NCBI GenBank assembly: GCA_947626065.1
Contig: CANQQT010000001.1
Location: forward strand, 30,183 to 94,182
Origin: an uncultured Clostridia bacterium
Lineage (GTDB): Bacteria > Bacillota > Clostridia > Oscillospirales > CAG-272
Reading direction: 5' to 3'
Length of the DNA: 64,000 nt
Positions 1 through 64,000 of the stretch are shown here, piece by piece. Made by a program: the position numbers and the translations under genes. The notes beneath the pieces are model-generated. The model was not told where the DNA came from. It did no database searches and saw only the letters and a program-made list of their open reading frames with translations. The number at the start of each line of letters is the position of its first letter. Within the stretch, counting starts at the first letter, position 1.

Positions 1-415
1 GCAGAAAAAGGTGACCTTTCTGGAAGAAACCGCCGCCCGGTTGGAGCTGAAAAACCTCTCTGCCCACTGCGGACGCGCCGAGGAGCTTGCGCACGATCCG
101 TCCTTCCGGGAGCGCTTCACCGCCGTTTCGGCGCGGGCGGTGGCAAGACTGCCGATTCTTGCGGAGCTCTGCCTTCCCTTTCTCTCCCCCGGCGGCGTCT
201 TCCTCGCCATGAAGGGAAAGCTCGCCGAGGAGGAGCTTGCCGAGGCGAAAAAGGGAATCGCCCTGCTCGGCGGAGGGGAGCCTCAGCTCCACCCCCTCGT
301 TCTGCGCGGCCTTCCGGAGCCGCAGGAGCGGGCCGCCGTAACGGTAAAGAAACTCTCCCGCACCCCCGCCCGCTATCCGAGGAGCTTTGCAAAAATCAAG
401 CAGAAGCCGCTGTAA
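1..415 (+). CDS. rsmG: 16S rRNA (guanine527-N7)-methyltransferase RsmG/GidB, C-terminal part (gene continues beyond left edge)
   Basis: The frame is open to the window edge. The sequence ...LSPGGVFLAMKGKLAEEELAEAKKGIALLGG...RTPARYPRSFAKIKQKPL resembles the GidB C-terminus. It occupies the canonical position upstream of noc-soj-spo0J. Confidence 0.85.
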   Translation, partial: QKKVTFLEETAARLELKNLSAHCGRAEELAHDPSFRERFTAVSARAVARLPILAELCLPFLSPGGVFLAMKGKLAEEELAEAKKGIALLGGGEPQLHPLVLRGLPEPQERAAVTVKKLSRTPARYPRSFAKIKQKPL

Positions 416-687
416 ATCGCTTCCAAAGTCCAAACACGGCGGCGGAAAACGCTTGTTTTGCCGTCCGTCCCGATCCTGCGCAAGGGTTCCTTTTCGCCCT
501 TCATCCCCGCGCCGCGTAAAAGATCCACCGGCCATCCTCGCACCGCGTAAACGCCTTTTTACCGGTCATCGCCGCACTGCGAACAGACCTTTTGTCCGGA
601 CATCGCCGCGCAAAAACCTTTTTGACCGGACATTCCCGCGCCGCGCAACAGCGCCTTTTTACCGATCATCCCCGCTTAATAGACGAA

Positions 688-722
688 CCCCGGGAACAGC
701 TTCCTGCTCCCGGGGTCTTTTT
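688..722 (+). terminator. Rho-independent terminator about 270 nt downstream of the rsmG stop
   Basis: CCCCGGGA (688-695) pairs with TCCCGGGG (708-715), followed by TCTTTTT. Confidence 0.6.
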
Positions 723-815
723 GACTTTCCGATCCGATTCTCTGACGGCGCGGCGCCTTTTGGCTTCGCGCCCGGCTTGTTTTTTCTCCCGCAAGGTGCG
801 CGAGAGCTCTTCTGC

Positions 816-2891
816 TTATTCCTTCCCCTGTGGGGGCCTGCGGGATTCCTTCCCCGCGTCTTCCCGGTCGGGACGGGGAATTTGCCGACCGCCTCGGGGA
901 GGAAAGACTCCGGACGGCGGCCCTGCCGGTGACTCTTCGGAGCCTTCCGGTTCTCCTTCGGCCTCCTGCTTTTCCTGCGTGATATACCGCTCGGCCTGCG
1001 CCGAGAAGAGGGTATAATATTGCTGTTTGGCCGCCATCAGCTCGGCGTGCGTTCCGGTTTCAACGACTCTTCCGTTTTGAAGAACCACGATTTTGTCCGC
1101 CGTCGTCGCGCTTGAAAGCCGGTGAGAAACGAAAATCGTCGTCCTGTCCTTCCGCAGCTCATCGAACTGCCTGTAGATCTCCTGCTCCGCGATGGCGTCG
1201 AGGGAAGCGGTCGGCTCGTCGAGGATCAGCACGTCGGTGTCGCTGTAAAAGGCCCTTGCGATGGACAGCTTCTGCCACTGCCCGATCGAAAGCTCCACGC
1301 CGTTTTCCTCAAAATACCTCATCAGCGGGGTATCGTAGCCGTTCGGCAGGGCTTCGATGAAGTCGGCGGAATTGCTCTGCTCGGCGGCCCGCCGGATTTC
1401 CTCCTCCCGCACCTCCTTGCTCACCTGACCGAAGAAAATGTTCTCCCGGACGCTGACCGCATACTTGCCGAAATCCTGAAAGATGATACCGAACACCGAA
1501 TAGAGCTCCCCGACGTCGTATTCCTTTATGTCGTACCCGTCGAGAAGGATCACGCCCTCCGTCGGGTCATACAGTCTTGTCAGGAGCTTGATAAGCGTTG
1601 TCTTTCCGGCGCCGTTGAGGCCGACCAGCACCACCGTGCTTCCCGCTTCAATCGTCAGGTTGATATGGTCGATAACCTTCCGCTCGGTTCCGGGATAAGA
1701 GAAGGAGACGTTTTTGAATTCAAATTTGTGCGCCGTATGCCTCGTCACCCGGCGCGGCGTGGGAAGGGAGGGAACCACCGTTTTCTTCTCGTTCATGAAG
1801 GTGATCATATTGTCTATGAAAAGCGTTCCCTCGTAAATCGACGCTGTCGTCGAAATCAGCGTGCCGATCCCTCCCGCGATGCTTGTCAGCGCCCCGGTAT
1901 AAAGGGAATAATCCCCGACCTGATAGGTGCCTGCCCAGACGCCCCGGGCAATTTGCAGGAAGAGCACGCAGTTGACCGCCGTGGAAAGAAGGGAGAGAAG
2001 GATCTGCCAACCGCCCTCGGCGAGGAAAAGCCTTTTCAGCCCCCGGAAATAGCGGGAAAAGACCTCCTGATACCGCCCGATAAAGGTTTCGGAAAGGCTG
2101 AACATCCGGATTTCCTTCACCATATCCTTATTCGTCATCAGGCCGGAGTAATAGTTCATCTGCCTTCTGTCCTTCGAGCGGTGCCGCATATAGAGGAAGT
2201 TTTTCTTCCTATAGACAAAGTTGATAATCGCCGAGGGAATGCTGACGGCGGCGATGATCAGCGGCGCGACAGGGCTGATGGCGATAAGAATCACAATATA
2301 GGAAACCATGCTGATGACGGTACTGATAATGGTAAAGTTCGCGTTGAGAATCTGAATCGGCCGGTGTCCGGCCTCCCGGCTGGCGTTTTCGAGCTTTTCG
2401 TAGAAATCCGGGCGATCGTAACCGGCAAGGTCGATCTCCTTCGCCTTCGTCATAATCTTGACGTTGACGTGATTGACGACCAGCTCCCCCGCGATGTTGT
2501 TCATAATCGAGCTGAGCTGCGCCACGATTCTCGTCAGAAACAGGTAGAGAAACTGGAAAAGGAAAAGCGTCATGATCCCCTGAAAGAGAATCTCCCCACC
2601 GTTCTGCGCCGCGGTATAGGCCTCGGCGAGCGTATTGAGAATCCTTGCCGCGATCACCGACCCGACCACCGGCATCGCCCCGTTGAAAATCGCCATGAAT
2701 ATCATCAGAAAGAGAATCCACGGCCTTGTCTCCCACACCAAACGGAAAATGTAGAACAGACGGAAGAAAAATTTCGTCACCGTCCGCCAGAGAAACCCCG
2801 GAACCTCCTTCAGATTCTTCGGCTTCGGCTCCTTATTCTTTTCGCTGACCGCCCCGCGCGGCGGCCCCATCATTGGTCCTCCCGGTCCCAT
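816..2891 (-). CDS. ABC transporter, fused permease/ATP-binding protein (MsbA-like exporter) with a low-complexity C-terminal tail
   Basis: Six-TM N-terminal half. Walker A GLNGAGKTT, signature LSIGQWQ, Walker B LILDEPT. The start is placed at ATG 2891 (MGPGGP...), preceded by GGAGG 6 nt upstream; the track start at 2918 is less likely. Confidence 0.85.
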   Translation of the reverse strand: MGPGGPMMGPPRGAVSEKNKEPKPKNLKEVPGFLWRTVTKFFFRLFYIFRLVWETRPWILFLMIFMAIFNGAMPVVGSVIAARILNTLAEAYTAAQNGGEILFQGIMTLFLFQFLYLFLTRIVAQLSSIMNNIAGELVVNHVNVKIMTKAKEIDLAGYDRPDFYEKLENASREAGHRPIQILNANFTIISTVISMVSYIVILIAISPVAPLIIAAVSIPSAIINFVYRKKNFLYMRHRSKDRRQMNYYSGLMTNKDMVKEIRMFSLSETFIGRYQEVFSRYFRGLKRLFLAEGGWQILLSLLSTAVNCVLFLQIARGVWAGTYQVGDYSLYTGALTSIAGGIGTLISTTASIYEGTLFIDNMITFMNEKKTVVPSLPTPRRVTRHTAHKFEFKNVSFSYPGTERKVIDHINLTIEAGSTVVLVGLNGAGKTTLIKLLTRLYDPTEGVILLDGYDIKEYDVGELYSVFGIIFQDFGKYAVSVRENIFFGQVSKEVREEEIRRAAEQSNSADFIEALPNGYDTPLMRYFEENGVELSIGQWQKLSIARAFYSDTDVLILDEPTASLDAIAEQEIYRQFDELRKDRTTIFVSHRLSSATTADKIVVLQNGRVVETGTHAELMAAKQQYYTLFSAQAERYITQEKQEAEGEPEGSEESPAGPPSGVFPPRGGRQIPRPDREDAGKESRRPPQGKE

Positions 2892-3028
2892 CAAACCCCT
2901 CCTTTTTTGCCTCGGCAAAATTGTTTGAAATCTAACTAATTGCTTCTATTATACACCTCTTTTTTCCTCTTTGCAAGAGCGGGGAAGGAAAAATCCGAAA
3001 AAAAGTGAAAACTTTCTCGCCTTTTTTC

Positions 3029-3057
3029 ATTGACTTCCCCGCTTTCGGATGATATAA
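3029..3057 (+). promoter_or_regulatory. Sigma-A type promoter (TTGACT-17-TATAAT)
   Basis: TTGACT at 3029-3034, a 17-nt spacer, and TATAAT at 3052-3057, upstream of the lipoprotein gene. Confidence 0.6.
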
Positions 3058-3120
3058 TGAAGAAAAAGAGGGCTTTTGTTTTCCTTTCCCTCTCTTTCCT
3101 TTTCAAAGGAGGCTTTCGCG

Positions 3121-4641
3121 GTGTCATTTCTGAAATCCCTTTCCTTTTTCTCCCTCGCCTGCTTTCTTCTCTGCCTCGGCGCCACCGGCTGCCGGTCGGA
3201 AAAGGGGGAGTCCCCCGTCTCCGATTCCCTCCCGGAAAGCTCCGAAAGCGCCCCCGTCGCCGCCTCTCCCGACGGGACTTACCGACTTGTAAAAAAGACG
3301 GTGGGAGACGTCGATTTTACTTCTTTTACCCTTCAAAGCACCCTTGTCCTCGACGGGGAGAGCGCCGTCTGGCTTGAAACCGACTATTCCGGCCTTTCCA
3401 CGCGGGAGGGAAGCTATACCCTGCGCGGAGAATCCGCCGTCCTCGTCTTCGACCGTGCCTCCTATTCCCTCAAAGAGAACCCGACGGGGGAGAGCCTCAC
3501 CCTTTCACAGAAAAAGGGCGGGAAGACTTGCCTCTGGCTCTTTGAAAAGGAATCGCCCTCGACCTCCCTCCCTTCTTCTCCCGGGACTTCCTCCGGCGTC
3601 GACTTCACCTCCGAGCTGTTCGGGGACGACAGCGAGCAGAATTTCTACAACTACTGCCCCTCCGTCATGCTGGAGGGATCCGACACCCTTCACGTCTGGT
3701 ACTGTTCAAACAAGACCTCCGGGAACGTGACCGACTACATTTTCTACCGGAAGGGAAAGCTTGACGCCTCCGGAAAATGGAGCTTTTCCGAAAAAACGGT
3801 GGCCCTTGCCCCCGACGGCGACAACAAGGGAAGCTGGGACGACCGCCACAACTGCGATCCCTCGGTGGTAAAGGGCGCCTTCACCCTGAACGGGGAGACC
3901 TATTCCTATCTTCTCTCCTACCTCGGTTGCCGCTCGAACGATATCAATCAGGTCGGAATCGCGGTTTCAAAGACGCCGGAAGGGCCTTACCTTCGCGTCC
4001 CCGACGTCAATCCCCTCTGCAATTTCTTTGCCTCTCCCGACTACAACCCCTCAAACGTAACGTGGGGCTACGGTCAGCCCTCCCTCGTCAGCGTCGACCG
4101 CGCCGGGAAGGTTCTCCTCTTCTACACGCGGGGAACGCCGTCCGGCACCTACACGCAGGTGGAGGAATGGGATCTTTCCGATCTCTCTTCGCCGAAAAAG
4201 CTCCGCGCGGCAAGGGTTTCCGAGCAGGGGATTCCCTCAAACACCGACATTCACGGCGCCGACTTCGCCTATGACCCGGTCAGGGAACGGATTTATTTTG
4301 TCACCGACAATTTCCCGATCCCCACCGACGGAGGCGTCAACGTCATTTCCAAAAACGTCTCCCTCTACTATACCTCCCTCGGGCAAAACGGGCTTGACCG
4401 CCTTTTCGGAGACGGCGGAAGCTACACCTGGCAGTCGGTCGGGGAGGTAAACCTTTACGCCCGCAACCACAACGCGGGGCTTCTCACCGACGAATACGGC
4501 CTTCTGACCGATCCCTACCGTCTCCCGCTCCTCTTCACCAAGGCCGACCTCGCCACCGATTTCCCCGGCTGGCCGGGCGGCGGGCAGTGGCCCTTCCTTC
4601 ACACCTACCGTCTGCACGGATATGTTGCCGCGCTGAATTAA
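3121..4641 (+). CDS. Secreted lipoprotein with a beta-propeller glycoside-hydrolase-like C-terminal region; function unknown
   Basis: GTG at 3121 lies 8 nt after AAAGGAGG. The signal peptide has a lipobox (LCLGATGC). The C-terminal region (DPSVVKG...VGIAVSKTPEGPY) is reminiscent of GH43-like propellers; this assignment is by eye only. Confidence 0.6.
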   Translation: MSFLKSLSFFSLACFLLCLGATGCRSEKGESPVSDSLPESSESAPVAASPDGTYRLVKKTVGDVDFTSFTLQSTLVLDGESAVWLETDYSGLSTREGSYTLRGESAVLVFDRASYSLKENPTGESLTLSQKKGGKTCLWLFEKESPSTSLPSSPGTSSGVDFTSELFGDDSEQNFYNYCPSVMLEGSDTLHVWYCSNKTSGNVTDYIFYRKGKLDASGKWSFSEKTVALAPDGDNKGSWDDRHNCDPSVVKGAFTLNGETYSYLLSYLGCRSNDINQVGIAVSKTPEGPYLRVPDVNPLCNFFASPDYNPSNVTWGYGQPSLVSVDRAGKVLLFYTRGTPSGTYTQVEEWDLSDLSSPKKLRAARVSEQGIPSNTDIHGADFAYDPVRERIYFVTDNFPIPTDGGVNVISKNVSLYYTSLGQNGLDRLFGDGGSYTWQSVGEVNLYARNHNAGLLTDEYGLLTDPYRLPLLFTKADLATDFPGWPGGGQWPFLHTYRLHGYVAALN

Positions 4642-4651
4642 AAGAGAAAAT

Positions 4652-4701
4652 CCCCGGCGCGTCCTTCTTTTCAGAAGGGCCGCCGGGGCTCTTTTTGTTT
4701 T
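4652..4701. terminator. Bidirectional terminator between convergent genes
   Basis: A long GC stem (CCCCGGCG...CGCCGGGG) is flanked by T-runs on both strands. Confidence 0.6.
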
Positions 4702-4728
4702 GCTTTGCTTTCCTTTGAAAGGGCTTTT

Positions 4729-5523
4729 TTATCCCAACAAGGCGCGGTCGTTTGCAAATTCCGAACCCGCCGCCTTGGCGAAGGCGCCGAGGAGCGCCTC
4801 TACCGTCAGCTTCTTTTTCTCCTCACCCGAGATATCGAGGATAATCTTGCCCTCGTTCAGCATGATCAGCCGATTGCCGTGGGCGATAGCGTCCTTCATG
4901 TTGTGGGTCACCATCAGGGTCGTGAGGTGATGCTCGTTGACCAACCGATCGGTGATTTCCAGCACCTTTGAAGCCGTTTTGGGGTCGAGCGCCGCGGTAT
5001 GCTCGTCGAGGAGAAGAAGCTGAGGCTTTTTCAGCGTCGCCATCAGAAGCGTCACCGCCTGCCTCTGCCCGCCGGAGAGCAGGCCCATTTTGGTCGTCAG
5101 ACGGGTGTCAAGGCCGAGATCCAGCTCCTTCAAAGCCTCCCGGTAATGCTCCCGATCGCCCTTCGTCAGCGCCCACTTGAAGCCTCTGCGCTTCCCTCTG
5201 CGGTCGGCGATCGCCATGTTTTCCTCCACCCACATATCGGCGGCGGTTCCCATCATCGGATCCTGAAAGACCCGTCCGATGTATTTGGCGCGTTTATACT
5301 CCGAGAGGCGGGTCACGTCGACGCCGTCGATGAGAATGCTTCCCTTATCGACGGGGTAAACCCCGGCGACCATATTCAAAAGCGTCGATTTCCCGGCGCC
5401 GTTCCCCCCGATGACTGTGACAAAATCCCCGTCGTTCAGCGTCAGGGAGAGGTCGGAGAGCGCCACCTTTTCGTTGACGGTTCCGGCGTTGAAGATTTTC
5501 GTTACACAGCGAACCTCAAGCAT
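4729..5523 (-). CDS. ABC transporter ATP-binding protein (COG1101-type, partner of the COG4120/COG2984 importer)
   Basis: Walker A GGNGAGKST, signature LSGGQRQ, Walker B LLLDEHTAALD. It overlaps the upstream permease gene by 8 nt. Confidence 0.9.
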   Translation of the reverse strand: MLEVRCVTKIFNAGTVNEKVALSDLSLTLNDGDFVTVIGGNGAGKSTLLNMVAGVYPVDKGSILIDGVDVTRLSEYKRAKYIGRVFQDPMMGTAADMWVEENMAIADRRGKRRGFKWALTKGDREHYREALKELDLGLDTRLTTKMGLLSGGQRQAVTLLMATLKKPQLLLLDEHTAALDPKTASKVLEITDRLVNEHHLTTLMVTHNMKDAIAHGNRLIMLNEGKIILDISGEEKKKLTVEALLGAFAKAAGSEFANDRALLG

Positions 5524-6430
5524 CTTTCTTCCCTCCCTTGACGGCTTTTTTGAAATATCTCTTTTTCACGTAGGGCATTCCGAGGAAGAAGGCGACGACA
5601 AGCGCCGAGAACATCTTGAGAAGGTCGGTTCTCAGGCCGAGGAAAACGATGGTGGAAAAGACGAAATAGTAGCAGACGCCGCCGAGCGCCACGCCGAGCA
5701 GACGGACGATAAAGCCGGAGGAAAGCTTCGAGACGACGGCCTCCCCCACCACGACGGCGGCAAGGCCGATGACGATCGCGCCCCGTCCCATATTGATATC
5801 CGCCGAGCCGCTGAACTGCGCGAGAAGCGCTCCCGACATGGCGACGATGCCGTTGGAAATCATCAGGCCGAGAACCTTGGCGAAATCGGTGTTGATTCCC
5901 TGCGCACGGCTCATATGAAGGTTGTTTCCCGTCGCCCGCAGGGAGGAGCCGAGCTCGGTGCCGAAGAACCAATAGAGAAGGGCAATCAGTCCGACAACAA
6001 AGAGAATCAGCGTCAGATTCGTTTGAAGAAGCCGCTCCTCCAGATTGGACACCGCCACGTGGTAGACCTGCCCGGGGAGCGCGACGTTGGATTTTCCCAT
6101 CAGAATCAGGTTCACCGACCAAAGCATCAGCTGTGTAAGAATGCCCGCCAGAATCGCGGGGATGCCGAGCAGGGTATGAATCAGCCCGGTCACAAGGCCG
6201 CAGAGGACGCCCGCCACCGTCGCCGCCAGAATGGCGACCCAGATATTCACTCCGTACACGGTCATCAGAACCGCGCAGACGGCGGCTCCCGTACAGATAG
6301 AGCCGTCGACCGTCAGATCGGCAATATCCAAAATTTTAAAGGTGATAAAGACGCCGATGGCCATAATGCCCCAGATCAGCCCCTGCGCCACGACGCCGGG
6401 AAGCGTTCCCAGCCAGTTTGTAAAGTTCAT
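5516..6430 (-). CDS. ABC transporter permease (COG4120-type)
   Basis: A 304-aa polytopic membrane protein lying between the substrate-binding protein and ATPase genes. Confidence 0.85.
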   Translation of the reverse strand: MNFTNWLGTLPGVVAQGLIWGIMAIGVFITFKILDIADLTVDGSICTGAAVCAVLMTVYGVNIWVAILAATVAGVLCGLVTGLIHTLLGIPAILAGILTQLMLWSVNLILMGKSNVALPGQVYHVAVSNLEERLLQTNLTLILFVVGLIALLYWFFGTELGSSLRATGNNLHMSRAQGINTDFAKVLGLMISNGIVAMSGALLAQFSGSADINMGRGAIVIGLAAVVVGEAVVSKLSSGFIVRLLGVALGGVCYYFVFSTIVFLGLRTDLLKMFSALVVAFFLGMPYVKKRYFKKAVKGGKKDA

Positions 6431-6554
6431 GCCGTGTTTCCTTTCGCCTTCTCTTTTTCCCGATGAAGCTTTCCCTATAAAGGAAGGAAACCGGAGCCGC
6501 GCGCGCAGGCAACGGCCCCGGTGCCCTCATTTTTCGTTTTTGCCGTCCGGCGCG

Positions 6555-7547
6555 TTATCCCTCGGTGGGAATCGGCACGTAGCCCTTCGCCTCAAGGTCG
6601 GCGGTATCGATGCCGAGCGCCTTGCAGCGGTCGGCGTTGTACATCTTGGTAACCTCCGCCGCGTATTCGATGGGCATTTCCTCAATCTTGGCCTCACCCT
6701 TCAAAATCTTGGCGGCCATCTTCGCCGTCGCTACGCCGAGGTCATAGTAATCGATGGAGAGGGTGACGACTCCGCAGCCGGAGCAGATGCTCTTCTCGCC
6801 GGCGACGACGGGGGTGTCGCCGATGGCGCCGAGAATCGTGCCTGTGCAGGTGGCGGCGGTGTTATCGGTCGGGATGTAAATCACGTCCTCCTCCGCGGCC
6901 TTGGCGGCAATCGTGTTGATTTCGTTGGAATCGGCAAAGGCGTAATTCGTGCAGGTGAGGCCCATTTTTTCAAGCTCTTCCTTCACAACCTTCACCTGAT
7001 AGTCGGAATTGGGCTCCGCGGAGCAGTAGAGAAGGCCTACCGTCTTCGCATCCGGGAAGATTTCGGTGATCATCTTCGCCTGATCGGCAAGAGGCGCGAG
7101 GTCGGAGGTTCCCGAGACGTTTCTGCCGACGGTGCCGTTAAAGTCTTTCAGGCCGAGAGCGGTGCCGTACTCGGTAATCGAGGTGCCGAGCACCGGGATC
7201 TTGTTCGTGCCGTTGGCCGCCGCTTGAAGCGCGTCGGTGGCGTTGGCCATGATGAGGTCGACCTTCTTGGAAACAAAGTCGTTGATGATGGTCGTGCAGA
7301 CCGTTTTGTCGCCCTGCGCGTTGTTTTCAAGGAATTTTACCTTGCCCTCGCCCAACTCCTTCACCAGCTGTTCCTTAAAGCCTCTCGTCGCGGCGTCCAG
7401 CGCGTCGTGGGGAGCCGCCTGACAGATTCCGACTGTATACTCCGCGCTTTTTCCGCAGGAGGAGAGGGAAATCATGGCCCCCGCGCAGAGAAGCGCCGCG
7501 AGCAGAACGGCCGTTAGTTTTCTTACGTTCATCTTGTTTTTTTCCAT
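6555..7547 (-). CDS. ABC transporter substrate-binding lipoprotein (COG2984-type)
   Basis: Signal peptide with lipobox (ISLSSCG). It is the first gene of the three-gene importer operon. Confidence 0.85.
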   Translation of the reverse strand: MEKNKMNVRKLTAVLLAALLCAGAMISLSSCGKSAEYTVGICQAAPHDALDAATRGFKEQLVKELGEGKVKFLENNAQGDKTVCTTIINDFVSKKVDLIMANATDALQAAANGTNKIPVLGTSITEYGTALGLKDFNGTVGRNVSGTSDLAPLADQAKMITEIFPDAKTVGLLYCSAEPNSDYQVKVVKEELEKMGLTCTNYAFADSNEINTIAAKAAEEDVIYIPTDNTAATCTGTILGAIGDTPVVAGEKSICSGCGVVTLSIDYYDLGVATAKMAAKILKGEAKIEEMPIEYAAEVTKMYNADRCKALGIDTADLEAKGYVPIPTEG

Positions 7548-7578
7548 CCTTTTTTATATGATACTTGGGGATTACTTT

Positions 7579-7607
7579 ATTATACTATAATTCTTTTTTG
7601 CTGTCAA
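7579..7607 (-). promoter_or_regulatory. Sigma-A type promoter for the ABC importer operon (TTGACA-17-TATAAT on the minus strand)
   Basis: Reverse complement of 7602-7607 is TTGACA and of 7579-7584 is TATAAT, with a 17-nt spacer. Confidence 0.65.
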
Positions 7608-7681
7608 GGAACGGATTTACAAAAAAGGGCAAAAAAAGCGGAAAGGATTTAAAATATTTTTTCTAAATTTGAAGAAAACGC

Positions 7682-7721
7682 TTGACAAGCGGCAGAAAAT
7701 ATGATATCATATTGATATCAA
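7682..7721 (+). promoter_or_regulatory. Promoter (TTGACA-17-TATCAT) overlapped by two GATATC-centred palindromes (candidate operator)
   Basis: TTGACA at 7682-7687 and TATCAT at 7705-7710. Palindrome ATATGATATCATAT at 7699-7712 and TTGATATCAA at 7712-7721; the TGATATCA cores lie 11 bp apart. Confidence 0.6.
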
Positions 7722-7745
7722 TCAGAATCAAAGGAGATTTTCATC

Positions 7746-8750
7746 ATGAAAGAAATCACACTCGGAAAAAGAAAAAAAGGAATGGCCGTTCTGCTCCTCA
7801 CCATTCTCCTCTATCTCGCCGCCGTCGCGGCTGTCATCGTTGGGGGAATCCTTGAAAGCTACATCCTCCTCGGCGTCGGATGCTTCTGGCTTCTCGTCGG
7901 ATGGCTTCCCTTCCTCGGCCTGAAGGTTTTAAAGCCTCAGGAGGCGCTGGTGCTCACCCTCTTCGGAAAATACCTCGGCACCCTTCGCGGGGACGGCTTC
8001 TTCTACGTCAATCCCTTCTGCACCGCCGTCAATCCCGCCGCGAAAACCCGTCTCAACCAGTCGGGAGACGTCGACAGCAAGAGCGGCGGAGAGTCGATTC
8101 TTCTCACCCCGACGGCGGGAACCGTCCCGACGGTCGATAAAAGAATTTCCCTCAAGGTCATGACGTTGAACAACAACCGGCAGAAGATCAACGACTGCCT
8201 CGGAAATCCCGTGGAAATCGGAATCGCCGTCACGTGGAGGGTCGTCGATACCGCCAAGGCGGTTTTCAACGTCGACAACTACAAGGAATTCCTCTCCCTG
8301 CAGTGCGACTGCGCCCTGCGCAACATCGTCCGCCTCTATCCCTATGACGTCGCGCCCAACGTCGATACGACCGGGGACGGCATCGCCGACGAGGGGAGCC
8401 TTCGCGGATCAAGCGAAATCGTGGCGGCCCGGATCCGGGACGAAATCCAACAGAAGGTTTCGGAGGCAGGGCTGGAAATCATCGAGGCAAGGATTACCTA
8501 TCTCGCCTACGCGACGGAAATCGCCGCCGTCATGCTCCAGCGCCAGCAGGCTTCCGCCATCATCGACGCGAGAAAGATGATTGTCGACGGCGCCGTCGGC
8601 ATGGTGGAAATGGCGCTTGAGAGACTGAGTCAGAACAACACCGTCACCCTTGACGAGGAGCGCAAGGCGGCGATGGTCTCCAACCTTCTCGTCGTCCTCT
8701 GCGGCAATCGCGACGCGCAGCCGGTCGTCAATTCCGGAAGCCTCTACTGA
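7746..8750 (+). CDS. SPFH/band-7 (stomatin-prohibitin family) membrane protein
   Basis: Two N-terminal TM helices followed by an SPFH-like core and a coiled-coil-like C-terminus (AVMLQRQQASAIIDARK). Confidence 0.8.
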   Translation: MKEITLGKRKKGMAVLLLTILLYLAAVAAVIVGGILESYILLGVGCFWLLVGWLPFLGLKVLKPQEALVLTLFGKYLGTLRGDGFFYVNPFCTAVNPAAKTRLNQSGDVDSKSGGESILLTPTAGTVPTVDKRISLKVMTLNNNRQKINDCLGNPVEIGIAVTWRVVDTAKAVFNVDNYKEFLSLQCDCALRNIVRLYPYDVAPNVDTTGDGIADEGSLRGSSEIVAARIRDEIQQKVSEAGLEIIEARITYLAYATEIAAVMLQRQQASAIIDARKMIVDGAVGMVEMALERLSQNNTVTLDEERKAAMVSNLLVVLCGNRDAQPVVNSGSLY

Positions 8751-8944
8751 TGATGGCAGAAAGCAAAAAGCAGGTCCCTTTGCGCATTTCCGCCACCCTC
8801 TACAGCGACCTCGCCCAATGGGCGGAGCAGGATTTCCGATCCCTGAACGGGCAAATCGAATATCTCCTCACCGAATGCGTAAAGCAGCACAAAAAAACCG
8901 GGAAATACCTGCCGGATCCCCAGCCCTCCGACGGGTCGCTCTGA
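8750..8944 (+). CDS. Small Arc/ribbon-helix-helix-like DNA-binding protein, translationally coupled to the SPFH gene
   Basis: TGATG stop/start overlap. The N-terminal segment KKQVPLRISATLYSDLAQWAEQDFRSLNGQIEYLL fits the RHH pattern. Confidence 0.6.
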   Translation: MMAESKKQVPLRISATLYSDLAQWAEQDFRSLNGQIEYLLTECVKQHKKTGKYLPDPQPSDGSL

Positions 8945-9082
8945 CAGGCCCCGCCGTCAGTCACCCTTCTTTCCCTTTTGCATAGACTGTATATCAGAAA
9001 GGCGGATGGCACCTCCCCGAAAAGGAGCGCCGACGGCTTCCGCCACCGCCTTTCTGAGTAAAGAGAAAGGACGGATATCACG

Positions 9083-9190
9083 ATGGGCTGCCTCTGCAAC
9101 ATTTTTGATGACTGCAACGTCTGGGTCATCATCCTGATTCTTGTGATTCTTTATTGCTACTGCAACGGCGAAAACTGCTGCCACGGTTGA
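9083..9190 (+). CDS. Unannotated 35-aa Cys-rich single-TM peptide (MGCLCNIFDDCNVWVIILILVILYCYCNGENCCHG)
   Basis: ATG at 9083 with AAAGGA about 9 nt upstream. A hydrophobic core is flanked by Cys clusters. A strong terminator follows immediately at 9205-9235. It falls below the ORF-track size cutoff. Confidence 0.55.
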   Translation: MGCLCNIFDDCNVWVIILILVILYCYCNGENCCHG

Positions 9191-9204
9191 CCCGTTTGCT
9201 CCCC

Positions 9205-9235
9205 GGCCCGCCGCTTCTGCGGCGGGCCCTTTTGG
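9205..9235 (+). terminator. Rho-independent terminator
   Basis: GGCCCGCCGC-ttct-GCGGCGGGCC followed by CTTTTGG. Confidence 0.8.
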
Positions 9236-9330
9236 CGTTCAGGAAGCCCCCCGGGGCCGTATGCGTCGTCTGCCGCTATCTAACCCTTTGCGCGGCCTTT
9301 TCGGCGTTCCCTGACGGCCCCTCACGCGCC

Positions 9331-9428
9331 GGTTCTGCGTGACCCGTACCTGTCACCGTTGCCCGATCCTGCGCGGTTCTGCGCGACCCGTACCTGTCAC
9401 CGTTGCCCGATCCTGTGCGGTTCTGCGC
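9331..9428. repeat. 44-bp tandem repeat, 2.2 copies
   Basis: Copies at 9331-9374 and 9375-9418 differ at 2 positions; a partial third copy lies at 9419-9428. Confidence 0.9.
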
Positions 9429-9528
9429 TGTTTTCAGAGTCCCGAACCGCTTCGCATCGTTCCGCTGCACCGGCGACCTCCCCGCCGGTCAAACACGCCC
9501 TATTCATAAAAAATTAAAGAATTATCTA

Positions 9529-9564
9529 TTGATTTTTCCTTGCTATTGATATATAATATCAATA
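9529..9564 (+). promoter_or_regulatory. Promoter (TTGATT-17-TATAAT) overlapped by a 9-3-9 palindrome (candidate Fur/PerR-family operator)
   Basis: TTGATT at 9529-9534 and TATAAT at 9552-9557. Perfect inverted repeat TATTGATAT-ata-ATATCAATA at 9544-9564. Confidence 0.65.
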
Positions 9565-9595
9565 ATGAATATCCTATGCGAAAAGAGCGCCGGAA

Positions 9596-10003
9596 ATGAA
9601 AAGACAAACCCTTCAGAAAAGCATTATTTCAAATGCTTTGAAGCAGCTCGGCAATCACCCGACGCCCGCCATGGTCTACGAAAAGATTCACCCGGAGTAT
9701 CCCTCCATCAGCCCCGCCACCGTCTTCCGGGTTCTGGCCGGGGAATGCGAGGAGGGCCGCGCCCAGCGCGTCTACGTTCCCGGCGGAACGGTCCGGTACG
9801 AATACGGAACGCGCAGGCATTCGCATATCCGCTGTCGGATCTGCGGAAAAATCGCCGACGTCGAGACGCCTCCCTCCCTGAATCCCGTCGACTCCGTTCT
9901 TGACGCCGAGGGATTTTCGGTGGAATCCTGTTTCCTTGAATTTATCGGCCTCTGCCCGGACTGCCGAAAGGCTTCCGACGCTACCGATAAAAATAAATTT
10001 TAA
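9596..10003 (+). CDS. Fur-family transcriptional regulator (PerR-like by context)
   Basis: Winged-helix N-terminus (ATVFRVL), an HSHIRCxxCG motif and a C-terminal CPDC. It is cotranscribed with rubrerythrin. Confidence 0.85.
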   Translation: MKRQTLQKSIISNALKQLGNHPTPAMVYEKIHPEYPSISPATVFRVLAGECEEGRAQRVYVPGGTVRYEYGTRRHSHIRCRICGKIADVETPPSLNPVDSVLDAEGFSVESCFLEFIGLCPDCRKASDATDKNKF

Positions 10004-10021
10004 CTTTTGAGAGGTATTGTT

Positions 10022-10567
10022 ATGAAATTTGTATGCACCGTTTGCGGCTACGTCTACGAAGGCGACGCGGCCCCCGAAAAATGCCCGGTCTGCAAGGCTC
10101 CCGCCTCTAAATTCAACGCGATGCCGGAAGGCCGTACATGGGCGGCGGAGCACGTCGTCGGCGTCGCTCAGGGCGCTCCTGAGGACATCCTCGCCGATCT
10201 TCGCGCCAATTTTGCCGGAGAGTGCACGGAAGTCGGAATGTACCTCGCCATGGCGAGAGTCGCCCACCGCGAAGGCTATCCCGAAATCGGTATGTACTGG
10301 GAAAAGGCCGCTTACGAGGAGGCGGAGCACGCCGCCAAGTTCGCGGAGCTCCTCGGAGAAGTCGTCACCGATTCCACCAAGAAGAACCTTGAGATGAGAG
10401 TCGAGGCGGAAAACGGCGCCACCGCCGGAAAGTTCGACCTCGCCAAGCGTGCAAAGGCCCTGAATCTTGACGCCATTCACGACACCGTTCACGAAATGGC
10501 AAGAGACGAAGCCCGCCACGGCAAGGCCTTCGAGGGCCTTCTTGCCAGATACTTTGACAAGAAATAA
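10022..10567 (+). CDS. rbr: Reverse rubrerythrin (N-terminal rubredoxin-like CxxC...CxxC followed by a ferritin-like diiron domain)
   Basis: [14 protein letters not shown]...CPVCKAP is followed by ExxH diiron motifs (EEAEH, DEARH). GAGAGG lies 7 nt upstream of ATG 10022. Confidence 0.9.
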
Positions 10568-10607
10568 CTCTTTCCTCTTTTGAGAAAGCGGAAAACCGCT
10601 TCTCTTC

Positions 10608-10645
10608 CCCGCTCCGCGTCTCTGCGGAGCGGGCTTTTGTTTTTC
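10608..10645 (+). terminator. Rho-independent terminator after rbr
   Basis: CCCGCTCCGC-gtctct-GCGGAGCGGG followed by CTTTTGTTTTT. Confidence 0.8.
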
Positions 10646-11293
10646 CGGAGTTCCCGATTTCACCGATTTCCCGGGCATCCCAAAAGACCGGTTTTTCTCG
10701 CCCGTTTCTGAAAGCCCTTTACGGGGGCTTTCTTCCCCGTCCCCAAAGGCCAAACTTTTCCCGTTTTTTTCTTCGGTTTTTCAAAAAACCGGTTTTGCGG
10801 CGCACGCCCTGTCGACCGAAAGCCTGTTTTCTTCGACTTTTTCAAAAAGTCGATTTTTCAGCGCTTTCCCATCCGTCCGAAAGCCTGTTTTCTCCGATTT
10901 TTCAGCGCTTTCCTCTCCGTCCGAAAAGCCCGGATTTTCTCACTCTTTTCTCAAACGTCCTGCGGCCCGTCTTCCCGGCCCTTCCCTGCCGTTTCCAAAA
11001 GTGTCCTTTCATGGCCTTTCTTACCCATCGCCGAAAGCTCTCTTTTCGCTTCCTTCTCTCTCCTCTCCTGAAAAAGAAAACTTTTCATCAAATTTTTTCT
11101 TCTCCTTTCGACAGCGGTGCCCACAGCCTTCCCTTTTCCGCTCTTTCGGAAGCTTTTTCGGAAAGAAATCCGAAAAAACCCCGACAAAATTCTGTCGCCG
11201 AATTCTTTTCTCTGTGATATAGTTTAAACACCCCGCAAAATTCGGCGGGAAATAAGAGGAAAACCAAAAGCCGACGAAAGGACGAAAAAAATC

Positions 11294-12178
11294 ATGACCT
11301 GTACAAGCCGGATAAAAAAAGCTTTGGGAGCAAAAGGAAGAAAGGAATCCTACTACGGAAAAATTCAGTATCTGCCGACCGGGAGCATTCTCCCCAACCC
11401 CTCCCAACCGAGAAAAAATTTCAACGACGAAGCCCTCTTCCGTTTAGCGGAAAGCGTTCTGCGCTACGGCGTCCTCCAGCCGCTTTCCGTTCGATTCGCC
11501 AAGGGCCAGCCTCCGGATCCCTCCACGCCCCTCGCTTCCTGCCGTTTTGAGCTGATTGCCGGGGAACGCCGCCTCCGTGCCGCGAAAATCGCCGGGCTTC
11601 ACGAGGTACCCTGCATTCTCATCAACGCCGACGACAAAAAATCCGCCGAGCTCGCCTTGATTGAAAATCTCCAGCGGGAAGATTTGAATCTCTTCGAGCA
11701 AGCCGGAGCCATCAGCTCTCTTATCGACGTTTACGGCATGACGCAGGAGCAGGCGGCGCATCTGCTGGGAATGACGCAGGCGGCGGTCTCAAACAAGCTC
11801 CGCCTCCTGAAGCTCACCTCCTCCGAGCGGCGGCTCATCGTCGAGAACAGTCTCAGCGAGCGGCACGCGCGCGCCCTCTTGAAGCTCTCCGATCCGGATT
11901 TGCGGAGCGAAATTCTGCAAACCGTCGTCAAAAAGGGCCTGACCGTCGCGGGAACCGAGGCCCTGATCGACCGCTATCTTTCCAAAGACATCCCCGATTC
12001 CGCTGGGGAGGGATCGCGAAAAATGATTCTCAAGGATCTCCGGATCGTATACAATACGCTGGATCGGGCGCTGGACGTCATCGAGCAGGCAGGGATCGCC
12101 GTTGCCAAAGAGAAGCACGAAAGCGAGGACGCCGTCGAGCTGATTATTACGATCAGCAAGCGCCGGGAAGGCGCCTGA
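11294..12178 (+). CDS. ParB/Noc-family protein in the Noc position (between rsmG and soj)
   Basis: ParB N-terminal box (LIAGERRLRAAK), an HTH region (GMTQEQAAHLLGMTQAAVSNKLRLLKL) and a Noc-like C-terminus (KDLRIVYNTLDRAL). Confidence 0.8.
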   Translation: MTCTSRIKKALGAKGRKESYYGKIQYLPTGSILPNPSQPRKNFNDEALFRLAESVLRYGVLQPLSVRFAKGQPPDPSTPLASCRFELIAGERRLRAAKIAGLHEVPCILINADDKKSAELALIENLQREDLNLFEQAGAISSLIDVYGMTQEQAAHLLGMTQAAVSNKLRLLKLTSSERRLIVENSLSERHARALLKLSDPDLRSEILQTVVKKGLTVAGTEALIDRYLSKDIPDSAGEGSRKMILKDLRIVYNTLDRALDVIEQAGIAVAKEKHESEDAVELIITISKRREGA

Positions 12179-12250
12179 CGTCAAGCCTGACGTCAAGCCT
12201 AACGTCAAGCCTGATATCAAGCCACCCACCGTCAAGCCTAACGCCAAAAG
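12179..12250. repeat. 12-bp tandem repeat (CGTCAAGCCTRA), about 5 copies, starting at the stop codon of the ParB paralog
   Basis: Copies at 12179-12190, 12191-12202, 12203-12214, a degenerate copy from 12215, and 12230-12241. Confidence 0.85.
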
Positions 12251-12253
12251 AAA

Positions 12254-12728
12254 TGTTTCACGTGAAACTTTTTGCGCCATGTTGAGCAGGCTCCCCAACG
12301 CTGTGCCGAACCGGATTGTTTCACGTGAAACAGTTTTGTTCTCACCCTTGCGGGCTTCCTTTTGCGCACCCGTGTTGCATGAATTGTTTCACGCGAAACA
12401 TTTCCAGTGATTTTGCCCCGCGTGAGCATTTATCTGCCTGGGGCCTTTGTTCCACGCGAAGAATTCTTCCGCGCATTTTGTAGGACGGGCTTCTCTGATT
12501 CGGCGTTGCGCGGGTTGTTTCACGCGAAACATTTTTGTCCTCGCCCTTGTAGAGCTCCCTTTTGCGCACCCTTGTCGCATGAATTGTTTCACGTGAAACA
12601 TTTCCCCATGACTTTGCCCCACGCGAGCGCTTGCCTATCCGTCTCTTTTGTTTCGCGTGAAACATTTTCCTGTTATTTGCTCTCGTACACGCCGGTTGTC
12701 CCATGTCGCCTTTGTTTCACGTGAAACA
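12254..12728. repeat. parS: Array of eight parS (ParB-binding centromere) sites with 63-69 bp spacing
   Basis: Four sites match TGTTTCACGTGAAACA/T exactly, three carry one mismatch and one is degenerate. Per-site coordinates are given in the findings. Confidence 0.85.
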
Positions 12729-12817
12729 TTCGCCCTTTCGGCGAAAGCCCCCTCCCAGCCCCGTCGGCAACACATTTTTCTTTATTTTGTAAAAACTTTA
12801 TTATTTCCGCAGGGCTC

Positions 12818-12846
12818 TTGACTTTTCGAGGGAAAATTGCTATAAT
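12818..12846 (+). promoter_or_regulatory. Sigma-A type promoter for soj-spo0J (TTGACT-17-TATAAT)
   Basis: TTGACT at 12818-12823 and TATAAT at 12841-12846, with a 17-nt spacer. Confidence 0.7.
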
Positions 12847-12881
12847 AGATGGTACTATACCATCCATTCAGGAGAAAATCC

Positions 12882-13643
12882 GTGGGAAAAATCATTGTAT
12901 TTGCCAACCAAAAAGGCGGCGTGGGAAAGACGACCTCCGCCGTCAACGTCGCGGCCTCCGTCGGGGCAAAGGGAAAGCGCGTCCTTCTTGTCGATCTGGA
13001 TCCTCAGGGGAACACTTCCAGCGGAGTTGGCATCAACAAAAAGAATATGAAGCTCTCCACCTACGATGTGTTGATCGGCAGAAGCAGCGCGGAATCCTGC
13101 ATCGTTGAAACAGAATATAAAAACCTCTCCATCATTCCCTCCAACATTTCCCTGGCCGGAGCGGAATTTGAGCTCGTCAACTGCGAAAAGCGGGAGCACC
13201 GGCTGAAAAACGCCCTCGCGCTGGTTAAGGACAACTACGACTATCTCTTCATCGACTGTCCGCCTTCCCTCGGAATCCTCACCGTCAACGCCTTGGCGGC
13301 AAGCGACGGCGTGATCGTTCCGATGCAGTGCGAGTATTATTCGCTCGAAGGCCTGTCACAGCTCATGTCGACCATCAAGGCCTGCAAGCGCCTGTACAAC
13401 CCCGATTTGCAGATCCTCGGGATCCTGATTACCATGTACAACGGCCGTCTTAATCTTTCGATGCAGGTCATGGACGAGCTGAAAAAATATTACGCGGGCA
13501 AGCTCTTCAAAACCACCATTCTGCGGAACGTCCGTCTCAGCGAAGCGCCGAGCTACGGAATGCCGATTTTGTACTACGACAAGCACAGCAAAGGGGCCGA
13601 GGCTTATAACAACGTTTCCGACGAAATTATGGAACGGATGTAA
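12882..13643 (+). CDS. soj: Chromosome partitioning ATPase ParA/Soj
   Basis: Deviant Walker A (KGGVGKTT). The GTG start at 12882 lies 7 nt after AGGAGA and downstream of the -10. The ATG at 12849 would lie upstream of the predicted transcription start. Confidence 0.92.
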   Translation: MGKIIVFANQKGGVGKTTSAVNVAASVGAKGKRVLLVDLDPQGNTSSGVGINKKNMKLSTYDVLIGRSSAESCIVETEYKNLSIIPSNISLAGAEFELVNCEKREHRLKNALALVKDNYDYLFIDCPPSLGILTVNALAASDGVIVPMQCEYYSLEGLSQLMSTIKACKRLYNPDLQILGILITMYNGRLNLSMQVMDELKKYYAGKLFKTTILRNVRLSEAPSYGMPILYYDKHSKGAEAYNNVSDEIMERM

Positions 13644-13672
13644 GGCCCCACCGATCAGAAAGGGAAAAAACT

Positions 13673-14557
13673 ATGGCAAAACCGAAAAATACCGGACTGG
13701 GCAAGGGCCTTGACGCGATTTTCTACGAAAACAGCGCCGAGACCGGCGGGAACGTCACGATGCTCCGCCTGTCGGAGATCGAGCCGAACCCCGAACAGCC
13801 TCGCCACACCTTCGACACCGAAGCGCTGGCGCAGCTGGCCGACTCCATTTCCTCCCACGGCCTGATTCAGCCGATCGTCGTCCGCTCGGTGGGAACCGAC
13901 GGATATTATCAGATCGTCGCCGGGGAGCGCCGCTGGAGAGCCTCCAAAATGGCGGGGCTCACCGAGGTGCCCGTCATCATCATGGAAATGGACGACAAAA
14001 AGGCCGCGCAGGTGGCGCTGATTGAAAACGTACAGAGGGAAAACCTCAATCCGATGGAGGAGGCCGGCGCCTATCAGGCTCTCCTTTCGGAATACGGAAT
14101 GACGCAGGAGGAGGTTTCCAAACAAATCGGGAAAAGCCGAAGCGCCATCGCCAACACCCTTCGCCTTCTCGACCTTCCCTCCCCCGTCTGCGAGCTGGTG
14201 AGGAGCGGAAAGCTCTCCGCCGGTCACGCGCGCACCCTTCTCGGCCTGAAGGATCCCTCCAAAATCGAAGAGGCGGCGGCACTCTTCTCCCAGAAGAGCT
14301 ACTCCGTCCGAGAAGCGGAGGCCTACGTAAAAAGGCTGAACAAAGAAGCGATCACTCCGAAAAAGGAAGAGGACGAGCCGCCTCTCCCCGTCGATTATAC
14401 CGCGGAGCTGGCAAGAAAGATGACTTCCCGCATCGGCCACAAGGTTCAGATTCAAAAATCGGGAAAAATCCGCAAAATCGAAATCCAATTTTCAAGCGAT
14501 TCTGAGCTTGACGACATTGTCACCCGCCTTTGCGGGAATCATATCTTTGACGAATAA
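13673..14557 (+). CDS. spo0J: Chromosome partitioning protein ParB/Spo0J
   Basis: ParB boxes (QPRHTFD, IVAGERRWRASK), an HTH region and a C-terminal dimerisation segment. Confidence 0.92.
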   Translation: MAKPKNTGLGKGLDAIFYENSAETGGNVTMLRLSEIEPNPEQPRHTFDTEALAQLADSISSHGLIQPIVVRSVGTDGYYQIVAGERRWRASKMAGLTEVPVIIMEMDDKKAAQVALIENVQRENLNPMEEAGAYQALLSEYGMTQEEVSKQIGKSRSAIANTLRLLDLPSPVCELVRSGKLSAGHARTLLGLKDPSKIEEAAALFSQKSYSVREAEAYVKRLNKEAITPKKEEDEPPLPVDYTAELARKMTSRIGHKVQIQKSGKIRKIEIQFSSDSELDDIVTRLCGNHIFDE

Positions 14558-14574
14558 CGGAAAGGGAAACCGCC

Positions 14575-15858
14575 ATGCTGGATATCAAATACATTCGGGA
14601 AAATCCCGACGAGGTAATCGCCCGTCTTGCCTGCAAGGGACGGGACGCAAAAGAAGAAATTGCAAAAATTCTCTCCCTTGACGCCGAGCGCCGCGCCATT
14701 ATCGCGGAAAACGAGGCGCTGAAAGCGGAGCAGAATAAAACGAACAAGCTGATCCCACAATATAAGAAGGAAGGAAAGGACGTTGCCCCCATCTTTGCAC
14801 AGATGAAGGAGCTGGCCGCCAAAACCAAGGAAAACGACGAAAAGCTGAAAACCGTCGAGACGGCCTTCAACGAGCTGATGTACGCCCTTCCCAACCTGCC
14901 CGACCCCGACCTCAAGCCCGGCGGGAAGGAGAACAACGAGCCGCTCCGCTATTTCGGAGAGCCGCATCACTTCGATTTTGAGCCGAAAAATCACGTCGAT
15001 CTCTGCACAGACCTCGGCCTGATCGACTACAAGCGCGGGGCCAAGCTGGCGGGAAGCGGCTTCTGGATTTATTCCGGCGTCGGCGCCCGGCTGGAATGGG
15101 CGCTCCTCAATTATTTCATTCAGTTCCACATCGGCAACGGCTATGAGTTCATGCTGGTTCCGCATATGCTGGAATACGAATGCGGATTTACGGCGGGACA
15201 ATTCCCGAAATTCGCCGACGAGGTCTATAAAATCGCCAATCCCACCGACGACCGGGTTCATTATATGCTTCCGACAGCAGAGGCCGCCCTCGTCTCTCTC
15301 CACAGAAACGAAATTCTGAACGAATCCGAGCTCCCGAAGAAATACATCAGCTATACCCCCTGTTTCCGCCGGGAAGCGGGAAGCTACCGTTCCGACGAGA
15401 GAGGAATGGTGAGAGGCCATCAGTTCAACAAGGTGGAAATGGTGCAGTATACCCTGCCGGAGAAATCCGACGAGGCCTTTGAGGAGCTGGTCGGAAGAGC
15501 GGAGGATCTTGTCAAGGGCCTCGGCTTCCACTTCCGCACCGTCAAGCTCGCCGCGGAGGACTGCTCCGCCTCAATGGCCCGTACCTACGACATTGAAATT
15601 CAGATTCCTTCGATGAACGGCTACAAAGAAGTCAGCTCCGTCTCCAACGCCCGCGACTATCAGGCGCGGCGCGGTCAGATGCGGGTGCGCAGAGAGGACG
15701 GAAAAATCGAATATCTCCACACCCTCAACGGCTCCGGCCTTGCCACCTCCCGGATTCTTCCGGCGCTTGTCGAACAGAATCAGAACGCCGACGGCTCGGT
15801 CAATGTTCCCGACGTACTGAAACCCTTCCTCGGAATCGACGTCATAAGAAAGCCGTAA
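14575..15858 (+). CDS. serS: Seryl-tRNA synthetase
   Basis: N-terminal coiled-coil arm and class II motifs (FRREAGS, GSGLATSR). Confidence 0.95.
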   Translation: MLDIKYIRENPDEVIARLACKGRDAKEEIAKILSLDAERRAIIAENEALKAEQNKTNKLIPQYKKEGKDVAPIFAQMKELAAKTKENDEKLKTVETAFNELMYALPNLPDPDLKPGGKENNEPLRYFGEPHHFDFEPKNHVDLCTDLGLIDYKRGAKLAGSGFWIYSGVGARLEWALLNYFIQFHIGNGYEFMLVPHMLEYECGFTAGQFPKFADEVYKIANPTDDRVHYMLPTAEAALVSLHRNEILNESELPKKYISYTPCFRREAGSYRSDERGMVRGHQFNKVEMVQYTLPEKSDEAFEELVGRAEDLVKGLGFHFRTVKLAAEDCSASMARTYDIEIQIPSMNGYKEVSSVSNARDYQARRGQMRVRREDGKIEYLHTLNGSGLATSRILPALVEQNQNADGSVNVPDVLKPFLGIDVIRKP

Positions 15859-15917
15859 GAAAAAAGCAAAATCCGTCACCCCGCTTCTGAGTTATCTGCC
15901 GAAAGGAGAAAACCGGC

Positions 15918-16418
15918 TTGGATCTGTCAAAATTCTTTACCGAAAGCAATATGACCTTGTCCTCTGTTCTGCTTTCCATGGTTCTCGGCGTCACGCTTGC
16001 CGTCTTCATCGTTTTTTTCAACAAAAAGACGCTCGGGAAGCTCGTCAAAAAGCTGTTTGAGGAAAAGGCGGAAAACGAAGTCACCGCCAAATCGCTGAAA
16101 GAGCTCGGGCTTGAAAAGAGCCGGATTCTCCGCTATGCGCTGCGGGAAGGCTCCACCCTTCGCAAAATGGTCTACGCGGTCCCGCCGCGTGACGGGGAGG
16201 AGGCCGCCTCCGGAGAAAAGGGCCAAAAAAGCGGAGAAGTCAAATACTATATCCCGGAGGACAAGGCCTACCGCGCCGAGCTTACCTACAATCCCGACGG
16301 CACCTCCGTTCTCACCGTCGTGCTTGCCATCCTCATTTTTGCCATTGTTTCCCTTGTCCTGCTGACCGTGATTCCCTCCTTGGTTCGCATCGCCGTCAGC
16401 GCGTTTTCCTCCGACTGA
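15918..16418 (+). CDS. Hypothetical two-TM membrane protein
   Basis: TTG start 8-9 nt after AAAGGAG. It has N- and C-terminal TM helices and a protein-like composition. Confidence 0.55.
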   Translation: MDLSKFFTESNMTLSSVLLSMVLGVTLAVFIVFFNKKTLGKLVKKLFEEKAENEVTAKSLKELGLEKSRILRYALREGSTLRKMVYAVPPRDGEEAASGEKGQKSGEVKYYIPEDKAYRAELTYNPDGTSVLTVVLAILIFAIVSLVLLTVIPSLVRIAVSAFSSD

Positions 16419-16576
16419 GGATTCCGCGTGGGAAAACGCGAGGCCTCAAGGGTTTGAGGGAAAAGAGTCCGGCCCGAAGACCGCAATTTGCCAGTTTTTA
16501 ACATTTTTTCGTTTTTCACTCTCTCACACACGGCTCTCGCCGTTTTACACCGATTTGTTTTGAAAGGAGTTTTTCG

Positions 16577-17473
16577 ATGAACGAGGTTCGTTATCGCCGC
16601 AAAAAAAGGTACAGTACTCTTTTCGTCGTTTCCGTTTCTGTTCTGATTTCGGTTTTTCTGGTCTTCATGACCTTTTTGATCATCTATCTTTCGGGAATCC
16701 GCTATCTGAAGCGGGAATTTCCCGACGACAGCTATATCAAATTCTTCGGAAAGGTGGACAAGCTCGGAACGCCGATTTCCGGGAATCTCTACTATTCCGA
16801 CGGGACGACGGCGAAGATCGATCTCCGTACCTCGACGGTCACTTATTCCAACGGCAACGTATACGAAGGGCCGCTCGTCAATCTCCAGAGAAACGGCAAC
16901 GGGAAGATTACCTACGAAAACGGGGACGTGTACGTAGGAGATTTTGTCAACGATAAGCTGACGGGGGAAGGCTCCTATACCTTCGCAAACGGAGACACCT
17001 ACACGGGGCAGTTTCTGAACGGGAGAAAAAACGGCTACGGCATCTATACAAGGGCCTCCGACAATTCCACTTATGAGGGGAATTTCCAGAACGACGCCAA
17101 ATACGGACAGGGCGTTTACCGTTGGGCGGACGGCTCCTCCTACTCCGGGACCTATATCAACGACGTAAAGAGCGGAACCGGGACCTTCACGTGGGCAAAC
17201 GGCGACGTTTACGTCGGAACCTTCATCAACGATACCCGCACCGGCACCGGCACCTACACGTGGAAGGAATCGGGAGATTCCTATACAGGGGAATTTCAGA
17301 ACAACATGATGAACGGCTGGGGCACCTACACGTGGGCGTCGGGAAGGATTTACGAGGGCCTTTTCCGCAACGGCGTCATTGTCCGGGTCGACAATTCCGG
17401 CACTACAGACGACAGCAGTACCAATAGCGGTACTACCGAAAGTGGTACCACCGGCACAAACGGGAATACTTGA
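16577..17473 (+). CDS. MORN-repeat protein with an N-terminal TM anchor
   Basis: About 9 repeats of the YxGxxxxGxxxGxG pattern (e.g. YENGDVYVGDFVNDKLTGEGSYTF). A good RBS (GAAAGGAG) is present. Confidence 0.8.
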   Translation: MNEVRYRRKKRYSTLFVVSVSVLISVFLVFMTFLIIYLSGIRYLKREFPDDSYIKFFGKVDKLGTPISGNLYYSDGTTAKIDLRTSTVTYSNGNVYEGPLVNLQRNGNGKITYENGDVYVGDFVNDKLTGEGSYTFANGDTYTGQFLNGRKNGYGIYTRASDNSTYEGNFQNDAKYGQGVYRWADGSSYSGTYINDVKSGTGTFTWANGDVYVGTFINDTRTGTGTYTWKESGDSYTGEFQNNMMNGWGTYTWASGRIYEGLFRNGVIVRVDNSGTTDDSSTNSGTTESGTTGTNGNT

Positions 17474-17681
17474 CGGAACCTTCTTTTCCCGCAAAAGCAG
17501 GAAAGCGTCGCCCGACAGCGCTATGCGGCACGGGGAATACGCCTCCTCCGCAAAAGGCCGGAAAATGCCGGTCATTCTCTCAAAAGGAAATTTTTCCCCG
17601 GAACATTTCCCGGGAGCGTTTCCCGGAAGAAGTGAGATACTGATACTTCTAGATCCTTCTCTTCTCTGCTTAACAATCAAA

Positions 17682-17729
17682 GAAAAAACAGGTTGCACAA
17701 GCGCTATGCTCCGTGCGGCCTGTTTTTTG
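17682..17729. terminator. Bidirectional terminator between convergent genes
   Basis: CAGGTTGCAC (17689-17698) pairs with GTGCGGCCTG (17713-17722). An A-run precedes it and a T-run follows. Confidence 0.65.
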
Positions 17730-17761
17730 TCCTTTTGGAAAAACCGTTGTCTGACGGAAAA

Positions 17762-18670
17762 TCAGTTCTCCCCGAAGCGTCTTCCCTGCCACGTCTGCCT
17801 CTTCTCAAATTCTTTGTCAATGCCGTTCAGAACGCTGAATTTTTTCAGCGTCCAAAGCGGGGCGACCAGCGCCTCGGCAGAGCCGTCCCCCGTCACCCGC
17901 CCGACGACGGTATCGGGGTGAAAAAATTCCAGCTGTGACACCACGATTTCGCAGTATTCTTCAAGGGAGAGAAGGGGAAAGGGCTTTTCCTCGTACTGTC
18001 TTGTCAGCTCACAGCCCTTTTCAAGATAAAGCATATGCAACTTGATCTCATGCGGTCGGAGGGAAGCGACCGTTTGAGCGGAGGTCAGCATCCTCTCCCT
18101 GCTCTCCCCGGGCAGTCCGTTGATGAGATGAATACAGACGTTCAGCCCTTTCAAAGCCTCATATCCCCGCAAAAAGTCCTCAAAGCTGTGCCCCCGGTGA
18201 ATCAACCTTGCCGTATCCTCGTGAACCGTCTGGAGGCCTAGCTCCACCGTGAGATAGGTCTTTTCAGAAAATTCAAAGAGTAACTCCACCACCTCGGGGG
18301 GCAGACAGTCGGCCCGCGTCGCAATCGACAGTCCCACCGTCCCCGGCACCGCAAGCGCCTGAGAATAAAGCTCCCGCAGAAGCTCAACAGGGGCATAGGT
18401 GTTGGAAAAAACCTGAAAATAGGGGATATATTTTTCCTCTCTTCCCTCCCGGACCCATTTTTTCCGCAGAATCCTTTTCGCCTCCTCCGCCTGCACGGCA
18501 ATCGGGAGTCCCCGATAGCGAAGGGGCTGCTTGGAGCAATAGGTACAGCCTCCGAAGCCACAGCGCCCGTCGATGTTCGGACAGGTAAACCCGGCGTCAA
18601 GAGGGAGCTTCATGACTTTGGTACCGAAACGTGTCTTAAGATATTCATCATAAGTGAGATACTTTTTCAT
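17762..18670 (-). CDS. TIGR01212-family radical SAM protein (YhcC-like)
   Basis: N-terminus LPLDAGFTCPNIDGRCGFGGCTYCS; about 300 aa, typical of the family. Confidence 0.85.
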   Translation of the reverse strand: MKKYLTYDEYLKTRFGTKVMKLPLDAGFTCPNIDGRCGFGGCTYCSKQPLRYRGLPIAVQAEEAKRILRKKWVREGREEKYIPYFQVFSNTYAPVELLRELYSQALAVPGTVGLSIATRADCLPPEVVELLFEFSEKTYLTVELGLQTVHEDTARLIHRGHSFEDFLRGYEALKGLNVCIHLINGLPGESRERMLTSAQTVASLRPHEIKLHMLYLEKGCELTRQYEEKPFPLLSLEEYCEIVVSQLEFFHPDTVVGRVTGDGSAEALVAPLWTLKKFSVLNGIDKEFEKRQTWQGRRFGEN

Positions 18671-18864
18671 GTTCTTCTCTCAGAATCCTTTAAACCCGCG
18701 TTTGCACACGTGTGCCCATAAATAGTCATAGGTAAGATTTTTCATATTTTTCTCGCAAGAGCCTTTTTTAATCGCGTTTTCACGGTTTTCCGTTATTCAC
18801 AGGCAAGAGCTTTTCTGCCCCTCCGTTTGCGCGTTTATCCCTTCCCAAAAGCGCCCATAAGAAA

Positions 18865-18918
18865 GGGGAACAGAAAGCGCTTCCCCGGCGGCCAGCCGAA
18901 AAAGCCCTTCCTGTTCCC
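18865..18918 (-). terminator. Probable terminator downstream of gyrA
   Basis: On the minus strand, GGGAACAGGAAG... pairs with ...CTTTCTGTTCCC, followed by CTTTCTT. Confidence 0.45.
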
Positions 18919-18926
18919 AAAGAAAT

Positions 18927-21440
18927 TTATTCGTTCTCTTCCGCAGAGTCGCCTGCGTCCTCCACAAGAGAAGGCTCTTCGGCCTCCTCTCCGGTTTCCT
19001 CTTCTTCCTCCTCGGAAACCACGGCCAAACCGGCGACGTGGGCTTCCCCGGCGCGCATGACAATGACGCCAGACGCCGAACGGCTATAAAGAGGAATCTC
19101 GCTGACGCGGGTCCGAATCACGACGCCCTCGTCGGTCGTCAAGAGAATATCGTCGGTCTCAGACACCGCGGCAATCGCCGCGACCCGCCCGGTCTTTTCG
19201 TTGACAAGGTGGCAACGCATCCCTTTGCCTCCGCGATTGTGGGCGGCAAATTCCTCAAAGTCGGTCCTCTTTCCGAAACCGTTTTCGGTCACGGTGAGGA
19301 GCTTCTTTTCGGGATCCACAAGGGTAATTCCGGCGACAAAATCTCCCTTTTCGGGCCGGATGCCGATCACGCCGCGGGAATTTCTCCCCGTCGGGGTAAC
19401 CGTTTTCAGCGGGAAGCGAACCGCGTTTCCTTTTTCGGTGGCGATGAGAAGCTCATCCCCGTCGGAGGCCTTCAGAACGTAGGACAGCTCGTCTCCCTCG
19501 TCAAGCGTAATGGCGCGCTTTCCGCCCTTTCTCTGATAGGCAAATTCCGAAATGGCGGTTCTCTTGACAATGCCGTTTCTCGTAATCATCGTCAGCGTTC
19601 CGTCGGAGTCAAAGTCGTCAAGGGAGACAAGCGCCGTGATTTTCTCTCCATCCTCAAGCTCGATAACGTTGACGGCCGCCGTTCCCTTGGCAGTCCGGGA
19701 GCTTTCGGGAATCAGATACGCCTTCTTCACGTGAATCTTTCCACGGTTGGTGAACATGAGGAGGAAGGAATGGGAATGGACGGCGACGACCTGATCGACG
19801 ATGTCTTCCTCCTTGGTCGTCATGCCGATGACGCCCTTTCCACCTCTTCTCTGCGCGGAATAGACGTTTGAAGGAAGCCTCTTGATGTACCCGCTCTTGG
19901 TGAGGGTAATCACGCAGGTGTGGCGCTCAATCAAATCCTCGTAGACGATTTCGTTTGCGGAGGCGACGATTTCGGTTCGGCGGGGGTTATCGTATTTGCG
20001 CTTGATTTCCGACAGATCGTTTCTTATGATATCGCGGATCCGCGACTCGTTTCTCAAAATGTCCTCAAGGTCCTCAATCAAGGCGTAGAGCTTGGCCAGC
20101 TCGTCCTCCACCTTCTGCCTCTCAAGGCCGGTGAGCTTTCCGAGAGTCATCTCGACGATGGCCTGCGCCTGATCCTCCGAGAGGGAGAAGCGGGTGCAAA
20201 GCGTCTGCTTCGCGGCGGGAATCGACTCGGCGGTTTTCATGATTTCGACGATTTCGTCGATGTTGTCGATCGCGATCTTGTAGCCCTCCAAAATATGGGC
20301 TCTTGCCTTCGCTTTGGATAAGTCGAAAACCGTCCGGTTGCGGATAACGCTCTCCTGATGCTCGATGTAATAGTCGAGAACCTGCGGCAGGGAGAGAATC
20401 TTCGGCTCCCCGCCGACAATGGCAAGCATATTGATGGAGCAGGTATCCTCCAGCTGAGAATATTTGTAAAGCTGATTCAGAAGAACCGTTCCGTTCGCGT
20501 CCCGGCGGTAGTCGAAAACGATGCGGATTCCGTTTTTGTTCGATTCGTCCCGGACGTCGACGATGCCGTCGATCTTTTTCTCCTTGACAAGGTTGGCGAT
20601 GGCCTCAATCAGCATACTCTTGTTCACCATATAGGGAATTTCGGTGACAATAATCTGCCGCTTGTCCTCGTCTATTTCGGCCTTGGCGCGTACCATGACG
20701 CGGCCCTTGCCGGTCGTGTAGGCCTCAAGGATTCCGTTGACGCCGTAAATGGTCCCCCGGGTCGGGAAATCGGGGCCCTTTATATATTCCATCAGCTGAG
20801 GAACCGTGCAGTCGGGATGATCCATCCGGAAAATCGTCGCGTCGCAGACCTCCCCGAGGTTGTGAGGAGGAACGTTGGTGGCCATACCGACGGCGATGCC
20901 CACCGCGCCGTTGACAAGGAAATTCGGGAACCGGGAGGGAAGAACCGACGGCTCGTCCCGGGTGTTGTCGAAGTTCTTGTCCATCTTGACGACGTTCTTT
21001 TCCATATCCCGCATCATCTCGTCGGAGAGCCGCGACAGCCGCGCCTCGGTGTAACGGTAGGCGGCGGGGGGGTCTCCGTCGATGGAGCCGAAGTTTCCCT
21101 TTCCCTCGACAAGAGGATAGCGATAGGAGAAATCCTGCGCCATTCTCACCATCGTTCCGTAGACGGCGGCGTCCCCGTGGGGATGATAGCGGCCCAGCAC
21201 ATCGCCGACGGTCGTCGCCGATTTGCGGAAAGGATTGTCGTGGGTCAGATTGTCCTCATACATGGTATAAAGGATTCTTCTCTGCCCCGGCTTCATCCCG
21301 TCCCGGACGTCCGGCAGCGCGCGGGAAATGATGACGCTCATGGAGTACTGCATGAAGGAATTTTTGACTTCCTTTTCCATTCCTACGTCAACGATTTTCT
21401 GATCCGGAAATTCGTAACTGACTTTTTCTTCTCTGCTCAT
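18927..21440 (-). CDS. gyrA: DNA gyrase subunit A
   Basis: AAMRYTE-type active-site region ([10 protein letters not shown]), the QRRGGKG GyrA box and an acidic tail. The start is placed at ATG 21440 (MSREEK...); the track ORF extends 17 codons further. Confidence 0.95.
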
Positions 21441-21507
21441 TCCTGTCCCTTTCTTTTTGGCGGCAAACGCCAAGCGTTTTCCTTCCGCCAAAGCTTATGC
21501 GTACCGT

Positions 21508-21830
21508 TTTTCCACAGGTTTTTCCCCATGGTTTTCCACAGACTTTTCCCTGTGGAAAATTTCTTTGATCTCTTTTTTGTTTTCCCTTTTAAGCGGGAAA
21601 AATCGATTTTTCCACAAAAGACTGTGGATAACTTTCGGCTTTTTGTGGAAAAGCTTCCTTCGCTTTTCCGTTTGTCTTCCCTTTTCCCCTAACTTTTCCA
21701 CAAGGCGCGTTCCTTGCCTTTCGGCTCCATGCCTGTCCTTTTTGAGGGGAAGAGTAGGGTTTTCCACAGAATTTTTCACTCTGTGGAAAGAGGATTTTTC
21801 AACGAAAATCAGATATCCAGATTTTCCACA
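21508..21830. promoter_or_regulatory. Cluster of 10 DnaA boxes in the gyrB-gyrA spacer (the last lies inside the gyrB 3' end)
   Basis: Six TTTTCCACA boxes, three TGTGGAAAA/G boxes, and one perfect TGTGGATAA at 21623-21631. Full coordinates are given in the findings. Confidence 0.75.
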
Positions 21831-23758
21831 TAGCGGGCGTTCTGCGCGATAAATTCCCGACGTGGCTCCACGTCGTCCCCCATCAGGAGGGAGAACATTT
21901 CGTCGCAGGCCATCGCGTCCTCCACCGTGACACGCAGAAGCGTCCGGCGGTCGGGATCCATCGTCGTCTCCCAAAGCTGTTCGGGATTCATTTCGCCAAG
22001 ACCTTTGTAGCGGTCGACGCGGATCTTATCGCTTCCTCCGAATTTCTCGATGCAGACGTCCCTTTCCTCGTCGGTAAAGGCGTAGAGCTCCTCCCCTTTT
22101 CCCGATTTCCGGTTGATCTTATAAAGCGGCGGCTGGGCAAGATAAACGTGCCCGTCCTCGATCAGCTTTCTCATATGGCGGAAGAAGAAGGTGAGAATCA
22201 GAATTCGGATATGGGAGCCGTCGACGTCGGCATCCGCCATGATGATGATTTTCCCGTAGCGGAGCTTTTCGATGTCAAATTCCGTTCCGATGCCGCACCC
22301 GAGAGCCTGAATGATGGGAATCAGCGACAGGTTGGAATAGACCTTGTCGGCCCTTGTCTTTTCGACGTTCAGAACCTTTCCACGAAGGGGAAGAATCGCC
22401 TGAAATTTGGAGTTTCTCCCCATTTTGGCGGAGCCTCCCGCGGAATCTCCCTCGACAAGGAAGAGCTCCGTCACGTCGACGTTCTTTTCCTGACAGTCGG
22501 CGAGCTTTCCGGGAAGGGCGGAGCCTCCGCCGAGAACGCTCTTTCTCGTCTGCTCCCGGGCCTTTCGGGCGGCCTCCCGCGCACGGGAAGCGGTGATGGC
22601 CTTTTCAAGAATGACCTTGGTCACCGCGGGATGCTCTTCAAAATATTCTCCCAGCTTTTCGCTGACAAGATTGTCGACAAAGACGCGGATGTCGGAATTT
22701 CCGAGCTTTCCCTTCGTCTGTCCCTCAAACTGCGCGTCGCGAAGCTTGACGCTGATCACAGCCGTCAGCCCCTCGCGGGTGTCCTCTCCCGAGAGGTTTT
22801 TGTCGTCCTTCTTCAAAATTCCCTTTTGCCTTGCATAGTCGTTGATGACCTTGGTAAGAGCGGTTTTGAAGCCGGTTTCATGGGTTCCCCCCTCGGGGGT
22901 AATGATGTTGTTGGCGAAGGACATGATCGTTTCGTCGTATTTGTCTGTATACTGAAAAGCGATTTCCGCCGTCGTGAATTCCTTCTGCGCCTTCATATAG
23001 ATGACTTCGTCGTTTAAAAAGCCGCAGTGCTTCAGCTTGTTCAAATGCTCGACAAAGCTGACGATTCCCCCTTCGTAGTGAAGAACCGTCTCACGGACGC
23101 TGTTTTCTTCCTCGTCCCCGTCCTTTTCTTCAAGTTTCCTTTCGTCCCGAAGAACGATGCGGACGCCGGGATTCAAAAACGCCTGCTCACGCATCCGATT
23201 TAGAAGTATCGAATAATCGAAGGTCGTCTCCTCAAAAATTTCCTTGTCGGGCAGAAAACGGACGTAAAGTCCCCGTTTGTCGGTCTTTCCCACGTAGGTA
23301 AAGCGTTCGTCGGGCTTGCCGCGCTTAAAGCTTCCTTTATAGGTCTCCCCGTTGTAGGTGTCCTCGTAAATCAGCCACTCCGAAAGGGCGTTGACAACGG
23401 AGGCGCCGACTCCGTGAAGGCCTCCGGAAATGTTGTATCCGCTCCCGCCGAATTTTCCTCCCGCGTGAAGAATCGTAAAGACGACCTCGGGCGTCGGAAT
23501 CTTCATTTTGTGGTGAATGGCGGTCGGAATGCCGCGCCCGTTGTCCTGAACGGAAACGCTCCCATCCTCGTGAAGCGTGATGACGATGTTGTCACACTCC
23601 CCAGCCAGCGCCTCGTCGATGGAGTTGTCGACGATTTCGTAAATCAGATGATGCAGTCCGTGGGAGCTGACGTCTCCGATGTACATTCCGGGACGTTTTC
23701 TTACCGCTTCCAGCCCCTCCAACACCTGTATTTGATTTTCGTCGTAAATCTGCGTCAT
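21809..23758 (-). CDS. gyrB: DNA gyrase subunit B
   Basis: GHKL ATPase N-terminus (LEAVRKRPGMYIG), Toprim motifs (EGDSAGG, PLRGK) and DADVDGSHI. Confidence 0.97.
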   Translation of the reverse strand: MTQIYDENQIQVLEGLEAVRKRPGMYIGDVSSHGLHHLIYEIVDNSIDEALAGECDNIVITLHEDGSVSVQDNGRGIPTAIHHKMKIPTPEVVFTILHAGGKFGGSGYNISGGLHGVGASVVNALSEWLIYEDTYNGETYKGSFKRGKPDERFTYVGKTDKRGLYVRFLPDKEIFEETTFDYSILLNRMREQAFLNPGVRIVLRDERKLEEKDGDEEENSVRETVLHYEGGIVSFVEHLNKLKHCGFLNDEVIYMKAQKEFTTAEIAFQYTDKYDETIMSFANNIITPEGGTHETGFKTALTKVINDYARQKGILKKDDKNLSGEDTREGLTAVISVKLRDAQFEGQTKGKLGNSDIRVFVDNLVSEKLGEYFEEHPAVTKVILEKAITASRAREAARKAREQTRKSVLGGGSALPGKLADCQEKNVDVTELFLVEGDSAGGSAKMGRNSKFQAILPLRGKVLNVEKTRADKVYSNLSLIPIIQALGCGIGTEFDIEKLRYGKIIIMADADVDGSHIRILILTFFFRHMRKLIEDGHVYLAQPPLYKINRKSGKGEELYAFTDEERDVCIEKFGGSDKIRVDRYKGLGEMNPEQLWETTMDPDRRTLLRVTVEDAMACDEMFSLLMGDDVEPRREFIAQNARYVENLDI

Positions 23759-23791
23759 ATTTTTTCCTTTCCTGAAAGTTTATTCTTTGAG

Positions 23792-24028
23792 TTATTCAAT
23801 CCGCCCCGAAAGGGAAGCGGTGGAAATTTGAGAGAAAAACACTTCGTTTTTTTCGGTGAGAATAAAGGATTTCGGAAGCTCCTCCCGCAAAAGGGAAATT
23901 TCCCCCGCCTGGTCGGCCCTCTTTAAAAAGGCCTTGGTATCGGGCGAAATAGTGGCGGTATCCATATCGAAAATTCCGACGATTTCCTTAAGTCGGATGT
24001 TTTTGCTGTTTCCGGCGTGAAGGTACAT
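23792..24028 (-). CDS. remB: DUF370 protein (RemB/YaaB-like)
   Basis: 78 aa, with IVGIFDMD and the canonical position between recF and gyrB. Confidence 0.8.
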   Translation of the reverse strand: MYLHAGNSKNIRLKEIVGIFDMDTATISPDTKAFLKRADQAGEISLLREELPKSFILTEKNEVFFSQISTASLSGRIE

Positions 24029-24036
24029 AAATTTTC

Positions 24037-25116
24037 CTATTCTGCGGCGCTCAGTTTTCCGCCTCTTACAAAATAAAGCTTGGCCTTGGTAGAAATTTTT
24101 TCGCAGGAGGTGATGATGACCTGACGGCCGGAAATTCCGTGAAGGAGATACTCCCGGCGCCCAGAGTCAAGCTCGGAAAGAATATCGTCGAAAAGGAATA
24201 CCGGGTATTCTCCGTCCTTTTCCTTGGATATTTCCCCCTCGGCAAGCTTCATCGCAAGGGCAAGCGAACGCTGCTGTCCCTGAGAGGCAAAGGCTCTCGC
24301 TTCTTTTCCGCAGTGCTCAATTTTGATATCGTCCTTGTGAATCCCGTATAAAGTCGTACCGAATTTCAGCTCCCGCTCGGTATTGGAGGTAAGGAGCTTA
24401 AAATATTCCTCTTCGGTTTTATAAGAGGTATAAGAGAGGGAGGCACTTTCCTTCCCGCCCGTCATATCGGAAAGAAGAGAGGAAACAAGAACATTCAGCT
24501 TTTCCACGTAGACGCTTCTCTTTTCGGAGAGAAGAGCCGCCTCTTTGGCTAGTCGTTCCGACCAGATTTCCGCCTGAGAAAGGAAGATGGAATCGTCGTG
24601 CTTTTCCCTGCTCAGACGGATCAAAGCGTTTCTCTGGGCGAGAAGCCGGCTATAGAGCTGTAAAACCTTTAAATACAGAGGGTCGATCTGAGAAATGGCG
24701 GTATCAAGAAAGCGCCTTCTCACCGCGGGACCGTCCTTGACAAGGGAGAGATGCTCGGGACAGAAGAGGACGGCGCGGAAATTTCCCACAACCTCGGAAA
24801 GCTTCGTCAAAAAGACGCCGTTTTTTTTGCAGATTCGCTTTCCGCTTTCGGGAATCCATTTTAAGGACATCAAGCAGTCGCGCTTTCCGTCAAAATAGGT
24901 CATGGAAATTTCGGAAAAGGGCGCGCCGAAGCGCACAAGCTCGCTTTCGTGAAGGGTACGAAAGCTTCTTCCCCCGGCAAAGACAAAGATGCCTTCCAAA
25001 GTATTGGTCTTTCCCTGCCCGTTTTCGCCGTTCAGAACGGTGACTCCTTCGGAGGGGATCAGCTCCGCTTCCTCAAGATTTCGAAAATTTCGATAGACAA
25101 CCTTCCGGCAGATCAT
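24037..25116 (-). CDS. recF: DNA replication and repair protein RecF
   Basis: Walker A GENGQGKTN, signature SQGQQRS, Walker B LFDDILSELD. Confidence 0.95.
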   Translation of the reverse strand: MICRKVVYRNFRNLEEAELIPSEGVTVLNGENGQGKTNTLEGIFVFAGGRSFRTLHESELVRFGAPFSEISMTYFDGKRDCLMSLKWIPESGKRICKKNGVFLTKLSEVVGNFRAVLFCPEHLSLVKDGPAVRRRFLDTAISQIDPLYLKVLQLYSRLLAQRNALIRLSREKHDDSIFLSQAEIWSERLAKEAALLSEKRSVYVEKLNVLVSSLLSDMTGGKESASLSYTSYKTEEEYFKLLTSNTERELKFGTTLYGIHKDDIKIEHCGKEARAFASQGQQRSLALAMKLAEGEISKEKDGEYPVFLFDDILSELDSGRREYLLHGISGRQVIITSCEKISTKAKLYFVRGGKLSAAE

Positions 25117-25120
25117 GGAT

Positions 25121-26272
25121 TCAATGGTTGGAAAGAATGCGAACCGGAAGAATCAGAAGAAGAAAGCTTCTACCCTCTTCCTTCTCGCTCGGTTCAATCG
25201 TCATGCCCATTAAGGAAGAGGTAAGGGAAAGCTTGATCTTTTCGCAGTCACAGACGCGGACGGCCTCGCAAAGGGCGCGGCAGTCAAAGCCGATTTCAAT
25301 CGGCTCCCCTTCTTGAAGAACGGAAAATTCGTCGTTGAAGCGTCCGGTGATGGAGGAGCAGGAAAGAAAGAGGGTGCCTTCTTCAAATTTGCAGATGACG
25401 GGGCTTTTGATCTGTCCCTGCTGTTTGTCCTCGGTGACAAGAAGAGCCCTTTCAAGAGCCGTCAGAAAGTCTCTTGTGTCCATGGTGACAAAAATCTTCG
25501 ACGATTTGGGAAGAAAGCGTTCGTAATCGAGAGGCGTGGCCTCAATCAGACGGGTGAAAAGGGTAAATCCTCCTACGTAGAAGACGACGTGCTTTCTCGC
25601 CAGCCGAACCGTCACCTTTTCGTCGCTGTCGTCAATGAATTTCAAAAGCTCGGAAACCGTTTTTCCGGGAACGATGATGTTGAAGAGATTGTCCTCCCGC
25701 TGAGGCTTCATCTCATCGCTCTTTTCTCTGAAAAGAGCCATTCGCTTCCCGTCGCAGGAGACAGCGGTCAGCGTGTTGTCGGCGACAATCAGATTTAAGC
25801 CGTTAAATTCGGGACGGGGACTGTCGGAGGCGATGGTCACAAGGGTTTTCTGAAATACGGTTTTTAAGGCCCCTTGAGAAACGGTAATTTCGTTTTCTCC
25901 CGTCAGGTCGGGAAGATTCGGAAATTCGTTCGCGTTCAAAGCGCCAAGCTCAAAACGGACGGTTCCTCCGGAAATGTGGGCTCGGTAGGTCTTTTCGTCA
26001 ACCTCAATGACAAGCTCTCCCTCCGGCATGGAACGGAGAATTTGAAGAAGACGGAAGGAATTGATGACGGCGGCTCCCTGCTCGATAACCTTGCAGGAGA
26101 AAGAGGACTGAAAGCCCTTTTCAAGGTCAAAGGCCGTCAGGTCACAGGAATTCTCGCTTGTAGCGCTGAAGAGAATTCCTTCTGTTGAGGCAATGGTATT
26201 TTTGTTTGAAGCAAAGCCTGCGGAGGGAAGAGCTGCGGTGAGAAGGTCGTTTTTTTCAACAATGAGTTTCAT
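25121..26272 (-). CDS. dnaN: DNA polymerase III beta sliding clamp
   Basis: 383 aa, with the typical N-terminus (MKLIVEKNDLL) and a position immediately downstream of dnaA. Confidence 0.95.
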   Translation of the reverse strand: MKLIVEKNDLLTAALPSAGFASNKNTIASTEGILFSATSENSCDLTAFDLEKGFQSSFSCKVIEQGAAVINSFRLLQILRSMPEGELVIEVDEKTYRAHISGGTVRFELGALNANEFPNLPDLTGENEITVSQGALKTVFQKTLVTIASDSPRPEFNGLNLIVADNTLTAVSCDGKRMALFREKSDEMKPQREDNLFNIIVPGKTVSELLKFIDDSDEKVTVRLARKHVVFYVGGFTLFTRLIEATPLDYERFLPKSSKIFVTMDTRDFLTALERALLVTEDKQQGQIKSPVICKFEEGTLFLSCSSITGRFNDEFSVLQEGEPIEIGFDCRALCEAVRVCDCEKIKLSLTSSLMGMTIEPSEKEEGRSFLLLILPVRILSNH

Positions 26273-26284
26273 GTCGGCTCCTTT

Positions 26285-26516
26285 CGGATGAGAAAAAAAT
26301 TTTCGCGGGAAAAAGAGAAAGAGAATAGATATTTATAGTCGTAAGTAGTAGGGCCTGTGGAAAATGGGGAAAGAGGAAAAAAGGGCGCGGTGACGGGACA
26401 AGCCGGGAAAAATTCTCAATTTTTTGCTGTGGACAGGCTGAGGAAAAAGGTTGAGAAAAAGGCTTGAAAAGGAGCTGTTGAAAACCTGTGGAGAAAAGCT
26501 TGAGACTTTTTCCACT
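26285..26516. other. oriC: oriC core in the dnaA-dnaN spacer: AT-rich tract, DnaA-trio-like triplets, GC cluster and 4 DnaA boxes
   Basis: AT-rich tract at about 26285-26342. AAG TAG TAG at 26343-26351 and GGCC at 26352-26355. Boxes TGTGGAAAA 26356-26364, TGTGGACAG 26428-26436, TGTGGAGAA 26487-26495 and TTTTCCACT 26508-26516. Confidence 0.65.
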
Positions 26517-26544
26517 TTTCACTTTTGAAAGGAATAAAGATTTT

Positions 26545-27957
26545 TTATTCCTGACGAATGGAACGGATTAAATCGTTGAGCTCCGTTTCAAACTCCGGGT
26601 CGGAGGCCATTCTCTTTTCCACCGTGTCGATGGAATTGATGATGGTGGTGTGATCGCGGTTGAATTCCTTTCCGATGGCGGGAAGGGAGCGGTCGGTCAG
26701 CTTTTTGATGATGTAGACGGCGACGTGACGGGCCGTGGCGATGTTGCTTGTCCGCTTTTTGCTCTTGATGTCCTCCACGGGGATGTTGTAGTGGGAAGAA
26801 ACCGAGTGGAGAATTTTGTCTATGGTGACGCTGACGGGCTCAGAGCCGACGATTTTGTCGGAGAGACAGCGCACAGCGAGGTCGAGGGTGATGTCGGCGC
26901 CGGTCAGCATACTCTGCGCACCGATTTTTTTCACGGCGCCTTCCAGCTGACGGACGTTGCTCTTTAAATTTTCCGCAATGTAGGTCATCACGTCATCGGG
27001 GACGGTGATGCCGAGGGCGGAGGCCTTCAATTTGATGATGGCAATTCGGAGCTCAAGGTCGGGTGGCTCGATGTCGGCGGAAAGGCCGGACTCAAAGCGG
27101 GAGCGGAGACGGTCCTCAAGGAGCTTGATGTCGCGGGGAGGACGGTCGGAAGTCAGAATAATCTGGCGGTTGTGCTCGTAAAGGTCGTTGAAGGTGTGGA
27201 AAAATTCCTCCTGCGTGGCCGGTCGGCCGGCGATGAACTGAATGTCGTCGATGAGAAGAACGTCGGATTTTCGGTATTTCTCTCGAAATTCCGAATTCAG
27301 ATTCTTGCTGATCGAATCGATCATCTGATTGGTGAATTCCTCTCCCTTGACGTAGACCACCTTGTAGTCGGGAAAATTCTTTTTTATACGCTCGGTGATG
27401 GCGTAGAGAAGATGAGTTTTTCCGAGTCCGGAGGGGCCGTAGATGAAGAGAGGATTGTATTGCCGGGCGGGGTGAGTAGCCACCGCGAGGGCCGCGGCGT
27501 GGGCAAATTTGTTGGAGTTTCCTACAACAAAATTTTCAAAGGTGTATTCCGAAAAGGCGGCGGGAACGGAGGCGCGGTTCAGAACCTTCGCTGAGCCGAC
27601 GGTGGAGTAAAAGTCGGTTTCCGGATTGATTTTCCTGTCGTTCTTCTCTACCTCCACCTTCATTTTTTCGGTGATTTCCTCCTCCGATTCAAGAGAGCGG
27701 ACAGAGACGGACACGGGAAAGCCGAGAACCTGTGCGAGGGAAGAGGAGATTTTGTCCAAAAACCGTTTGGTGATGATGTCCCGCTTGAAATTGCTTTTGG
27801 CGAGAAAAACGGCGGTATCCTCGGTAAGGATCGAGAGCTTGAGGTCGGAAAACCAAAGCCTTAAGGAGGTCTCGTCGAGATCGTTCTGATTTTTCATTTT
27901 TTCCAGTGTTTGAGACCAGATCTCATCAAAAGGAGAAACGTCGGAAAAAGAAGTCAT
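26545..27957 (-). CDS. dnaA: Chromosomal replication initiator protein DnaA
   Basis: AAA+ Walker A GPSGLGKTHL, LLIDDIQF, and the domain IV signature (HTTIINS). Confidence 0.97.
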   Translation of the reverse strand: MTSFSDVSPFDEIWSQTLEKMKNQNDLDETSLRLWFSDLKLSILTEDTAVFLAKSNFKRDIITKRFLDKISSSLAQVLGFPVSVSVRSLESEEEITEKMKVEVEKNDRKINPETDFYSTVGSAKVLNRASVPAAFSEYTFENFVVGNSNKFAHAAALAVATHPARQYNPLFIYGPSGLGKTHLLYAITERIKKNFPDYKVVYVKGEEFTNQMIDSISKNLNSEFREKYRKSDVLLIDDIQFIAGRPATQEEFFHTFNDLYEHNRQIILTSDRPPRDIKLLEDRLRSRFESGLSADIEPPDLELRIAIIKLKASALGITVPDDVMTYIAENLKSNVRQLEGAVKKIGAQSMLTGADITLDLAVRCLSDKIVGSEPVSVTIDKILHSVSSHYNIPVEDIKSKKRTSNIATARHVAVYIIKKLTDRSLPAIGKEFNRDHTTIINSIDTVEKRMASDPEFETELNDLIRSIRQE

Positions 27958-27996
27958 TAGCAGGAAAAATCCTTTCCTTGAATGAATTTGAAGGGA

Positions 27997-29472
27997 TTAA
28001 AGAAGTCTCGGAAAAAGCGATTTCATCGAGGGATAAATTTCTTTGAATTTGCGGTATTTTTCCTCATAGCGGGAGACGAGGAGAGGGTTTGGTTCTTCTT
28101 GAGAGGAGAAGGAAACCAAGCTTTGACAGGCTTCTTCTACAGAAGAAAATTTTCCACAGCAAACCATGGAAAGCAAAGCCGCGCCGTAGCCGGGCCCTTG
28201 TTCCTTTTCGGGAAGGGTGAGCGTGAGGGAAAGAACCGAGGAGAGAATTTTGCGCCAGAGGGGAGATTTTGCCCCTCCTCCGCAAAGGGAGGCCCTTGGG
28301 AGTGAAGGAAGTCCCGCCTCCTCAAAACAGTCGCGAAAAGCGAAAGCAACGCCTTCAAGGACCGCAAGCGTCATCTCCTCTCGCGTCGTGTCGAGGGAAA
28401 GGCCGAGGAAGGCGCCTCTTGCAAAGGGATCGTTTAAAGGACTCCTCTCTCCCATCAGATAGGGAAGAAAGAAGAGATGCCCGGTGCCGAGGGCGTCGGG
28501 GGAAATCTTTTTTTGCTCTCCTGCAAGATCGGAGGTGTTTAAAATCTTCTCTGTCCACCAGCCGAAGGCGCTTGCGGCTGAGAGAATGCAGCCGAGAAGG
28601 CACCAGCTTCCGTCGGCGTGGGCAAAGGAGTGAATGGCCCCCGAGGGGTCGGAAAGAAAGCGACTTGAGGAGAGAAAAAGCGTGCCGGAGGTTCCGAGGG
28701 AAAGGTTGCATTTCCCGTTTCCCACCGTGCCGGTGCCGACGGCGGCCGCCGCGTTGTCTCCGGCTCCCGCGCAGACAAGAACCGAAGAAGGAAGCCCAAA
28801 ATTTTTGGCGAGAGAAGGGAGAAGAGTGCCGACGGGGGCGTAGCTTTCATAAAGGGTGGGGAGCTGATTCTCTTCGATGCCGCAGAGGGTGAGCATTTTC
28901 TTCGACCAAACTTTCTTTTCCACATTCAGAAGAAGGGTTCCGGAAGCGTCGGAGTAATCGGTGGAGAAAACGCCGGTCAAAAGATAGACGAGATAATCCT
29001 TCGGAAGGAGAATTTTTCTTATCCTCTGAAATTTTTCCGGTTCATGCTCCTTCATCCAAAGGAGCTTGGGCGCGGTAAAGCCGGGAAAAGCGAGGTTGGA
29101 GGTCTCCTCCTTTAAGGTCTCTTTTCCGATCGAAGCATTGAGAAAGGAGGTTTCTTTTTCTGTCCGGTTGTCGTTCCAGAGAATCGCCGGACGAAGGGAA
29201 AGAAAATTTTCGTCAAGGGCCACAAGCCCGTGCATCTGCCCTGCAATGCCGATTCCGCGAAGATTTTTCTTTTCCTCTTCTGAGAGAAAAGAGGGCAGGG
29301 CAGAGAAAAGCGCGTCCCGCCAGTCCTCCGGGCGCTGCTCACACCAGCCGTCGGCGGGAAACAGAAGCGGGTAATTTTTTGAAAGCTCCCTTTTCACATT
29401 CCCGAGCCCGTCCACAAGAAGAAGCTTCATCGAAGAGGTTCCCAGGTCAATGCCGAGAAAATAGTCCATCAA
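27997..29472 (-). CDS. FGGY-family carbohydrate kinase (xylulokinase-like)
   Basis: N-terminus GIDLGTSSMK, GQMHGLV, and the C-terminal GGGAKS motif. Confidence 0.85.
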   Translation of the reverse strand: MMDYFLGIDLGTSSMKLLLVDGLGNVKRELSKNYPLLFPADGWCEQRPEDWRDALFSALPSFLSEEEKKNLRGIGIAGQMHGLVALDENFLSLRPAILWNDNRTEKETSFLNASIGKETLKEETSNLAFPGFTAPKLLWMKEHEPEKFQRIRKILLPKDYLVYLLTGVFSTDYSDASGTLLLNVEKKVWSKKMLTLCGIEENQLPTLYESYAPVGTLLPSLAKNFGLPSSVLVCAGAGDNAAAAVGTGTVGNGKCNLSLGTSGTLFLSSSRFLSDPSGAIHSFAHADGSWCLLGCILSAASAFGWWTEKILNTSDLAGEQKKISPDALGTGHLFFLPYLMGERSPLNDPFARGAFLGLSLDTTREEMTLAVLEGVAFAFRDCFEEAGLPSLPRASLCGGGAKSPLWRKILSSVLSLTLTLPEKEQGPGYGAALLSMVCCGKFSSVEEACQSLVSFSSQEEPNPLLVSRYEEKYRKFKEIYPSMKSLFPRLL

Positions 29473-29518
29473 AGCCTCCAGAATCTATATACTCTCTACT
29501 ATCAATGAAGATAGATAT

Positions 29519-29547
29519 ATTATAGTATATTTTCCGGAGTTTTTCAA
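29519..29547 (-). promoter_or_regulatory. Sigma-A type promoter (TTGAAA-17-TATAAT on the minus strand) for the kinase gene and possibly dnaA
   Basis: Reverse complement of 29542-29547 is TTGAAA and of 29519-29524 is TATAAT. Confidence 0.6.
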
Positions 29548-29587
29548 CAGGTAAAGCAAAATATTACAGAAATGTTACATTTGAAAA

Positions 29588-29623
29588 GAAAAAAAAGCTC
29601 CGGCAGTCGGGGGACTGCCGGAG
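29588..29623 (-). terminator. Rho-independent terminator of rny
   Basis: On the minus strand, CTCCGGCAGTC-cccc-GACTGCCGGAG followed by CTTTTTTTT. Confidence 0.85.
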
Positions 29624-29747
29624 AGGGGTAACATAAATAGATTCTATATACAATAGCAGCAGGGCTGCCGGATTTTTCCATTCGGCTCTATAGAAAAAAT
29701 CTATTTATAAACGGCACACAGGCACGGAAGGGCAAAAGCGGAACCGA

Positions 29748-31295
29748 TTATTTGGCGTAATCGATCGCACGGCTTTCGCGGATCAGGTGAATCTTGATCT
29801 GCCCGGGGTATTCCATACTGGACTCGATCTTCTTTACAATTTCCCGCGCGGTGAGGACCATCTGGTCGTCGTTGATTTCCTCCGGCTTGACCATGACGCG
29901 GATTTCGCGTCCTGCCTGAATGGCAAAGGATTTTTCGATGCCGGGGAAGGAATTGGCGATTTCCTCCAGCTTCTGAAGTCTCTTCAGATAGTTTTCAAGA
30001 TCCTCGCGGCGGGCTCCGGGTCTTGCCGCGGAAATGGCGTCGGCCGCCTGAACGATGACGGCGACGACCGTTTGAGGCTCAACGTCGTTGTGATGCGCTT
30101 CAATCGCGTGAATGACGTCGCGGTTTTCCTTGTATTTTCTCGCAATGTCAATTCCGATCTGAACGTGGGAGCCCTCCACCTCCTGCGTCATGGCCTTTCC
30201 GATGTCGTGGAGCAGGCCGGCGCGTTTGGCAAGGGTGCTGTCGACGCCGAGCTCGTCGGCGATAATTCCGGCAATATGGGAAACCTCGATGGAATGATCC
30301 AGTACGTTTTGCCCGTAGCTGGTGCGGTAGCGGAGACGGCCGAGGAGCTTGACAAGCTCGCTGTTGAGTCCGTGAACACCGGTTTCAAAGGTGGCGCGGT
30401 CGCCGGCCTGTTTGATGATGTTCTCGACCTCCCGACGGGCCTTTTCGACGGTTTCCTCAATCCTTGTCGGATGAATCCGCCCGTCGGAAATCAGCTTTTC
30501 AAGAGCCAATCTTGCAATTTCGCGTCTTATGGGGTCAAAGCAGGACACCGTGATGGTTTCCGGCGTGTCGTCGATGATGAGATCGACGCCGGTCATCGTT
30601 TCGATGGTCCGTATGTTCCGCCCTTCCCGTCCGATGATGCGGCCCTTCATGTCGTCGTTGGGAAGAGAGACGACGGAAACGGTCGCTTCCGAGACGTGGT
30701 CGGCGGCACAGCGCTGAATAGCAAGGGAAATGATTTTCTTCGCCTTCTGATCGGCGCTTTCCTTGAGCTGCGATTCGATTTCGACGATTTTCATCGCCGC
30801 CTCGTGCTTGATGTCGCCTTCGATCTGACGAATCAGCTCCGCCTTGGCGTCCTCGCGGGAGAGGCCGGCGACGGCTTCCAGCTTATCCAGCTGTTGCTGC
30901 TTGATCTGCTCGGTCTGCTCGACGAGGTCGGTCTGTTCCTTGATTTTGCGGTTCAGGACTTCTTCCTTGTGCTCGTAGCTTTCAATCTTTTTCTCAAGGG
31001 TCTCTTCCCGCTGAACGGCGCGCCGCTCAAGTCTTGTGACTTCGTTTCTGCGCTCTTTGATTTCCCGTTCCGCTTCGTTCTTATCCTTGAGAATCTTTTC
31101 CTTGGCTTCAAGCAGGGCTTCCTTTTTCAAGGATTCCGCTGTCTTTTCGCTGTCTTCGATGATCCGTTGTGCCTGCTGTTCCGCGGATCCGATTTTCGCT
31201 TCCGAGATTTTTTTACGGATAAGGAAGCCGACGAGGCCGCCGAGCAAAGCGCCGACGACGGCACAAACAGCGCAGAGAATAACTTTTTCTACCAT
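29748..31295 (-). CDS. rny: Ribonuclease Y
   Basis: N-terminal TM helix, coiled coil, KH domain ([12 protein letters not shown]) and HD domain (LLHDIGK). Confidence 0.95.
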
Positions 31296-31350
31296 AATAC
31301 ACCTCCTTGATTTTTATTTATGAAGTACCGAAATACTTACATATAATATT

Positions 31351-31379
31351 ATTCTAATAAATTTTTTCCCCTTTGTCAA
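31351..31379 (-). promoter_or_regulatory. Sigma-A type promoter for rny (TTGACA-17-TAGAAT on the minus strand)
   Basis: Reverse complement of 31374-31379 is TTGACA and of 31351-31356 is TAGAAT. Confidence 0.6.
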
Positions 31380-31899
31380 TAGGTTTTGTTAAATTCGTTA
31401 TGAAATCCGCGTAATCTTCCGGGCAGGAGGCCTTTTTCCTTGAAAAAGGGGAGAAAAAAGACGGCAAAAACAGGAAAGAAAGGGAATGAGAGGAGAATTT
31501 TTGCGGATATGGGGAAAAAGTTTTTCCCGGGGAGGAGAGGGAAGGGAGAGGAAATATTGCAAAAGAAAAGGGTGCATACGGAGGAACACGGAAGACGGAT
31601 TTTTTAAAACCGGCGCGTCTCTGCGTTTGCCGGGGAAGAAAGGCCGAAAAGGGAACCACGCAACCCGCGGGCGCCGCCGTCAGAGTAGGGCCCTCTTTCG
31701 CTTGGTCATGAAACCAACTGTGCGGATTCCTTTTGTATTTTATGCAGACAACCGCCCGCTTTGCGGGATCTTTTCCCTTTTCTTTCTTGTAACACCGAAA
31801 AATCGTAAATTCCCGACCAAACCGCCGCTTTTAACTTGCACTGCTTCCTTTCCTTTGAGAATTTATTCGCAAAATTTTGTAAAAAAAGAAAACTTCTCC

Positions 31900-31928
31900 T
31901 TGACTTTTTCTCACGCATATGCTATACT
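31900..31928 (+). promoter_or_regulatory. Sigma-A type promoter (TTGACT-17-TATACT) with a ~95-nt leader before the GNAT gene
   Basis: TTGACT at 31900-31905 and TATACT at 31923-31928. Confidence 0.55.
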
Positions 31929-32027
31929 GAAACCGAAATTAGCGGAAAAACCGCGAAGGGCAGAGAAAACAGCCGCGCCCGCAGGACTTCGCAGCCCGCC
32001 CCGGCGGTACGGCTTTTTGAAACGCTT

Positions 32028-32510
32028 ATGGAAAGTCTGCACAAGATACGGAGGGCGGAGGTGCGGGATATTCCCCGTCTTCTTGCCCTTTTGGTTCAGG
32101 TGGATATGGTTCACCACAACGCCCGGCCCGACCTTTTTCGGGGTCCGGCGACAAAATATACGGCGGAAGAGCTGAAAGAAATTCTTTGCGACGACAAGCG
32201 GCCGATTTTTGTCTCAACCGACGGGGAGGACCGCGTGCTCGGCTACGCCTTCTGCATTGTGAAGCAAGCCGAGAACGACAGCATTCTCACCGACATCAAG
32301 ACCTTATACCTTGACGACCTCTGTGTCGACGAGGCTTTCCGGCGGCAGAGGATCGGGCAGGAGCTTTACGACCACTGCCTGTCCTACGCAAAGGAAATCG
32401 GTTGCTACAATCTGACCCTGAACGTCTGGGCGGACAATCCCGGAGCCATGCGGTTCTATGAAAAATGCGGCCTTGTCCCTCAGAAAATCGGCCTGGAGAA
32501 GATTCTTTAA
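32028..32510 (+). CDS. GNAT-family N-acetyltransferase
   Basis: The acetyl-CoA motif RRQRIGQELY is present. The start is moved to ATG 32028 because the upstream 64 codons of the track ORF overlap the promoter. Confidence 0.8.
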   Translation: MESLHKIRRAEVRDIPRLLALLVQVDMVHHNARPDLFRGPATKYTAEELKEILCDDKRPIFVSTDGEDRVLGYAFCIVKQAENDSILTDIKTLYLDDLCVDEAFRRQRIGQELYDHCLSYAKEIGCYNLTLNVWADNPGAMRFYEKCGLVPQKIGLEKIL

Positions 32511-32558
32511 CCGAGCCGGAGTCGGATTTCGGAAAAGACGCCTTGAAGGAGAGTCGGC

Positions 32559-33470
32559 ATGGAAGAGGTTCGCCTTTGCAGTCTTTGTCCCCGGGCGTGT
32601 CTTGTCGACCGGCGGCGGGAGCGCGGGGCTTGCGGCTGCGGAGAGACGCTCCGCGTGGCAAGGGCCGCGCCTCATTTTTGGGAGGAACCCTGTCTTTCCG
32701 GGAAAAACGGTTCGGGGACGGTCTTTTTTTCCGGCTGTAACCTTCGCTGTATTTTCTGCCAGAACCGCCCGATTTCCTCCGGCTATGAAGGGCTCGATAT
32801 TTCCGTCGAGCGGCTGAGCGAAATTTTTCTCGAGCTTCAGTCGGCAGGCGTGCACAACATCAACCTCGTGACGCCGACGCCGTGGGCAGACAAAATCAAA
32901 GCCGCGCTGAACCGCGCGTGGAAAAACGGCCTTTTTCTTCCGGTTATCTACAATTCCGGCGGATACGAGCGGGTGGAGACGCTGAGGGCCCTGCGGGGAG
33001 ATATCAGCATCTATCTGCCCGATTTCAAATATATGGACGAGGCGCTCGCCGAGAGGCTTTCCGGCGCCGCCGACTACCCCGAGCAGGCCAAACGAGCGCT
33101 TGCCGAAATGATGGAACAGCGGGGACGGGCGGTCTTCGACCGGGACGGAATGATGACGCGGGGCGTGCTTGTCCGCCACCTGGTTTTGCCGGGTCACAGC
33201 GACGACTCGGTGAAATTTCTTGACTATCTGAGAGCGGAATACCGGGACGACATCTGGGTCAGCATTATGAATCAGTATACGCCGATGCCGGGCATGAAGG
33301 GAGAGCTGGCGAACCGTCTTTCGGTGGAGGAATACCGGGCGGTGACCGACTATGCGCTTTCTATAGGCTTCAAAAACGGATTTTTTCAGGAGGGAGAGGC
33401 GGCGGCCGAGAGCTTCGTTCCGGAGTGGAACGGCCTGGGCGTTCTTTCCCCGCGGCAGTCGGGGGCATAG
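32559..33470 (+). CDS. Radical SAM protein, PflX-like (putative glycyl-radical/other activase family)
   Basis: CNLRCIFCQN cluster motif preceded by a Cys-rich N-terminus (CSLCPRAC...CGC). Confidence 0.8.
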   Translation: MEEVRLCSLCPRACLVDRRRERGACGCGETLRVARAAPHFWEEPCLSGKNGSGTVFFSGCNLRCIFCQNRPISSGYEGLDISVERLSEIFLELQSAGVHNINLVTPTPWADKIKAALNRAWKNGLFLPVIYNSGGYERVETLRALRGDISIYLPDFKYMDEALAERLSGAADYPEQAKRALAEMMEQRGRAVFDRDGMMTRGVLVRHLVLPGHSDDSVKFLDYLRAEYRDDIWVSIMNQYTPMPGMKGELANRLSVEEYRAVTDYALSIGFKNGFFQEGEAAAESFVPEWNGLGVLSPRQSGA

Positions 33471-33563
33471 CTCCCTTTTGACGGTCTTTTCCGTTTCCGT
33501 TTTGTGAGTCTTCTTTCTTTTTTTGCCGGGCCCCAACGGTGAGGAGGAAGGAAGGCGATTTTT

Positions 33564-35963
33564 TTGCGACTCTTTTTTGACGCCGTGGAGAAAAGGCCCC
33601 TGCTTTTCTTTCTTGCGAGCTTTTCCTGCACGGTGTTTTTTCTCGGATTTGCGGGAATGACGGTGCGGTTTTTTGCCGTGCTGTTTTTTCTTTTCTGCGC
33701 GGCGGGGCTTTTTCTTTTCAAGCTCCTTTCCCCTTTTCGCTCAAAGACCCTTCCGGTCTCTCATCTCGTTTCCCTCTTCCTCGCCGCGTCTCTTGGCGCC
33801 GGGAATTCCTTTCTTTTCTCTCTTTCGGTCGAAAAGGTCACATCCTATGCGGGTAAAAGCGTGCGGGTCGTCGCTCAGGTGATGGAGGTCGATTTCGTTT
33901 CCGATTATGCCGCCTCTTATACCGTCAGAGTAAAGCAGATCGACGGGGAAAAGACGGAATTTCCCGCCAAGCTCTCCTTTGAGCGGGAGTATACCGCCGC
34001 GCGGGACGACCTTCTCACCCTTTCGGTAACCTTTTCCCTTCCGGAAGAATCGGCGGACGGCTTTCCGCTTCGGAACTATTACGCCTCAAAGGGAATCTAT
34101 CTTGTGGCGGAGGTAGAGGAAGGAGAGATCCTTTTTTCCGAGGGATCCCCCGGGCCCCTCTCCTTTTTCCGCTCCCTGTCCGACCGCCTGACGGCCAAGC
34201 TGCGCTTCTGGATGAAGGAGGAGACGGGAGGGCTGGCCTCCGCGCTTCTTTTGGGGAGAAGGGAGGAGCTTTCCGACCGACAGAAACGGGATTTTCGCTT
34301 TTTGGGCCTCTCGCATCTCCTGGCGATAAGCGGTCTGCATCTCTCGGTGCTTGTCGGAGGATGGGATTTTCTTCTCCGGCTGGCGAGACTTCCCCGGCGG
34401 CTCCGTTTTGTCCTTGACACGGCGCTGATTTTCTTCTTTCTCTTCCTCGTCGGCTTCCCCGCCTCCCTTTTGCGGGCGGGCATCATGATGATTCTTTACC
34501 TTGCGGCGGGCTGTTTTGGCCGCCGTCCCGATTCCCTCACCTCTCTTTTTGTCGCCGTTTCGGTCATCCTTCTTTTCACCCCTTCCTCGGCGACCGACGT
34601 CGGTCTCCTTCTCTCCTTCTCCTCCACCCTCGGGCTGGTCACGCTCGGCAGTCGGCTCTCGGGGGCCATCGGGAGAAAAACGAGGGAAAAATCCCTGCTT
34701 ATCCGGTGGGGCGGGAGGCTTCTTTCCTCAATATGTGTCACCCTGTCGGCGGTTTTCTTCACGCTTCCGGTGACGTGGCTCTTTTTCGGGGAGTTTTCTG
34801 TCGTCTCCCCTCTCAGCAATCTTTTCGCCGTTCCCCTCTCGGCGGTTTTTCTCTTCCTTTCGGTGGGCGTTCTTCTCCTTACCGGCGGGCCTCTCTTCAC
34901 CTTCTTCCTTCACGCCGCCGTCGCGGTGGGCAATCTGCTCTTGTATACGGTGAGCTTTTTCGGAGAAAGGGTTCCGGAGCCGGTCTCTCTTCGCTACGGA
35001 TTTACGCCCTTTGCCTTCCTCGCCGCCGCGCTTTCCCTTTTGCTTCTTTTTAAGATAAAGCCAAGGAAAACGCGGCATTTTTTGCTTCCCCTCGCGGTTT
35101 GGGCCGCGGTTTTCAGCGTCGGATGGGCGAGCGCCGTGCTTATGCGGGGAGACCGCGCGGTTCTGCTCGCCGTCAACAGAGGGAAAAACGACTATCTCCT
35201 CATCGAAAGCCACGGGAAAACGCTTCTCTGCGACTTTTCGGACGGGAGCTACAGCAATCTTTCCCGCGCAGCGGAGCTCTGCAAGCAGGAGCTGAACGAT
35301 TCTTCCCTTGACGTCCTGCTCCTTACGCATCTTCACAACCGCCATATCGCCACCTTCCGCCGCCTGTCGGAGAGTCACCGGCTGACGCTTCTGTACCTGC
35401 CGGAGCCCTACGATGAAAAAACGGAGGAGATTGCGGGGGAGCTGATCAAGGAAGCGGAGGCGCGCGGGATTTCCGCTCTTCTCTATCCCTCGGAAGGTCC
35501 CGCGACCCTTTCCTTCTTCTCCTGCGAAATCACCCTGCCGGGCATCGCTTTTCTTTCCCGCTCGGTTCAGCCGATGGTAGGACTTCTTGTAGAGGCGGAG
35601 GGGCAGGCGTTCGGGTATATCGGCTCGTCGGCCTTTGAGTCGGAGGATCCCGCCTTCTTTGTCTCGGCAGTCGATCGGGCCACCTTCCTCTGGTTCGGCA
35701 TTCACGGGCCGATTGGGAAAAAGCCGCTTCCGGCGTTTCCGGAACGGGTGGGGGAAGAGGTACTTCTTTCTTCTGAGGAGGGCCGCGACCTTCTCCTTTC
35801 TGCCAATCCGACGCTTGCTCCCGACTGCCTACAGGGGGAGGGCGAAAACTTCCGCCGCGTAGTTCTCGAAAAAGAAAGGGCCGGGAGGAGCTTCTATCTG
35901 CCGGTCAGCACGGCGAATCTCCTGCACGAAAGAAAGCGTACCGCGCTTCAACCCCTTCGGTAA
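33564..35963 (+). CDS. comEC: DNA internalisation-related competence protein ComEC/Rec2
   Basis: A polytopic competence domain followed by a C-terminal metallo-beta-lactamase-like region (LLLTHLHNRH). TTG start after GAGGAGGAAGGAAGG. Confidence 0.8.
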   Translation: MRLFFDAVEKRPLLFFLASFSCTVFFLGFAGMTVRFFAVLFFLFCAAGLFLFKLLSPFRSKTLPVSHLVSLFLAASLGAGNSFLFSLSVEKVTSYAGKSVRVVAQVMEVDFVSDYAASYTVRVKQIDGEKTEFPAKLSFEREYTAARDDLLTLSVTFSLPEESADGFPLRNYYASKGIYLVAEVEEGEILFSEGSPGPLSFFRSLSDRLTAKLRFWMKEETGGLASALLLGRREELSDRQKRDFRFLGLSHLLAISGLHLSVLVGGWDFLLRLARLPRRLRFVLDTALIFFFLFLVGFPASLLRAGIMMILYLAAGCFGRRPDSLTSLFVAVSVILLFTPSSATDVGLLLSFSSTLGLVTLGSRLSGAIGRKTREKSLLIRWGGRLLSSICVTLSAVFFTLPVTWLFFGEFSVVSPLSNLFAVPLSAVFLFLSVGVLLLTGGPLFTFFLHAAVAVGNLLLYTVSFFGERVPEPVSLRYGFTPFAFLAAALSLLLLFKIKPRKTRHFLLPLAVWAAVFSVGWASAVLMRGDRAVLLAVNRGKNDYLLIESHGKTLLCDFSDGSYSNLSRAAELCKQELNDSSLDVLLLTHLHNRHIATFRRLSESHRLTLLYLPEPYDEKTEEIAGELIKEAEARGISALLYPSEGPATLSFFSCEITLPGIAFLSRSVQPMVGLLVEAEGQAFGYIGSSAFESEDPAFFVSAVDRATFLWFGIHGPIGKKPLPAFPERVGEEVLLSSEEGRDLLLSANPTLAPDCLQGEGENFRRVVLEKERAGRSFYLPVSTANLLHERKRTALQPLR

Positions 35964-35986
35964 TCGGATTTGCGTATCTTTGAGCC

Positions 35987-36016
35987 AAAAAAACCGCCGC
36001 GAAAAACCCGCGGCGG
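35987..36016 (-). terminator. Terminator of the sigma-fusion gene (also follows comEC on the plus strand)
   Basis: CCGCCGCG-aaaaacc-CGCGGCGG, with a T7 run on the minus strand. Confidence 0.75.
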
Positions 36017-36027
36017 CCAAAAGCTTT

Positions 36028-37707
36028 TTATTCAATTATCAAAACCATCGGGCAAGGGGGTTGATTCACGCCGCTGCCGTCGTCATCATAATGGCCGTCA
36101 TACAGCTTGCCTCGCGAAATGGCCTCTCTTATCGTGACAAAAAGCATCGCATTATCTGCATACAGATATTGTTTCTGTAGGGGTACACTGTTCAGATGCG
36201 TGGGGATTTCCTGCTTCTTTCCTTTTAAAAATTCGGAAAGTCTATCCTTTAAATCTTTTGCCATTTTGCTTTTTGCATCCTTGCAGATGCTCCACAGAAC
36301 GTCTGCCTCGTCCTGATGAAGAACCGGAACATTTATAACAGGCTTCCCGGCCTCTTCCCTGAAAATTTTGCATTTGATAAGCCAAGGGATCGCCTTGAGA
36401 TATTCGGGATTAAAGCCTACGCTTTCGGGATCGATCCCTTTGTACATAATATAAAGCAGCTTTGTAATCTCGGCGTCAATACAGGTATTTTCCGGGAAGA
36501 AGGTATATTCGTCCGAATAAGAATAGTCGTAACAGGGAAATCCGTCCGCGCCGTATACGTGCATTTCAAGCATATTCCCGTCGGCATATTTATCAAATGT
36601 TACGATCCTTTCGCCAGAATAAGAATGTGCCAACAGCGCGGCGTGCTCTTTGGGGTCAAATGCTTTGAAATTAACATGACCGAAGGCAATCCATCGTCCG
36701 CCGTTGGGACGGTTGCGGAACCGCTGTTCCGTATCGAATATGCTTGAGAAGGCCGCGTAAATTCCGTAATCAAGACAATGAAACGCAACGTACAATTCAA
36801 GCGCGTTCTTTGCGTCGAACGAACACCTTTTATAAAATTCACACCGGCGGAGCTTCTCAAGGCCGGTTTCAATGCCGTTCCAAAACAGCTCAAAATGACG
36901 GTTCACAAACGCTTTCTGCTCAGGAATATACTTTTCCATGTCCTCCAAAGTGGATATCATAAAATCGGTATAGTATTTATTTCCCACATTTTTCATGAGC
37001 TCGCCCTCCGTCAGCCTTTGCACGATTGGCTCCACGTATGCGGTCGGAATGCCGATGGACGACGCGATATCTTCTATGGCGATCGGTTTAGAGTAGGCAA
37101 TCCACAAAATATTTTGTGCGATCCGATCTTTTTCGATAAGGGTGTTCGGTTCTCCGTTTAATCCGGGTTTTCCGCTGTGAGAAAGCGATAGCGTTATCGG
37201 CGAATAGCTCTGCTTTGCAAATTTTTCCATATTGTTCATTCCTTTCTTTACACGATTCCTGCCAAGATGCAATCGGCTTTTTACGGTTCCCTCCGGGATG
37301 CCCAAATCCGACGCGATCCGACTTACGCTCTGCCCGTTCATATAGTACCGCACGATAACCTCGCGATAATTTTTGGCGAGATAGGCGACGGCACGACGAA
37401 CCTTCTCCGCTTCGTCGTCTTCAATATTCAACCGGATCGTAGCGTTCTCATCCACGATATCAAAGTCATCTCCGATACGAACGGTTGGCCGCTGATATCT
37501 TTTCCGGAGCAGGTCACTAAATTTCCGCCCCATCACGGTGAGAAGCCACGCTTTCGCGTCTTGAATCTCTTTGCCGCGTGCCATGTACGACAGCGCCGCA
37601 AGAAGCGTCTCCTGCGTCAGGTCCTCGGCGTCGTATATATTGCCGCATTTTTGCAGAGCTACAGATAACAGGAATTCTATGTGGTTTTCTAAATCCTTGC
37701 TTGGCAT
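36028..37707 (-). CDS. Sigma-70/ECF-type sigma factor (regions 2 and 4) fused to a ~370-aa uncharacterised C-terminal domain
   Basis: Region 2 (DAEDLTQETLLAAL...AWLLTVMGRKFSDLLRK) and region 4 (REVIVRYYMNGQSVSRIASDLGIPEGTVKSRLHLGR). ATG at 37707 follows AAGAGG. The gene has visibly lower GC than its flanks. Confidence 0.75.
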   Translation of the reverse strand: MPSKDLENHIEFLLSVALQKCGNIYDAEDLTQETLLAALSYMARGKEIQDAKAWLLTVMGRKFSDLLRKRYQRPTVRIGDDFDIVDENATIRLNIEDDEAEKVRRAVAYLAKNYREVIVRYYMNGQSVSRIASDLGIPEGTVKSRLHLGRNRVKKGMNNMEKFAKQSYSPITLSLSHSGKPGLNGEPNTLIEKDRIAQNILWIAYSKPIAIEDIASSIGIPTAYVEPIVQRLTEGELMKNVGNKYYTDFMISTLEDMEKYIPEQKAFVNRHFELFWNGIETGLEKLRRCEFYKRCSFDAKNALELYVAFHCLDYGIYAAFSSIFDTEQRFRNRPNGGRWIAFGHVNFKAFDPKEHAALLAHSYSGERIVTFDKYADGNMLEMHVYGADGFPCYDYSYSDEYTFFPENTCIDAEITKLLYIMYKGIDPESVGFNPEYLKAIPWLIKCKIFREEAGKPVINVPVLHQDEADVLWSICKDAKSKMAKDLKDRLSEFLKGKKQEIPTHLNSVPLQKQYLYADNAMLFVTIREAISRGKLYDGHYDDDGSGVNQPPCPMVLIIE

Positions 37708-37886
37708 TTTCGGTACCTCTTTTGAAAGCTTTCGCCTATAAGGTCGCGGCAATCGCTTCTCGGTTCAATGTTTTTCAAAAAATTTTGCAAAAACAGGGGC
37801 CGCCGCCGCAAAAATCGTCTGTTCGTCGTGTAATTTTCCTATAGGACGGATTTCCCACGTTCCACCCCTTCCGCCGGATTACAAAA

Positions 37887-37938
37887 GCCTGCGGGAGAGG
37901 ACTTCCTTGCGGAGCCTCTCCCACAGGCCTCTTTTTTG
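37887..37938. terminator. Strong hairpin terminator between the lipid cluster and the sigma-fusion gene
   Basis: GCCTGCGGGAGAGG (37887-37900) pairs with CCTCTCCCACAGGC (37915-37928). T-runs follow on both strands. Confidence 0.75.
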
Positions 37939-37949
37939 TTTCTGTTTGC

Positions 37950-38675
37950 TTATTTTCCTTTCCTCTTCCGGAAGGGCTTTTTTATCGCCGCCGAGATTTT
38001 TGCGCGGAAGCGTTTGCAGAAGACGAAGGGATAGGCGACCGCGCAGATGGCGAACGCCGGCGGAAGGTCGAGGATGGAGTGCTGTTTTAAAAAGACCGTG
38101 GAGGCGGAGATGAGAAGCGTCGCGACCGAAAAGGCGATCCGCCAGCCCGTTTTTGAAAAGAGCTTGCTGTTCCACGCCGCGGCCGAGACGGCGACCGCGC
38201 CGATGACGTGGATGGAGGGACAGACATTGGTGTTTGTGTCAAAATCGTAGAAGGATCGGATAAATCGCGTAAAGAGATTATCCCTTTCAAAGGCGACGGG
38301 GCGGAGCTCCTGCGCGGTCGGCCAGAGCAGATAGATGAGAATGGCGGCTGTGTAGGTGAGGATGATGAAATAGGTATAGTTCCGGAAGGCCTCGATATCG
38401 TAGAAGAGGCAGTACACATACATTCCCACCAGATAGAGGAACCAGAACAGATAGGGGATGAGGAAAAATTCGCAGAAGGGAATTTTATCGTCGAGAGGGG
38501 AATAGACGATAAAATAGGAGGCTTCCCGAAAGCGCTCCACGTAAAGGAAGGCGAGGCCGAAGAGCGGCCAGAAGAGAAGGAGCAACAGGTGGGAAAATTC
38601 CGGGGAGGTCAGGTTTTTCAGGCGAAGCTTCCGGTAATCGACTTCAAGCTTGAGCGTTGGCTTTGATGTACTCAT
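37950..38675 (-). CDS. PAP2-superfamily membrane protein (PAP2_C / sphingomyelin-synthase-like fold)
   Basis: Polytopic membrane protein with the CPSIHV motif. AAGGAAG RBS. It overlaps the upstream gene by 32 nt. Confidence 0.65.
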   Translation of the reverse strand: MSTSKPTLKLEVDYRKLRLKNLTSPEFSHLLLLLFWPLFGLAFLYVERFREASYFIVYSPLDDKIPFCEFFLIPYLFWFLYLVGMYVYCLFYDIEAFRNYTYFIILTYTAAILIYLLWPTAQELRPVAFERDNLFTRFIRSFYDFDTNTNVCPSIHVIGAVAVSAAAWNSKLFSKTGWRIAFSVATLLISASTVFLKQHSILDLPPAFAICAVAYPFVFCKRFRAKISAAIKKPFRKRKGK

Positions 38676-39801
38676 AAACTTCCTTGTCGGAGCGATGGGA
38701 AAAATGCTCCCGGATCCTTTGTTTCATTTCGTTCAGGCGCGCGGGCTGGGAAAGAAGGTAACAGACGAGGGAGCTGATTTCCTCCGGCGACTCTCCGAAG
38801 CAGGCGAAGCCGTTTTCGCAGAAAAAGTCCCGGTTGTGGATCTCAAGCCCGGGGATGGCGTCGATAAAGACGATGGGAAGATGCTTGACCGCCGCCTCGG
38901 TGGAGCTGAGGCCTCCCGCTTTTGTGATAATCAGCTCGGCGGCATCCATATACAGGCTGATTTCGGGGCTGAATCCGACGGGGAAGAGACGGGGATTTGT
39001 ACGGGCGAGCTTGGTCATCTGGGTAAGGAGCCTCTCGTTTCTGCCGCAGACGACGGCGAGCACGGCGTCGTCGGGAAGGGAGGCGAGGAGAAGCTCCGCC
39101 GTCTCCTTCATGGGGCCGCAGCCCATGCTTCCGCACATGAGGAGAACCAGCCGCCGGTCGGCGGGGAGGTTCAGTCGGCGCTTGGCCTCGGCGGGGTCTT
39201 CCTTCCGGTAGAACTCCTCCCGGACGGGAATGCCGGTCGGGACAAGGAGCTCTTTTTTGACGCCGCGTCCCGTAAATTCCTCGGTAAGCAGAGCGGAGGG
39301 AATGAAGCAGGCGTCGAAATCGGAGCTGTTGACGCCGGGATAGCAGGTATAATCGGTGGCGATAAAATAGGTGGGCACCGGGAAGGCGTGCGCCTTGCGG
39401 ATTTCGGTCATCATCAGAGAGGCAAAGACGTGGACGCAGACAATCGCCTCGTAGCCTGCCTCCCGGATATCCTCGTAGAGCTTTTCGGAGGGGCGCTTGG
39501 CAAGGCTGAGGAAGGCGTTTTTCTGCGGATCCTTTCCCTTCAGTTCCCGGTTGATCTTGTTTTCGTTGGCCTTCTCGGAAACCATTTCAAAAAAGCGGTA
39601 ACCGGCGCCGAAAATATCGGGGGCATTCCGGTAGAGAAACACGTGCCCGGAACAGAGGAATCGATTGGTTCCCACCGGCCAATAGCTGAGGGCGTCGCGG
39701 ATTTCGCAGGCCGTTCCCTGCGCCTCTGCATATTGCGCGACGGCCCTGGCGGTGGAATTGTGACCCTCGCCGGTATTGCAGGACAGAATCAGGATAGACA
39801 T
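38644..39801 (-). CDS. MGDG-synthase-family glycosyltransferase (diacylglycerol glycosyltransferase, UgtP-like)
   Basis: N-terminus ILILSCNTGEGHNSTA and a GT28 C-terminal domain pattern. Confidence 0.8.
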   Translation of the reverse strand: MSILILSCNTGEGHNSTARAVAQYAEAQGTACEIRDALSYWPVGTNRFLCSGHVFLYRNAPDIFGAGYRFFEMVSEKANENKINRELKGKDPQKNAFLSLAKRPSEKLYEDIREAGYEAIVCVHVFASLMMTEIRKAHAFPVPTYFIATDYTCYPGVNSSDFDACFIPSALLTEEFTGRGVKKELLVPTGIPVREEFYRKEDPAEAKRRLNLPADRRLVLLMCGSMGCGPMKETAELLLASLPDDAVLAVVCGRNERLLTQMTKLARTNPRLFPVGFSPEISLYMDAAELIITKAGGLSSTEAAVKHLPIVFIDAIPGLEIHNRDFFCENGFACFGESPEEISSLVCYLLSQPARLNEMKQRIREHFSHRSDKEVYEYIKANAQA

Positions 39802-40280
39802 TGGCGGCGTTTCTCCTCTCTTTGGCGAAGCCGTTTGGCGGCGGTGATATACTGCGGGCGGTTATAGCGTTGAATAACGATAAAGGGAAGGTTGAAAAGC
39901 AGGCAGAGGAAAAAGAGAACGGCTCCCCAGACGGTGGGGCAGATGAAAAGGACGGCGAGGGAAAGGAAGGACAGCGCCACGTGAACGATTTCGGCGACGA
40001 CGGTTTCCTTGATCAGTGCGCAAAGGTCCTCGGAGGAAACCCCCTTTTGCACCTTTTTCGGGAGCAGGAATTTTAAGATTTTGCTCATATCGGGAACCTT
40101 GCTTTTCCATTTGCGGATGGCGAGCCGGTCGTAAATTCTGCCCTCCCGTTCCCACCGGAAGGACTTGAAGGGGAATTTATCCTCTCTTAAACGGTCGCGG
40201 GGGATGAAAATTGCCACGACGTTTGAGAGAATTCCGATGGCCGCCACATAGGCAACGCCGATAAAAAAGCGGATGTTCAT
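39789..40280 (-). CDS. CrtO-like membrane acyltransferase (glycosyl-4,4'-diaponeurosporenoate acyltransferase family)
   Basis: FKSFRWEREGRIYDRLAIRKWKSKVPD resembles the family core. The protein has four TM segments. Confidence 0.6.
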   Translation of the reverse strand: MNIRFFIGVAYVAAIGILSNVVAIFIPRDRLREDKFPFKSFRWEREGRIYDRLAIRKWKSKVPDMSKILKFLLPKKVQKGVSSEDLCALIKETVVAEIVHVALSFLSLAVLFICPTVWGAVLFFLCLLFNLPFIVIQRYNRPQYITAAKRLRQREEKRRQCLS

Positions 40281-40406
40281 GAAGCCGACTGTTTCGCGGC
40301 CTTTTCTTTTCCGCGGAACAAAGCGGGGAAAAGAAGGCCGGGATACTCCTTTATACGTTAAGAACGGGACTTTCCCTTTCCCGGAAAAACGCCGGGGCTG
40401 TCCCTT

Positions 40407-40976
40407 TCATTCAATATCTTTTATATGCGGGGATTTTTTGAAATAACACATGGCATAGGAGACGAGGGAAATCAGCATGAAAACTGCGCAGAGGCAAACG
40501 ACAGCGAAGAGCGCCGTTTGGGGAAGGTCGGGGAAAATCATCAGCGCAATCATGCTGATAAAAAGCACCGTCGTGCAGATTTTCCCTGTAAAAAGGGCGC
40601 CGTCCAGCATTTTTCTCTGCTTGAGGTGCAGACATCCCATCACAAGCATGAAGGCCTCCTTGATGACAAAGAGCACGAGCAGCGGGATGATTTCCCAGTG
40701 CCGGAGGCTGAGGCAGATCATAATCACGCCCTGCGTGAGCTTGTCGGCGATCGGGTCGAGAAGAATCCCGAGGCGGGAAATCATATTGCATTTTCTCGCG
40801 ATGATTCCGTCGGCCATATCGGTAACCGCCGAGAGGCCGAGAACACAGGCGGCAATCAGCGATTCCTTCGCGTTGGTCGCGCGAAGATACAGCACGGCAA
40901 AGACGGGAATCAGCAGAAGCCGGAAAAGGCTGAGAAGGTTCGGGACGGTCAGAACGTCGTTTTTGATTTCCTTCAT
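40407..40976 (-). CDS. pgsA: CDP-alcohol phosphatidyltransferase (PgsA-like)
   Basis: The D(x)2DG(x)2AR...G(x)3D(x)3D motif is present (DMADGIIARK...GILLDPIADK). Confidence 0.85.
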   Translation of the reverse strand: MKEIKNDVLTVPNLLSLFRLLLIPVFAVLYLRATNAKESLIAACVLGLSAVTDMADGIIARKCNMISRLGILLDPIADKLTQGVIMICLSLRHWEIIPLLVLFVIKEAFMLVMGCLHLKQRKMLDGALFTGKICTTVLFISMIALMIFPDLPQTALFAVVCLCAVFMLISLVSYAMCYFKKSPHIKDIE

Positions 40977-41034
40977 TGTGAAAAAATACTCCAGATCAGA
41001 ACTTCAAAAAATGGGGAAAAGGGAGCGCGGCGGG

Positions 41035-42573
41035 CTATTTCTTTCTTCTGCGCGCTCTTTTGTCGGTGGCCCCTCCGTCGGCGACGCTTTCGCTGGTGAC
41101 GCATTCACTGGCGACGCTTTCGCTTTCCGGTCGGGCGGGCGCGGGAGGCGCTTGGGAGGCGGTTTCTAGAGGCGTGTCCGGAAGAGATTCCTTCGCAAAA
41201 GAGGACTCCGCGTCTTGTCGAGGCAACGGTTTGGCGTCTTCCGGGGCGTCCCGTGTGGGATTATCCGGCGCGGATTCCTCGGAAGTTGGCGGCTCCGGCT
41301 TTGGCTTCGGCTCGGGCTTGTCCGATACGGGCTTATCCGACGCCGGTTCCTCAGACGCCGGCGCGGACTTGTTCTGCGCAGACTCCGGAAGAAGCGAAAA
41401 GACGCCTTCCCTATTTCCGGACGTCCCGGCCTTATCTTCCGTCGCTTGCTTTTTTCTCAGGCGGAAGTTGACGTCGGATTTTAAAAGCGTATAGAGAACG
41501 GAGGTGGCGGGGATGAAGAAGAGCATTCCGGCCACACCGAAGAGCGCGCCTCCGACAATCAGGGCGGTAAAGGTCCAGATCGCGGGGAGATTGACGGAGG
41601 TTCCCACCACGCGGGGGTAAATCAGGTTGTTTTCCAGCTGCTGAATAATCAGGAACATTCCGATGAAGAAGAGGGCTTCCATCGGGCTCTGCATAAAGAT
41701 GAGGAAGGCGCCGACGGCACAGCCGAGGAAGGCTCCTACGTAGGGAATAATGGCGGTTATCGCGATAATGACGCTGACCACTACCGCGTAGGGGAAGCGG
41801 AAGATTGTCATGGCGACAAAGAAGATGACGCCGAGGACGATGGCCTCCAGACACTGGCCGGAGAAGAAATTGGAGAAGGTCGTGATCACCAGCATTCCTA
41901 CGTAGCGGATTTTTGCCGCCGTCTTCGGCTTGAAATAGGCGGCGAGCACCTTGGCCGTCTGCCGCTTGAGGTTTTCCCGGTTGGCGAGAACGTAAATCGA
42001 GAAGATGGCGGCGCTGACGATGGTGGTGATGACGTTGGCAATACCGTTGACGGCGCCGACGACGGTATCGAAGAGCTTGGTGGCGTTTTCGGTAATCGTC
42101 TTCCAGACGGCGTCAAAGTCGATTTTGTTGACAAGCTCCCGCAAATCGTCGGTCGGAATGCCATGCCGGTCAAGAAACGCAAGGGCCGAGGGATAATAGG
42201 TCTCAAAGGAGGAGACGATGTTTCTGAAGGATTCGACGATCTCCGGAATGACGCTGTTTCCCACAAAATAGAGGAGAAGAAGCGCCAGCAGCAGCGTCAG
42301 CACGAGGCTGATCTTGGAGATCACCCGGTCGGAGAGGGTGTGCTTGGCCCGGGAACGCTTTTTGATCATCAGCAGGAAGCGGTTGATTTCCCGCATCGGC
42401 TTGTAGAGAATCAGTGCGACGAGAACGCCGATGACGAGCGGAGAAAAGAGCGCGACAAAGGAGATGATGCGGGAACCGAGCGTATGAAGGTTGATGATGA
42501 TTTCGTAGAGGAAAAACACCGCGGCCGCAAAGAGCAGGCCCAGCTTAAACCTTTTCTTATCCCTTTCGTTCAT
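41035..42573 (-). CDS. AI-2E family transporter (PerM/UPF0118) with a ~150-aa disordered Pro/Glu/Ser-rich C-terminal tail
   Basis: The polytopic core has the family's typical length. The tail is rich in PEPKPKPEPP and SESV repeats. Confidence 0.8.
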   Translation of the reverse strand: MNERDKKRFKLGLLFAAAVFFLYEIIINLHTLGSRIISFVALFSPLVIGVLVALILYKPMREINRFLLMIKKRSRAKHTLSDRVISKISLVLTLLLALLLLYFVGNSVIPEIVESFRNIVSSFETYYPSALAFLDRHGIPTDDLRELVNKIDFDAVWKTITENATKLFDTVVGAVNGIANVITTIVSAAIFSIYVLANRENLKRQTAKVLAAYFKPKTAAKIRYVGMLVITTFSNFFSGQCLEAIVLGVIFFVAMTIFRFPYAVVVSVIIAITAIIPYVGAFLGCAVGAFLIFMQSPMEALFFIGMFLIIQQLENNLIYPRVVGTSVNLPAIWTFTALIVGGALFGVAGMLFFIPATSVLYTLLKSDVNFRLRKKQATEDKAGTSGNREGVFSLLPESAQNKSAPASEEPASDKPVSDKPEPKPKPEPPTSEESAPDNPTRDAPEDAKPLPRQDAESSFAKESLPDTPLETASQAPPAPARPESESVASECVTSESVADGGATDKRARRRKK

Positions 42574-42772
42574 GCGTCAGACTCCTTTGAAGGTCGCGGC
42601 GGATGCCGGGGCTCCGCCGTCTCTTTTCCGAGGGTATAGCTATTCCTTATAATTATAATCGCTTTTCTTTGAATAGACAAGCCCTATTGACTAAAATTTA
42701 CAGTTTGTACACAAGGCGGCGCTTTTTCCTCCCCGGCGCGGTCGGATTTTTCTCCTGTGCGGTTTTTCCTTC

Positions 42773-42801
42773 TTGACAAAACCGAAAGAATGGGGTAAGA
42801 T
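42773..42801 (+). promoter_or_regulatory. Sigma-A type promoter (TTGACA-17-TAAGAT)
   Basis: TTGACA at 42773-42778 and TAAGAT at 42796-42801. Confidence 0.55.
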
Positions 42802-42839
42802 GAAAGAAAAGAGACCCGGAAGAAAGGACGGAAAAAACG

Positions 42840-43676
42840 ATGGAAAACGAGGCCGCGGGGATGAAAAGACTCCGGATGCCGGCGCTTCTTGCCAACGCGG
42901 AGGGAAAAATTATTTACAAAAATGCGGCGGCGGTACGCTTCCCGCTTTTGAACAGAAAAAGAACGCTGTCGGGAATTATCCGGAACCGGGGAAGGGGCGC
43001 TTCCCGCGCGGCCGCGGAGAAGGAAAATCCCCGGGCGGTTACGCTGATGGCGAAGGGCTCCTTTTGTCAGGGCTTTTTGTCCTCGGACGGGGAGAAATCC
43101 TCACTTTACATTCCGGCGGCCCTGCAAAAGAATCTTCATCTTTCGGAGGAAGAGCTCTTTTCCTTTGGAATCCCTGCCTTCTTTTTTGCGCAGAGAGACC
43201 GGTACGAAAGGGGAGCGTGCGACGGGCCGGGGGAGATCTTCGCCTCCGCAGGGGCGTTTTTCTTCTCCCGTTTTCCCGACGGGGAGCTTTCCTTTCCCTT
43301 TTTTCTTTCCTTCTTAAAACGGAGCGCCAATCTTCTTTTCGGGGACGACAGGTTTTTCTCTCCCGCCTCCCACAAGCATAAAGAGAAAATTTTTGCCGAC
43401 CGGGATCAGGCGATGGCCGCCGCCGGACGGGCGGTTTACGCGATTTTTTCGGGAAAAGAGGACGGCGGACTCCTTAAAGTGAGGGAGGACGGAGTGGCGG
43501 AAATCCGGGTGGGGAAGGAAACCTTCTGTGCCGGGACTCTTCTTTCCGAGAAGGAGGCCCGCGTGGTCGAGCCTTACGTCTATACAAAGGACGGCATTTC
43601 CCTTGTTCTTGCCGCCTGCTGTGCGCTGGAATTCACGTTGTTTGCCCCTTCCCGGGGAAAAAAGAGAAATTCTTAA
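42840..43676 (+). CDS. Hypothetical protein (278 aa), no recognisable domain
   Basis: A promoter and a weak RBS lie upstream. Its composition is more protein-like than the overlapping frame at 42773-43381. Confidence 0.45.
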   Translation: MENEAAGMKRLRMPALLANAEGKIIYKNAAAVRFPLLNRKRTLSGIIRNRGRGASRAAAEKENPRAVTLMAKGSFCQGFLSSDGEKSSLYIPAALQKNLHLSEEELFSFGIPAFFFAQRDRYERGACDGPGEIFASAGAFFFSRFPDGELSFPFFLSFLKRSANLLFGDDRFFSPASHKHKEKIFADRDQAMAAAGRAVYAIFSGKEDGGLLKVREDGVAEIRVGKETFCAGTLLSEKEARVVEPYVYTKDGISLVLAACCALEFTLFAPSRGKKRNS

Positions 43677-43771
43677 AAAATATTCACAGCCTTATCACAA
43701 AACTAACACAAATATATGATAAATTAAAAAGGCGGAAAATCGAAACGCTTGTTTGTCAGGAGGAAGCTTCA

Positions 43772-44863
43772 TTGATCGAGGTAAAGAACCTTACGAAGCG
43801 GTATGGGGACCGTACCGTCGTCAGTCACCTGAATTTCACCATCGCGCCGGGGAAAATCTACGGATTTCTCGGCCCCAACGGCGCCGGAAAATCGACGACC
43901 ATGAACATGATTACCGGCTGTCTCGCCCCCACGGAGGGGGTGGTCCTTATCGACGGGCACGACATCTGCGAGGACGCCGTCGCCGCCAAGCGGCAGATCG
44001 GCTATCTGCCGGAGATTCCCCCCGTCTATCCCGATATGACGCCGGAGGAATACCTTCGCTTTGTGGCGGGCGCCAAGGGCATCCGCGCGAGCGAAATCCC
44101 CGATCAGGTGGAAAGCGCCATGCGTCAGACCGATATCACCGAGGTGCGTGACCGGCTGATCAAAAATCTCTCCAAGGGCTACCGGCAGAGAGTCGGCATC
44201 GCGCAGGCCATGCTGGGAGAGCCGAAGCTGATCCTCCTCGACGAGCCGACGGTGGGGCTTGACCCCCGGCAGATTCTTGAAATCCGGGAGCTGATTCTCC
44301 GCCTCGGAAAGAGCCGAACCGTTATCCTTTCCAGCCATATTCTCGCCGAGGTCAGCGCCGTCTGCGACCACGTGATGATCATGCGGAGAGGAAAGCTGGT
44401 CGCCTCCGATACCCTTGAGAACATCCGGAAGAACAATATGCCGGAAAACAGGGTTTCGGTGACGGTAAAGGCCACCCCCGCCGCCGTCGAGCCGGTGCTT
44501 CGCGGCATTCCCGGCATTCTTTCCTATGAAACGAAGTGCGACACGGAGGAGAAGGAGCTTACCGACCTTGAAATCGAGGTGGAGCCGGGGCAGGATATCC
44601 GGGAAAAGCTCTTCTTCGCCTTCGCGGAAAAGAAAATGGCGGTAAGAAAGCTGGCGCGGGCCGAGCTTTCCCTTGAGGAAATCTTCCTCCGCCTGACCGA
44701 CGATTCGGAGGATTACGAAGAGGACGGGGACGGCGGAGAGGAAAACGGCTCCGGCGTTTCCTCCTCTGAGGAAGAGAACGAAGAGGAAGACGAAGAGGAT
44801 GATGAAGAGGACGATTACGTCCCGCTCTTCGGAAAGAAGACGGATGGGGAGGATGAAAAATGA
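43772..44863 (+). CDS. ABC transporter ATP-binding protein (ABC-2 subfamily) with an acidic C-terminal tail
   Basis: Walker A GPNGAGKST, signature LSKGYRQR, Walker B LLDEPTVGLD. TTG start. Confidence 0.9.
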   Translation: MIEVKNLTKRYGDRTVVSHLNFTIAPGKIYGFLGPNGAGKSTTMNMITGCLAPTEGVVLIDGHDICEDAVAAKRQIGYLPEIPPVYPDMTPEEYLRFVAGAKGIRASEIPDQVESAMRQTDITEVRDRLIKNLSKGYRQRVGIAQAMLGEPKLILLDEPTVGLDPRQILEIRELILRLGKSRTVILSSHILAEVSAVCDHVMIMRRGKLVASDTLENIRKNNMPENRVSVTVKATPAAVEPVLRGIPGILSYETKCDTEEKELTDLEIEVEPGQDIREKLFFAFAEKKMAVRKLARAELSLEEIFLRLTDDSEDYEEDGDGGEENGSGVSSSEEENEEEDEEDDEEDDYVPLFGKKTDGEDEK

Positions 44864-45726
44864 GCGCGATCTATAAAAAGGAACTGAAATCCTATTTTTC
44901 CAACATGACCGGCTATATAGCGATTGCCCTGATTCTCGTCGTCGCGGGAATTTTGAGTCGGATTTTGAACTTCCGGGGCCTTTACGGAGGCATGGAGGGA
45001 ATCCTTCCGACGCTCAGCATGATTCTGATGCTCGCCGTCCCGATTGTCGCCATGCGCTCCTTCGCGGAGGAGCGGCAGCTGAAAACGGACCTTCTCCTCT
45101 ACTGCCTTCCCTTGAAGACGACGCAGATCGTCCTCGGCAAATATTTCGCCATGATGACGGTTTTCGCCGTCCCGACCGGGGCCATGCTCCTCTATCCGCT
45201 GATTCTCTCTATGTACGGAAAGGTGAACTTCCTGTCCGCCGTTTCCTCGCTCCTCGCCTTTTACCTGCTCTGCGGGGCCATGTGCGCCATCTGTATGTTC
45301 ATGTCCTCCCTCACCGAGTCGCAGGTCATCGCGGCGGTGCTCGGTGTTTCGGCGCTTGTCGTCTGCTACGCCTCGACGATTCTTGCGGAGGCGCTTCCCG
45401 CGACGGCCATCGCCTCCTTCCTCGCCTTCACGGTGCTGATTTGCCTCCTTGCGCTTGTGGTCTACTACTTTGCCCGCAATTACTGGGTGGCCTTTGCCGT
45501 GGGAACCGTGCTTGAGGCCGGGATGCTGATTGCCTACCTTATCGACGGAAGCCGGTTTGCGGGACTGTTCCAGAAGGTGATCGGTTCCCTTTCCCTCTTC
45601 CAGAAGATGAACGAATTCGTCTCCTTACAGCTCTTTGATACGACGGTTTTGATCTATTTCCTGTCGGTTTCCTTCCTGTTCTGCTTCTTCACGGTGCAGA
45701 CGGTGGAAAAGAGACGCTGGAGCTGA
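44860..45726 (+). CDS. ABC-2 type transporter permease
   Basis: Six-TM protein with a 4-nt overlap onto the ATPase gene. Confidence 0.85.
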   Translation: MSAIYKKELKSYFSNMTGYIAIALILVVAGILSRILNFRGLYGGMEGILPTLSMILMLAVPIVAMRSFAEERQLKTDLLLYCLPLKTTQIVLGKYFAMMTVFAVPTGAMLLYPLILSMYGKVNFLSAVSSLLAFYLLCGAMCAICMFMSSLTESQVIAAVLGVSALVVCYASTILAEALPATAIASFLAFTVLICLLALVVYYFARNYWVAFAVGTVLEAGMLIAYLIDGSRFAGLFQKVIGSLSLFQKMNEFVSLQLFDTTVLIYFLSVSFLFCFFTVQTVEKRRWS

Positions 45727-45742
45727 GAAGGGAGAGAAAGCA

Positions 45743-47236
45743 ATGAAGATGAAATTCAAAGGAAACAAAGGAAGCCTGAAGGTTTTAAAGGCGGGAGGCT
45801 ATACGGTCGTCGTCTCGGCAGTGGTTCTTGTGATTGTGGTGGTTCTGAATCTGGCGGTCGGCAAGCTCCCGAACCGGTTTACCAAATTCAGCATTTCAAA
45901 CAACGGGGAATATAACATTTCCTCGGTCAGCAGAGAGTTCATCAAGGGCGTGAAAGAGGACGTCACCGTCTACGTAGTCGCCGAGGAGGGGTCGGAGGAC
46001 GCCCCGATTCTCGAATACGTCGAGAGATATACGGGACTGAGCGGAAAGCTCCACACCGAAACGGTCGACCCCGCGCGCCGTCCCGGCTTCCTCGACCAAT
46101 ACACAGACCAGACGCTGAACGCGGCGCAGACCAACCTCGTCGTCGTCAATGAAAACAACGGCCGTTCCCGCGTCATTCCCTATACAAGCATCTACGTTTC
46201 GCAGTATTCGCAGGAGGAGCTCTACTACTATTACTACCTCTACGGATATATGCCGGACAATCCCACCTATTTCGATATCGAGCAAAGGCTGACCTCGGCG
46301 CTGGATTACGTCACAATGGAAAAGCTCCCGACCGTCTACTATACGTCGGGACACGGGGAATACGAAGTCGATTCCGGAATGAAGACGCTGTTTGAAAATG
46401 AGAACATCGCCCTTTCGGAGCTGGACATGAAGACGACAGAGGAGATCCCCGCCGACGCCGACGCGCTGATTATCTGCCTTGCCACTATGGACTTCACCGA
46501 GCAGGAAACGGAAAAGCTGAACGCATACGTGGATCAGGGGGGAACCGTGCTTCTCATCTCCCAATACGATATTGTGGAGGAGGGAAAGGAGAAAACGCTC
46601 CCAGAAAACCTCTATGCCTTCGCGGAGGGCCTCGGCCTTTCCTATGAGGATAAGCTGGTGCACGAAGGAGATACCAACCGCGTCGACACCTATTACGGCC
46701 CGCTCTATCTGAATCCGACGCTGACGGAAAACAGCTACTCGGCGGCGGTTCCGTCAAACACCCGGCTGATCATGTACTACTGCCATGCGATTCACCTTGC
46801 CGAGGATGCGCCGGAATCGGTGACCCTGTCGGAGCTGATGTCGACCTCCGTCAAGGGGTACGCAAAAACGGAAATCAAAGCGGACACCAGCGTAGAAAAG
46901 GCGGAGGGCGACGAGGAGGGTAGCTTCTGCGTCGCCGCGATGGCCGAGAAAACCACCGACAAGGGAACCGGGCGGCTGGTCTGGTTCGCCTCCCCGGCGA
47001 TTTTTGACAGCGGTACCGTCGGATACTATTCCAACTATTCCTACCTGATGGCGGTTCTCTCGCAGGCCTGCGAGAAGGGCGAGTCGATTTCGATCGATCC
47101 CACCCTGCTTTCGCAGTCGTGGCTGAACGTGTCCGACAGCGCGTCGAATATCTGGGGCGTTCTTCTGATCGGAGTCGTTCCGGTGACGGTTCTTGCCGTC
47201 GGCTTTGGCGTGTGGGCCAAGCGCCGCAACCGCTGA
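45743..47236 (+). CDS. GldG-like ABC-transport auxiliary protein (N- and C-terminal TM anchors)
   Basis: Family-typical architecture and its position after the ABC-2 permease. Confidence 0.7.
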   Translation: MKMKFKGNKGSLKVLKAGGYTVVVSAVVLVIVVVLNLAVGKLPNRFTKFSISNNGEYNISSVSREFIKGVKEDVTVYVVAEEGSEDAPILEYVERYTGLSGKLHTETVDPARRPGFLDQYTDQTLNAAQTNLVVVNENNGRSRVIPYTSIYVSQYSQEELYYYYYLYGYMPDNPTYFDIEQRLTSALDYVTMEKLPTVYYTSGHGEYEVDSGMKTLFENENIALSELDMKTTEEIPADADALIICLATMDFTEQETEKLNAYVDQGGTVLLISQYDIVEEGKEKTLPENLYAFAEGLGLSYEDKLVHEGDTNRVDTYYGPLYLNPTLTENSYSAAVPSNTRLIMYYCHAIHLAEDAPESVTLSELMSTSVKGYAKTEIKADTSVEKAEGDEEGSFCVAAMAEKTTDKGTGRLVWFASPAIFDSGTVGYYSNYSYLMAVLSQACEKGESISIDPTLLSQSWLNVSDSASNIWGVLLIGVVPVTVLAVGFGVWAKRRNR

Positions 47237-47247
47237 GAGGAGCCGGA

Positions 47248-48456
47248 ATGAAGAAAAGAAGCTCCTCAAAAAAGCTCTTGAAAAGACAGGGAGAGAAGAC
47301 CCTTCGGAGGGGCGGGAAAAATTTCCCCCGCTTCCTCTCGCTCCTTCTCTTTCTCCTCCTGCTATGCCCGGCGCCGCTTTCCCTGAACGCGGCATCCGGG
47401 AAGGGGAAGGAAACGACTGCGCAGACGGAAAGCGAAAAAGAGGAAACCGCCCCCGCCACGGAATCCGGGGAGGAGTCGGGAGACGAATCGGGAAATGCCC
47501 CCGCCGGGGAACCCGGGAAGGAGGGCTTCGTCTACTGCACAACCGGCCACGGGGAGACGGCTCTGAATAAGGAAATCACCGACTGGCTGGCAAAGCGGGG
47601 AAACGGGGTAAAGACTTTGGATTTCTCCGAAAATCCCGCCGTCCCCGCCGACGCGGCGGCTGTGGTCGTTCATATGGCCGACCGCGACTTTGAAAAAGAG
47701 GAAACCGAGGCGCTGAAAAACTATTTTGAGAGCGGCGGAAATGTTCTCCTTTTCACCTACTTCAATACGGTGCTTGAAAACCGGGTGCTCGAAAATCTCT
47801 ATGGCTTCGCGGAGGAGCTGGGGCTTTCCTACTCCGACCGGCTGGTCTTTGAAGGGGATGAGGAGAGAACCGGGGAGGACTACGGAACCTTCTTCTTTTT
47901 CCCTCGCTATAACGACTTGTTTTTGAGTGAGCCGCTTCCCGAGGACAAGCCGCTTCTTCTCTACTACTGCCACGCCATCCGGCTGGCCGAAAATCCGCCC
48001 GAGAATCTCGCGCTTACCGAGCTGTTTTCTACCTCCATCAAGGGCTATACGAGGCCGGAGATCGGAAACGGAACCGAAAAAGAGGAGGGCGACCCGGAAG
48101 GGGCCTTCTGCGTAGGCGCCATGGCCGAAAGAATCGGCGGGGAGGCGCGGGGGCGTCTGATCTGGCTCGCCACCCCGGCGCTGACCGACGAGGCGACCTA
48201 TGAAGTCTTCTCCGACTTCACCTATCTTACCTCCGTCTTTTCCTTCCTCTGCAAGGAGGAGGAGAGCGGGGAGGAAACGACCGCCACGGAAACGCTGTCG
48301 CCGGAGGAGACCGAGGTGCCGGTCACCCTGCCGCCCGCGACGCATACCGCGGGAGGAAAGTCAACGGTGGGCCGTTGGGTGGGGCTGATTCTGATTCCGG
48401 TTGCCGGCCTTGGCGTAATGGCGGCCGTGATCGGGCTGGCCCTGAAAAACCGCTGA
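47248..48456 (+). CDS. Second GldG-like paralog
   Basis: ATG at 47248 follows GAGAGGAG. It aligns with the upstream paralog (LLLYYCHAIRLAENPPENLALTELFSTSIKGY against LIMYYCHAIHLAEDAPESVTLSELMSTSVKGY). Confidence 0.7.
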   Translation: MKKRSSSKKLLKRQGEKTLRRGGKNFPRFLSLLLFLLLLCPAPLSLNAASGKGKETTAQTESEKEETAPATESGEESGDESGNAPAGEPGKEGFVYCTTGHGETALNKEITDWLAKRGNGVKTLDFSENPAVPADAAAVVVHMADRDFEKEETEALKNYFESGGNVLLFTYFNTVLENRVLENLYGFAEELGLSYSDRLVFEGDEERTGEDYGTFFFFPRYNDLFLSEPLPEDKPLLLYYCHAIRLAENPPENLALTELFSTSIKGYTRPEIGNGTEKEEGDPEGAFCVGAMAERIGGEARGRLIWLATPALTDEATYEVFSDFTYLTSVFSFLCKEEESGEETTATETLSPEETEVPVTLPPATHTAGGKSTVGRWVGLILIPVAGLGVMAAVIGLALKNR

Positions 48457-48484
48457 AAATGCAGAAAAACCGGGGGACTTACCG

Positions 48485-49699
48485 ATGAAAAAAAGAAATT
48501 CGCTGATTTTTCTTCTCGCGCTACTGACGGTTGCCGTCGTGATTTATATCGCCGTTTCGACAATCGCCAAAAAGGAAAAGGAGAAAAACACCGTGCCGGA
48601 GGAGACGGGATTTACCTTCATAGAGAAAAAGGCTTCCGACGTTTCCTCTGTGAGCTTTACCTCTTCCAAAACGGAGTTTGCAATCGAGGTTTCGGATTCC
48701 GGCTATTTTCTCAAGGCCGACCGGGACTTTCCGCTGGATTCCTCTGTGGCCTCCTCGCTTGCGGAGGCGGTTTCGGTGATTGAATGCGACCGGATGGTTT
48801 CGCAGGATCGCGCCGATTTCGCCGAATACGGCCTCAACGAGCCGCAGTGCGTCATCGAGGCGACCTACAAGGACGGAACGACGCTCCGGCTGGACGTCGG
48901 GAGCTATAACCGGCACACCGGCTCCTATTACGTCACCGTCGACGGCTCCGACAAGGTCTATCTTCTCGACGCCGGAATCGTCGACGCCTTTCAGGTCTCG
49001 ATGAACGAGCTTTTGAAGGACGAAAGCGTCACCCCGCCGGAGGACGGCGTGGAGGCGGTGACCGAAATCGAAATCGTCTTTTCCGACGGAACGAAGAGAA
49101 AATATTCCTTCACCGAGGGAAAAGAGGCCGAAACCGGCGAGGACGGGGAGGAGACCGAGGGAACGGAGGATCGCTGGATTCTGACGATTACCCGGCCCGA
49201 CGGAACGGAGGAAACCCGGACGGAGGATTTTTCCGAGGCGGCGGAGGGAATTTACGCAGAGCTTTTCCGGGCCGAGCTTGTCGAATGGGTCGACTACAAC
49301 GTGACGGAGGAGCGGCGAGGAGAATACGGACTTGAAAAGCCTTACGCAGAGGTGACCGTGACCTATACAGAAACCGTGACGGTTTCGGGTGAGGGAACCT
49401 CCTCCGACGTGACGAAGGAAACGGTTAAAACGCTGCACTTCTATTTCGGCGATGCGGTACAGGAAACGCCGGAAGTCCCCGCCGACTGTGAAACGGACGG
49501 AGGAAAGGAAACCTCTGCCGAAACCTCCACAGAGACGGCTGCCGAAGCTTCCACTGAGACCGCAGAAGAAGCCGAAGAGAAGCCCGGCGAGGAGGAAGGC
49601 CTCGACCGCTATTTCCTGCTTGACGGAGGAAAAGTCGTTTACGTAGTTTCCGAAAGCGATTTCCCCTATACGCTGACGGGGGAAAAGGGCGGGGAATGA
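48485..49699 (+). CDS. DUF4340-like protein (N-terminal TM anchor), the usual partner of GldG-type systems
   Basis: Position and architecture fit the family. The C-terminal half is acidic and low-complexity. Confidence 0.6.
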   Translation: MKKRNSLIFLLALLTVAVVIYIAVSTIAKKEKEKNTVPEETGFTFIEKKASDVSSVSFTSSKTEFAIEVSDSGYFLKADRDFPLDSSVASSLAEAVSVIECDRMVSQDRADFAEYGLNEPQCVIEATYKDGTTLRLDVGSYNRHTGSYYVTVDGSDKVYLLDAGIVDAFQVSMNELLKDESVTPPEDGVEAVTEIEIVFSDGTKRKYSFTEGKEAETGEDGEETEGTEDRWILTITRPDGTEETRTEDFSEAAEGIYAELFRAELVEWVDYNVTEERRGEYGLEKPYAEVTVTYTETVTVSGEGTSSDVTKETVKTLHFYFGDAVQETPEVPADCETDGGKETSAETSTETAAEASTETAEEAEEKPGEEEGLDRYFLLDGGKVVYVVSESDFPYTLTGEKGGE

Positions 49700-49741
49700 C
49701 CGCTGCGGAGAATAAGCTTTTGAAGCTTTTGAGGAGTCGAT

Positions 49742-50671
49742 ATGAGAGTTTATAAAAGCGTGACCGACCTCATCGGCAGAACGCCGCTTCTTGAGCTGGT
49801 CGGCTATGAAAAGAAAAACGGCCTTGCGGCGACCCTTTACGCAAAGCTGGAGAGCTTCAATCCCGCCGGGAGCGTGAAGGACCGGGTCGCGCTGGCGATG
49901 ATTGAGGACGCCGAGAAAAAAGGCCTTTTGAAGCCCGGGGCGGTCATCATCGAGCCGACGAGCGGGAATACCGGCATCGGCCTCGCCGCCGTCGCCGCCG
50001 CAAGGGGCTACAAAACGGTTCTGACGATGCCGGAGACGATGAGCAGTGAGCGCCGCCGACTTTTGAAGGCCTATGGGGCGGAGCTGATCCTTACCGACGG
50101 AGCCAAGGGCATGGCCGGGGCGATTGAAAAGGCGAACGAGCTCGCGAAAGAGATTCCCGGAGCCCTTATCGCCGGGCAGTTTACCAATCCCGCCAATCCG
50201 GAGGCGCATTTTGCCTCAACGGGGCCGGAGATCTGGGAGGACACCGACGGAGCCGTCGATATCTTCGTCGCGGGAGTCGGAACCGGCGGCACGCTTTCGG
50301 GCGTCGGAAGGTACTTAAAAAGCAAAAAACCGACCGTGCGGGTGGTCGCCGTCGAACCGGCAGACTCCCCCGTCCTCTCGGGAGGGAAAGCGGGGCCGCA
50401 CGGCCTTCAGGGCATCGGCGCAGGGTTTGTCCCGGAGACGCTTGACGTCGGGATTTATGATGAGATTATCCGAGTGACAAACGACGACGCCTACCGGACC
50501 GGGCGGGCGCTTGCGAAGGAGGAGGGACTTCTCGTCGGCATTTCCTCCGGGGCCGCCGTCTGGGCGGCGGGAGAGCTGGCCAAAAGGCCGGAAAACAGGG
50601 GAAAGGTCATCGCGGTGCTTCTCCCCGACTCGGGGGAGAGGTATCTTACCACAGAGATGTTTGAAGCATGA
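49742..50671 (+). CDS. cysK: Cysteine synthase A (O-acetylserine sulfhydrylase)
   Basis: PLP lysine motif NPAGSVKDR and the GTGGT loop. Confidence 0.93.
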
Positions 50672-50673
50672 GA

Positions 50674-50711
50674 AAGAGGCTGTCGAAATCTTCGCTTTTC
50701 GACAGCCTCTT
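50674..50711. terminator. Bidirectional terminator (15-bp perfect stem)
   Basis: AAGAGGCTGTCGAAA-tcttcgc-TTTCGACAGCCTCTT. Confidence 0.8.
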
Positions 50712-50728
50712 ACGCTTCTTTTTCTTCC

Positions 50729-51412
50729 TCAAACAACTTGCTTTTTTGCCTCAAACACCCGGACGTCGCCAAGCAATTTTATGGCCCCGTTATCGGCGAG
50801 GATTGCCCCGGCTCCGAGGGTGGGGGCATATACCGTTTTGCCGCGTTCGGAAAGTACCCGCCGGATGGCGCTGTCCTGTGCGTCGGTTCCTTCGTAGTGA
50901 ACCTCTATGTAAAAATCGTTCAAATACGGAAGCCCCTCTCCATATTGGAAGGTGGGATAATCGCCGTCGGGAGACAGGTGGTACTCCGCTAGCTGAATCA
51001 AGGCTCCGGCGCTGTACCCCATGACGATCCCTTCATGCCTCCGTAAGCGCTCGTACAGATCGAATTCTTTGATTCGCTCCATCATTCTATCGGGAAGACC
51101 GCCCGGAAAATAGAGAATATCCGCCGCCTCAATTTTCCTTGCCGCCGATTCCTTGGTATCGGTAAAGAAATTGACAAAGGAGACGCTGTCCTCCGTTATC
51201 CCGTAGGCGGCAAGCCCACCGACAATTCCGCCGTAATATTTCCCGTTTTCTCTGCCGTACAGCGCCTCCCAGTCGGAAAGAGTTTTGACGCATTCGTCAC
51301 GGAAGGAAAAGGCGACGACGGCAACCGTGAGGCCGGGTTTTATGTACTTTTTCAGCTCCTCATAGAGCCATGGCGCGTCTGCGTCATATCCTTCAAGCAA
51401 GAGATTTATCAT
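50729..51412 (-). CDS. Type-1 glutamine-amidotransferase-like / peptidase S51 (PepE-like) protein
   Basis: ILYFPGGLPDRM...GYSAGALI pattern. The start is moved to ATG 51412 (MINLLLEG). Confidence 0.6.
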   Translation of the reverse strand: MINLLLEGYDADAPWLYEELKKYIKPGLTVAVVAFSFRDECVKTLSDWEALYGRENGKYYGGIVGGLAAYGITEDSVSFVNFFTDTKESAARKIEAADILYFPGGLPDRMMERIKEFDLYERLRRHEGIVMGYSAGALIQLAEYHLSPDGDYPTFQYGEGLPYLNDFYIEVHYEGTDAQDSAIRRVLSERGKTVYAPTLGAGAILADNGAIKLLGDVRVFEAKKQVV

Positions 51413-51517
51413 TTTTCCTATCCCTTTCACAAGAGACAAAGGCTTCCGAAAGCGTCGGTTCCCGCGCCCGCTTTTCTTCGTTCCCCGCGGCAAAGTCCGG
51501 TGCTTCAAGAAAAAGCT

Positions 51518-52570
51518 TTATTTTTCAAGAAGCGCCCGATAGATCTCGTTTTTCGGAACGCCCCGGTCCTTGGCAACTACCTTGATGGCCGCCATGCGGT
51601 CAAGTCCCATTTTTTCCGTGTAATAATCGACGTGTTCCTTGACGGAAAGGGAGGCCCAGAAGGCGTCGGAGGCCTCTTTTCTGCCCTCAAGAACAATGAC
51701 GTATTCCCCGCGCGCCGGCTCCTTCTCAAAGCGGCGGCAGGCTTCCCCTAAAGGAAGGAGAAAAAATTCCTCGTTCCTTTTGGTGATTTCCCGGCAGAAG
51801 ACGGCTCGCCGGTCGGGCCCGAGGATCTCCGCCATCAGGGCCACCGTCTCGGCGATCCGGTGGGGGGCCTCGTAGAAGAGGACGGTTCGCGTCTCGGAAG
51901 AAAGCTCCTCCAGGCGGGCACGCTTTTGATTTTGCTTTCCCTCAAGGAAGCCCTCGAAGACAAAGCGGCGGGTGGGGAGGCCCGAAACGGTGAGCGCGGC
52001 GACCGCTGCGCAGGGGCCGGGCACCGGAACGACCTTGAGGCCGTTTTCAAAGCAGAGCCTGACTAAATTCTCCCCGGGATCGCTGATTCCCGGCGTTCCG
52101 GCGTCGGTGACAAGGGCACAGCTCTGCCCGGCAAGGAGGCGGCGGAGAACCGTCTGCCCGGCGGTGCGCTTGCTGTGCTCCTCGTAGGAGACCATGGGCT
52201 TGGAAAGCCCGAAGAAAGAGAGAAGCTTTCCCGTCACGCGGGTGTCCTCCGCGGCGATGAAGTCGCATTCTCTCAGCACCTTCAGCGCGCGGAGCGTGAT
52301 ATCGTCAAGATTCCCGATGGGGGTAGCGACAAGATAGAGCGTGGCGGGGAGGATTTTGTTCTTTTCCTCCCGATCCTCGCGGGCAGAGAATTCCTGTCCG
52401 GGAAAATCCTTTTCTGCCCCGTCGCTTTCGGAGAAATCCGATGCGGGAAGCGCGTTTACGGAAAGGTTCGGCTCGGAAGGGGCCTGCCCGGGATGCTCTT
52501 TTTCGGTAAGCTCCGGAACGGAAGGCTTCCGCTCGGAAAACTTCCGCTCGGGAAAGGTCGGTTTTTTCAT
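51518..52570 (-). CDS. rsmI: 16S rRNA (cytidine1402-2'-O)-methyltransferase RsmI with a ~77-aa low-complexity N-terminal extension
   Basis: TLYLVATPIGNLDDITLRALKVL and DAGTPGISDPG motifs. ATG at 52570 follows AAAGGAG. No alternative start codon lies closer to the domain. Confidence 0.85.
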   Translation of the reverse strand: MKKPTFPERKFSERKPSVPELTEKEHPGQAPSEPNLSVNALPASDFSESDGAEKDFPGQEFSAREDREEKNKILPATLYLVATPIGNLDDITLRALKVLRECDFIAAEDTRVTGKLLSFFGLSKPMVSYEEHSKRTAGQTVLRRLLAGQSCALVTDAGTPGISDPGENLVRLCFENGLKVVPVPGPCAAVAALTVSGLPTRRFVFEGFLEGKQNQKRARLEELSSETRTVLFYEAPHRIAETVALMAEILGPDRRAVFCREITKRNEEFFLLPLGEACRRFEKEPARGEYVIVLEGRKEASDAFWASLSVKEHVDYYTEKMGLDRMAAIKVVAKDRGVPKNEIYRALLEK

Positions 52571-52622
52571 GGTCGTTCGGCTCCTTTGGGAAGGCGGTAT
52601 TGAACAGGTGGCCGCTTCCTTC

Positions 52623-53357
52623 TCAGGTCGGCCATTCCCCGGTATCGTAGAGGTATTTTGCCTCCTCCGTGGGGCGGGAGGAGTCGGGCTCCTGGAGGAA
52701 AAATGGGGGAAGCACTTCACAGCCGGGGGAAGCGCCGCGTTTTCCTTCGACAAGGAAGAGGCAGGGGCTTTTTCCCCGGCAAGGGGAAACGAAGCAGAGC
52801 CGCTTCGGCTCAAGCCTTGCCTCCCGCATCGAAAAGAGAAGATCGACGGCGCGGTCGGGACGGTAGACGGCGGTGAAAAGTCCGCCGAATTTCAGACAGG
52901 CCGCCGCCGAGGAGCAGAAGTCGGAAATATCCCCGTAGACCTCGTGCCGGGCGGCGTATTTGCCGTCGTCAAGATTTCTCTTTCCGCACCCGGTTTTGCG
53001 GTAAGGAGGATTGGTGAAGACGGCTTCGCAGGGGGTGCGGAAAGCACGCAGATCTTCCGCTACCGCCTCCACCTTGTCGGAGAGGCCGTTCAGGGCGGCG
53101 TTTCGCTTTGTCAGGTCTGCGTAGTAGTCCTGCACCTCGACGGCGTAAATCTTTTTCAGTTTGTCCCGCCCCGCAAGAAGGAGGGAAACGACGCCGCTTC
53201 CCGCGCCGAATTCGGCGGCGACGGCGTGCGGCATTCTTCGGACGAAGGCGGCAAGAAGGAGGGCGTCGGTACCGAAGAGAAGTCCGGCGCGGTTCTGAAT
53301 CAGGGACAGGCCATCGTTGATTTTCGTCAGCGTTTCGCCGGGAAAAAGGCCCTCCAT
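52623..53357 (-). CDS. SAM-dependent N6-adenine methyltransferase, tRNA1(Val) m6A37 TrmN6/YfiC-like
   Basis: FTNPPY catalytic motif and the SAM-binding sequence EFGAGSG. ATGA-type overlap with the upstream gene. Confidence 0.75.
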   Translation of the reverse strand: MEGLFPGETLTKINDGLSLIQNRAGLLFGTDALLLAAFVRRMPHAVAAEFGAGSGVVSLLLAGRDKLKKIYAVEVQDYYADLTKRNAALNGLSDKVEAVAEDLRAFRTPCEAVFTNPPYRKTGCGKRNLDDGKYAARHEVYGDISDFCSSAAACLKFGGLFTAVYRPDRAVDLLFSMREARLEPKRLCFVSPCRGKSPCLFLVEGKRGASPGCEVLPPFFLQEPDSSRPTEEAKYLYDTGEWPT

Positions 53358-54541
53358 CAGCGCAGAATCCGTATCAGCTTCGCGAAGGCCGGCAGACTGC
53401 GCTCAATCCGGCCCCGATCGACGCAATAAGCGATTCTTACGTAGCCGGGACAGCCGAAGCCGTCGCCGGGGACAAGAAGAATGTTCAGCTCCTTCGCCTT
53501 TTCGCTGAAAGCCACGGCGTCCCCGTTCGGGGCCTTGACGAAGAGATAGAAGGCCCCCTGCGGAAGGACGCAGGAATATCCGAGCGCGGTGAGCGCGGAA
53601 TAGAGAAGGTCGCGGTTTTCACGGTAGGAAGAAAAATCCGACGTCATAGAGGCGTTTTTGGCGAGAATTTTCTGCATCAGCGCCGGGGCGCAGACGTAGC
53701 CGAGCGATCGCCCCGCCCCGCAGGTTGCCGCGTAGAGTCGGTCGATGTCGGAAACGCCGTCCGGCAGGGCCACGTAGCCGATGCGCTCCCCGGGGAGGGA
53801 GAGGGATTTGGAATAGGAATAGCAGATGATCGTGTCGGGGTAGAAATCGGGCAGATAGGGCGCCGGGGTCTCGTAGGTAATCTCCCGGTAGGGCTCGTCG
53901 GAAATCAGATAAATCGGCGCGCCGAAGGTCGCCGCTTTTTCCCTCAAAAGAGCGGCAAGGGAGGCAAGCGCTTCGGAAGAGAGAAGCGCCCCCGACGGGT
54001 TGTTCGGAAAATTGACGATGACGGCGCGGGTGTGTTCGTCGATCTGCTCCGAAAGGGAGGCAAAATCGATGCCGAAGGAGACGGTGTCCGGCTTTGTCGC
54101 CCTGAAATGGGCGCCGGTGCCCTCAACGAAAACCCGGTATTCGGGGAAATAGGGGGCGACGGCGACGATGTTGTCGTCTTTTGAGGAGACGAGGGCGTGA
54201 AAAGCGATACAGAGCGAGGCGGCCGCGCCGCAGGTCATGTAGATTTTTTCGGGGGAGATTTTCGCCCCGTAGCGGGAGGCGAGGTCGGAGGCGACGCTTT
54301 TCCGGGTCGCAAAATCCCCCTGCGCGGAGGTGTAGCCGTGAACGGCACAGGGCGGCTCGTTCCGGAGAATCTCCATCGCCGTTTCGGTGAATTCTTCGGG
54401 AGGAGGCGTGGAGGGATTGCCGAGGCTGAAATCGAAGACATTTTCCTCCCCGACCGTCAAAGCGGCCTGCTTTCCGTATTCAAAAAGCTCCCGGATGGCG
54501 GAGCGGCGGCTCCCTAAATCAAACATTCTTTCAGAAATCAT
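53357..54541 (-). CDS. Class I/II pyridoxal-phosphate aminotransferase
   Basis: YSKSLSLPGERIGY contains the PLP lysine, and the fold-type I length is typical. The gene is divergent from the aromatic cluster. Confidence 0.85.
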   Translation of the reverse strand: MISERMFDLGSRRSAIRELFEYGKQAALTVGEENVFDFSLGNPSTPPPEEFTETAMEILRNEPPCAVHGYTSAQGDFATRKSVASDLASRYGAKISPEKIYMTCGAAASLCIAFHALVSSKDDNIVAVAPYFPEYRVFVEGTGAHFRATKPDTVSFGIDFASLSEQIDEHTRAVIVNFPNNPSGALLSSEALASLAALLREKAATFGAPIYLISDEPYREITYETPAPYLPDFYPDTIICYSYSKSLSLPGERIGYVALPDGVSDIDRLYAATCGAGRSLGYVCAPALMQKILAKNASMTSDFSSYRENRDLLYSALTALGYSCVLPQGAFYLFVKAPNGDAVAFSEKAKELNILLVPGDGFGCPGYVRIAYCVDRGRIERSLPAFAKLIRILR

Positions 54542-54582
54542 GTGATTCCCCGCTTTCTTTGCCTGTGAAGGGTCTTTTCTAT

Positions 54583-54611
54583 ACTATAGCACGTTTTTTT
54601 CTTTCCGTCAA
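54583..54611 (-). promoter_or_regulatory. Sigma-A type promoter (TTGACG-17-TATAGT on the minus strand)
   Basis: Reverse complement of 54606-54611 is TTGACG and of 54583-54588 is TATAGT. Confidence 0.55.
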
Positions 54612-54757
54612 GAAGGGAGGAGGAGGTTTTAAAAAATCAGCCTCCTCTTTCCCCTCCGTCAGGGGGTAAAAATGCAGTAAAAACCGGGAAAAGAAAATGC
54701 GCGAAACGGCAGACTTGACAAACTTTAAAAAACGGAAAGAAAAAGCTGTCGAAGGAC

Positions 54758-54786
54758 TTGAAAAAGAAAAAAATTAGGTCTATAAT
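54758..54786 (+). promoter_or_regulatory. Sigma-A type promoter of the aromatic cluster (TTGAAA-17-TATAAT)
   Basis: TTGAAA at 54758-54763 and TATAAT at 54781-54786. Confidence 0.65.
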
Positions 54787-54851
54787 GTTACTATCGGGAA
54801 TTTTAAACATAAAATCCGGAGAGAAAAAATCCGGAGGCTACGGAGAAGAAA

Positions 54852-55952
54852 ATGAGCGGACTGAAGGAAATCAGAAAAGAAATCAACGGCATCGACCGGG
54901 AGATGGCTGCGCTCTTTGAAAAGAGGATGAAGGCCGCCGCCGCGGTGGCGGAATACAAGAGAAAGCACGGGCTTCCGATTTACGACGCCGACCGGGAACG
55001 GGAGGTCGCCGCCCGCAATTCGGAATTTGTGACCGACCCGCTTCTGCGGGAATATTACGTTCGCTTTATAAACGATACCATGGCGGTGTCGCGGGACTAT
55101 CAGTACCGCCTTCTGAACGGAATGAAGGTGGCCTACAGCGGAACGGCGGGGGCCTTTGCCTATCAGGCGGCAGGGAAGATTTTCCCCCACGCCGAGCGGG
55201 TTTCCTTCGGCAGCTTCCGGGACGCATACGGTGCCGTTGTCGCCGGAAGCTGTGACTGCGCGGTGCTTCCGCTGGAAAACAGCTATGCGGGCGAGGTCGG
55301 GCAGGTTATCGATATGCTCTTCTCAGGGCCTCTTTACGTCAACGGCGTTTACGATCTCCCGGTCGTGCATGACCTTCTGGGGCTTCCCGGCGCCGAAAAG
55401 AAGGACGTGAAAACGGTGGTCAGCCATCCGCAGGCGCTCAGTCAGTGCGCGGAGTACATAAGGGAACACGGCTTTGAGCAGGTGCAGTACGAAAATACCG
55501 CCATGGCGGCAAAATACGTGGCCGCCTGCGGCGATCCCACCAAGGCCGCGATTTGCAGTCGGGAGTGCGCGGAGCTCTTCGGCCTTTCCGTGCTGGACAG
55601 GCAGATCAACGAGAGCAGAAGCAACACCACAAGGTTCGGCGTTTTCACACGCGCCAAATGCACTCCGGGCGGCAATCCCGACGACCCCGGCCTGCGTTTC
55701 ATTCTGATGTTCACCGTGCGCAATCAGGCGGGCTCCCTCGCGGAGGCCATCAACATCATCGGCCGCCACGGCTTCAACATGAATACCCTCCGGAGCCGCC
55801 CGATGAAGGAGCTTCTCTGGAACTACTACTTTTACATCGAGTGCGAAGGCGCGCTTGACGCCGAAAGCGGCGCGGTGATGCTGGAGGAGTTGGCCTGCTG
55901 CTGTGACCGGCTGAAGCTGGCGGGCGCTTACCGCTCGGCCCTATTGGAATAA
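54852..55952 (+). CDS. pheA: Bifunctional chorismate mutase / prephenate dehydratase
   Basis: N-terminal chorismate mutase helix (IRKEINGIDREMAALFEKR), the prephenate dehydratase core (TRF motif) and a C-terminal ACT domain. Confidence 0.9.
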   Translation: MSGLKEIRKEINGIDREMAALFEKRMKAAAAVAEYKRKHGLPIYDADREREVAARNSEFVTDPLLREYYVRFINDTMAVSRDYQYRLLNGMKVAYSGTAGAFAYQAAGKIFPHAERVSFGSFRDAYGAVVAGSCDCAVLPLENSYAGEVGQVIDMLFSGPLYVNGVYDLPVVHDLLGLPGAEKKDVKTVVSHPQALSQCAEYIREHGFEQVQYENTAMAAKYVAACGDPTKAAICSRECAELFGLSVLDRQINESRSNTTRFGVFTRAKCTPGGNPDDPGLRFILMFTVRNQAGSLAEAINIIGRHGFNMNTLRSRPMKELLWNYYFYIECEGALDAESGAVMLEELACCCDRLKLAGAYRSALLE

Positions 55953-55974
55953 CCCCGGAAAGGGAAAACGAAAG

Positions 55975-57003
55975 ATGGATAATGAGGGAAAAATCGTGGA
56001 AAAGCTGACGGTCGATTTGGGGGAGAACCGCTACGAGGTTCGCGTGGGAGAGGGCCTTCTTGACGACGCGGGAAAATATCTGAACCTTGACCGCCGGGTG
56101 CTGGTCGTGACCGACGACGGCGTCCCCGCCGAATACGCGGAGCGGCTGGCGAGACAGTGCAGAGCGCCGGAGATCGTCACCCTTCCGCAGGGAGAGGGAA
56201 GCAAGAGCCTTGACGGCCTTTCGCGGCTTCTGCACGCCATGAAGGAGAAGAATTTCACGCGGAAGGATTGCGTCTGCGCCGTGGGAGGCGGTGTGGTCGG
56301 CGATCTTTCGGGCTTCGCGGCGGCCTCTTATATGCGGGGTGTCGATTTTTACAATCTTCCGACGACGGTGCTTTCCTGCGTCGATTCCTCGGTGGGCGGA
56401 AAGACGGGCATCAATTTCGACGGCATCAAAAATCTCGTCGGCGCCTTCAAACAGCCGAAGGCAGTGCTGGCCGACGTCGGAACGCTCTCGACGCTTCCCC
56501 CGCGGCAGGTGGCAAACGGGCTTGCCGAGGCGGTCAAAATGGCGCTGACCTTCGACGAGGCGTTCTTTTCCCTCTTTGAAAAGGGAAATCCCGAGGAAAA
56601 TCTCCCCGAAATCCTCTGCCGCTCGATCGCCTGTAAAATAAAGGTCGTCGAGCAGGACGAGAAGGAGCAGGGGCTCCGGCGGGTGCTGAATTTCGGCCAC
56701 ACCCTCGGCCACGGGATCGAGAGCCTCGGGTTGGGTCTCTATCACGGGGAGTGCGTAGCGCTCGGAATGCTTCCGATGTGCTCGGAAGAGGTCGGGGCGC
56801 GGCTGAGGGCCGTGCTGAAAAGACTGAAGCTTCCGACCTCCCTCTCCTTTGACCGGGAAGCGGCGCTGGAAGCGGTTCTTCACGACAAAAAGTCGGTGGG
56901 AGGCGCCGTCGCCGCCGTCTTCGTCGAAAGCGTCGGGAGCTTTGAAATCCGGGAAATCGGCGAGGACGAGCTCAGGAAACGGCTTCTTTCGATCGAAGGA
57001 TAA
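55975..57003 (+). CDS. aroB: 3-dehydroquinate synthase
   Basis: GGGVVGDLSGFAAA, the GKTGIN motif and the metal-binding sequence HTLGHG. Confidence 0.92.
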   Translation: MDNEGKIVEKLTVDLGENRYEVRVGEGLLDDAGKYLNLDRRVLVVTDDGVPAEYAERLARQCRAPEIVTLPQGEGSKSLDGLSRLLHAMKEKNFTRKDCVCAVGGGVVGDLSGFAAASYMRGVDFYNLPTTVLSCVDSSVGGKTGINFDGIKNLVGAFKQPKAVLADVGTLSTLPPRQVANGLAEAVKMALTFDEAFFSLFEKGNPEENLPEILCRSIACKIKVVEQDEKEQGLRRVLNFGHTLGHGIESLGLGLYHGECVALGMLPMCSEEVGARLRAVLKRLKLPTSLSFDREAALEAVLHDKKSVGGAVAAVFVESVGSFEIREIGEDELRKRLLSIEG

Positions 57004-57154
57004 AAAAACCGCGAACCGCGAAAGAGCCGACGAAAAGGGCAGAAAAGGGCCGCTTGAGGCCGATTTGGCCGCGAAAACGCTTCGCCGGGGACGGCAAGGC
57101 GCGGATAAAAATACGCGGAAAGAAGAAACAAGAAAAGAAAGGGTGCGAAAAGCG

Positions 57155-58270
57155 ATGAAAAACACCTTCGGGTCGGCTATTTCGGTGACGCTGGCGGGGG
57201 AAAGCCACGGGGGAGCCATTACCGTGATTCTCGACGGAATCCTTCCCGGTCTTCCCTTCGATGCCGACTATATCGCCTCCCGTCTGTCGCTTCGCAGACC
57301 GTCGGGGAGCATTTCGACGGCGAGAAGAGAGGCCGACGAATTTTCGGTTCTTTCGGGGGTTTTTGAGGGAAAAACGACCGGTACGCCGATCTGCCTCACG
57401 ATTCCGAACGCCGACACAAGAAGCCGCGACTACGAAGCGACGGCGGCGCTTCCCCGTCCGGGCCATGCCGATTATACGGCGGAGGTCAAATATCACGGCT
57501 TTCAGGATTATCGGGGCGGCGGGCATTTTTCCGGCCGGGTGACGGCGGGACTCGTCGCGGCGGGAGCCGTCTGCGCGCTTGCTCTTCACAGATGCGGAAT
57601 TTTCATCGGTACCCACCTGTCCCTCTGCGGCGGGGTGGAGGATCGCCCCTTCGGGAATCTTGCGGAGGATCTTGCTTTTCTGTCCGACAAGAGCTTTCCG
57701 GTTCTTTCCCCCGAGGCGGGGGAGCGGATGGTCGCGGCCATCGAGGAGGCGAAGCGAGAGGGCGACAGCGTCGGCGGCCTTCTTGAAACGGCGGTAACAG
57801 GGCTTCCCGCCGGCGTCGGGGAGCCGTGGTTCGATTCCTTTGAGGGGAGGCTTTCCCACATTCTCTTTTCAATCCCCGGCATCAAGGGGGTCGCCTTCGG
57901 AAGCGGCTTCGGCTTTGCCTCTCTGAGAGGAAGTCAGGCCAACGATCCCTTCGCGGAGGAAAACGGGACTGTCGTGACGAAGAGTAATCACAGCGGGGGA
58001 ATCAACGGCGGAATCACCAACGGAATGCCGGTTCTCTTCCACTGCGCGGTGAGGCCGACGCCCTCGATAGCAAGAGAGCAGGATACCGTCGATATGAAGA
58101 ACGGCGGGGAGAGAAAGCTCGCTGTTGCGGGGCGGCACGATCCCTGCATCGCCCACCGGGCGGCGCACGTCGTAAACGCCTGTACGGCCATCGCGGTTCT
58201 CGACCTTCTTGCCGAGCGGTACGGGACCGATTTGACGGGCCTTTCGCCTCTTTCAAAAAAGGAAGGCTGA
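57155..58270 (+). CDS. aroC: Chorismate synthase
   Basis: GESHG, RPGHAD and GRHDPC motifs. The start is moved to ATG 57155 (MKNTFGS). Confidence 0.92.
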   Translation: MKNTFGSAISVTLAGESHGGAITVILDGILPGLPFDADYIASRLSLRRPSGSISTARREADEFSVLSGVFEGKTTGTPICLTIPNADTRSRDYEATAALPRPGHADYTAEVKYHGFQDYRGGGHFSGRVTAGLVAAGAVCALALHRCGIFIGTHLSLCGGVEDRPFGNLAEDLAFLSDKSFPVLSPEAGERMVAAIEEAKREGDSVGGLLETAVTGLPAGVGEPWFDSFEGRLSHILFSIPGIKGVAFGSGFGFASLRGSQANDPFAEENGTVVTKSNHSGGINGGITNGMPVLFHCAVRPTPSIAREQDTVDMKNGGERKLAVAGRHDPCIAHRAAHVVNACTAIAVLDLLAERYGTDLTGLSPLSKKEG

Positions 58271-58296
58271 GAGTCCCCGGAAAGGAGAAAAACGGT

Positions 58297-59604
58297 ATGG
58301 AATACGGGCTGATAGGGGAGAAGCTGGGACACAGCTTTTCGGGAGAAATTCACGGAAAAATCGGAGCCTATCCCTATGAGCTGAGGGAAATTCCCCGGGA
58401 AGGGCTGAGGCCCTTTCTTGAAGAAAAAAATTTCAAGGGTATAAACGTCACCATTCCCTATAAACAGCAGGTGATCCCCTATCTCGATCACGTCGAGGAG
58501 ACCGCCGCTTCGATCGGGGCGGTCAATACCGTCGTCAATCGCGGCGGGGAGCTCTGGGGCTATAACACCGACATTTACGGCCTCACGGAGCTGATTCGCC
58601 GGGTGCTGAGAAGGAGCGGGCGACAGACGCTCGAAGGCCTGCGCGTTCTGATTCTCGGGACGGGAGGAACCTCTCTCACCGCCCGGGCGGCGGCGAAGGC
58701 GCTGGGGGCAAAGGAGATTTTCCGGGTGAGCAGAAGCCGGAAGGAGGACGCCCTTTCCTACGAAGAGACGGTGCGGGAGGTTCCCGACGCCGGATTTCTG
58801 ATCAATTGTACGCCGGCGGGAATGTTCCCGGACGTCGGGGGGATTCCGATTCATCCCTCCCGCTTCCCCTCGCTGGTCGGGGTCTGCGACGCGGTCTTCA
58901 ATCCTCTCCGGACAAGGCTGATAAGAGAAGCGCTTGAAAGCGGGATTCCCGCCGAGGGCGGACTGTATATGCTCGTCGCGCAGGCGGTGGCCGCCTATGA
59001 AAAATTCTTCGGTCACGAGGCCGGGGAAGCGGACGGTTCCCCGGCAGAAGCAAAGAATCCCGCGTCGCTTGTCGATGCCGTTTTCGGGGAAATTCAGGCC
59101 GAAAAGACCAACCTCGTCCTCATCGGAATGCCGGCCTGCGGAAAGACTACCGTCGGAAAGCTACTGGCCAAAAGGCGGGGGAGCCGGTTTTACGATACCG
59201 ACGCCGAAATTGTGGCGCGGGAGGGAAAAAGCATTCCCGAAATTTTCGCCGAGAACGGGGAGGAGTACTTCCGGGGTGTCGAAAGCGCGGTCATTTCCTC
59301 CCTTTCCGAAAGAGCGGAGGGCGCCGTCATCGCCACCGGCGGCGGAGCGGTTTTGAACAAGAGCAACATGGACAGCCTTTCGGCGAACGGGAGGATTCTT
59401 TACCTCGACAGGCCCCTGTCCCTCCTCACCCCGACCGCCGATCGGCCGACCGCCTCCGACCGGGAGGCCATCCAAAGGCGGTACGAAGAGAGAAAGCCGC
59501 TCTATGAAAAATACTGCGACGTCGCAATCGACGCCTCCGGCGGCAAGGAGCAGACGGTGGAGAAGATTCTTTTGGAGATTGAGAAGCTATGGAAATCGAA
59601 ATAA
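58297..59604 (+). CDS. aroE/aroK: Fusion of shikimate dehydrogenase (N-terminal) and shikimate kinase (C-terminal)
   Basis: The AroE-like N-terminus has GTGGTS. The C-terminal part has the P-loop GMPACGKTT and a DTD motif. Confidence 0.88.
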   Translation: MEYGLIGEKLGHSFSGEIHGKIGAYPYELREIPREGLRPFLEEKNFKGINVTIPYKQQVIPYLDHVEETAASIGAVNTVVNRGGELWGYNTDIYGLTELIRRVLRRSGRQTLEGLRVLILGTGGTSLTARAAAKALGAKEIFRVSRSRKEDALSYEETVREVPDAGFLINCTPAGMFPDVGGIPIHPSRFPSLVGVCDAVFNPLRTRLIREALESGIPAEGGLYMLVAQAVAAYEKFFGHEAGEADGSPAEAKNPASLVDAVFGEIQAEKTNLVLIGMPACGKTTVGKLLAKRRGSRFYDTDAEIVAREGKSIPEIFAENGEEYFRGVESAVISSLSERAEGAVIATGGGAVLNKSNMDSLSANGRILYLDRPLSLLTPTADRPTASDREAIQRRYEERKPLYEKYCDVAIDASGGKEQTVEKILLEIEKLWKSK

Positions 59605-60788
59605 AAAAAGGCCGATACCGTGGGGTCGTCCCGGCCCCTCCCTCCAAAAGCGACGCCCATCGGCTCCTCATCTGCGGGGGGCTTTCCGAAGGAACAAGCG
59701 TCATACACGGAGTCAGCGACTCGGAGGATATGAAGGCGACGCTCGACTGCCTTGCCGCCCTCGGGGCGGTCTATGAAAAGACGGGGGACACCGTCACCGT
59801 CGAAGGGGCCTCCCCGTTTTTGAGGGAAAAGGAGCTTTTCCCCTGCCGGGAGAGCGGAAGCACGCTGCGGTTTTTTCTCCCGCTTTGCCTTCTGTCGGAG
59901 CGGCGGGCCTTCATGACCGGCAGTCCCACCCTCCTTTCAAGGCCTCTTGACGTCTATGAGGAGATCTGCCTCGGGCAGGGCCTGCTCTTCGAGCGGGAGG
60001 AGGAGGGCCTCCTTCTTCAAGGGCCGCTGAGCGGAGGCGCCTTCAAGATCCCCGGCGGCATTTCCAGTCAGTTTGTCAGCGGGCTGATGTTCGCGCTTCC
60101 GCTGCTTGAGGACTACAGCCTGCTTGAGCTGATTCCTCCCGTCGCCTCTCGCTCCTATATCGATATGACGGTCGACGCGCTGGGAAAATTCGGCGTCAGG
60201 GCCGAGCTCACCGAGGAGAACAGCGTGATTCTGCCGGGAAAGCAGAAATACCACCCGGCGGAGGTCACGGCGGAGGGGGATTGGTCCAACGCCGCCTTCT
60301 TCCTCGCCATGGAGGCGCTGGGACAGGATATCACAGTCACGGGGTTGGACCGGGAGACGTATCAGGGCGACGCGGTAGTCAAAAGACTTCTGCCCCGCCT
60401 CGGAAGATACCGCCCGACGGTGGATATTGAAAACTGTCCGGATCTTGCCCCGGTGCTGATGGCCGTCTCCGCGGCGATGAACGGCGCCGATTTTGTCAAC
60501 ACCGACCGACTGAAAATCAAGGAGAGCGACCGGGGACAGGCCATGGCGGAGGAGCTTGCCAAGTTCGGCGTCCGGGTCACCGTGGGGGACAACGTGATTT
60601 CCGTCGACGCCCCGCGTGAGCTGAGGACGCCGAAAGAAAAAATCAACGGGCACAACGATCACCGAATCGTGATGGCCTGCGCGGTGCTTCTCACCCTGAC
60701 CGGCGGCGTCCTTGAAGGGGCCGAGGCGGTGAGAAAGAGCTATCCAGACTTCTTTTCGGAGCTTCTGCGGCTCCGGGACGGGGAATAA
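59589..60788 (+). CDS. aroA: 3-phosphoshikimate 1-carboxyvinyltransferase (EPSP synthase)
   Basis: PPSKSDAHR N-terminus and the LKIKESDR and DHRIVMA motifs. Confidence 0.92.
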   Translation: MEIEIKKGRYRGVVPAPPSKSDAHRLLICGGLSEGTSVIHGVSDSEDMKATLDCLAALGAVYEKTGDTVTVEGASPFLREKELFPCRESGSTLRFFLPLCLLSERRAFMTGSPTLLSRPLDVYEEICLGQGLLFEREEEGLLLQGPLSGGAFKIPGGISSQFVSGLMFALPLLEDYSLLELIPPVASRSYIDMTVDALGKFGVRAELTEENSVILPGKQKYHPAEVTAEGDWSNAAFFLAMEALGQDITVTGLDRETYQGDAVVKRLLPRLGRYRPTVDIENCPDLAPVLMAVSAAMNGADFVNTDRLKIKESDRGQAMAEELAKFGVRVTVGDNVISVDAPRELRTPKEKINGHNDHRIVMACAVLLTLTGGVLEGAEAVRKSYPDFFSELLRLRDGE

Positions 60789-60839
60789 AAATCCAAAAAG
60801 GCAAAACCCAAAGCAATACCAAGGAAAAAGGCAATACCA

Positions 60840-61697
60840 ATGAACCTGAACAAAAACACAAAAATACTGATCGTAGGACTCGGGCTGATGGGAGGAAGCT
60901 ACGCCATAGCCTTGAAGAAAAAGGGCTATTCCGTCGGCTGTATCACAAGAAGCCGCGAGTCGGTGGATTTCGCGCTGGAAAAGGGAATCATCGATTACGG
61001 TTCCACGACGCCGGACCCCGCCGTCATCGGGGAGGCGGATCTGCTTGTCTTCGCCCTCTATCCGCACGTTTTTATCGACTGGATTGAAAAATGGCAGAAG
61101 TATTTGAAGCCCGGCGCGCTTCTTACCGACGTCACGGGAGTGAAAACCTCCGTGGTCTATAAGATACAGGCCCTCCTCCGGGAGGACGTCGAATTTATCG
61201 CCGCGCATCCCATGACCGGACGGGAGGTCTACGGAGTCAAAAACAGCACCGACGCCATCTTCCGGGAGGCAAATTACATCGTCACCCCGACCGCAAAGAA
61301 CACGCCGGAGGCGATCGAAACCGCCAAGCGCCTCGGGGAGGAGCTCGGGTTTGCGAGAATCTCACAGCTTACCCCCGAGGAGCACGACGAAATCATCGCC
61401 TTCGTCTCGCAGCTTACCCACTGCATAGCGGTGTCTCTCATGACCTGCAACAGCCTTGACCGACTGGAGGACTATACGGGAAACTCCTTCCGGGATCTGA
61501 CAAGAATCGCCCATATCAACGAGGATATGTGGAGCGAGCTGTTTTTGCTCAACAAGAAGGCCCTGCTCAACGAAATGGAGCTCTTTCAGAAGCAGTTTGA
61601 AAAGCTCCGCCGCTCCCTTGAGGAGGAGGATCTTGAAACGATGAAGGCCATCATGCGTCAGTCGACGGAACGCCGCGACGCCTTTGACAGAGGATAA
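60840..61697 (+). CDS. tyrA: Prephenate dehydrogenase
   Basis: Rossmann motif IVGLGLMGGS and AAHPMTG. Confidence 0.88.
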   Translation: MNLNKNTKILIVGLGLMGGSYAIALKKKGYSVGCITRSRESVDFALEKGIIDYGSTTPDPAVIGEADLLVFALYPHVFIDWIEKWQKYLKPGALLTDVTGVKTSVVYKIQALLREDVEFIAAHPMTGREVYGVKNSTDAIFREANYIVTPTAKNTPEAIETAKRLGEELGFARISQLTPEEHDEIIAFVSQLTHCIAVSLMTCNSLDRLEDYTGNSFRDLTRIAHINEDMWSELFLLNKKALLNEMELFQKQFEKLRRSLEEEDLETMKAIMRQSTERRDAFDRG

Positions 61698-61811
61698 AGG
61701 CAAGGCTTCCGACGGACGGGGTCGCGAAGCCCCCGCAACCGCCGAAAGATACGGTTAGAAAAAGAAAATTTTTGTCCCGGTTTATTGTTTACCGGAGAAA
61801 GGAAATCAGCC

Positions 61812-62840
61812 ATGAATATGGAATTTTACAGAAAGCTCCCGATCCCGCTTCAGATCAAGGAGCAGTACCCGCTCTCCCCGGAGCTCGCCGAAAAGAAGAA
61901 GGCGGAGGATGAGGAGATCCGGAAAATCTTTACGGGGGAATCGGACAAGTTCCTGCTTGTTATCGGCCCCTGCTCGGCGGACAACGAGGATTCGGTGATC
62001 GACTATATTTCCCGCCTGAGAAGGGTGCAGGATAAGGTCGCCGACAAAATCGTCATCGTCCCGCGAATCTACACAAACAAGCCGAGGACGACGGGGGAGG
62101 GCTACAAGGGAATGCTTCACCAGCCGAATCCCAACGAGCGTCCGGATATGCTGAAGGGCGTCATCGCCATTCGCTCCCTCCATATGCGTGCGCTGGCCGA
62201 GACCGGCTTCTCCTGCGCGGACGAGATGCTCTATCCGGAAAATCACCGCTATCTCTCCGACCTCCTCTCCTACGTGGCGGTGGGCGCCCGGTCGGTGGAG
62301 GATCAGCAGCACAGGCTCTGCGCAAGCGGGCTGGATATCCCCGTCGGAATGAAGAACCCGACGAGCGGAGATATCTCGATCATGCTCAATTCCATCACCG
62401 CCGCTCAGCATTCCCACACCTTTATTTACCGCGGCTGGGAGGTGAAGTCCCACGGAAATCCTCTGACGCACGCCATTCTGCGCGGGTACGTGGACAATCA
62501 CGGCATCGCCCATCCCAACTATCACTACGAGGATCTGATCGGCCTGTTTGAGGAATATTCCTCCAAGGGCCTCCAGAATATGGCGGTGCTGGTCGATACC
62601 AACCATTCCAACTCCGGCAAGAAGTGGTTCGAGCAGATCCGGATTGCCAAGGAAGTGCTTCACAGCCGCCGTTATTCCTCCGATTTGAGGGGCTTCGTCA
62701 AGGGCCTGATGATCGAAAGCTATATAGAGGACGGAAGTCAGAAGATCGGGGAGAACGTCTACGGGAAATCGATCACCGACCCCTGCCTCGGATGGGAAAA
62801 GACTGAAGCGCTGATTTACGAGATCGCGGAAGGAATTTAA
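61812..62840 (+). CDS. 3-deoxy-7-phosphoheptulonate (DAHP) synthase, class I
   Basis: LLVIGPCS, KPRT and GxKNP-type motifs. ATG at 61812 follows GGAGAAAGGAAA. Confidence 0.88.
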   Translation: MNMEFYRKLPIPLQIKEQYPLSPELAEKKKAEDEEIRKIFTGESDKFLLVIGPCSADNEDSVIDYISRLRRVQDKVADKIVIVPRIYTNKPRTTGEGYKGMLHQPNPNERPDMLKGVIAIRSLHMRALAETGFSCADEMLYPENHRYLSDLLSYVAVGARSVEDQQHRLCASGLDIPVGMKNPTSGDISIMLNSITAAQHSHTFIYRGWEVKSHGNPLTHAILRGYVDNHGIAHPNYHYEDLIGLFEEYSSKGLQNMAVLVDTNHSNSGKKWFEQIRIAKEVLHSRRYSSDLRGFVKGLMIESYIEDGSQKIGENVYGKSITDPCLGWEKTEALIYEIAEGI

Positions 62841-62843
62841 TGC

Positions 62844-62874
62844 GGAGCGGCGCCACGCGCCGCTCCTTCTTTTT
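62844..62874 (+). terminator. Rho-independent terminator of the aromatic cluster
   Basis: GGAGCGGCGC-cac-GCGCCGCTCC followed by TTCTTTTT. Confidence 0.85.
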
Positions 62875-62969
62875 CGGGAAAAGAGGCGGAGTCCCTCCTT
62901 TTTTGCACCGGATTCTTGAACAAAAAGTAAAACTTTGAGGGATTTTGAAAAAACTGCGCCGGGGAAGGC

Positions 62970-62998
62970 TTTACAAGCCGCGATTTTTGTGGTAAGAT
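62970..62998 (+). promoter_or_regulatory. Promoter with extended -10 (TTTACA-17-TGgTAAGAT)
   Basis: TTTACA at 62970-62975 and TAAGAT at 62993-62998, preceded by TGG. Confidence 0.55.
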
Positions 62999-63096
62999 AT
63001 AAGAGCTGTAATATTTTTCCTTGAAATATGGACAAACCGTGTCCGGAAAAGCGCGCGGTGCGAAAGGAAGGGCGGAACTCCGCCCCGGTCTGCGGT

Positions 63097-64000
63097 ATGG
63101 TAAGAGAGTATCTGAGCAAAAACGTATACGAGGCCTTTCTTGAAAGGATCGAGTTCCTGTTCCGGGAATTTGACAACATCTATGTCTCCTTCAGCGGAGG
63201 AAAGGACAGCGGGCTCTTATTGAACCTCGTCATGGACTGGCGGCGGGAGCATTGCCCCGACCGACCGATCGGGATTTATCATCAGGATTTCGAGGCGCAG
63301 TATACCCTGACGACGGAATACATCACAAGAACCTTTGAAAAGTACGAAAAGGAAGCCGAGTGCTATTGGGTCTGCCTTCCGATGGCGACCCGGACGGCGC
63401 TGAGCAGCTATGAAATGTACTGGTATCCGTGGGACGATACCAAAGAGGAGCTTTGGGTTCGGCCGATGCCCGACAAGCCGTACGTAGTCAACCTTGACAA
63501 CCCGTTTCAGCATTACCGATACAAAATGCATCAGGAGGACCTCGCAAGACAGTTCGGAAGGTTCTATCGGGAGGCGCACGGGGGAAAGAAGACCGTCTGC
63601 CTTCTCGGAATGCGGGCGGAGGAATCGCTGCAGAGGTACAGCGGATTTCTCAACAAGAAGTACGGATATAAAGGGGAATGCTGGATCACCGACAGCTTCA
63701 AGAACGTCTGGTGCGCCTCCCCGCTCTACGACTGGACCGTAAGCGACGTCTGGAAGGCCACCTATAAGTTCGACTATGACTATAACGGCCTGTACGACCT
63801 CTATTATAAGGCCGGGCTGACGCCCGATCAGATGAGAGTCGCCTCCCCCTTCAACGACTATTCCAAGGACAGCCTCAACCTTTATCGTGTGATCGATCCC
63901 GTCATCTGGACCCGCCTTGTCGGAAGGGTGCGGGGGGCGAATTTCGGGGCGATTTACGGAAAAACCAAGGCGATGGGCTTCCGCAACATTACCCTCCCGG
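63097..64000 (+). CDS. PAPS-reductase-like PP-loop protein with a DUF3440-type C-terminal region (IbrA-like), truncated by the window end
   Basis: I translated this myself; it is absent from the ORF track because no stop is reached. The PP-loop SFSGGKDSG is present and the frame stays open to 64000. An alternative in-frame ATG lies at 63028. Confidence 0.75.
   Translation, partial: MVREYLSKNVYEAFLERIEFLFREFDNIYVSFSGGKDSGLLLNLVMDWRREHCPDRPIGIYHQDFEAQYTLTTEYITRTFEKYEKEAECYWVCLPMATRTALSSYEMYWYPWDDTKEELWVRPMPDKPYVVNLDNPFQHYRYKMHQEDLARQFGRFYREAHGGKKTVCLLGMRAEESLQRYSGFLNKKYGYKGECWITDSFKNVWCASPLYDWTVSDVWKATYKFDYDYNGLYDLYYKAGLTPDQMRVASPFNDYSKDSLNLYRVIDPVIWTRLVGRVRGANFGAIYGKTKAMGFRNITLP

Follow-up and report, generated by a model that had tools for sequence, protein, structure and literature searches.

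Organization of the locus

The window, a stretch of 64,000 nucleotides of DNA, carries downstream of an SPFH-RHH operon a small transcription unit, the features of which are collected in Table 1. Positions 8960-9235 can, on balance, be regarded as a self-contained monocistronic late-sporulation gene, a judgement that applies to the best explanation as a whole. The reading frame reported in the preliminary description, from ATG 9083 to TGA 9188-9190, is read in the sequence as stated and translates as MGCLCNIFDDCNVWVIILILVILYCYCNGENCCHG. The peptide possesses seven cysteine residues (positions 3, 5, 11, 25, 27, 32 and 33) rather than the eight counted before. The AAAGGA sequence was likewise found (9066-9071), with 11 nt, and not about 9 nt, between its end and the ATG; the extended Shine-Dalgarno (SD) sequence GGACGGA ends 7 nt before the ATG. 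The gene had been described as unannotated, which is doubtful. The exact 35-aa sequence is already present in a public protein collection (sources NCBI, ENA and Logan), and so gene callers do find the peptide; the public entry is without a functional name.

Table 1. Positions of the features in and around the peptide gene.
Feature	Position	Strand	Remarks
Upstream hairpin	8941..8960	+	CTGACaGGC-ccc-GCCGTCAG; overlaps stop codon of upstream RHH gene; paired in minimum free energy (MFE) fold
-35 element	8960..8964	+	GTCAC (AC at 8963-8964); 16 nt before CATA
-10 element	8981..8989	+	CATAGACTG, CATAnnnT type; motif kept across loci
5'-terminal stem-loop, three-way junction	8994..9057	+	Outer stem 8994-9005/9046-9057 enclosing TGGC/GCCA and two small hairpins
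Predicted transcription start	8995..8998	+	Purines after conserved TATC; putative
Alternative pairing	9046..9075	+	Stem 3' arm CCGCCUUUCU (9046-9055) with SD region AGAGAAAGGaCGG (9063-9075); would mask ribosome-binding site
SD region	9066..9075	+	AAAGGACGGA; GGAGG-like site at same place in 30/30 relatives
35-aa peptide CDS	9083..9190	+	N-terminal CLCNxFDDC motif; helix 13-27; tail CYCNGENCCHG
Intrinsic terminator	9205..9235	+	10-bp G+C stem GGCCCGCCGC-ttct-GCGGCGGGCC (stem 9205-9228, 4-nt loop), then CTTTTGG

Hairpins flank the unit on both sides. The upstream one, to which the extent 8941-8980 had been ascribed, is confined to 8941-8960. It is possibly a weak terminator of the SPFH-RHH operon, and was not called by the terminator scan. 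Its 3' arm extends into the -35 element of the peptide gene, and the tract that follows (8960-8989) carries the gene's own promoter elements. The preliminary description makes no mention of a promoter. Downstream, the terminator expected 14 nt past the stop codon is present, with a G+C-rich stem that begins at 9205 and is followed by a U-run of four U only; the strict terminator scan did not list 9205-9235 because the T-run consists of only four T. The 80 nt after the stop codon fold at -12 kcal/mol or lower at 107 of 109 loci.

The peptide and its family

Six-frame searches located the peptide in 248 of the 301 genomes that represent its own family, covering 87 of the 97 genera. Across the order, where it reaches into other families, a profile search gave hits in 52 of 201 genomes, some complete genomes among them. 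The gene is single-copy in the genome. Residues C3, L4, C5 and W14 are invariant among 86 sequences, differences are distributed over the three codon positions as 76:31:184, chiefly at third positions, and a GGAGG-type SD sequence precedes the gene at 30 of 30 loci. Conservation of the reading frame in relatives, on which the preliminary description had made its claim depend, is observed together with a codon pattern that fits coding. The peptide gene is real and under purifying selection.

The product is predicted to be a 35-aa single-pass membrane peptide, with a single helix at residues 13-27 (mean pLDDT 71) in the structure prediction. The head is acidic and carries M-x-CLCNxFDD with an invariant CxC; W14 is situated at the membrane edge, the head is followed by a helix of 15 residues, and the tail contains many Cys, Gly and Asn residues. 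The distribution of charges suggests an outward-facing N-terminus and a tail on the side of the mother-cell cytoplasm.

Pfam and NCBIfam scans of the window peptide and 28 relatives returned nothing above the cut-offs, and the sub-threshold matches (PEF-CTERM, DltX and Adaptin) fall on the hydrophobic stretch. The ESM Atlas gave unnamed clusters only, with scores of 0.82-0.83, which are leads only. No papers were found by full-text literature searches for the motifs CLCNLFD, CLCNIFD and NCLCNLF, and a literature search on small cysteine-rich sigK sporulation proteins yielded nothing on the CLCNxFDD peptide family. The peptide is without curated family or literature, and was previously unnamed functionally.

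A conserved sigma-K-type promoter

The main new result is a conserved motif upstream of the peptide gene, AC-N16-CATAnnnT, which has the form of a sigma-K-type promoter. Scored at exactly 16 nt before CATA at 30 loci, the A of the AC dinucleotide is present in 22 and the C in 24, and T occupies position +7 of the -10 element in 29. The regular expression AC-N15-17-CATAnnnT matches 66 of 77 new distinct (independent) upstream regions, while shuffles predict 2.5 and the opposite strand gives 1; the loci are related, and shuffle tests therefore overstate the significance. The strict motif is absent from the remaining 11 regions, most of which have a GTAGCA-like -35 element instead.

The minimal sigma-K promoter motif is short and its -10 element is common to sigma-E. 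In the excerpt of PMC3789822 that bears on these elements, the -10 elements of sigma-E and sigma-K are very similar and the -35 element of sigma-K is AC, where sigma-E would have ATA; a C. difficile sigma-K example given there combines the -10 element CATATAAT with a -35 AC. The promoter of the peptide gene, assigned here by motif only, resembles sigma-K promoters of B. subtilis and C. difficile in both the -35 AC and the -10 CATAnnnT. It differs from them in its carriers, which are uncultured gut Clostridia without a mapped sigma-K regulon.

The genome encodes SigK (model NF004471, 275.8 bits against a cut-off of 252), SigE (362.4 bits against 339) and SpoIVA (689 bits). The -10 type, the -35 AC at a distance of ~16-17 nt and an encoded SigK are thus all found, and we infer from the sequence that transcription of the peptide gene depends on SigK. 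The dpaA gene of the genome, a gene listed under sigma-K in the excerpt from Saujet et al., is preceded at -93 (93 nt upstream) by GGTCAC-N16-CATAGACTGT, the same form as the peptide promoter. No CATAnnnT is present in the 600 nt that precede the HMM match of this genome's spoIVA gene, which consequently provides no internal sigma-E comparator.

Recognition of the promoter by SigE in the early mother cell, or by SigE together with SigK rather than SigK alone, would be compatible with the close likeness of the two -10 elements in the excerpt of PMC3789822 and with the occurrence of CATACAAT or CATAGAAT at many loci. We consider it quite unlikely, since the conserved -35 element is an AC within GT(C/A)AC located 16 nt upstream, which that excerpt assigns to sigma-K, an ATA as in sigma-E promoters is not a conserved feature at -35, and the same promoter form precedes dpaA.

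The predicted start site of the SigK-type transcript is based on an assumed distance of 14-15 nt downstream from the C of CATA; purines occupy columns +14 to +16 at 28-30 of the 30 loci. The 14 sequencing runs listed as covering 8700-9400 are all recorded as DNA, with no RNA run among them. The phyletic link of the peptide to sporulation is weak in the family, in which a hand cross-tabulation places the peptide in 230 of 265 spoIVA-positive and 18 of 36 spoIVA-negative genomes. The order cannot test this link because nearly all of its genomes (184 of 201) have spoIVA.

Structure of the 5' leader

The long leader stem of the preliminary description stands, with TCAGAAAGGCGG (8994-9005) perfectly complementary to CCGCCTTTCTGA (9046-9057). 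So do the TGGC/GCCA extension and the two inner hairpins, which are found in the MFE fold of a 300-nt stretch and in the centroid of a 106-nt stretch. The 300-nt fold has a z-score of -3.58 and none of 200 shuffles folds as well. The signal is weaker for the 106-nt leader on its own (z = -1.97, matched by 6 of 200 shuffles), and its MFE is a different, near-isoenergetic fold.

A hairpin that begins at most 3 nt from the predicted start, with a folding energy of -5 kcal/mol or lower, was observed at 19 of 30 loci where 5.25 were expected, and the same test gave 45 of 57 further loci against 12.0 expected. The window itself fails this strict test, its MFE structure being the alternative one in which the SD sequence is paired, and the outcome depends on the exact start. 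In the relatives the hairpin occupies the same place but its stem sequence, length and loops vary freely, and in five of the initial 30 loci the leader is short and lacks a hairpin. At the level of predicted structure, a 5' hairpin is conserved across the family, and the three-way junction of the window is a genus-specific enlargement of it. The offset of the most stable hairpin from CATA at 80 loci (+14 to +16 in 24, +4 to +9 in 34) is uninformative; the peaks at +4 to +9 are an artefact of helices being prolonged into promoter DNA that is not transcribed. RNAalifold applied to five genus leaders returned 0 pairs and no consensus structure because MAFFT could not align them.

The alternative pairing in Table 1 raises the question of leader-gated translation, one of the readings proposed before. 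As a family trait it fails, the SD sequence being mostly accessible: the SD region has a median unpaired probability of 0.51, with values below 0.3 in only 5 of 57 loci. In this genus an anti-SD alternative fold is possible. The leader would then be a genus-specific translational switch, in which the 3' arm CCGCCUUUCU is the anti-SD sequence and the 5' arm AGAAAGGCGG, an SD mimic, competes for that arm; access to the ribosome site would be set by temperature, a factor or the start site used. The two conformers are nearly isoenergetic (-34.8 vs -33.9 kcal/mol), and the probability of the long stem shifts from ~1.0 through 0.5 to 0 for starts at 8994, 8996 and 8998, so that the anti-SD fold dominates only with a transcription start at or after ~8998. 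The anti-SD pairing is also the MFE in the related locus L077, and an SD-like 5' arm with a CCUUUC-like 3' arm recurs in L005, L077 and L003. We nevertheless regard such a switch as rather unlikely: differences of ~1 kcal/mol are within prediction error, the anti-SD fold is not the one adopted by L002, L003 and L005, and no consensus structure emerged when alignment of the five genus leaders was attempted.

Most likely the leader acts as a protective 5'-end hairpin and not as a riboswitch. It resembles the stabilising stem-loops of the aprE leader and ermC type in having, by prediction, a stable hairpin right at the 5' end, with a strong ribosome-binding site downstream of it. It differs from them in that the hairpin has grown to a three-way junction, the 3' arm can pair with the SD sequence, and the start site is a predicted one. 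The aprE 5' stem-loop was reportedly studied by Hambraeus et al. in 2002.

Genomic neighbourhood and other functional assignments

None of 109 other loci carries any of the four neighbour genes of the window, and no synteny was found. The neighbours that recur at other loci (topoisomerase, LytB-S1, RbfA, DHH, LepA, DUF4830 and ORFs without a Pfam match) are housekeeping or function-unknown genes, and radical-SAM, YcaO, lanthipeptide and transporter genes are not among them. The peptide gene stands alone, is monocistronic and has no conserved neighbours.

Two of the earlier readings are not supported by these data. The first is a riboswitch or thermosensor, which the strongly paired leader could bring to mind. 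An Rfam scan of 8000-10500 gave five weak matches only (E 0.5-5.9), none within 8985-9060 and two of which merely fit the terminator hairpin; the best scores were 11-23 bits against gathering scores of 41-100, and no family reached even half its gathering score. The variable hairpin is without a conserved sequence core and is missing in five of 30 loci, and the leaders are unalignable even within the genus. The second is a precursor of a ribosomally made modified peptide, which would suit a small, Cys-rich product. It is opposed by the lack of conserved neighbours and of maturation enzymes among the recurrent ones, and by the conserved core of the peptide, which is a membrane helix. A ligand-sensing leader or a modified-peptide precursor is highly improbable on this evidence.

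The remaining reading, a type I toxin-like or sporulation-type small membrane peptide, divides into two parts. The sporulation type is supported by the family-wide sigma-K-type promoter and the predicted single helix, whereas the type I toxin is not, the gene being single-copy, present in 87 of 97 genera and without antisense enrichment. The patchy, often multi-copy or mobile distribution of a type I toxin-antitoxin system was not found, and neither was a conserved antisense RNA, for which only a promoter-motif proxy was used: antisense sigma-70-like promoters occur at 24 of 101 loci where 22.4 are expected.

A membrane-damaging, holin-like or type I-toxin-like effector, which could for example aid mother-cell lysis and spore release, would also be a short hydrophobic single-pass peptide, and the late mother-cell timing implied by the promoter would suit lysis. 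This is unlikely in our view. The antisense promoters are not enriched, the gene is broadly inherited in single copy, unlike patchy toxin-antitoxin loci, and conservation is strongest in the Cys/Asp head and not in a charged tail. No lysin gene is a conserved neighbour, and B. subtilis type I toxins are sigma-A driven according to the excerpt of PMC10730256.

Relation to known sporulation proteins

YjcZ proteins are tiny sporulation membrane proteins of a build similar to that of the window peptide. The YjcZ family (NCBIfam TIGR01732, 'tiny_TM_bacill') shares with it the tiny size, one hydrophobic helix, short Cys/Gly-rich ends and the link to sporulation; the invariant N-terminal CLCNxFDD...W motif is specific to the family of the window peptide. 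The TIGR01732 HMM (cut-off 21.35 bits) matched neither the window peptide nor its 28 relatives at E up to 10, and found no match in the whole genome at E up to 1.

CotY/CotZ/ExsY and CdeC/CdeM are Cys-rich late mother-cell proteins of the spore envelope, the Cys content of which suggests cross-linking; they are much larger, soluble and self-assembling. Compared by these general properties only, the window peptide is alike in being a Cys-rich, putatively late mother-cell product. They are not known to have a membrane helix in common with it or to be related to it in sequence.

SpoVM and CmpA of B. subtilis, which guide coat assembly, are very small mother-cell proteins that work at the surface of the forespore (excerpt of PMC10730256); the window peptide is likewise very small and would share their place of synthesis and action. 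SpoVM is described there as a 26-aa amphipathic helix under sigma-E. In the window peptide the helix is, by contrast, hydrophobic throughout; the peptide also has cysteines, its gene has a promoter of the sigma-K type, and no NCBIfam or Pfam model matches it.

Proposed mechanism and significance

The explanation that we favour, and hold to be moderately probable, is that the locus produces a late mother-cell sporulation mRNA, monocistronic and with a 5'-terminal stabilising stem-loop, encoding a single-pass Cys-rich peptide that is probably a spore-envelope component. SigK-RNA polymerase would start transcription at ~8995-8998 from GTCAC-N16-CATAGACTG. The mRNA would open directly with a stable stem-loop, enlarged to a three-way junction in this genus, which would most likely guard the 5' end from 5'-end-dependent decay in the manner of aprE-type stem-loops in Bacillus. 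Through this protection the short message would persist in the dying mother cell. The SD site and the intrinsic terminator would complete the transcription unit. The peptide may reside in the outer forespore membrane or the mother-cell membrane, where its cysteines could bind metal or cross-link to spore coat layers. The stabilising role of the hairpin and the topology of the peptide are what we infer, and the molecular role of the peptide is proposed by analogy only.

A more specific proposal is possible but doubtful. The CLCNxFDD...W micropeptide may be a structural component, lineage-specific and so far unrecognised, of the spore envelope in uncultured gut Oscillospirales-type Clostridia, a membrane anchor with paired Cys clusters on both faces of the outer forespore membrane. 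By binding metal or forming disulfides, these clusters would fasten the coat to the membrane when the spore comes into contact with oxygen. A 5' hairpin would adapt the mRNA to the dying mother cell and, in this genus, serve at the same time as an SD-mimic/anti-SD translational switch.

The majority of spore-forming gut Clostridia have not been cultured, and very little is known of their spore surface, which governs host-to-host transmission, oxygen survival and germination. Carried by more than 80% of the genomes sampled in one family, and also present in several families close to it, the peptide offers a concrete candidate for a spore component, testable in any cultivable carrier. The ~100 orthologous sigma-K-type promoters may help in predicting the late sporulation regulon of these organisms, and the strongly paired leader before a tiny ORF becomes readable as a putative 5'-end stabiliser once the promoter is located.

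Conservation and reality of the gene

The ORF of the preliminary description is present in the sequence, and its conservation indicates that it is a genuine gene belonging to a new, uncurated micropeptide family. The claim had been made to depend on a conserved ORF and on a coding pattern of substitution; the ORF is conserved family-wide, and the differences among six close relatives fall mostly on third codon positions (76:31:184 for positions 1:2:3). Six-frame searches found one copy in the genome of the window and, at E up to 1, detected the peptide in 248 of 301 genomes sampled from its family (182/215 of the high-quality ones; 87 of the 97 genera), and a profile of 86 sequences recovered part of the apparent absences. 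With this profile, the peptide family was found in 52 of 201 genomes sampled from the order, including 9/10, 8/10, and 6/10 genomes of families f1, f18, and f20. Scanning one genome of each prokaryotic species with a sequence pattern yielded 139 confirmed relatives; the titles of the 80 loci kept are gut or rumen Clostridia, Oscillospiraceae or Eubacteriales MAGs, bar two differently labelled bins.

In 86 distinct sequences, C3, L4, C5, and W14 are invariant, and N6, F8, D9, and C27 are conserved to at least 90%. The window peptide contains seven cysteines instead of the eight reported, and AlphaFold2, supplied with the 86-sequence alignment, predicts a single helix (residues 13-27, mean pLDDT 71). 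Searching 1.84 billion representative proteins with a profile returned 123 matches at E up to 0.001 with lengths of 30-101 aa, save one 1300-aa repetitive protein aligned solely over the hydrophobic segment; the peptide thus never forms part of a larger protein as a domain. It has no name in Pfam, NCBIfam or Atlas, and its motifs do not occur in searchable papers. The gene had been termed unannotated, but the identical peptide is already in public protein collections (sources NCBI, ENA, Logan), and gene callers therefore do find it; despite being called, the peptide carries no given name so far.

The features are collected in the table below. The AAAGGA element is in place, but its spacing to the ATG is 11 nt, or 7 nt from an extended GGACGGA, rather than about 9 nt. 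The first 30 loci all encode peptides of 28-55 aa with GGAGG-type ribosome sites upstream. The proposed terminator hairpin does follow 14 nt past the stop, although its T-run has only 4 T; the 80 nt past the stop fold at <= -12 kcal/mol in 107/109 loci, which fits a terminator behind each gene. We also note some predicted folds in which the CCUC of the C-L-C codons is a possible pairing partner for GG in the Shine-Dalgarno (SD) sequence; this may be due to chance.

Features of the peptide gene and its surroundings in the window
Feature	Position	Sequence or remark
Predicted peptide promoter	8960-8990	GTCAC-N16-CATAGACTGT
Pyrimidine tract	8964-8979	CCTTCTTTCCCTTTT, between -35 and -10
Leader stem, 5' strand	8994-9005	TCAGAAAGGCGG
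Predicted start	~8995-8998	base of the leader stem
Leader stem, 3' strand	9046-9057	CCGCCTTTCTGA
SD region	9060-9075	
AAAGGA	9066-9071	
Peptide ORF (+)	ATG 9083 to TGA 9190	MGCLCNIFDDCNVWVIILILVILYCYCNGENCCHG
Codons 3-5	9089-9097	TGCCTCTGC among close relatives, invariant C-L-C
Terminator hairpin	starts 9205	10-bp G+C, then CTTTTGG; read in sequence
44-nt tandem repeat	9330-9428	2.2 copies, 96% matches
Sigma-70-like promoter, then Fur-family (PerR-like) and rubrerythrin genes	9529-10567	TTGATT-17-TATAAT (10/12 matches)
Promoter-like site, opposite strand	9582-9553	oriented back to peptide gene
61-nt tandem repeat	10767-10904	2.3 copies
parB-like ORF	11294-12178	
12-nt repeat	12173-12223	GCCTGACGTCAA, 4.2 copies, 3' end of parB
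Seven palindromic parS-like sites	12254-12728	TGTTTCACGTGAAACA, 0-1 mismatch, ~65-130 nt apart

Promoter and proposed link to sporulation

Promoter elements ahead of the gene were overlooked in the preliminary description. Alignment of the 30 upstream regions of the first loci on a CATA chosen by eye gives the consensus CATA(G/T/C)A(A)T followed by (T)ATCAG(A), with T at +7 in 29/30 loci, and GT(C/A)AC lies precisely 16 nt before CATA (A in 22/30 and C in 24/30). The fixed regex AC-N15-17-CATAnnnT, run over -150 to -20 in independent loci, matches 66 of 77 distinct upstream regions, against 1/77 on the opposite strand and 2.5 expected from shuffles; most of the 11 misses retain CATAnnAT plus a GTAGCA-like -35 element. 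A genome-wide filter for small Cys-rich hydrophobic ORFs (first ATG per open frame) left only this gene, which also carries the promoter motif and an SD.

Saujet et al. 2013 (PMC3789822) state that sigma-E and sigma-K promoters have the -10 element in common, cite CATATAAT plus AC as an example of the sigma-K type, and place dpaA within the sigma-K regulon. The genome of the window encodes SigK (275.8 bits, cut-off 252), SigE (362.4 bits, cut-off 339), and SpoIVA (689 bits). GGTCAC-N16-CATAGACTGT, a near-identical form of the peptide promoter, also stands before its dpaA-like gene (214.7 bits, less than the equivalog cut-off requires), at ~93 nt upstream of 47599 (- strand, contig G000:C2). 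By its promoter motifs, the peptide gene reads as a putative late mother-cell gene of sigma-K type.

SpoIVA is found in 265/301 family genomes; the peptide occurs in 230/265 SpoIVA-positive versus 18/36 SpoIVA-negative genomes (hand cross-tabulation), and several of these 18 matches are weak or from incomplete MAGs. Across the order, SpoIVA is present in 184/201 sampled genomes and in 50/52 of the peptide-positive ones. The co-occurrence is compatible with a sporulation role and has little power to test one.

Structure of the leader

The two strands of the proposed leader stem are fully complementary and enclose TGGC/GCCA and two small hairpins. The three-way junction described is the minimum free energy (MFE) structure of the 8941-9240 fold (z = -3.58; 0/200 shuffles as good). 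For the 106-nt leader alone (z = -1.97; equalled by 6/200 shuffles), the MFE structure (-34.8 kcal/mol) is another one, with the three-way junction as the centroid (-33.9).

Transcription likely starts at the conserved purines after TATC, ~14 nt past the C of CATA. An MFE hairpin of <= -5 kcal/mol beginning <= 3 nt from this 5' end is found in 19/30 loci versus 5.25 expected from shuffles (0/100,000 simulations reach 19) and in 45/57 further distinct loci versus 12.0 expected; these statistics are not true probabilities, since related loci were counted and the start is an assumption. Stems vary freely in sequence and length, many loops are GNRA-like, and a short leader in 5/30 first loci lacks the hairpin, as would be expected of a generic 5'-terminal stem-loop but not of an aptamer. 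The riboswitch suggested earlier likewise finds no Rfam match. In Gram-positive bacteria, a 5' stem-loop combined with a strong ribosome site stabilises the mRNA; the aprE 5' stem-loop was reportedly described by Hambraeus and co-workers in 2002. The leader fits such a 5'-terminal mRNA hairpin, which would have a stabilising function. The three-way junction of the window is an enlargement at genus level: in two related loci, L005 and L077, different inner hairpins are enclosed by a retained outer AGAAAGG/CCUUUC stem.

A translational switch, conceivable for the genus of the window only, is a minor rival. Here the SD AGAAAGGACGG and the 5' arm AGAAAGGCGG are similar, so that both are possible partners of the 3' arm CCGCCUUUCU. 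The long stem has a predicted probability of ~1.0, 0.5, and 0 when transcription starts at 8994, 8996, and 8998, respectively, and the SD is masked in the alternative fold. L077 behaves in the same way, but L002, L003, and L005 do not, and across the family the SD region is mostly open (median unpaired probability 0.51; < 0.3 in 5/57 loci). Separately, the pyrimidine tract, which precedes the predicted start, shows complementarity to the SD region and is paired with it in the 300-nt fold; in transcripts reading through from the SPFH-RHH operon, the ribosome site would therefore be blocked.

Gene neighbourhood and proposed role

The peptide gene stands alone. Its neighbours in the window (SPFH, RHH, Fur-family, rubrerythrin) are found in none of 109 other loci. 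Found repeatedly next to it in other loci are housekeeping genes, DUF4830 (18 loci), and a 237-aa ORF without Pfam match directly upstream of the peptide gene (30/110 loci; L083:1694-2404 (+)), which is absent from the window. Antisense sigma-70-like promoters are not enriched (24/101 loci versus 22.4 expected). The lone gene, the housekeeping neighbours, and the lack of antisense enrichment speak against two readings offered earlier, a modified-peptide (RiPP) precursor and a type I toxin-antitoxin pair. A holin-like role in mother-cell lysis would be a less likely alternative.

Several other features were observed nearby. The 44-nt repeat falls within the 400 nt that separate the terminator from the Fur-family gene, and the 61-nt repeat within ~700 nt of non-coding sequence from the rubrerythrin gene to parB. 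The seven sites just downstream of the parB-like ORF, where none is expected by chance, are called parS-like by the parS consensus.

In architecture the peptide is like the YjcZ family (TIGR01732), tiny sporulation membrane proteins of Bacilli, but it fails the family HMM. It is unlike SpoVM, which is amphipathic and sigma-E-controlled according to PMC10730256. We infer a sporulation-linked membrane peptide.

Follow-up and report, generated by a model that had tools for sequence, protein, structure and literature searches.

The spacer between soj and the gene of a Noc-like ParB-family paralog in an uncultured Clostridia-type bacterium contains a regular array of eight 16-bp palindromes, which raises the question of whether this array is a plasmid-like element or the centromere of the chromosome, of how it came to hold so many sites and of which protein would read them. 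Judging from its sequence and from comparison with other genomes, we consider it highly probable that the array constitutes an origin-proximal chromosomal centromere, with eight parS sites clustered in the spacer between the noc-like gene and soj. This reading follows from the significance of the sites, their origin context, the presence of a parS-type reader, the conservation of the locus, its stability between strains, the generality of dense arrays and published precedent.

Sites, origin context and predicted reader of the array

The array was analysed within a window of 64 kb, which is the whole stretch of DNA under study, with parS sites defined as 16-bp palindromes matching TGTTNCACGTGAAACA (Table 1). 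In a mismatch-tolerant search, seven of the sites differ from TGTTTCACGTGAAACA at no more than one position and the remaining one, site 4, at four positions, the latter probably being a weak or decayed parS. For the whole window, 0.14 matches with up to three mismatches are expected by chance, and seven matches were reached in none of 100 shuffles. At this threshold, no parS was detected outside of the array across the 64-kb window, the coding region of spo0J included. The start-to-start steps between consecutive sites amount to 63, 68, 63, 68, 69, 64 and 64 bp. These results bear out much of an earlier note on this DNA, which had listed the eight 16-mers, all of which are present, had described their spacing of 63-69 bp and their location between the ParB paralog and soj-spo0J, had found spo0J to be free of internal sites and had identified the array as Firmicute parS sites forming a concentrated loading locus between the paralog in the position of Noc and soj, in line with the canonical parS sequences found there. 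Since four sites contain a variant half-site and one deviates at four positions, fewer than eight of them may be effective.

Table 1. Coordinates of the described features within the 64-kb window.
Feature	Position	Strand	Description
Noc-like ParB-family paralog	11294-12178	+	Pfam ParB_N and HTH_ParB; GERRLRA motif
parS site 1	12254-12269	.	TGTTTCACGTGAAACT, 1 mismatch
Tandem duplication	12311-12640	+	period 199-200 bp; homology fades in third monomer
parS site 2	12317-12332	.	perfect TGTTTCACGTGAAACA; opens duplicated unit A
parS site 3	12385-12400	.	TGTTTCACGCGAAACA, position 10 T>C
parS site 4, degenerate	12448-12463	.	TGTTCCACGCGAAGAA, 4 mismatches; identical in strain L215
parS site 5	12516-12531	.	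TGTTTCACGCGAAACA; homologous to site 2; opens duplicated unit B
parS site 6	12585-12600	.	perfect; homolog of site 3
parS site 7	12649-12664	.	TGTTTCGCGTGAAACA, position 7 A>G, where sister strain L215 has perfect CACGTG
parS site 8	12713-12728	.	perfect; 89 bp upstream of soj promoter -35
soj-spo0J promoter	12818-12846	+	TTGACT-17-TATAAT, TG-extended -10
soj (parA)	12882-13643	+	short chromosomal-type ParA ATPase, 253 aa, GTG start
spo0J (parB)	13673-14557	+	ParB_N, HTH_ParB and ParB_C; GERRWRA CTP motif; N-terminal LGKGLDAI motif
serS	14575-15858	+	Pfam scan
gyrA	18927-21491	-	Pfam scan
gyrB	21809-23758	-	Pfam scan
recF	24037-25116	-	Pfam scan
dnaN	25121-26272	-	Pfam scan
dnaA	26545-27957	-	Pfam scan

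The array is located in proximity to the origin of replication. The dnaA-dnaN-recF-gyrB-gyrA region is found about 6-15 kb away, and the cumulative GC-skew reaches its minimum at ~24 kb of the window, with clusters of DnaA boxes at 21.5-21.8 kb and 26.3-26.5 kb. The dnaA and gyr genes, the turn of the GC-skew and the DnaA boxes thus place the array on the chromosome, at a distance of 9-15 kb from the origin region, and the chromosomal assignment is also based on the synteny of serS, gyrA/B and dnaA/N. For this window, the array would mark the centromere of the chromosome, and it confirms a standard noc-like/soj/spo0J origin module.

With two ParB-family proteins encoded at the locus, the prediction of a reader relies on residues that define their specificity. 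Four such residues set the preference for either parS or NBS, which are R173, T179, A184 and G201 in ParB and Q, K, K and R in Noc, and the Q-K-K-R residues switch the preference of Caulobacter ParB from parS to NBS (Jalal et al. 2020, PMC7383237). In Spo0J of the window, the equivalent positions are occupied by R-T-D-G (GKS-R-SAIAN-T-LRLL-D-...SA-G-HAR), in alignment with the ParB structures from B. subtilis, Thermus and Myxococcus, and the protein combines these residues with the GERRWRA motif and the ParB_N, HTH_ParB and ParB_C domains of a cognate ParB. The corresponding residues of the paralog are Q-K-K-R (GMT-Q-AAVSN-K-LRLL-K-...SE-R-HAR; ..GMTQAAVSNKLRLLKL..SERHAR..), which match the Noc structures 7OL9 and 7NFU (B. 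subtilis, Geobacillus) residue for residue at the specificity positions. Among 13 aligned members of the paralog family, the first, second and fourth of these residues never deviate from Q, K and R, and the third can be K or R. Owing to this difference between R-T-D-G and Q-K-K-R, the array is expected to be read by Spo0J, with NBS-like DNA as the predicted preference of the paralog. The paralog contains all four NBS-specificity residues and scores below the cut-off of the NCBIfam Noc family TIGR04285 (262 bits compared to 315, with profile positions 1-255 of 255 covered). A scan for NBS (TATTTCCCGGGAAATA) returned one match at three mismatches in 64 kb for a chance expectation of 0.6, in a window that is short for deciding on this point.

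Following established ParB biology, dimers of Spo0J/ParB would nucleate on each parS and, upon binding of CTP, form closed clamps that slide outward, thereby freeing the site for reloading. A single partition complex might in this way span noc-like, soj, spo0J, serS and beyond, stimulate Soj and load SMC, and the presence of eight sites within 475 bp could, as a dose effect, increase the loading flux from one locus or make it more robust.

Relatives of the locus and the tandem duplication

For comparison, we retrieved 14 loci from relatives, each encompassing 9-13 kb (L002-L011, L132-L134 and L041, the last originating from a genome scan). The nearest homologs of the paralog share 58-67% identity, with one more distant locus at 46%, and since even the nearest are only that similar, the source is an isolated lineage of uncultured Clostridia-type bacteria. 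The order noc-like, soj, spo0J, serS is kept in the 14 relative loci as far as their contigs extend. Each of these loci contains two to three parS sites in the spacer between the paralog and soj, almost all of them perfect, and none were found elsewhere in the fetched 9-13 kb. The spacers, which range from 139 to about 700 bp in length, cannot be aligned. At the orthologous position, a parS cluster is present in 14 of 14 relative loci, with all eight sites found in the sister strain; the copy number is two to three in the relatives and eight in the window, in the independent assembly L001 and in the strain L215. With two to three sites in every relative and eight in the window, a small parS cluster in the spacer is ancestral, and the eight sites represent a lineage-specific expansion. 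In more distant noc-like/soj/spo0J loci, which were collected in a metagenome scan with the paralog family, usually one to four parS sites are located upstream of soj.

Traces of this expansion are found within the array. The segments 12311-12440 and 12511-12640, whose identity had been estimated by eye as ~85%, align with an identity of 79.5%. If resolved by spacers, the sequences connecting sites 2 and 3 and sites 5 and 6 are 83% identical and clearly homologous (shuffles 50 ± 3.5%, maximum 62%), the identity of those between sites 3 and 4 and sites 6 and 7 is with 65% marginal, and that of those between sites 4 and 5 and sites 7 and 8 is with 52% at chance level. The period is regular at 63-69 bp, and homology is confined to sites 2-3 and 5-6 with the first two pairs of spacers, all other spacers being at chance identity. 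As a consequence, the demonstrable duplication covers just ~135-165 bp, equivalent to two sites. Of the amplified ~200-bp unit with three sites that had been proposed in the earlier note, the period stands at 199-200 bp, whereas homology can be demonstrated for two sites only.

In the most probable course of events, the lineage would have inherited two to three parS sites in the noc-like/soj spacer, whose number would have increased to eight by tandem duplication with the observed repeat period. After duplication, the spacers would have diverged while the 16-mers were retained.

Dense parS arrays in other bacteria and in plasmids

Model organisms suggest few and dispersed parS sites. To see how common dense arrays are, we scanned the GTDB species, each represented by a single genome, for triplets of parS (core CRCGYG) at 40-70-bp spacing; the resulting counts are lower bounds and not frequencies. 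Loci were taken as fixed 8-kb blocks, in which many arrays are separated from their neighbouring genes. The scan identified at least 120 dense parS loci with three or more tightly spaced sites, which are distributed over many phyla. Hosts among the matches listed include Lachnospiraceae, Oscillospiraceae, Ruminococcus, Blautia, Selenomonadaceae, Bacilli and Streptococcus; the same matches also comprise Actinomycetota including Streptomyces, Alphaproteobacteria, Gammaproteobacteria, Deltaproteobacteria, Bdellovibrionales, Treponema, Planctomycetes, Acidobacteriota and Patescibacteria. Among the matches listed, at least 18 loci contain 8-23 sites, and a ParA/Soj gene shares the 8-kb block in at least about 60 of the 120 loci listed, where it is often directly adjacent and in most cases accompanied by ParB. 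Large arrays are found in L105 (23 sites, 43 bp), L074 from Clostridiales (12 sites, 41-42 bp, between mnmE and mnmG-rsmG), L093 (12 sites, 42-65 bp, mostly 59-65), L023 (10 sites, 55 bp, between dnaX and gyrA), L063 from Ruminococcus (9 sites, 57 bp, upstream of soj and ending 168 bp before it), L083 (9 sites before soj), L122 from Blautia (9 sites, 70 bp, between argS and soj) and L016 from Lachnospiraceae (8 sites, 46 bp, before soj).

In three large arrays that were checked with Pfam (L074, L023 and L122), the neighbours are chromosomal origin-region or housekeeping genes. The arrays L063, L016, L122 and L074 share with the one in the window the consensus parS, the regular short spacing and the intergenic location in the origin region, often upstream of soj, and they differ from it by their independent origins, other periods and non-homologous spacers; no experimental study of these four arrays was found in the literature searched. 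Dense regular arrays with 8-23 parS, in many cases placed right before parA, recur independently in many uncultured lineages. Together with the clean expansion from two to three to eight sites, these natural arrays offer comparative material on parS copy number, by which questions on ParB-CTP loading flux, the size of the partition complex, SMC loading and the expression of the par operon become addressable.

Among characterized systems, M. xanthus contains 22-24 clustered parS sites within ~3 kb upstream of parAB (PMC3899335, PMC3778016). Most species contain several origin-proximal parS sites, any single one of which is sufficient according to experiments in other species (review PMC7022226), and the extra copies in the window may for this reason be functionally neutral rather than adaptive. 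The array resembles the clusters of M. xanthus, Pseudomonas, Corynebacterium and Caulobacter in its 16-bp palindrome consensus, its proximity to the origin and its adjacency to parAB (PMC3899335, PMC3778016, PMC7022226), and also in the redundancy of multiple sites that form one ParB loading zone. Compared to M. xanthus, it is denser and more regular, with ~66-bp spacing in 475 bp as opposed to ~3 kb for 22 sites. Unlike these chromosomal clusters, it is flanked immediately by a noc-like gene on one side and by the soj promoter on the other and has visibly emerged from the recent tandem duplication of an ancestral cluster of two to three sites. The rarity and plasmid-likeness that had been attributed to this layout were overstated: in light of the parS clusters in all 14 relatives, the at least 120 dense loci in many phyla and the precedent of M. 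xanthus, the array is a high-copy version of a known and recurrent kind of element and not a plasmid-like oddity.

The sopC centromere of the F plasmid, which is located downstream of parB, is built from a 43-bp unit that is repeated 12 times in tandem and contains a 16-bp inverted repeat. The array shares with F sopC and with parS of pSM19035 (type Ib) the iteration of palindromes of the ParB family in a short tract that adjoins the par operon (PMC9499535 for pSM19035). It differs from such plasmid arrays by its residence on a chromosome, where it is embedded in conserved synteny with serS, gyrA/B and dnaA/N, by its location upstream of parA instead of downstream of parB as in sopC, and by its heterogeneous spacers of 63-69 bp, which are mostly unalignable, in place of exact unit repeats. 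Unlike in plasmid centromere/operator repeats, its sites are located off the promoter, and Soj does not contain an operator-binding N-terminal domain.

The parS sites of B. subtilis are scattered across the region of the origin, and one of them is located inside spo0J, whereas all parS sites detected in the window are packed in the noc-soj spacer. Both loci share the gene order noc-like, soj, spo0J, and an ORI gene cluster including noc has been inferred for the ancestor of Firmicutes (PMC8136486). The paralog resembles B. subtilis Noc in its Q-K-K-R residues and its CTP motif (PMC7383237), and it is distinguished from it by a score below the NCBIfam Noc cut-off, with no significant NBS match found in a window that is short for such a comparison. 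A separate observation concerns the N-terminus of the paralog, which reads MTCTSRIKKALGAKGRK, with FFKK or LIKRAL motifs in relatives, and which is no more than suggestive of a membrane-targeting amphipathic helix.

Promoter proximity, core variants and further alternatives

The soj-spo0J promoter was confirmed as the TTGACT-17-TATAAT element described in the earlier note, with the addition of a TG-extended -10, and the claimed position of the array just upstream of a strong soj promoter likewise holds. In ten of ten relatives, this promoter is kept as TTGAC(T/A), a 17-bp spacer and TATAAT at a distance of 62-67 bp from the GTG start. The gap between the last parS and the -35 downstream of it measures 89 bp in the window and 14-72 bp in relatives. 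No parS overlaps with the core promoter (-35, spacer and -10), either here or in the 10 relatives examined, and the overlap with an operator that characterizes plasmid-type arrays is thus not found.

This arrangement suggests an alternative in which the array would double as operator or enhancer of P_soj, with ParB bound nearby feeding back on its own operon in a manner akin to plasmid centromere/operator repeats, and in which the expansion of the array would retune the levels of Soj and Spo0J. Autoregulation of P_soj is possible in light of the conserved proximity, with a parS preceding the -35 of a highly conserved promoter by 14-89 bp in each of the 10 relatives that were examined, and parS directly upstream of soj is also common in more distant loci. 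In P. aeruginosa, ParB on the intergenic sites parS3 and parS4 represses adjacent genes (review PMC7022226). Still, we do not favour such a role and regard it as rather unlikely, since parS and promoter overlap in no relative and their distance is variable, Soj is devoid of the operator-binding N-terminal domain, and the loss of Spo0J in B. subtilis left the expression of genes neighbouring parS unchanged (PMC7022226). The sites may be close to the promoter simply because the par genes have no other non-coding DNA as near to them as this spacer.

A more specific version of this idea, which we view as speculative and improbable, assigns to the centromere itself the role of a feedback element: ParB-CTP clamps loaded near the soj promoter would set the transcription of soj-spo0J, and the expansion to eight sites would either retune the dosage of ParB and Soj or make up for sites that GC drift has weakened, as manifested in the CACGCG half-site variants. 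If true, and with many independent dense arrays next to parA found across phyla, this would point to a general link, not studied to date, by which the copy number of the centromere is coupled to par expression.

Within the centromere that is predicted to be read by Spo0J, half of the eight sites deviate from the consensus by a rare transition in one half-site (position 10 T>C or, at the mirror position, 7 A>G). Elsewhere, this change is found in 21 of 628 array sites (3.3%) in the 120 loci listed, in a search whose pattern allowed it freely, and G at position 7 is described as rare among predicted parS sites (PMC3899335). In the homologous pairs 2/5 and 3/6 the variant copy differs between the pairs, indicating that the variants arose after the duplication. 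The GC content of the array spacers is 0.50, compared to 0.34-0.46 in relatives. As simplest reading, the core variants would thus reflect a tolerated AT>GC drift at one half-site position rather than a second recognition class.

The earlier note had instead proposed that the two paralogs partition the array, with Spo0J binding to CACGTG and the upstream paralog to CACGCG/CGCGTG. Such differential reading would account for the recurrence of an identical rare change in half of the sites and for the two ParB-family genes that flank the array, but we consider it very unlikely on several grounds. The paralog and 12 of 12 aligned relatives contain the Noc-type residues Q-K-(K/R)-R, with Spo0J alone being of the parS-type R..G. 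Compared to parS, NBS contains an A at position 1 and a C at position 6, and as the array variants keep G at both positions, they are not steps toward NBS; their variant bases (position 7 G, position 10 C) also differ from the NBS base. Moreover, the sites in relatives are almost exclusively perfect CACGTG, site 7 is a variant in the window yet perfect in the sister strain L215, the variant copies arose post-duplication and the rise in spacer GC fits a T>C drift.

Finally, it is highly improbable that the array represents a dispersed repeat, that it belongs to a mobile element or to a plasmid partition cassette that has integrated, or that it arose as an artefact of assembly: its structure is repetitive, as is that of plasmid centromeres such as F sopC, which likewise consist of iterated palindromes, but its unit has no second copy in the window, where BLAST searches outside of the array returned chance matches of 12-17 bp alone, its housekeeping context is conserved, with serS synteny across relatives and gyrA nearby in both the window and L010, families of integrases, transposases and recombinases matched none of 30 long ORFs (Pfam, in a screen of the window short of exhaustive), and the eight-site structure is common to three independent assemblies.

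Two further candidates for the array were rejected, which are a structured RNA, with no tRNA and Rfam matches found in the 64-kb window, and a small ORF, where the repeat accounts for the ORFs that overlap the array and no conserved ORF is called at this location in relatives.

Among the assemblies containing the array, the independent Logan assembly L001 is 99.9% identical to the window over 2.9 kb spanning the entire array, with eight sites at equal spacing. Differences between strains affect 1 of 128 positions in sites, 7 of 347 in spacers and 0 of 153 in the promoter region, the direction being as expected under selection and the numbers far too small for significance. Strain L215, which originates from another sample and is 98.2% identical (48 mismatches in 2.66 kb), also contains eight sites, at steps of 62, 68, 63, 68, 69, 64 and 64 bp.

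Tandem repeat, hairpin and spacer insert around the parS array

The 3' end of the noc-like gene, which encodes a ParB paralog, runs into 4.2 copies of a 12-bp tandem repeat, GCCTGACGTCAA, which spans the stop codon of the gene. Each repeat unit contains an in-frame stop, and translation in the +1 frame gives PDVKPDVKPNVKPDIKPPTVKPNAK. Given that in some relatives (P0009, P0028 and P0119) the paralog ends in a long C-terminal tail of low complexity, this tract may have been left behind when a tail of that type was frameshifted, or else it may be a separate repeat containing TGACGTCA. At the opposite border of the array, a short hairpin directly follows the last parS site. As the tract downstream of this hairpin is C-rich instead of T-rich, the hairpin does not qualify as a canonical intrinsic terminator of the noc-like gene.

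In one clade of relatives, the spacer between the noc-like gene and soj is interrupted between parS sites two and three by roughly 450 bp of inserted sequence. This insert is kept across three assemblies, and no Pfam-bearing gene was called in it. About 400 bp 5' of the noc-like gene, the window differs by a small indel or rearrangement from an independent assembly (L001) and from a sister strain (L215), whose BLAST alignments both break at this position with a 10-bp overlap.

Coordinates of features in the window and in related or scanned loci
Feature	Locus	Position	Detail
Alignment break	window	10894-10903	
12-bp tandem repeat	window	12173-12223	reaching ~12245
Hairpin	window	12731-12747	TTCGCC-ctttc-GGCGAA
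DnaA-box cluster	window	21508-21830	gyrB-gyrA spacer
dnaA-dnaN spacer	window	26272-26545	
Spacer insert	L002	3680-4110	
Spacer insert	L004-L006	7035-7470	
parS array	L105	34-994	JAISMU010000045.1

DnaA boxes and a possible replication origin

The window contains 19 DnaA boxes where 4.8 would be expected. The gyrB-gyrA spacer holds a dense cluster of nine TTTTCCACA and one perfect TTATCCACA, distributed over both strands within about 320 bp, and the dnaA-dnaN spacer contains only two boxes. The GC-skew minimum is located at about 24 kb in the window, at a resolution of 2 kb. The cluster between gyrB and gyrA could constitute the actual oriC, or else a group of boxes titrating DnaA.

Dense parS arrays in other lineages

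A scan of species genomes for dense parS identified, in a Deltaproteobacteria MAG, an array (L105) of 23 sites with an exact period of 43 bp, which is identical to that of sopC of the F-plasmid. This array adjoins chromosomal-looking genes for an aminotransferase and ilvD, and neither ParA nor ParB was detected within its 8-kb block. Among the matches listed from the same scan, 20 of the 21 sites with the rare change to G at position 7 or C at position 10 reside in L042, L021, L079 and L045/L091, which are MAGs of Patescibacteria, Alphaproteobacteria and Phycisphaeraceae, and ten sites contain the symmetric core CGCGCG. The concentration of rare cores in few arrays, together with these ten sites, hints at lineage-specific parS variants, possibly co-evolved with their own ParB.

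Follow-up and report, generated by a model that had tools for sequence, protein, structure and literature searches.

The spacer between gyrB and gyrA in the window (the whole 64-kb stretch of DNA that was analysed) carries a dense cluster of DnaA boxes, which is most likely an accessory element and not an origin of replication. We consider the chances to be about even that it is an origin-proximal box cluster of the kind known as DBCs in B. subtilis, which would serve as a sink for DnaA or have a regulatory role, perhaps with an effect on the gene downstream. Elements of this kind are known, while no report of one at this location was found in the searched literature.

Organisation of the gyrB-gyrA spacer

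The genes gyrB (21809–23758) and gyrA (18927–21440, with the start taken at the ATG at 21440) are both located on the minus strand. The predicted gap of 368 bp between them (21441–21808) was confirmed, with the gyrB stop codon at 21809. Re-reading of the sequence recovered all ten DnaA boxes of the original prediction at their positions: TTTTCCACA boxes starting at 21508, 21532, 21608, 21694, 21760, and 21822, TGTGGAAAA boxes starting at 21551 and 21644, a TGTGGATAA box with the perfect consensus starting at 21623, and a TGTGGAAAG box starting at 21782, which has two mismatches relative to TTATCCACA and one relative to the local TTTTCCACA type. Nine of the ten match TTATCCACA with at most one mismatch, and they lie inside 323 bp (21508–21830). 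The GC content of the 21441–21830 segment is 0.43, versus about 0.53–0.56 in the flanking genes.

The boxes occupy the whole spacer in front of gyrA, the nearest being 68 nt from its ATG. The gyrA-nearest module (21508–21559) consists of tandem boxes followed by a convergent TGTGGAAAA at 21551; its four boxes, TTTTCCACAggt, TTTTCCCCAtgg, TTTTCCACAgac, and TTTTCCCtg, are repeated with a period of 12 nt, and this tandem array, which includes degenerate copies, has starts at 21508, 21520, 21532, and 21544. The central module (21608–21652) combines a TTTTCCACA box at 21608, the perfect-consensus TGTGGATAA at 21623, and a TGTGGAAAA box at 21644. Between these modules is the most AT-rich stretch of the spacer (21556–21607), which is moderately unstable and contains no DnaA-trios; the 40-mer with the lowest stability in the spacer begins at 21554 (−45.4 kcal/mol, at the 99.08th percentile of the window). 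Closer to gyrB are a lone TTTTCCACA box on the plus strand (21694–21702), a convergent pair (21760–21790) formed by TTTTCCACAG and TGTGGAAAG with 13 nt between them, and a plus-strand TTTTCCACA box at 21822–21830. As expected, the latter overlaps the final codons of gyrB (YVEN); since it is not conserved in relatives, this box may be incidental. More degenerate box copies are present in the spacer besides the ten listed.

No other feature was recognised in the spacer. An Rfam scan of 18–32 kb (E ≤ 1) gave no match, and neither did a Pfam search with the spacer-overlapping ORFs (21457–21852 on the plus strand and 21495–21974 on the minus strand). The absence of Pfam matches, together with the lack of alignable spacers among relatives, led us to reject a hidden gene. 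A scan for sigma-70-type promoters detected none in the spacer. Four "terminators" called in the scan were box palindromes on the non-coding strand, and no terminator was found after gyrB on the gene strand. A hairpin at 21459–21489, just upstream of the gyrA ribosome-binding site, was discarded as similar to shuffled sequences (z = −0.92).

In the 64-kb window, 13 copies of the motif TTWTCCACA were counted where 0.70 would be expected, shuffled sequences (n = 100) never having more than three; nine of the 13 copies fall within 21508–21830. An order-3 Markov model trained on the region itself predicted a mean of 2.3 boxes, and nine were never reached in 5000 simulations. Related loci totalling about 1 Mb, with the two box regions left out, have a background of 0.225 boxes per kb, and the cluster is about 100 times denser. 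The concern that such a density might not exceed the background is answered by all three comparisons, with shuffles, the Markov model, and related loci.

Predicted origin in the dnaA-dnaN spacer

The origin proper is predicted to be located in the dnaA-dnaN spacer (26273–26544, minus strand), which is of the oriC2 type and carries two strong and several weak boxes. Only the boxes at 26356 and 26487 have at most one mismatch, compared with nine in the gyrB-gyrA spacer, which bears out the claim that the latter is richer in boxes than the origin spacer. Boxes at both sites are of the gTTTTCCACAg type; the "same flavour" ascribed to them holds for the nine-base motif, which is identical, and for the preference for flanking G.

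According to the published definition, a basal unwinding system (BUS) comprises a DnaA box or box pair and, within the next 16 nt, a gap rich in GC and three or more DnaA-trios (3'-[G/A]A[T/A]-5') (PMC8287927). Such an arrangement is present at 26343–26373 on the minus strand, and is predicted to be the basal unwinding module. Along the gene strand, CTTTCCCCA and TTTTCCACA (26364–26356) are followed by GGCC and the trios CTA CTA CTT (26351–26343). The DnaA-trios of this spacer read CTACTACTT; they match in form the trio 5'-CACCTACTACTATTAC of C. difficile oriC2 (PMC7561715). Adjoining the trios is an AT-rich candidate DNA unwinding element (26311–26350); the 40-mer starting at 26311 (−42.55 kcal/mol, 99.75th percentile) is among the ten least stable in the window. 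A module of box, GC-rich gap, trios, and AT-rich region close to dnaN was found in the window and in most of the relatives examined.

As predicted, dnaA (26545–27957, minus strand) has almost no upstream spacer: 39 bp separate it from an FGGY-kinase gene (27997–29472), and no boxes were found in them. No rpmH gene is present. The genes dnaN (25121–26272), recF (24037–25116), and a remB-like gene (23792–24028), all on the minus strand, lie together with gyrB between the two box regions. The separation of about 4.7 kb given in the original prediction corresponds to the distance from the cluster to the predicted unwinding module. The cumulative GC skew reaches its minimum at about 23.3–25 kb of the window; since this is between the two clusters, GC skew is unable to separate them.

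Neither strand of the gyrB-gyrA spacer was found to have a BUS-type module of box, GC-rich gap, and trios, be it in the window or in about 17–18 cluster-positive relatives, a negative result which alone has limited power, since the strict trio regex also overlooks many visually obvious modules in the dnaA-dnaN spacers of relatives. An AT-rich unwinding element beside trios is likewise lacking in the gyrB-gyrA spacer of the window, where the 40-mer at 21554 has no neighbouring trios. The cluster shares with DBCs multiple near-consensus boxes in an intergenic position outside the unwinding region, as well as proximity to the origin. Like oriC1, it has three or more boxes and no DUE and exists alongside a DUE-bearing cluster, but the two box regions do not flank dnaA, the cluster being downstream and 4.7 kb away.

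Distribution among related genomes

On the GyrB tree, the window falls into a clade of 12 genomes, 11 of which carry boxes just downstream of gyrB, and three further small lineages also have a gyrB-downstream cluster. The cluster is therefore not a strain-specific repeat, an objection raised beforehand. In the closest metagenomic relative, L081 (contig OJMN01001334.1; 86% GyrB identity), four boxes lie within 65 bp downstream of gyrB. L002 (MAG contig CALWTY010000052.1; 84% identity) has no cluster downstream of gyrB and seven boxes at dnaA-dnaN. The GyrB identity to Firmicutes bacterium CAG:272 is 82%.

The gyrB-gyrA spacers of relatives could not be aligned apart from the boxes. The first box after the gyrB stop codon is kept in position, in an alignment with only 38% column identity, and in nine of the 11 relatives whose cluster is intergenic, a box in the same orientation starts 11–43 nt past the end of gyrB.

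At a larger phylogenetic scale, a cluster upstream of dnaA was found in only one of 50 loci of the window's lineage versus 25 of 28 loci in more distant Firmicutes (median of seven boxes), in which a dnaA-dnaN cluster is present in 27 of 33 loci. The gyrB-downstream cluster is present in 17 of 77 loci of the window's lineage versus none of 62 in the more distant Firmicutes (Fisher p = 2.6e-5, without phylogenetic correction). Most of the window's lineage has a dnaA-dnaN cluster only, and other lineages carry small clusters at other origin-proximal sites, for example, downstream of gyrA.

Possible functions of the cluster

Three functions had been put forward for the cluster: a displaced half of a bipartite origin, a datA- or DBC-like titrating or regulatory site, and control of gyrA expression. 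What stands is that it is a genuine origin-proximal box cluster, and the second function fits best, given the lack of an unwinding module, boxes close to the consensus, and a patchy occurrence in related genomes; the third is less convincing as the only function. The same patchiness, with L002 lacking the cluster and most of the lineage having only the one at dnaA-dnaN, argues for its accessory character.

As a sink, the cluster would be a selected set of high-affinity sites occupied by DnaA, whose oligomers would nucleate at the tandem array of 12-nt period and at the convergent pairs. Lying 4.7 kb along the replichore to which dnaN through gyrA belong, it would be copied within seconds of initiation, and the doubled strong sink would pull DnaA off the box-poor origin and damp re-initiation. 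Both the oriC-proximal DBCs of B. subtilis and datA of E. coli have been proposed to act in this way. In B. subtilis, the box-richest regions are those occupied by DnaA in vivo and, in vitro, those needing the least DnaA for binding (PMC4447404). With boxes throughout the spacer that precedes gyrA, DnaA bound to them would probably have a secondary effect on read-through or initiation of gyrA transcription. A pure sink does not need to be anchored so exactly after the gyrB stop codon. The distribution of 17/77 versus 0/62, the origin spacer with only two strong boxes, the case of L002, and the box grammar shared by the two sites fit an origin partner at least as well as a sink.

A split bipartite origin is possible, although we are inclined to doubt it. 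The gyrB-gyrA cluster would then be functionally equivalent to the oriC1 of Bacillus and Clostridioides, and DnaA would bridge 4.7 kb, looping out dnaN, recF, remB, and gyrB, in an interaction needed for efficient unwinding at the trios. This would be an origin of a kind undescribed before, which we can suggest only tentatively, with a box-poor unwinding half at dnaA-dnaN and a box-rich half moved from upstream of dnaA to downstream of gyrB. Consistent with it, the distant Firmicutes have the classical pair of clusters and none downstream of gyrB, while the window's lineage lacks the upstream one, save for one locus in 50, and in part carries the gyrB-downstream one. The presence of 9–10 boxes in 323 bp without a DUE resembles clostridial oriC1, which has 9–19 boxes (PMC7561715), and the dnaA-dnaN spacer of the window is poor in strong boxes, whereas the cluster-less L002 has seven boxes there. 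A convergent-pair module, with a start-to-start distance of 23–25 nt, is common to the gyrB-gyrA and dnaA-dnaN clusters. In cluster-positive loci the block from dnaN to gyrB is compact (4.17–4.91 kb), with a p value of 0.04 that is marginal and confounded by phylogeny.

Nevertheless, a partner is not required, as judged from the majority of the lineage with a dnaA-dnaN cluster only, and box numbers in the two spacers are not significantly complementary (p = 0.47; a value of 0.017 was obtained only after post-hoc exclusion and is not relied on). The known halves flank dnaA at about 1.4 kb from each other, and no precedent for 4.7 kb across four genes was found in the searched literature. The boxes of L005, L048, and L031 are fewer and lie within a coding gene, and the link with the loss of oriC1 was computed without correction for phylogeny. 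Regarding the premise of a displaced half, the window indeed has no cluster upstream of dnaA, but a second half is not obligatory in a lineage that generally lacks this cluster and mostly manages with dnaA-dnaN alone.

It is unlikely that the cluster is purely a transcriptional operator, at which DnaA would repress, activate, or roadblock gyrA (or whichever gene is next) and play no part in initiation, coupling the supply of a gyrase subunit to the status of the initiator. Boxes do extend through the spacer almost to gyrA, read-through over them is likely given the lack of a gene-strand terminator after gyrB, gyrA is the next gene in nine of the 12 loci with an intergenic cluster, including the window, and B. 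subtilis DBCs regulate the neighbouring genes sda, ywlC, and yydA (PMC3245932). However, the cluster keeps its place after gyrB even where the next gene is mreC (L043 and L062) or pfkB (L005, L048, and L031), which weakens control of gyrA alone as an explanation, and in L001, L003, L008, L037, and L081 it is 280–700 bp upstream of gyrA. Moreover, nine to ten sites far exceed the need of an operator, the promoter scan of the spacer was negative, and DnaA control of gyrA is unreported in the searched literature, outside which most subscription papers lie.

An independent second or backup origin at gyrB-gyrA appears very improbable. The many boxes, the moderately AT-rich stretch at 21554–21593, and a GC skew minimum that favours neither cluster would be compatible with it, but the box-GC-trio module is absent from both strands of this spacer in the window and cluster-positive relatives, while the canonical module is found in the dnaA-dnaN spacer of the window and most relatives. 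That the boxes are a chance or slippage repeat, or sites of another protein, is scarcely credible: the spacer is T-rich and has many TTTTCC-like degenerate copies, but one box is a perfect TTATCCACA consensus, the nine-base motif and its preference for a flanking G are those of the origin boxes, the count is far above the Markov expectation, and the boxes are conserved while their surroundings are not.

For prediction tools and reviews alike, a Firmicute origin consists of box clusters on both sides of dnaA. Here, the upstream cluster is missing from a large clostridial lineage associated with the gut, one clade of which has its densest box cluster fixed after gyrB. As a sink, this cluster would carry the DBC concept over to an uncultured lineage, as a clean example with a conserved position beside the origin. 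As an origin partner, it would show that a bipartite origin can have halves that do not lie on either side of dnaA and that act together across several kilobases, and both origin annotation and the design of minimal replicons for these organisms would change. The window, L081, and L001 on the one hand and L002 on the other form natural present/absent pairs suited to in vitro comparison.

Comparison with known systems

The datA locus of E. coli promotes IHF-dependent hydrolysis of DnaA-ATP and is located about 470 kb from oriC. The gyrB-gyrA cluster has no sequence or positional homology to it, and neither an IHF site nor a comparable mechanism is inferable from the sequence of the window. A second DnaA-box region near the origin is also known in Pseudomonas aeruginosa, where oriCII lies upstream of gidA; first isolated as an autonomously replicating sequence, it has a documented role in DnaA-dependent transcription control of the adjacent operon (PMC13438810). 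It belongs to another phylum and another gene context.

The oriC1 (incA/incB) regions of B. subtilis, C. difficile, and H. pylori are likewise rich in boxes, lack a DUE, and accompany a box-poorer dnaA-dnaN half with trios and a DUE. In the known cases oriC1 lies upstream of dnaA, so that the halves flank this gene (about 1.4 kb), and overlaps the dnaA promoter. The concept of a bipartite origin also entails that unwinding by DnaA or autonomous replication requires both sub-regions, between which DnaA forms a loop. The cluster in the window, in contrast, is downstream, 4.7 kb away across dnaN, recF, remB, and gyrB, and classical dnaA autoregulation is not possible from there.

The closest likeness is to the B. 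subtilis DBCs, for example, DBC[thdF-jag] and DBC[yydA-yycS], which are also near-consensus, intergenic, close to oriC, and outside the unwinding region (Okumura et al. 2012, PMC3245932). They occur in the same Firmicute gene order, dnaA-dnaN-recF-remB-gyrB-gyrA, and their location varies between species. DBCs are further characterised by stable occupancy by DnaA in vivo and by early or excess initiation upon deletion. None of the six B. subtilis DBCs is at gyrB-gyrA, and no description of a DnaA-box cluster in this spacer was found in the searched literature, most subscription papers being outside it. Unlike the B. subtilis DBCs, the cluster in the window is the densest of the origin region, in a lineage without a cluster upstream of dnaA. 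By analogy with these DBCs, it may be expected to bind DnaA stably and could possibly regulate the neighbouring gene.

Gene organisation of the origin region

Pfam scans of the window revealed a canonical origin gene block with every gene on the minus strand, comprising the genes for RNase Y (29748–31295) and an FGGY-family sugar kinase (27997–29472), dnaA (26545–27957), dnaN (25121–26272), recF (24037–25116), a remB-like small gene (23792–24028), gyrB (21809–23758), and gyrA (18927–21440). The C-terminal DNA-binding domain of the encoded DnaA is normal (Pfam Bac_DnaA_C, E = 2.4e-26). The gyrB stop codon (21809–21811) and the gyrA ATG (21440–21438) delimit a spacer of 368 bp (21441–21808), in agreement with the gap originally predicted. 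The near-absence of a spacer upstream of dnaA also stood: 39 bp separate it from the sugar kinase gene, which lies on the same strand and is followed by that for RNase Y. The usual neighbour of dnaA is the divergent rpmH-rnpA; it is missing beside dnaA here, and rpmH is absent across all 64 kb.

The cumulative GC skew, suggested earlier as a check, has its minimum at about 23.3–25 kb, between the gyrB-gyrA and dnaA-dnaN spacers, and so cannot separate them. At 33000–38000 the GC skew is opposite to that of the surrounding replichore, with GC content down to 0.47 at 36–38 kb. This segment holds a comEC-like gene as well as a long ORF with a sigma-70 domain on the opposite strand, and the reversal may be a strand-bias effect or mark an acquired segment.

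DnaA boxes in the gyrB-gyrA spacer

All ten originally predicted DnaA boxes were confirmed at their stated positions. Nine depart from TTATCCACA by no more than one base, while TGTGGAAAG at 21782 differs at two positions from TTATCCACA and at one from the local TTTTCCACA type. The window contains 13 copies of the motif TTWTCCACA, nine of them within 21508–21830, against 0.70 expected from dinucleotide shuffles (top shuffle count 3). Under an order-3 Markov model fitted to the spacer alone, a very conservative control, the mean was 2.3 boxes, and nine were reached in 0 of 5000 simulations. The box density is about 23 per kb here versus a background of 0.225 per kb over roughly 1 Mb of related loci with the two box regions excluded; the cluster is far beyond chance.

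As predicted, the dnaA-dnaN spacer has fewer boxes, only two when scored equally strictly (26356 and 26487), besides weaker ones. Degenerate copies are also present in the gyrB-gyrA spacer, where strong and degenerate copies together form a tandem array with a 12-nt period (21508, 21520, 21532, 21544), and the three predicted convergent pairs were found. The box at 21822 lies within gyrB codons (YVEN) and has no conserved counterpart in relatives.

A minus-strand hairpin at 21459–21489 (GGCGG...AAACGC-TTG-GCGTTT...CCGCC), just 5' of the gyrA ribosome-binding site, is indistinguishable in folding energy from shuffled sequences (z = -0.92). The coding regions of dnaA and the FGGY-kinase gene contain three more exact TTTTCCACA boxes (27195–27203, 28150–28158, and 28916–28924), with none in the remaining ~58 kb of the window and about 0.7 expected over its whole length; they might serve dnaA autoregulation where promoter-region boxes are lacking, or represent sparse sites flanking the origin.

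Across relatives, 58 boxes downstream of gyrB and 181 from dnaA-dnaN spacers have a common profile, gTTTTCCACAg, with a preference for T at position 3 and G on both flanks. Convergent pairs spaced 23–25 nt start to start are enriched in both kinds of cluster. Given this shared profile and pair spacing, DnaA is the expected ligand at both, and so the predicted ligand of the gyrB-gyrA boxes.

Predicted unwinding site

On its gene strand, the dnaA-dnaN spacer carries CTTTCCCCA-TTTTCCACA-GGCC-CTA CTA CTT-ACGACTATAAATATCTATT, from 26373 down to about 26320. The arrangement at 26311–26373, with 3'-GAT GAT GAA-5' on the complementary strand, is the same as the published basal unwinding arrangement, in which paired boxes and a short GC-rich gap are followed by DnaA-trios (PMC8287927). 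It is almost identical in form to the trio 5'-CACCTACTACTATTACTAC of C. difficile oriC2, the dnaA-dnaN half of a bipartite origin (PMC7561715). The adjoining 40-mer, at 26311, is one of the ten with the lowest stability in the window (99.75th percentile). The module recurs close to dnaN in most of the relatives examined (loci L002, L005, L008, L010, L014, L016, L023, L034, L062, and L081); the form seen in L004 is weaker. A search of both strands detected no trio motif in the gyrB-gyrA spacers of the window and 17 cluster-positive relatives, and the most AT-rich part of the window's spacer (21554–21593) reaches only the 99.08th percentile. The origin proper is therefore predicted to lie in the dnaA-dnaN spacer, with the 26311–26373 module likely fixing the strand-opening site.

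Distribution and conservation among relatives

Searching one genome per species with GyrB from the window as query yielded 80 loci (62–84% identity), all carrying labels of uncultured or unclassified Clostridia-type gut bacteria except for one contig labelled Akkermansia muciniphila (L074); the nearest named relative was 'Firmicutes bacterium CAG:272'. A metagenome scan added L081 (86%), L082 (82%), and many distant Firmicutes (53–60%); some metagenome loci probably duplicate genome-set species (L082/L001, L083/L059), and the counts are not fully independent. Boxes with at most one mismatch were chained when no more than 200 bp apart, and a cluster was defined as at least three boxes. Clusters in the 80 genome loci lie almost only in the dnaA-dnaN spacer or just 3' of gyrB, and those in distant metagenome loci both in the dnaA-dnaN spacer and upstream of dnaA.

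The loci were divided by GyrB identity into the window's lineage (at least 62%) and distant Firmicutes (below 62%). A cluster within 700 bp upstream of dnaA is present in 1/50 and 25/28 loci (median 7 boxes in the latter), respectively, rpmH beside dnaA in 10/47 and 24/28, a dnaA-dnaN cluster in 47/64 and 27/33, and a cluster within 800 bp downstream of gyrB in 17/77 and 0/62. The distant group has the classical bipartite layout published for clostridia (PMC7561715). The original premise of an origin flanking dnaA on both sides thus holds for distant Firmicutes but not for the window's lineage, which has lost the upstream cluster throughout, most members having the dnaA-dnaN cluster only. The cluster downstream of gyrB occurs only where the upstream one is missing (Fisher p = 2.6e-5, ignoring shared ancestry).

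On a neighbour-joining GyrB tree, the window's clade contains 12 genomes, 11 of which have boxes downstream of gyrB; the exception, L002 (84% GyrB identity), has seven in its dnaA-dnaN spacer. Such clusters also occur in three small lineages (L016 and L034; L043 and L062; L031) and in L081, L082, and L089. The gyrB-gyrA spacers are unalignable (38% column identity), yet in 9 of the 11 related loci whose cluster is intergenic, a same-orientation box starts 11–43 nt past the gyrB end, and a convergent partner usually comes next. Boxes kept in place in unalignable spacers are a footprint of selection, and their recurrence across the clade removes the objection that they are a strain-specific repeat. 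In L081, a 32-nt direct repeat (84% identity; 5468–5499 and 5864–5895) flanks the four-box cluster. In L005, L008, L015, and L023, the best remB-like match lies between dnaA and dnaN rather than between recF and gyrB, and the origin boxes then follow.

The cluster tracks the 3' end of gyrB independently of the next gene. It lies about 280–700 bp upstream of gyrA in L001, L003, L008, L037, and L081, while in L043 and L062 gyrB is followed by mreC (Pfam E = 1e-40 and 1.4e-38), with gyrA farther on. In L005, L048, and L031, and likewise in L041, a pfkB-family kinase gene follows gyrB and contains the boxes within its coding sequence, at a GVEK motif (GGT GTG GAA AAG) altered by duplication or insertion: L005 (12370–12610) encodes GVEKGVEKGV with three boxes at 12-nt spacing, and L048 has an insertion. 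Boxes are absent from the pfkB genes that occupy this position in L040, L046, and L078. Judged from these sequences, the pfkB boxes are possibly binding sites selected inside coding sequence.

Possible roles of the cluster

At about even odds, we read the cluster as a DnaA sink or regulator of the DBC type, the DnaA-box clusters outside oriC described in B. subtilis. This reading is based on the lack of an unwinding module, the near-consensus boxes, the patchy distribution (loss in L002 with unchanged gene order), and small origin-proximal clusters elsewhere in other lineages. In B. subtilis, moreover, it is the box-richest regions that DnaA occupies in vivo and for which the lowest concentration suffices in vitro (PMC4447404). 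Clusters of 3–5 boxes were seen at other positions around the gyrase genes in L142, L143, and L147 (about 2.8–2.9 kb past the gyrA match), L160 (gyrA+102), L146, L039, and L089 (gyrB+992), in line with origin-proximal accessory clusters being common but variable in position.

A less probable, though still credible, role is that of origin partner, the box-rich half having been relocated from upstream of dnaA to downstream of gyrB. The reciprocal distribution of the two clusters and their common box grammar point this way, as do the paucity of strong boxes in the window's dnaA-dnaN spacer, set beside the seven of cluster-free L002, and the compact intervening gene block of cluster-positive loci (4.17–4.91 kb, p = 0.04). 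However, box numbers are not significantly complementary (p = 0.47; 0.017 only after post-hoc exclusion), and the prevalence of a single cluster in the lineage means that a second is not obligatory.

A purely transcriptional role is improbable. The window's spacer has no detectable sigma-70-type promoter or gene-strand terminator, so that gyrA is probably transcribed by read-through from gyrB across the boxes, and a local transcriptional effect is compatible with this layout. However, since the cluster follows gyrB whether mreC, pfkB, or a gyrA 280–700 bp away comes next, the original suggestion of gyrA control is weakened as a sole function. An independent second origin was rejected on account of the missing trio motif and the only moderate AT-richness, and is very improbable; that the boxes are not DnaA sites is the least credible reading of all.

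For a DBC-type cluster, known DnaA and box-cluster behaviour suggests that DnaA would have high affinity for the nine to ten boxes and that the 12-nt tandem array and convergent pairs would nucleate DnaA oligomers. We infer the later steps: after initiation at the dnaA-dnaN trios, a fork passing through dnaN, recF, and gyrB would copy the cluster within seconds, doubling a strong sink right by the origin; free or origin-bound DnaA would be lowered and re-initiation delayed. The occupied, transcribed spacer may also modulate expression of gyrA (or mreC).

Within the literature covered, which takes in only a minority of subscription journals, neither a gyrB-gyrA DnaA-box cluster nor DnaA control of gyrA was found. 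Origin-proximal DBCs are known as a class; beyond the known cases, the present cluster has a position fixed after gyrB across a clade, is the densest of the origin region, and is confined to a lineage that lacks the classical upstream cluster.
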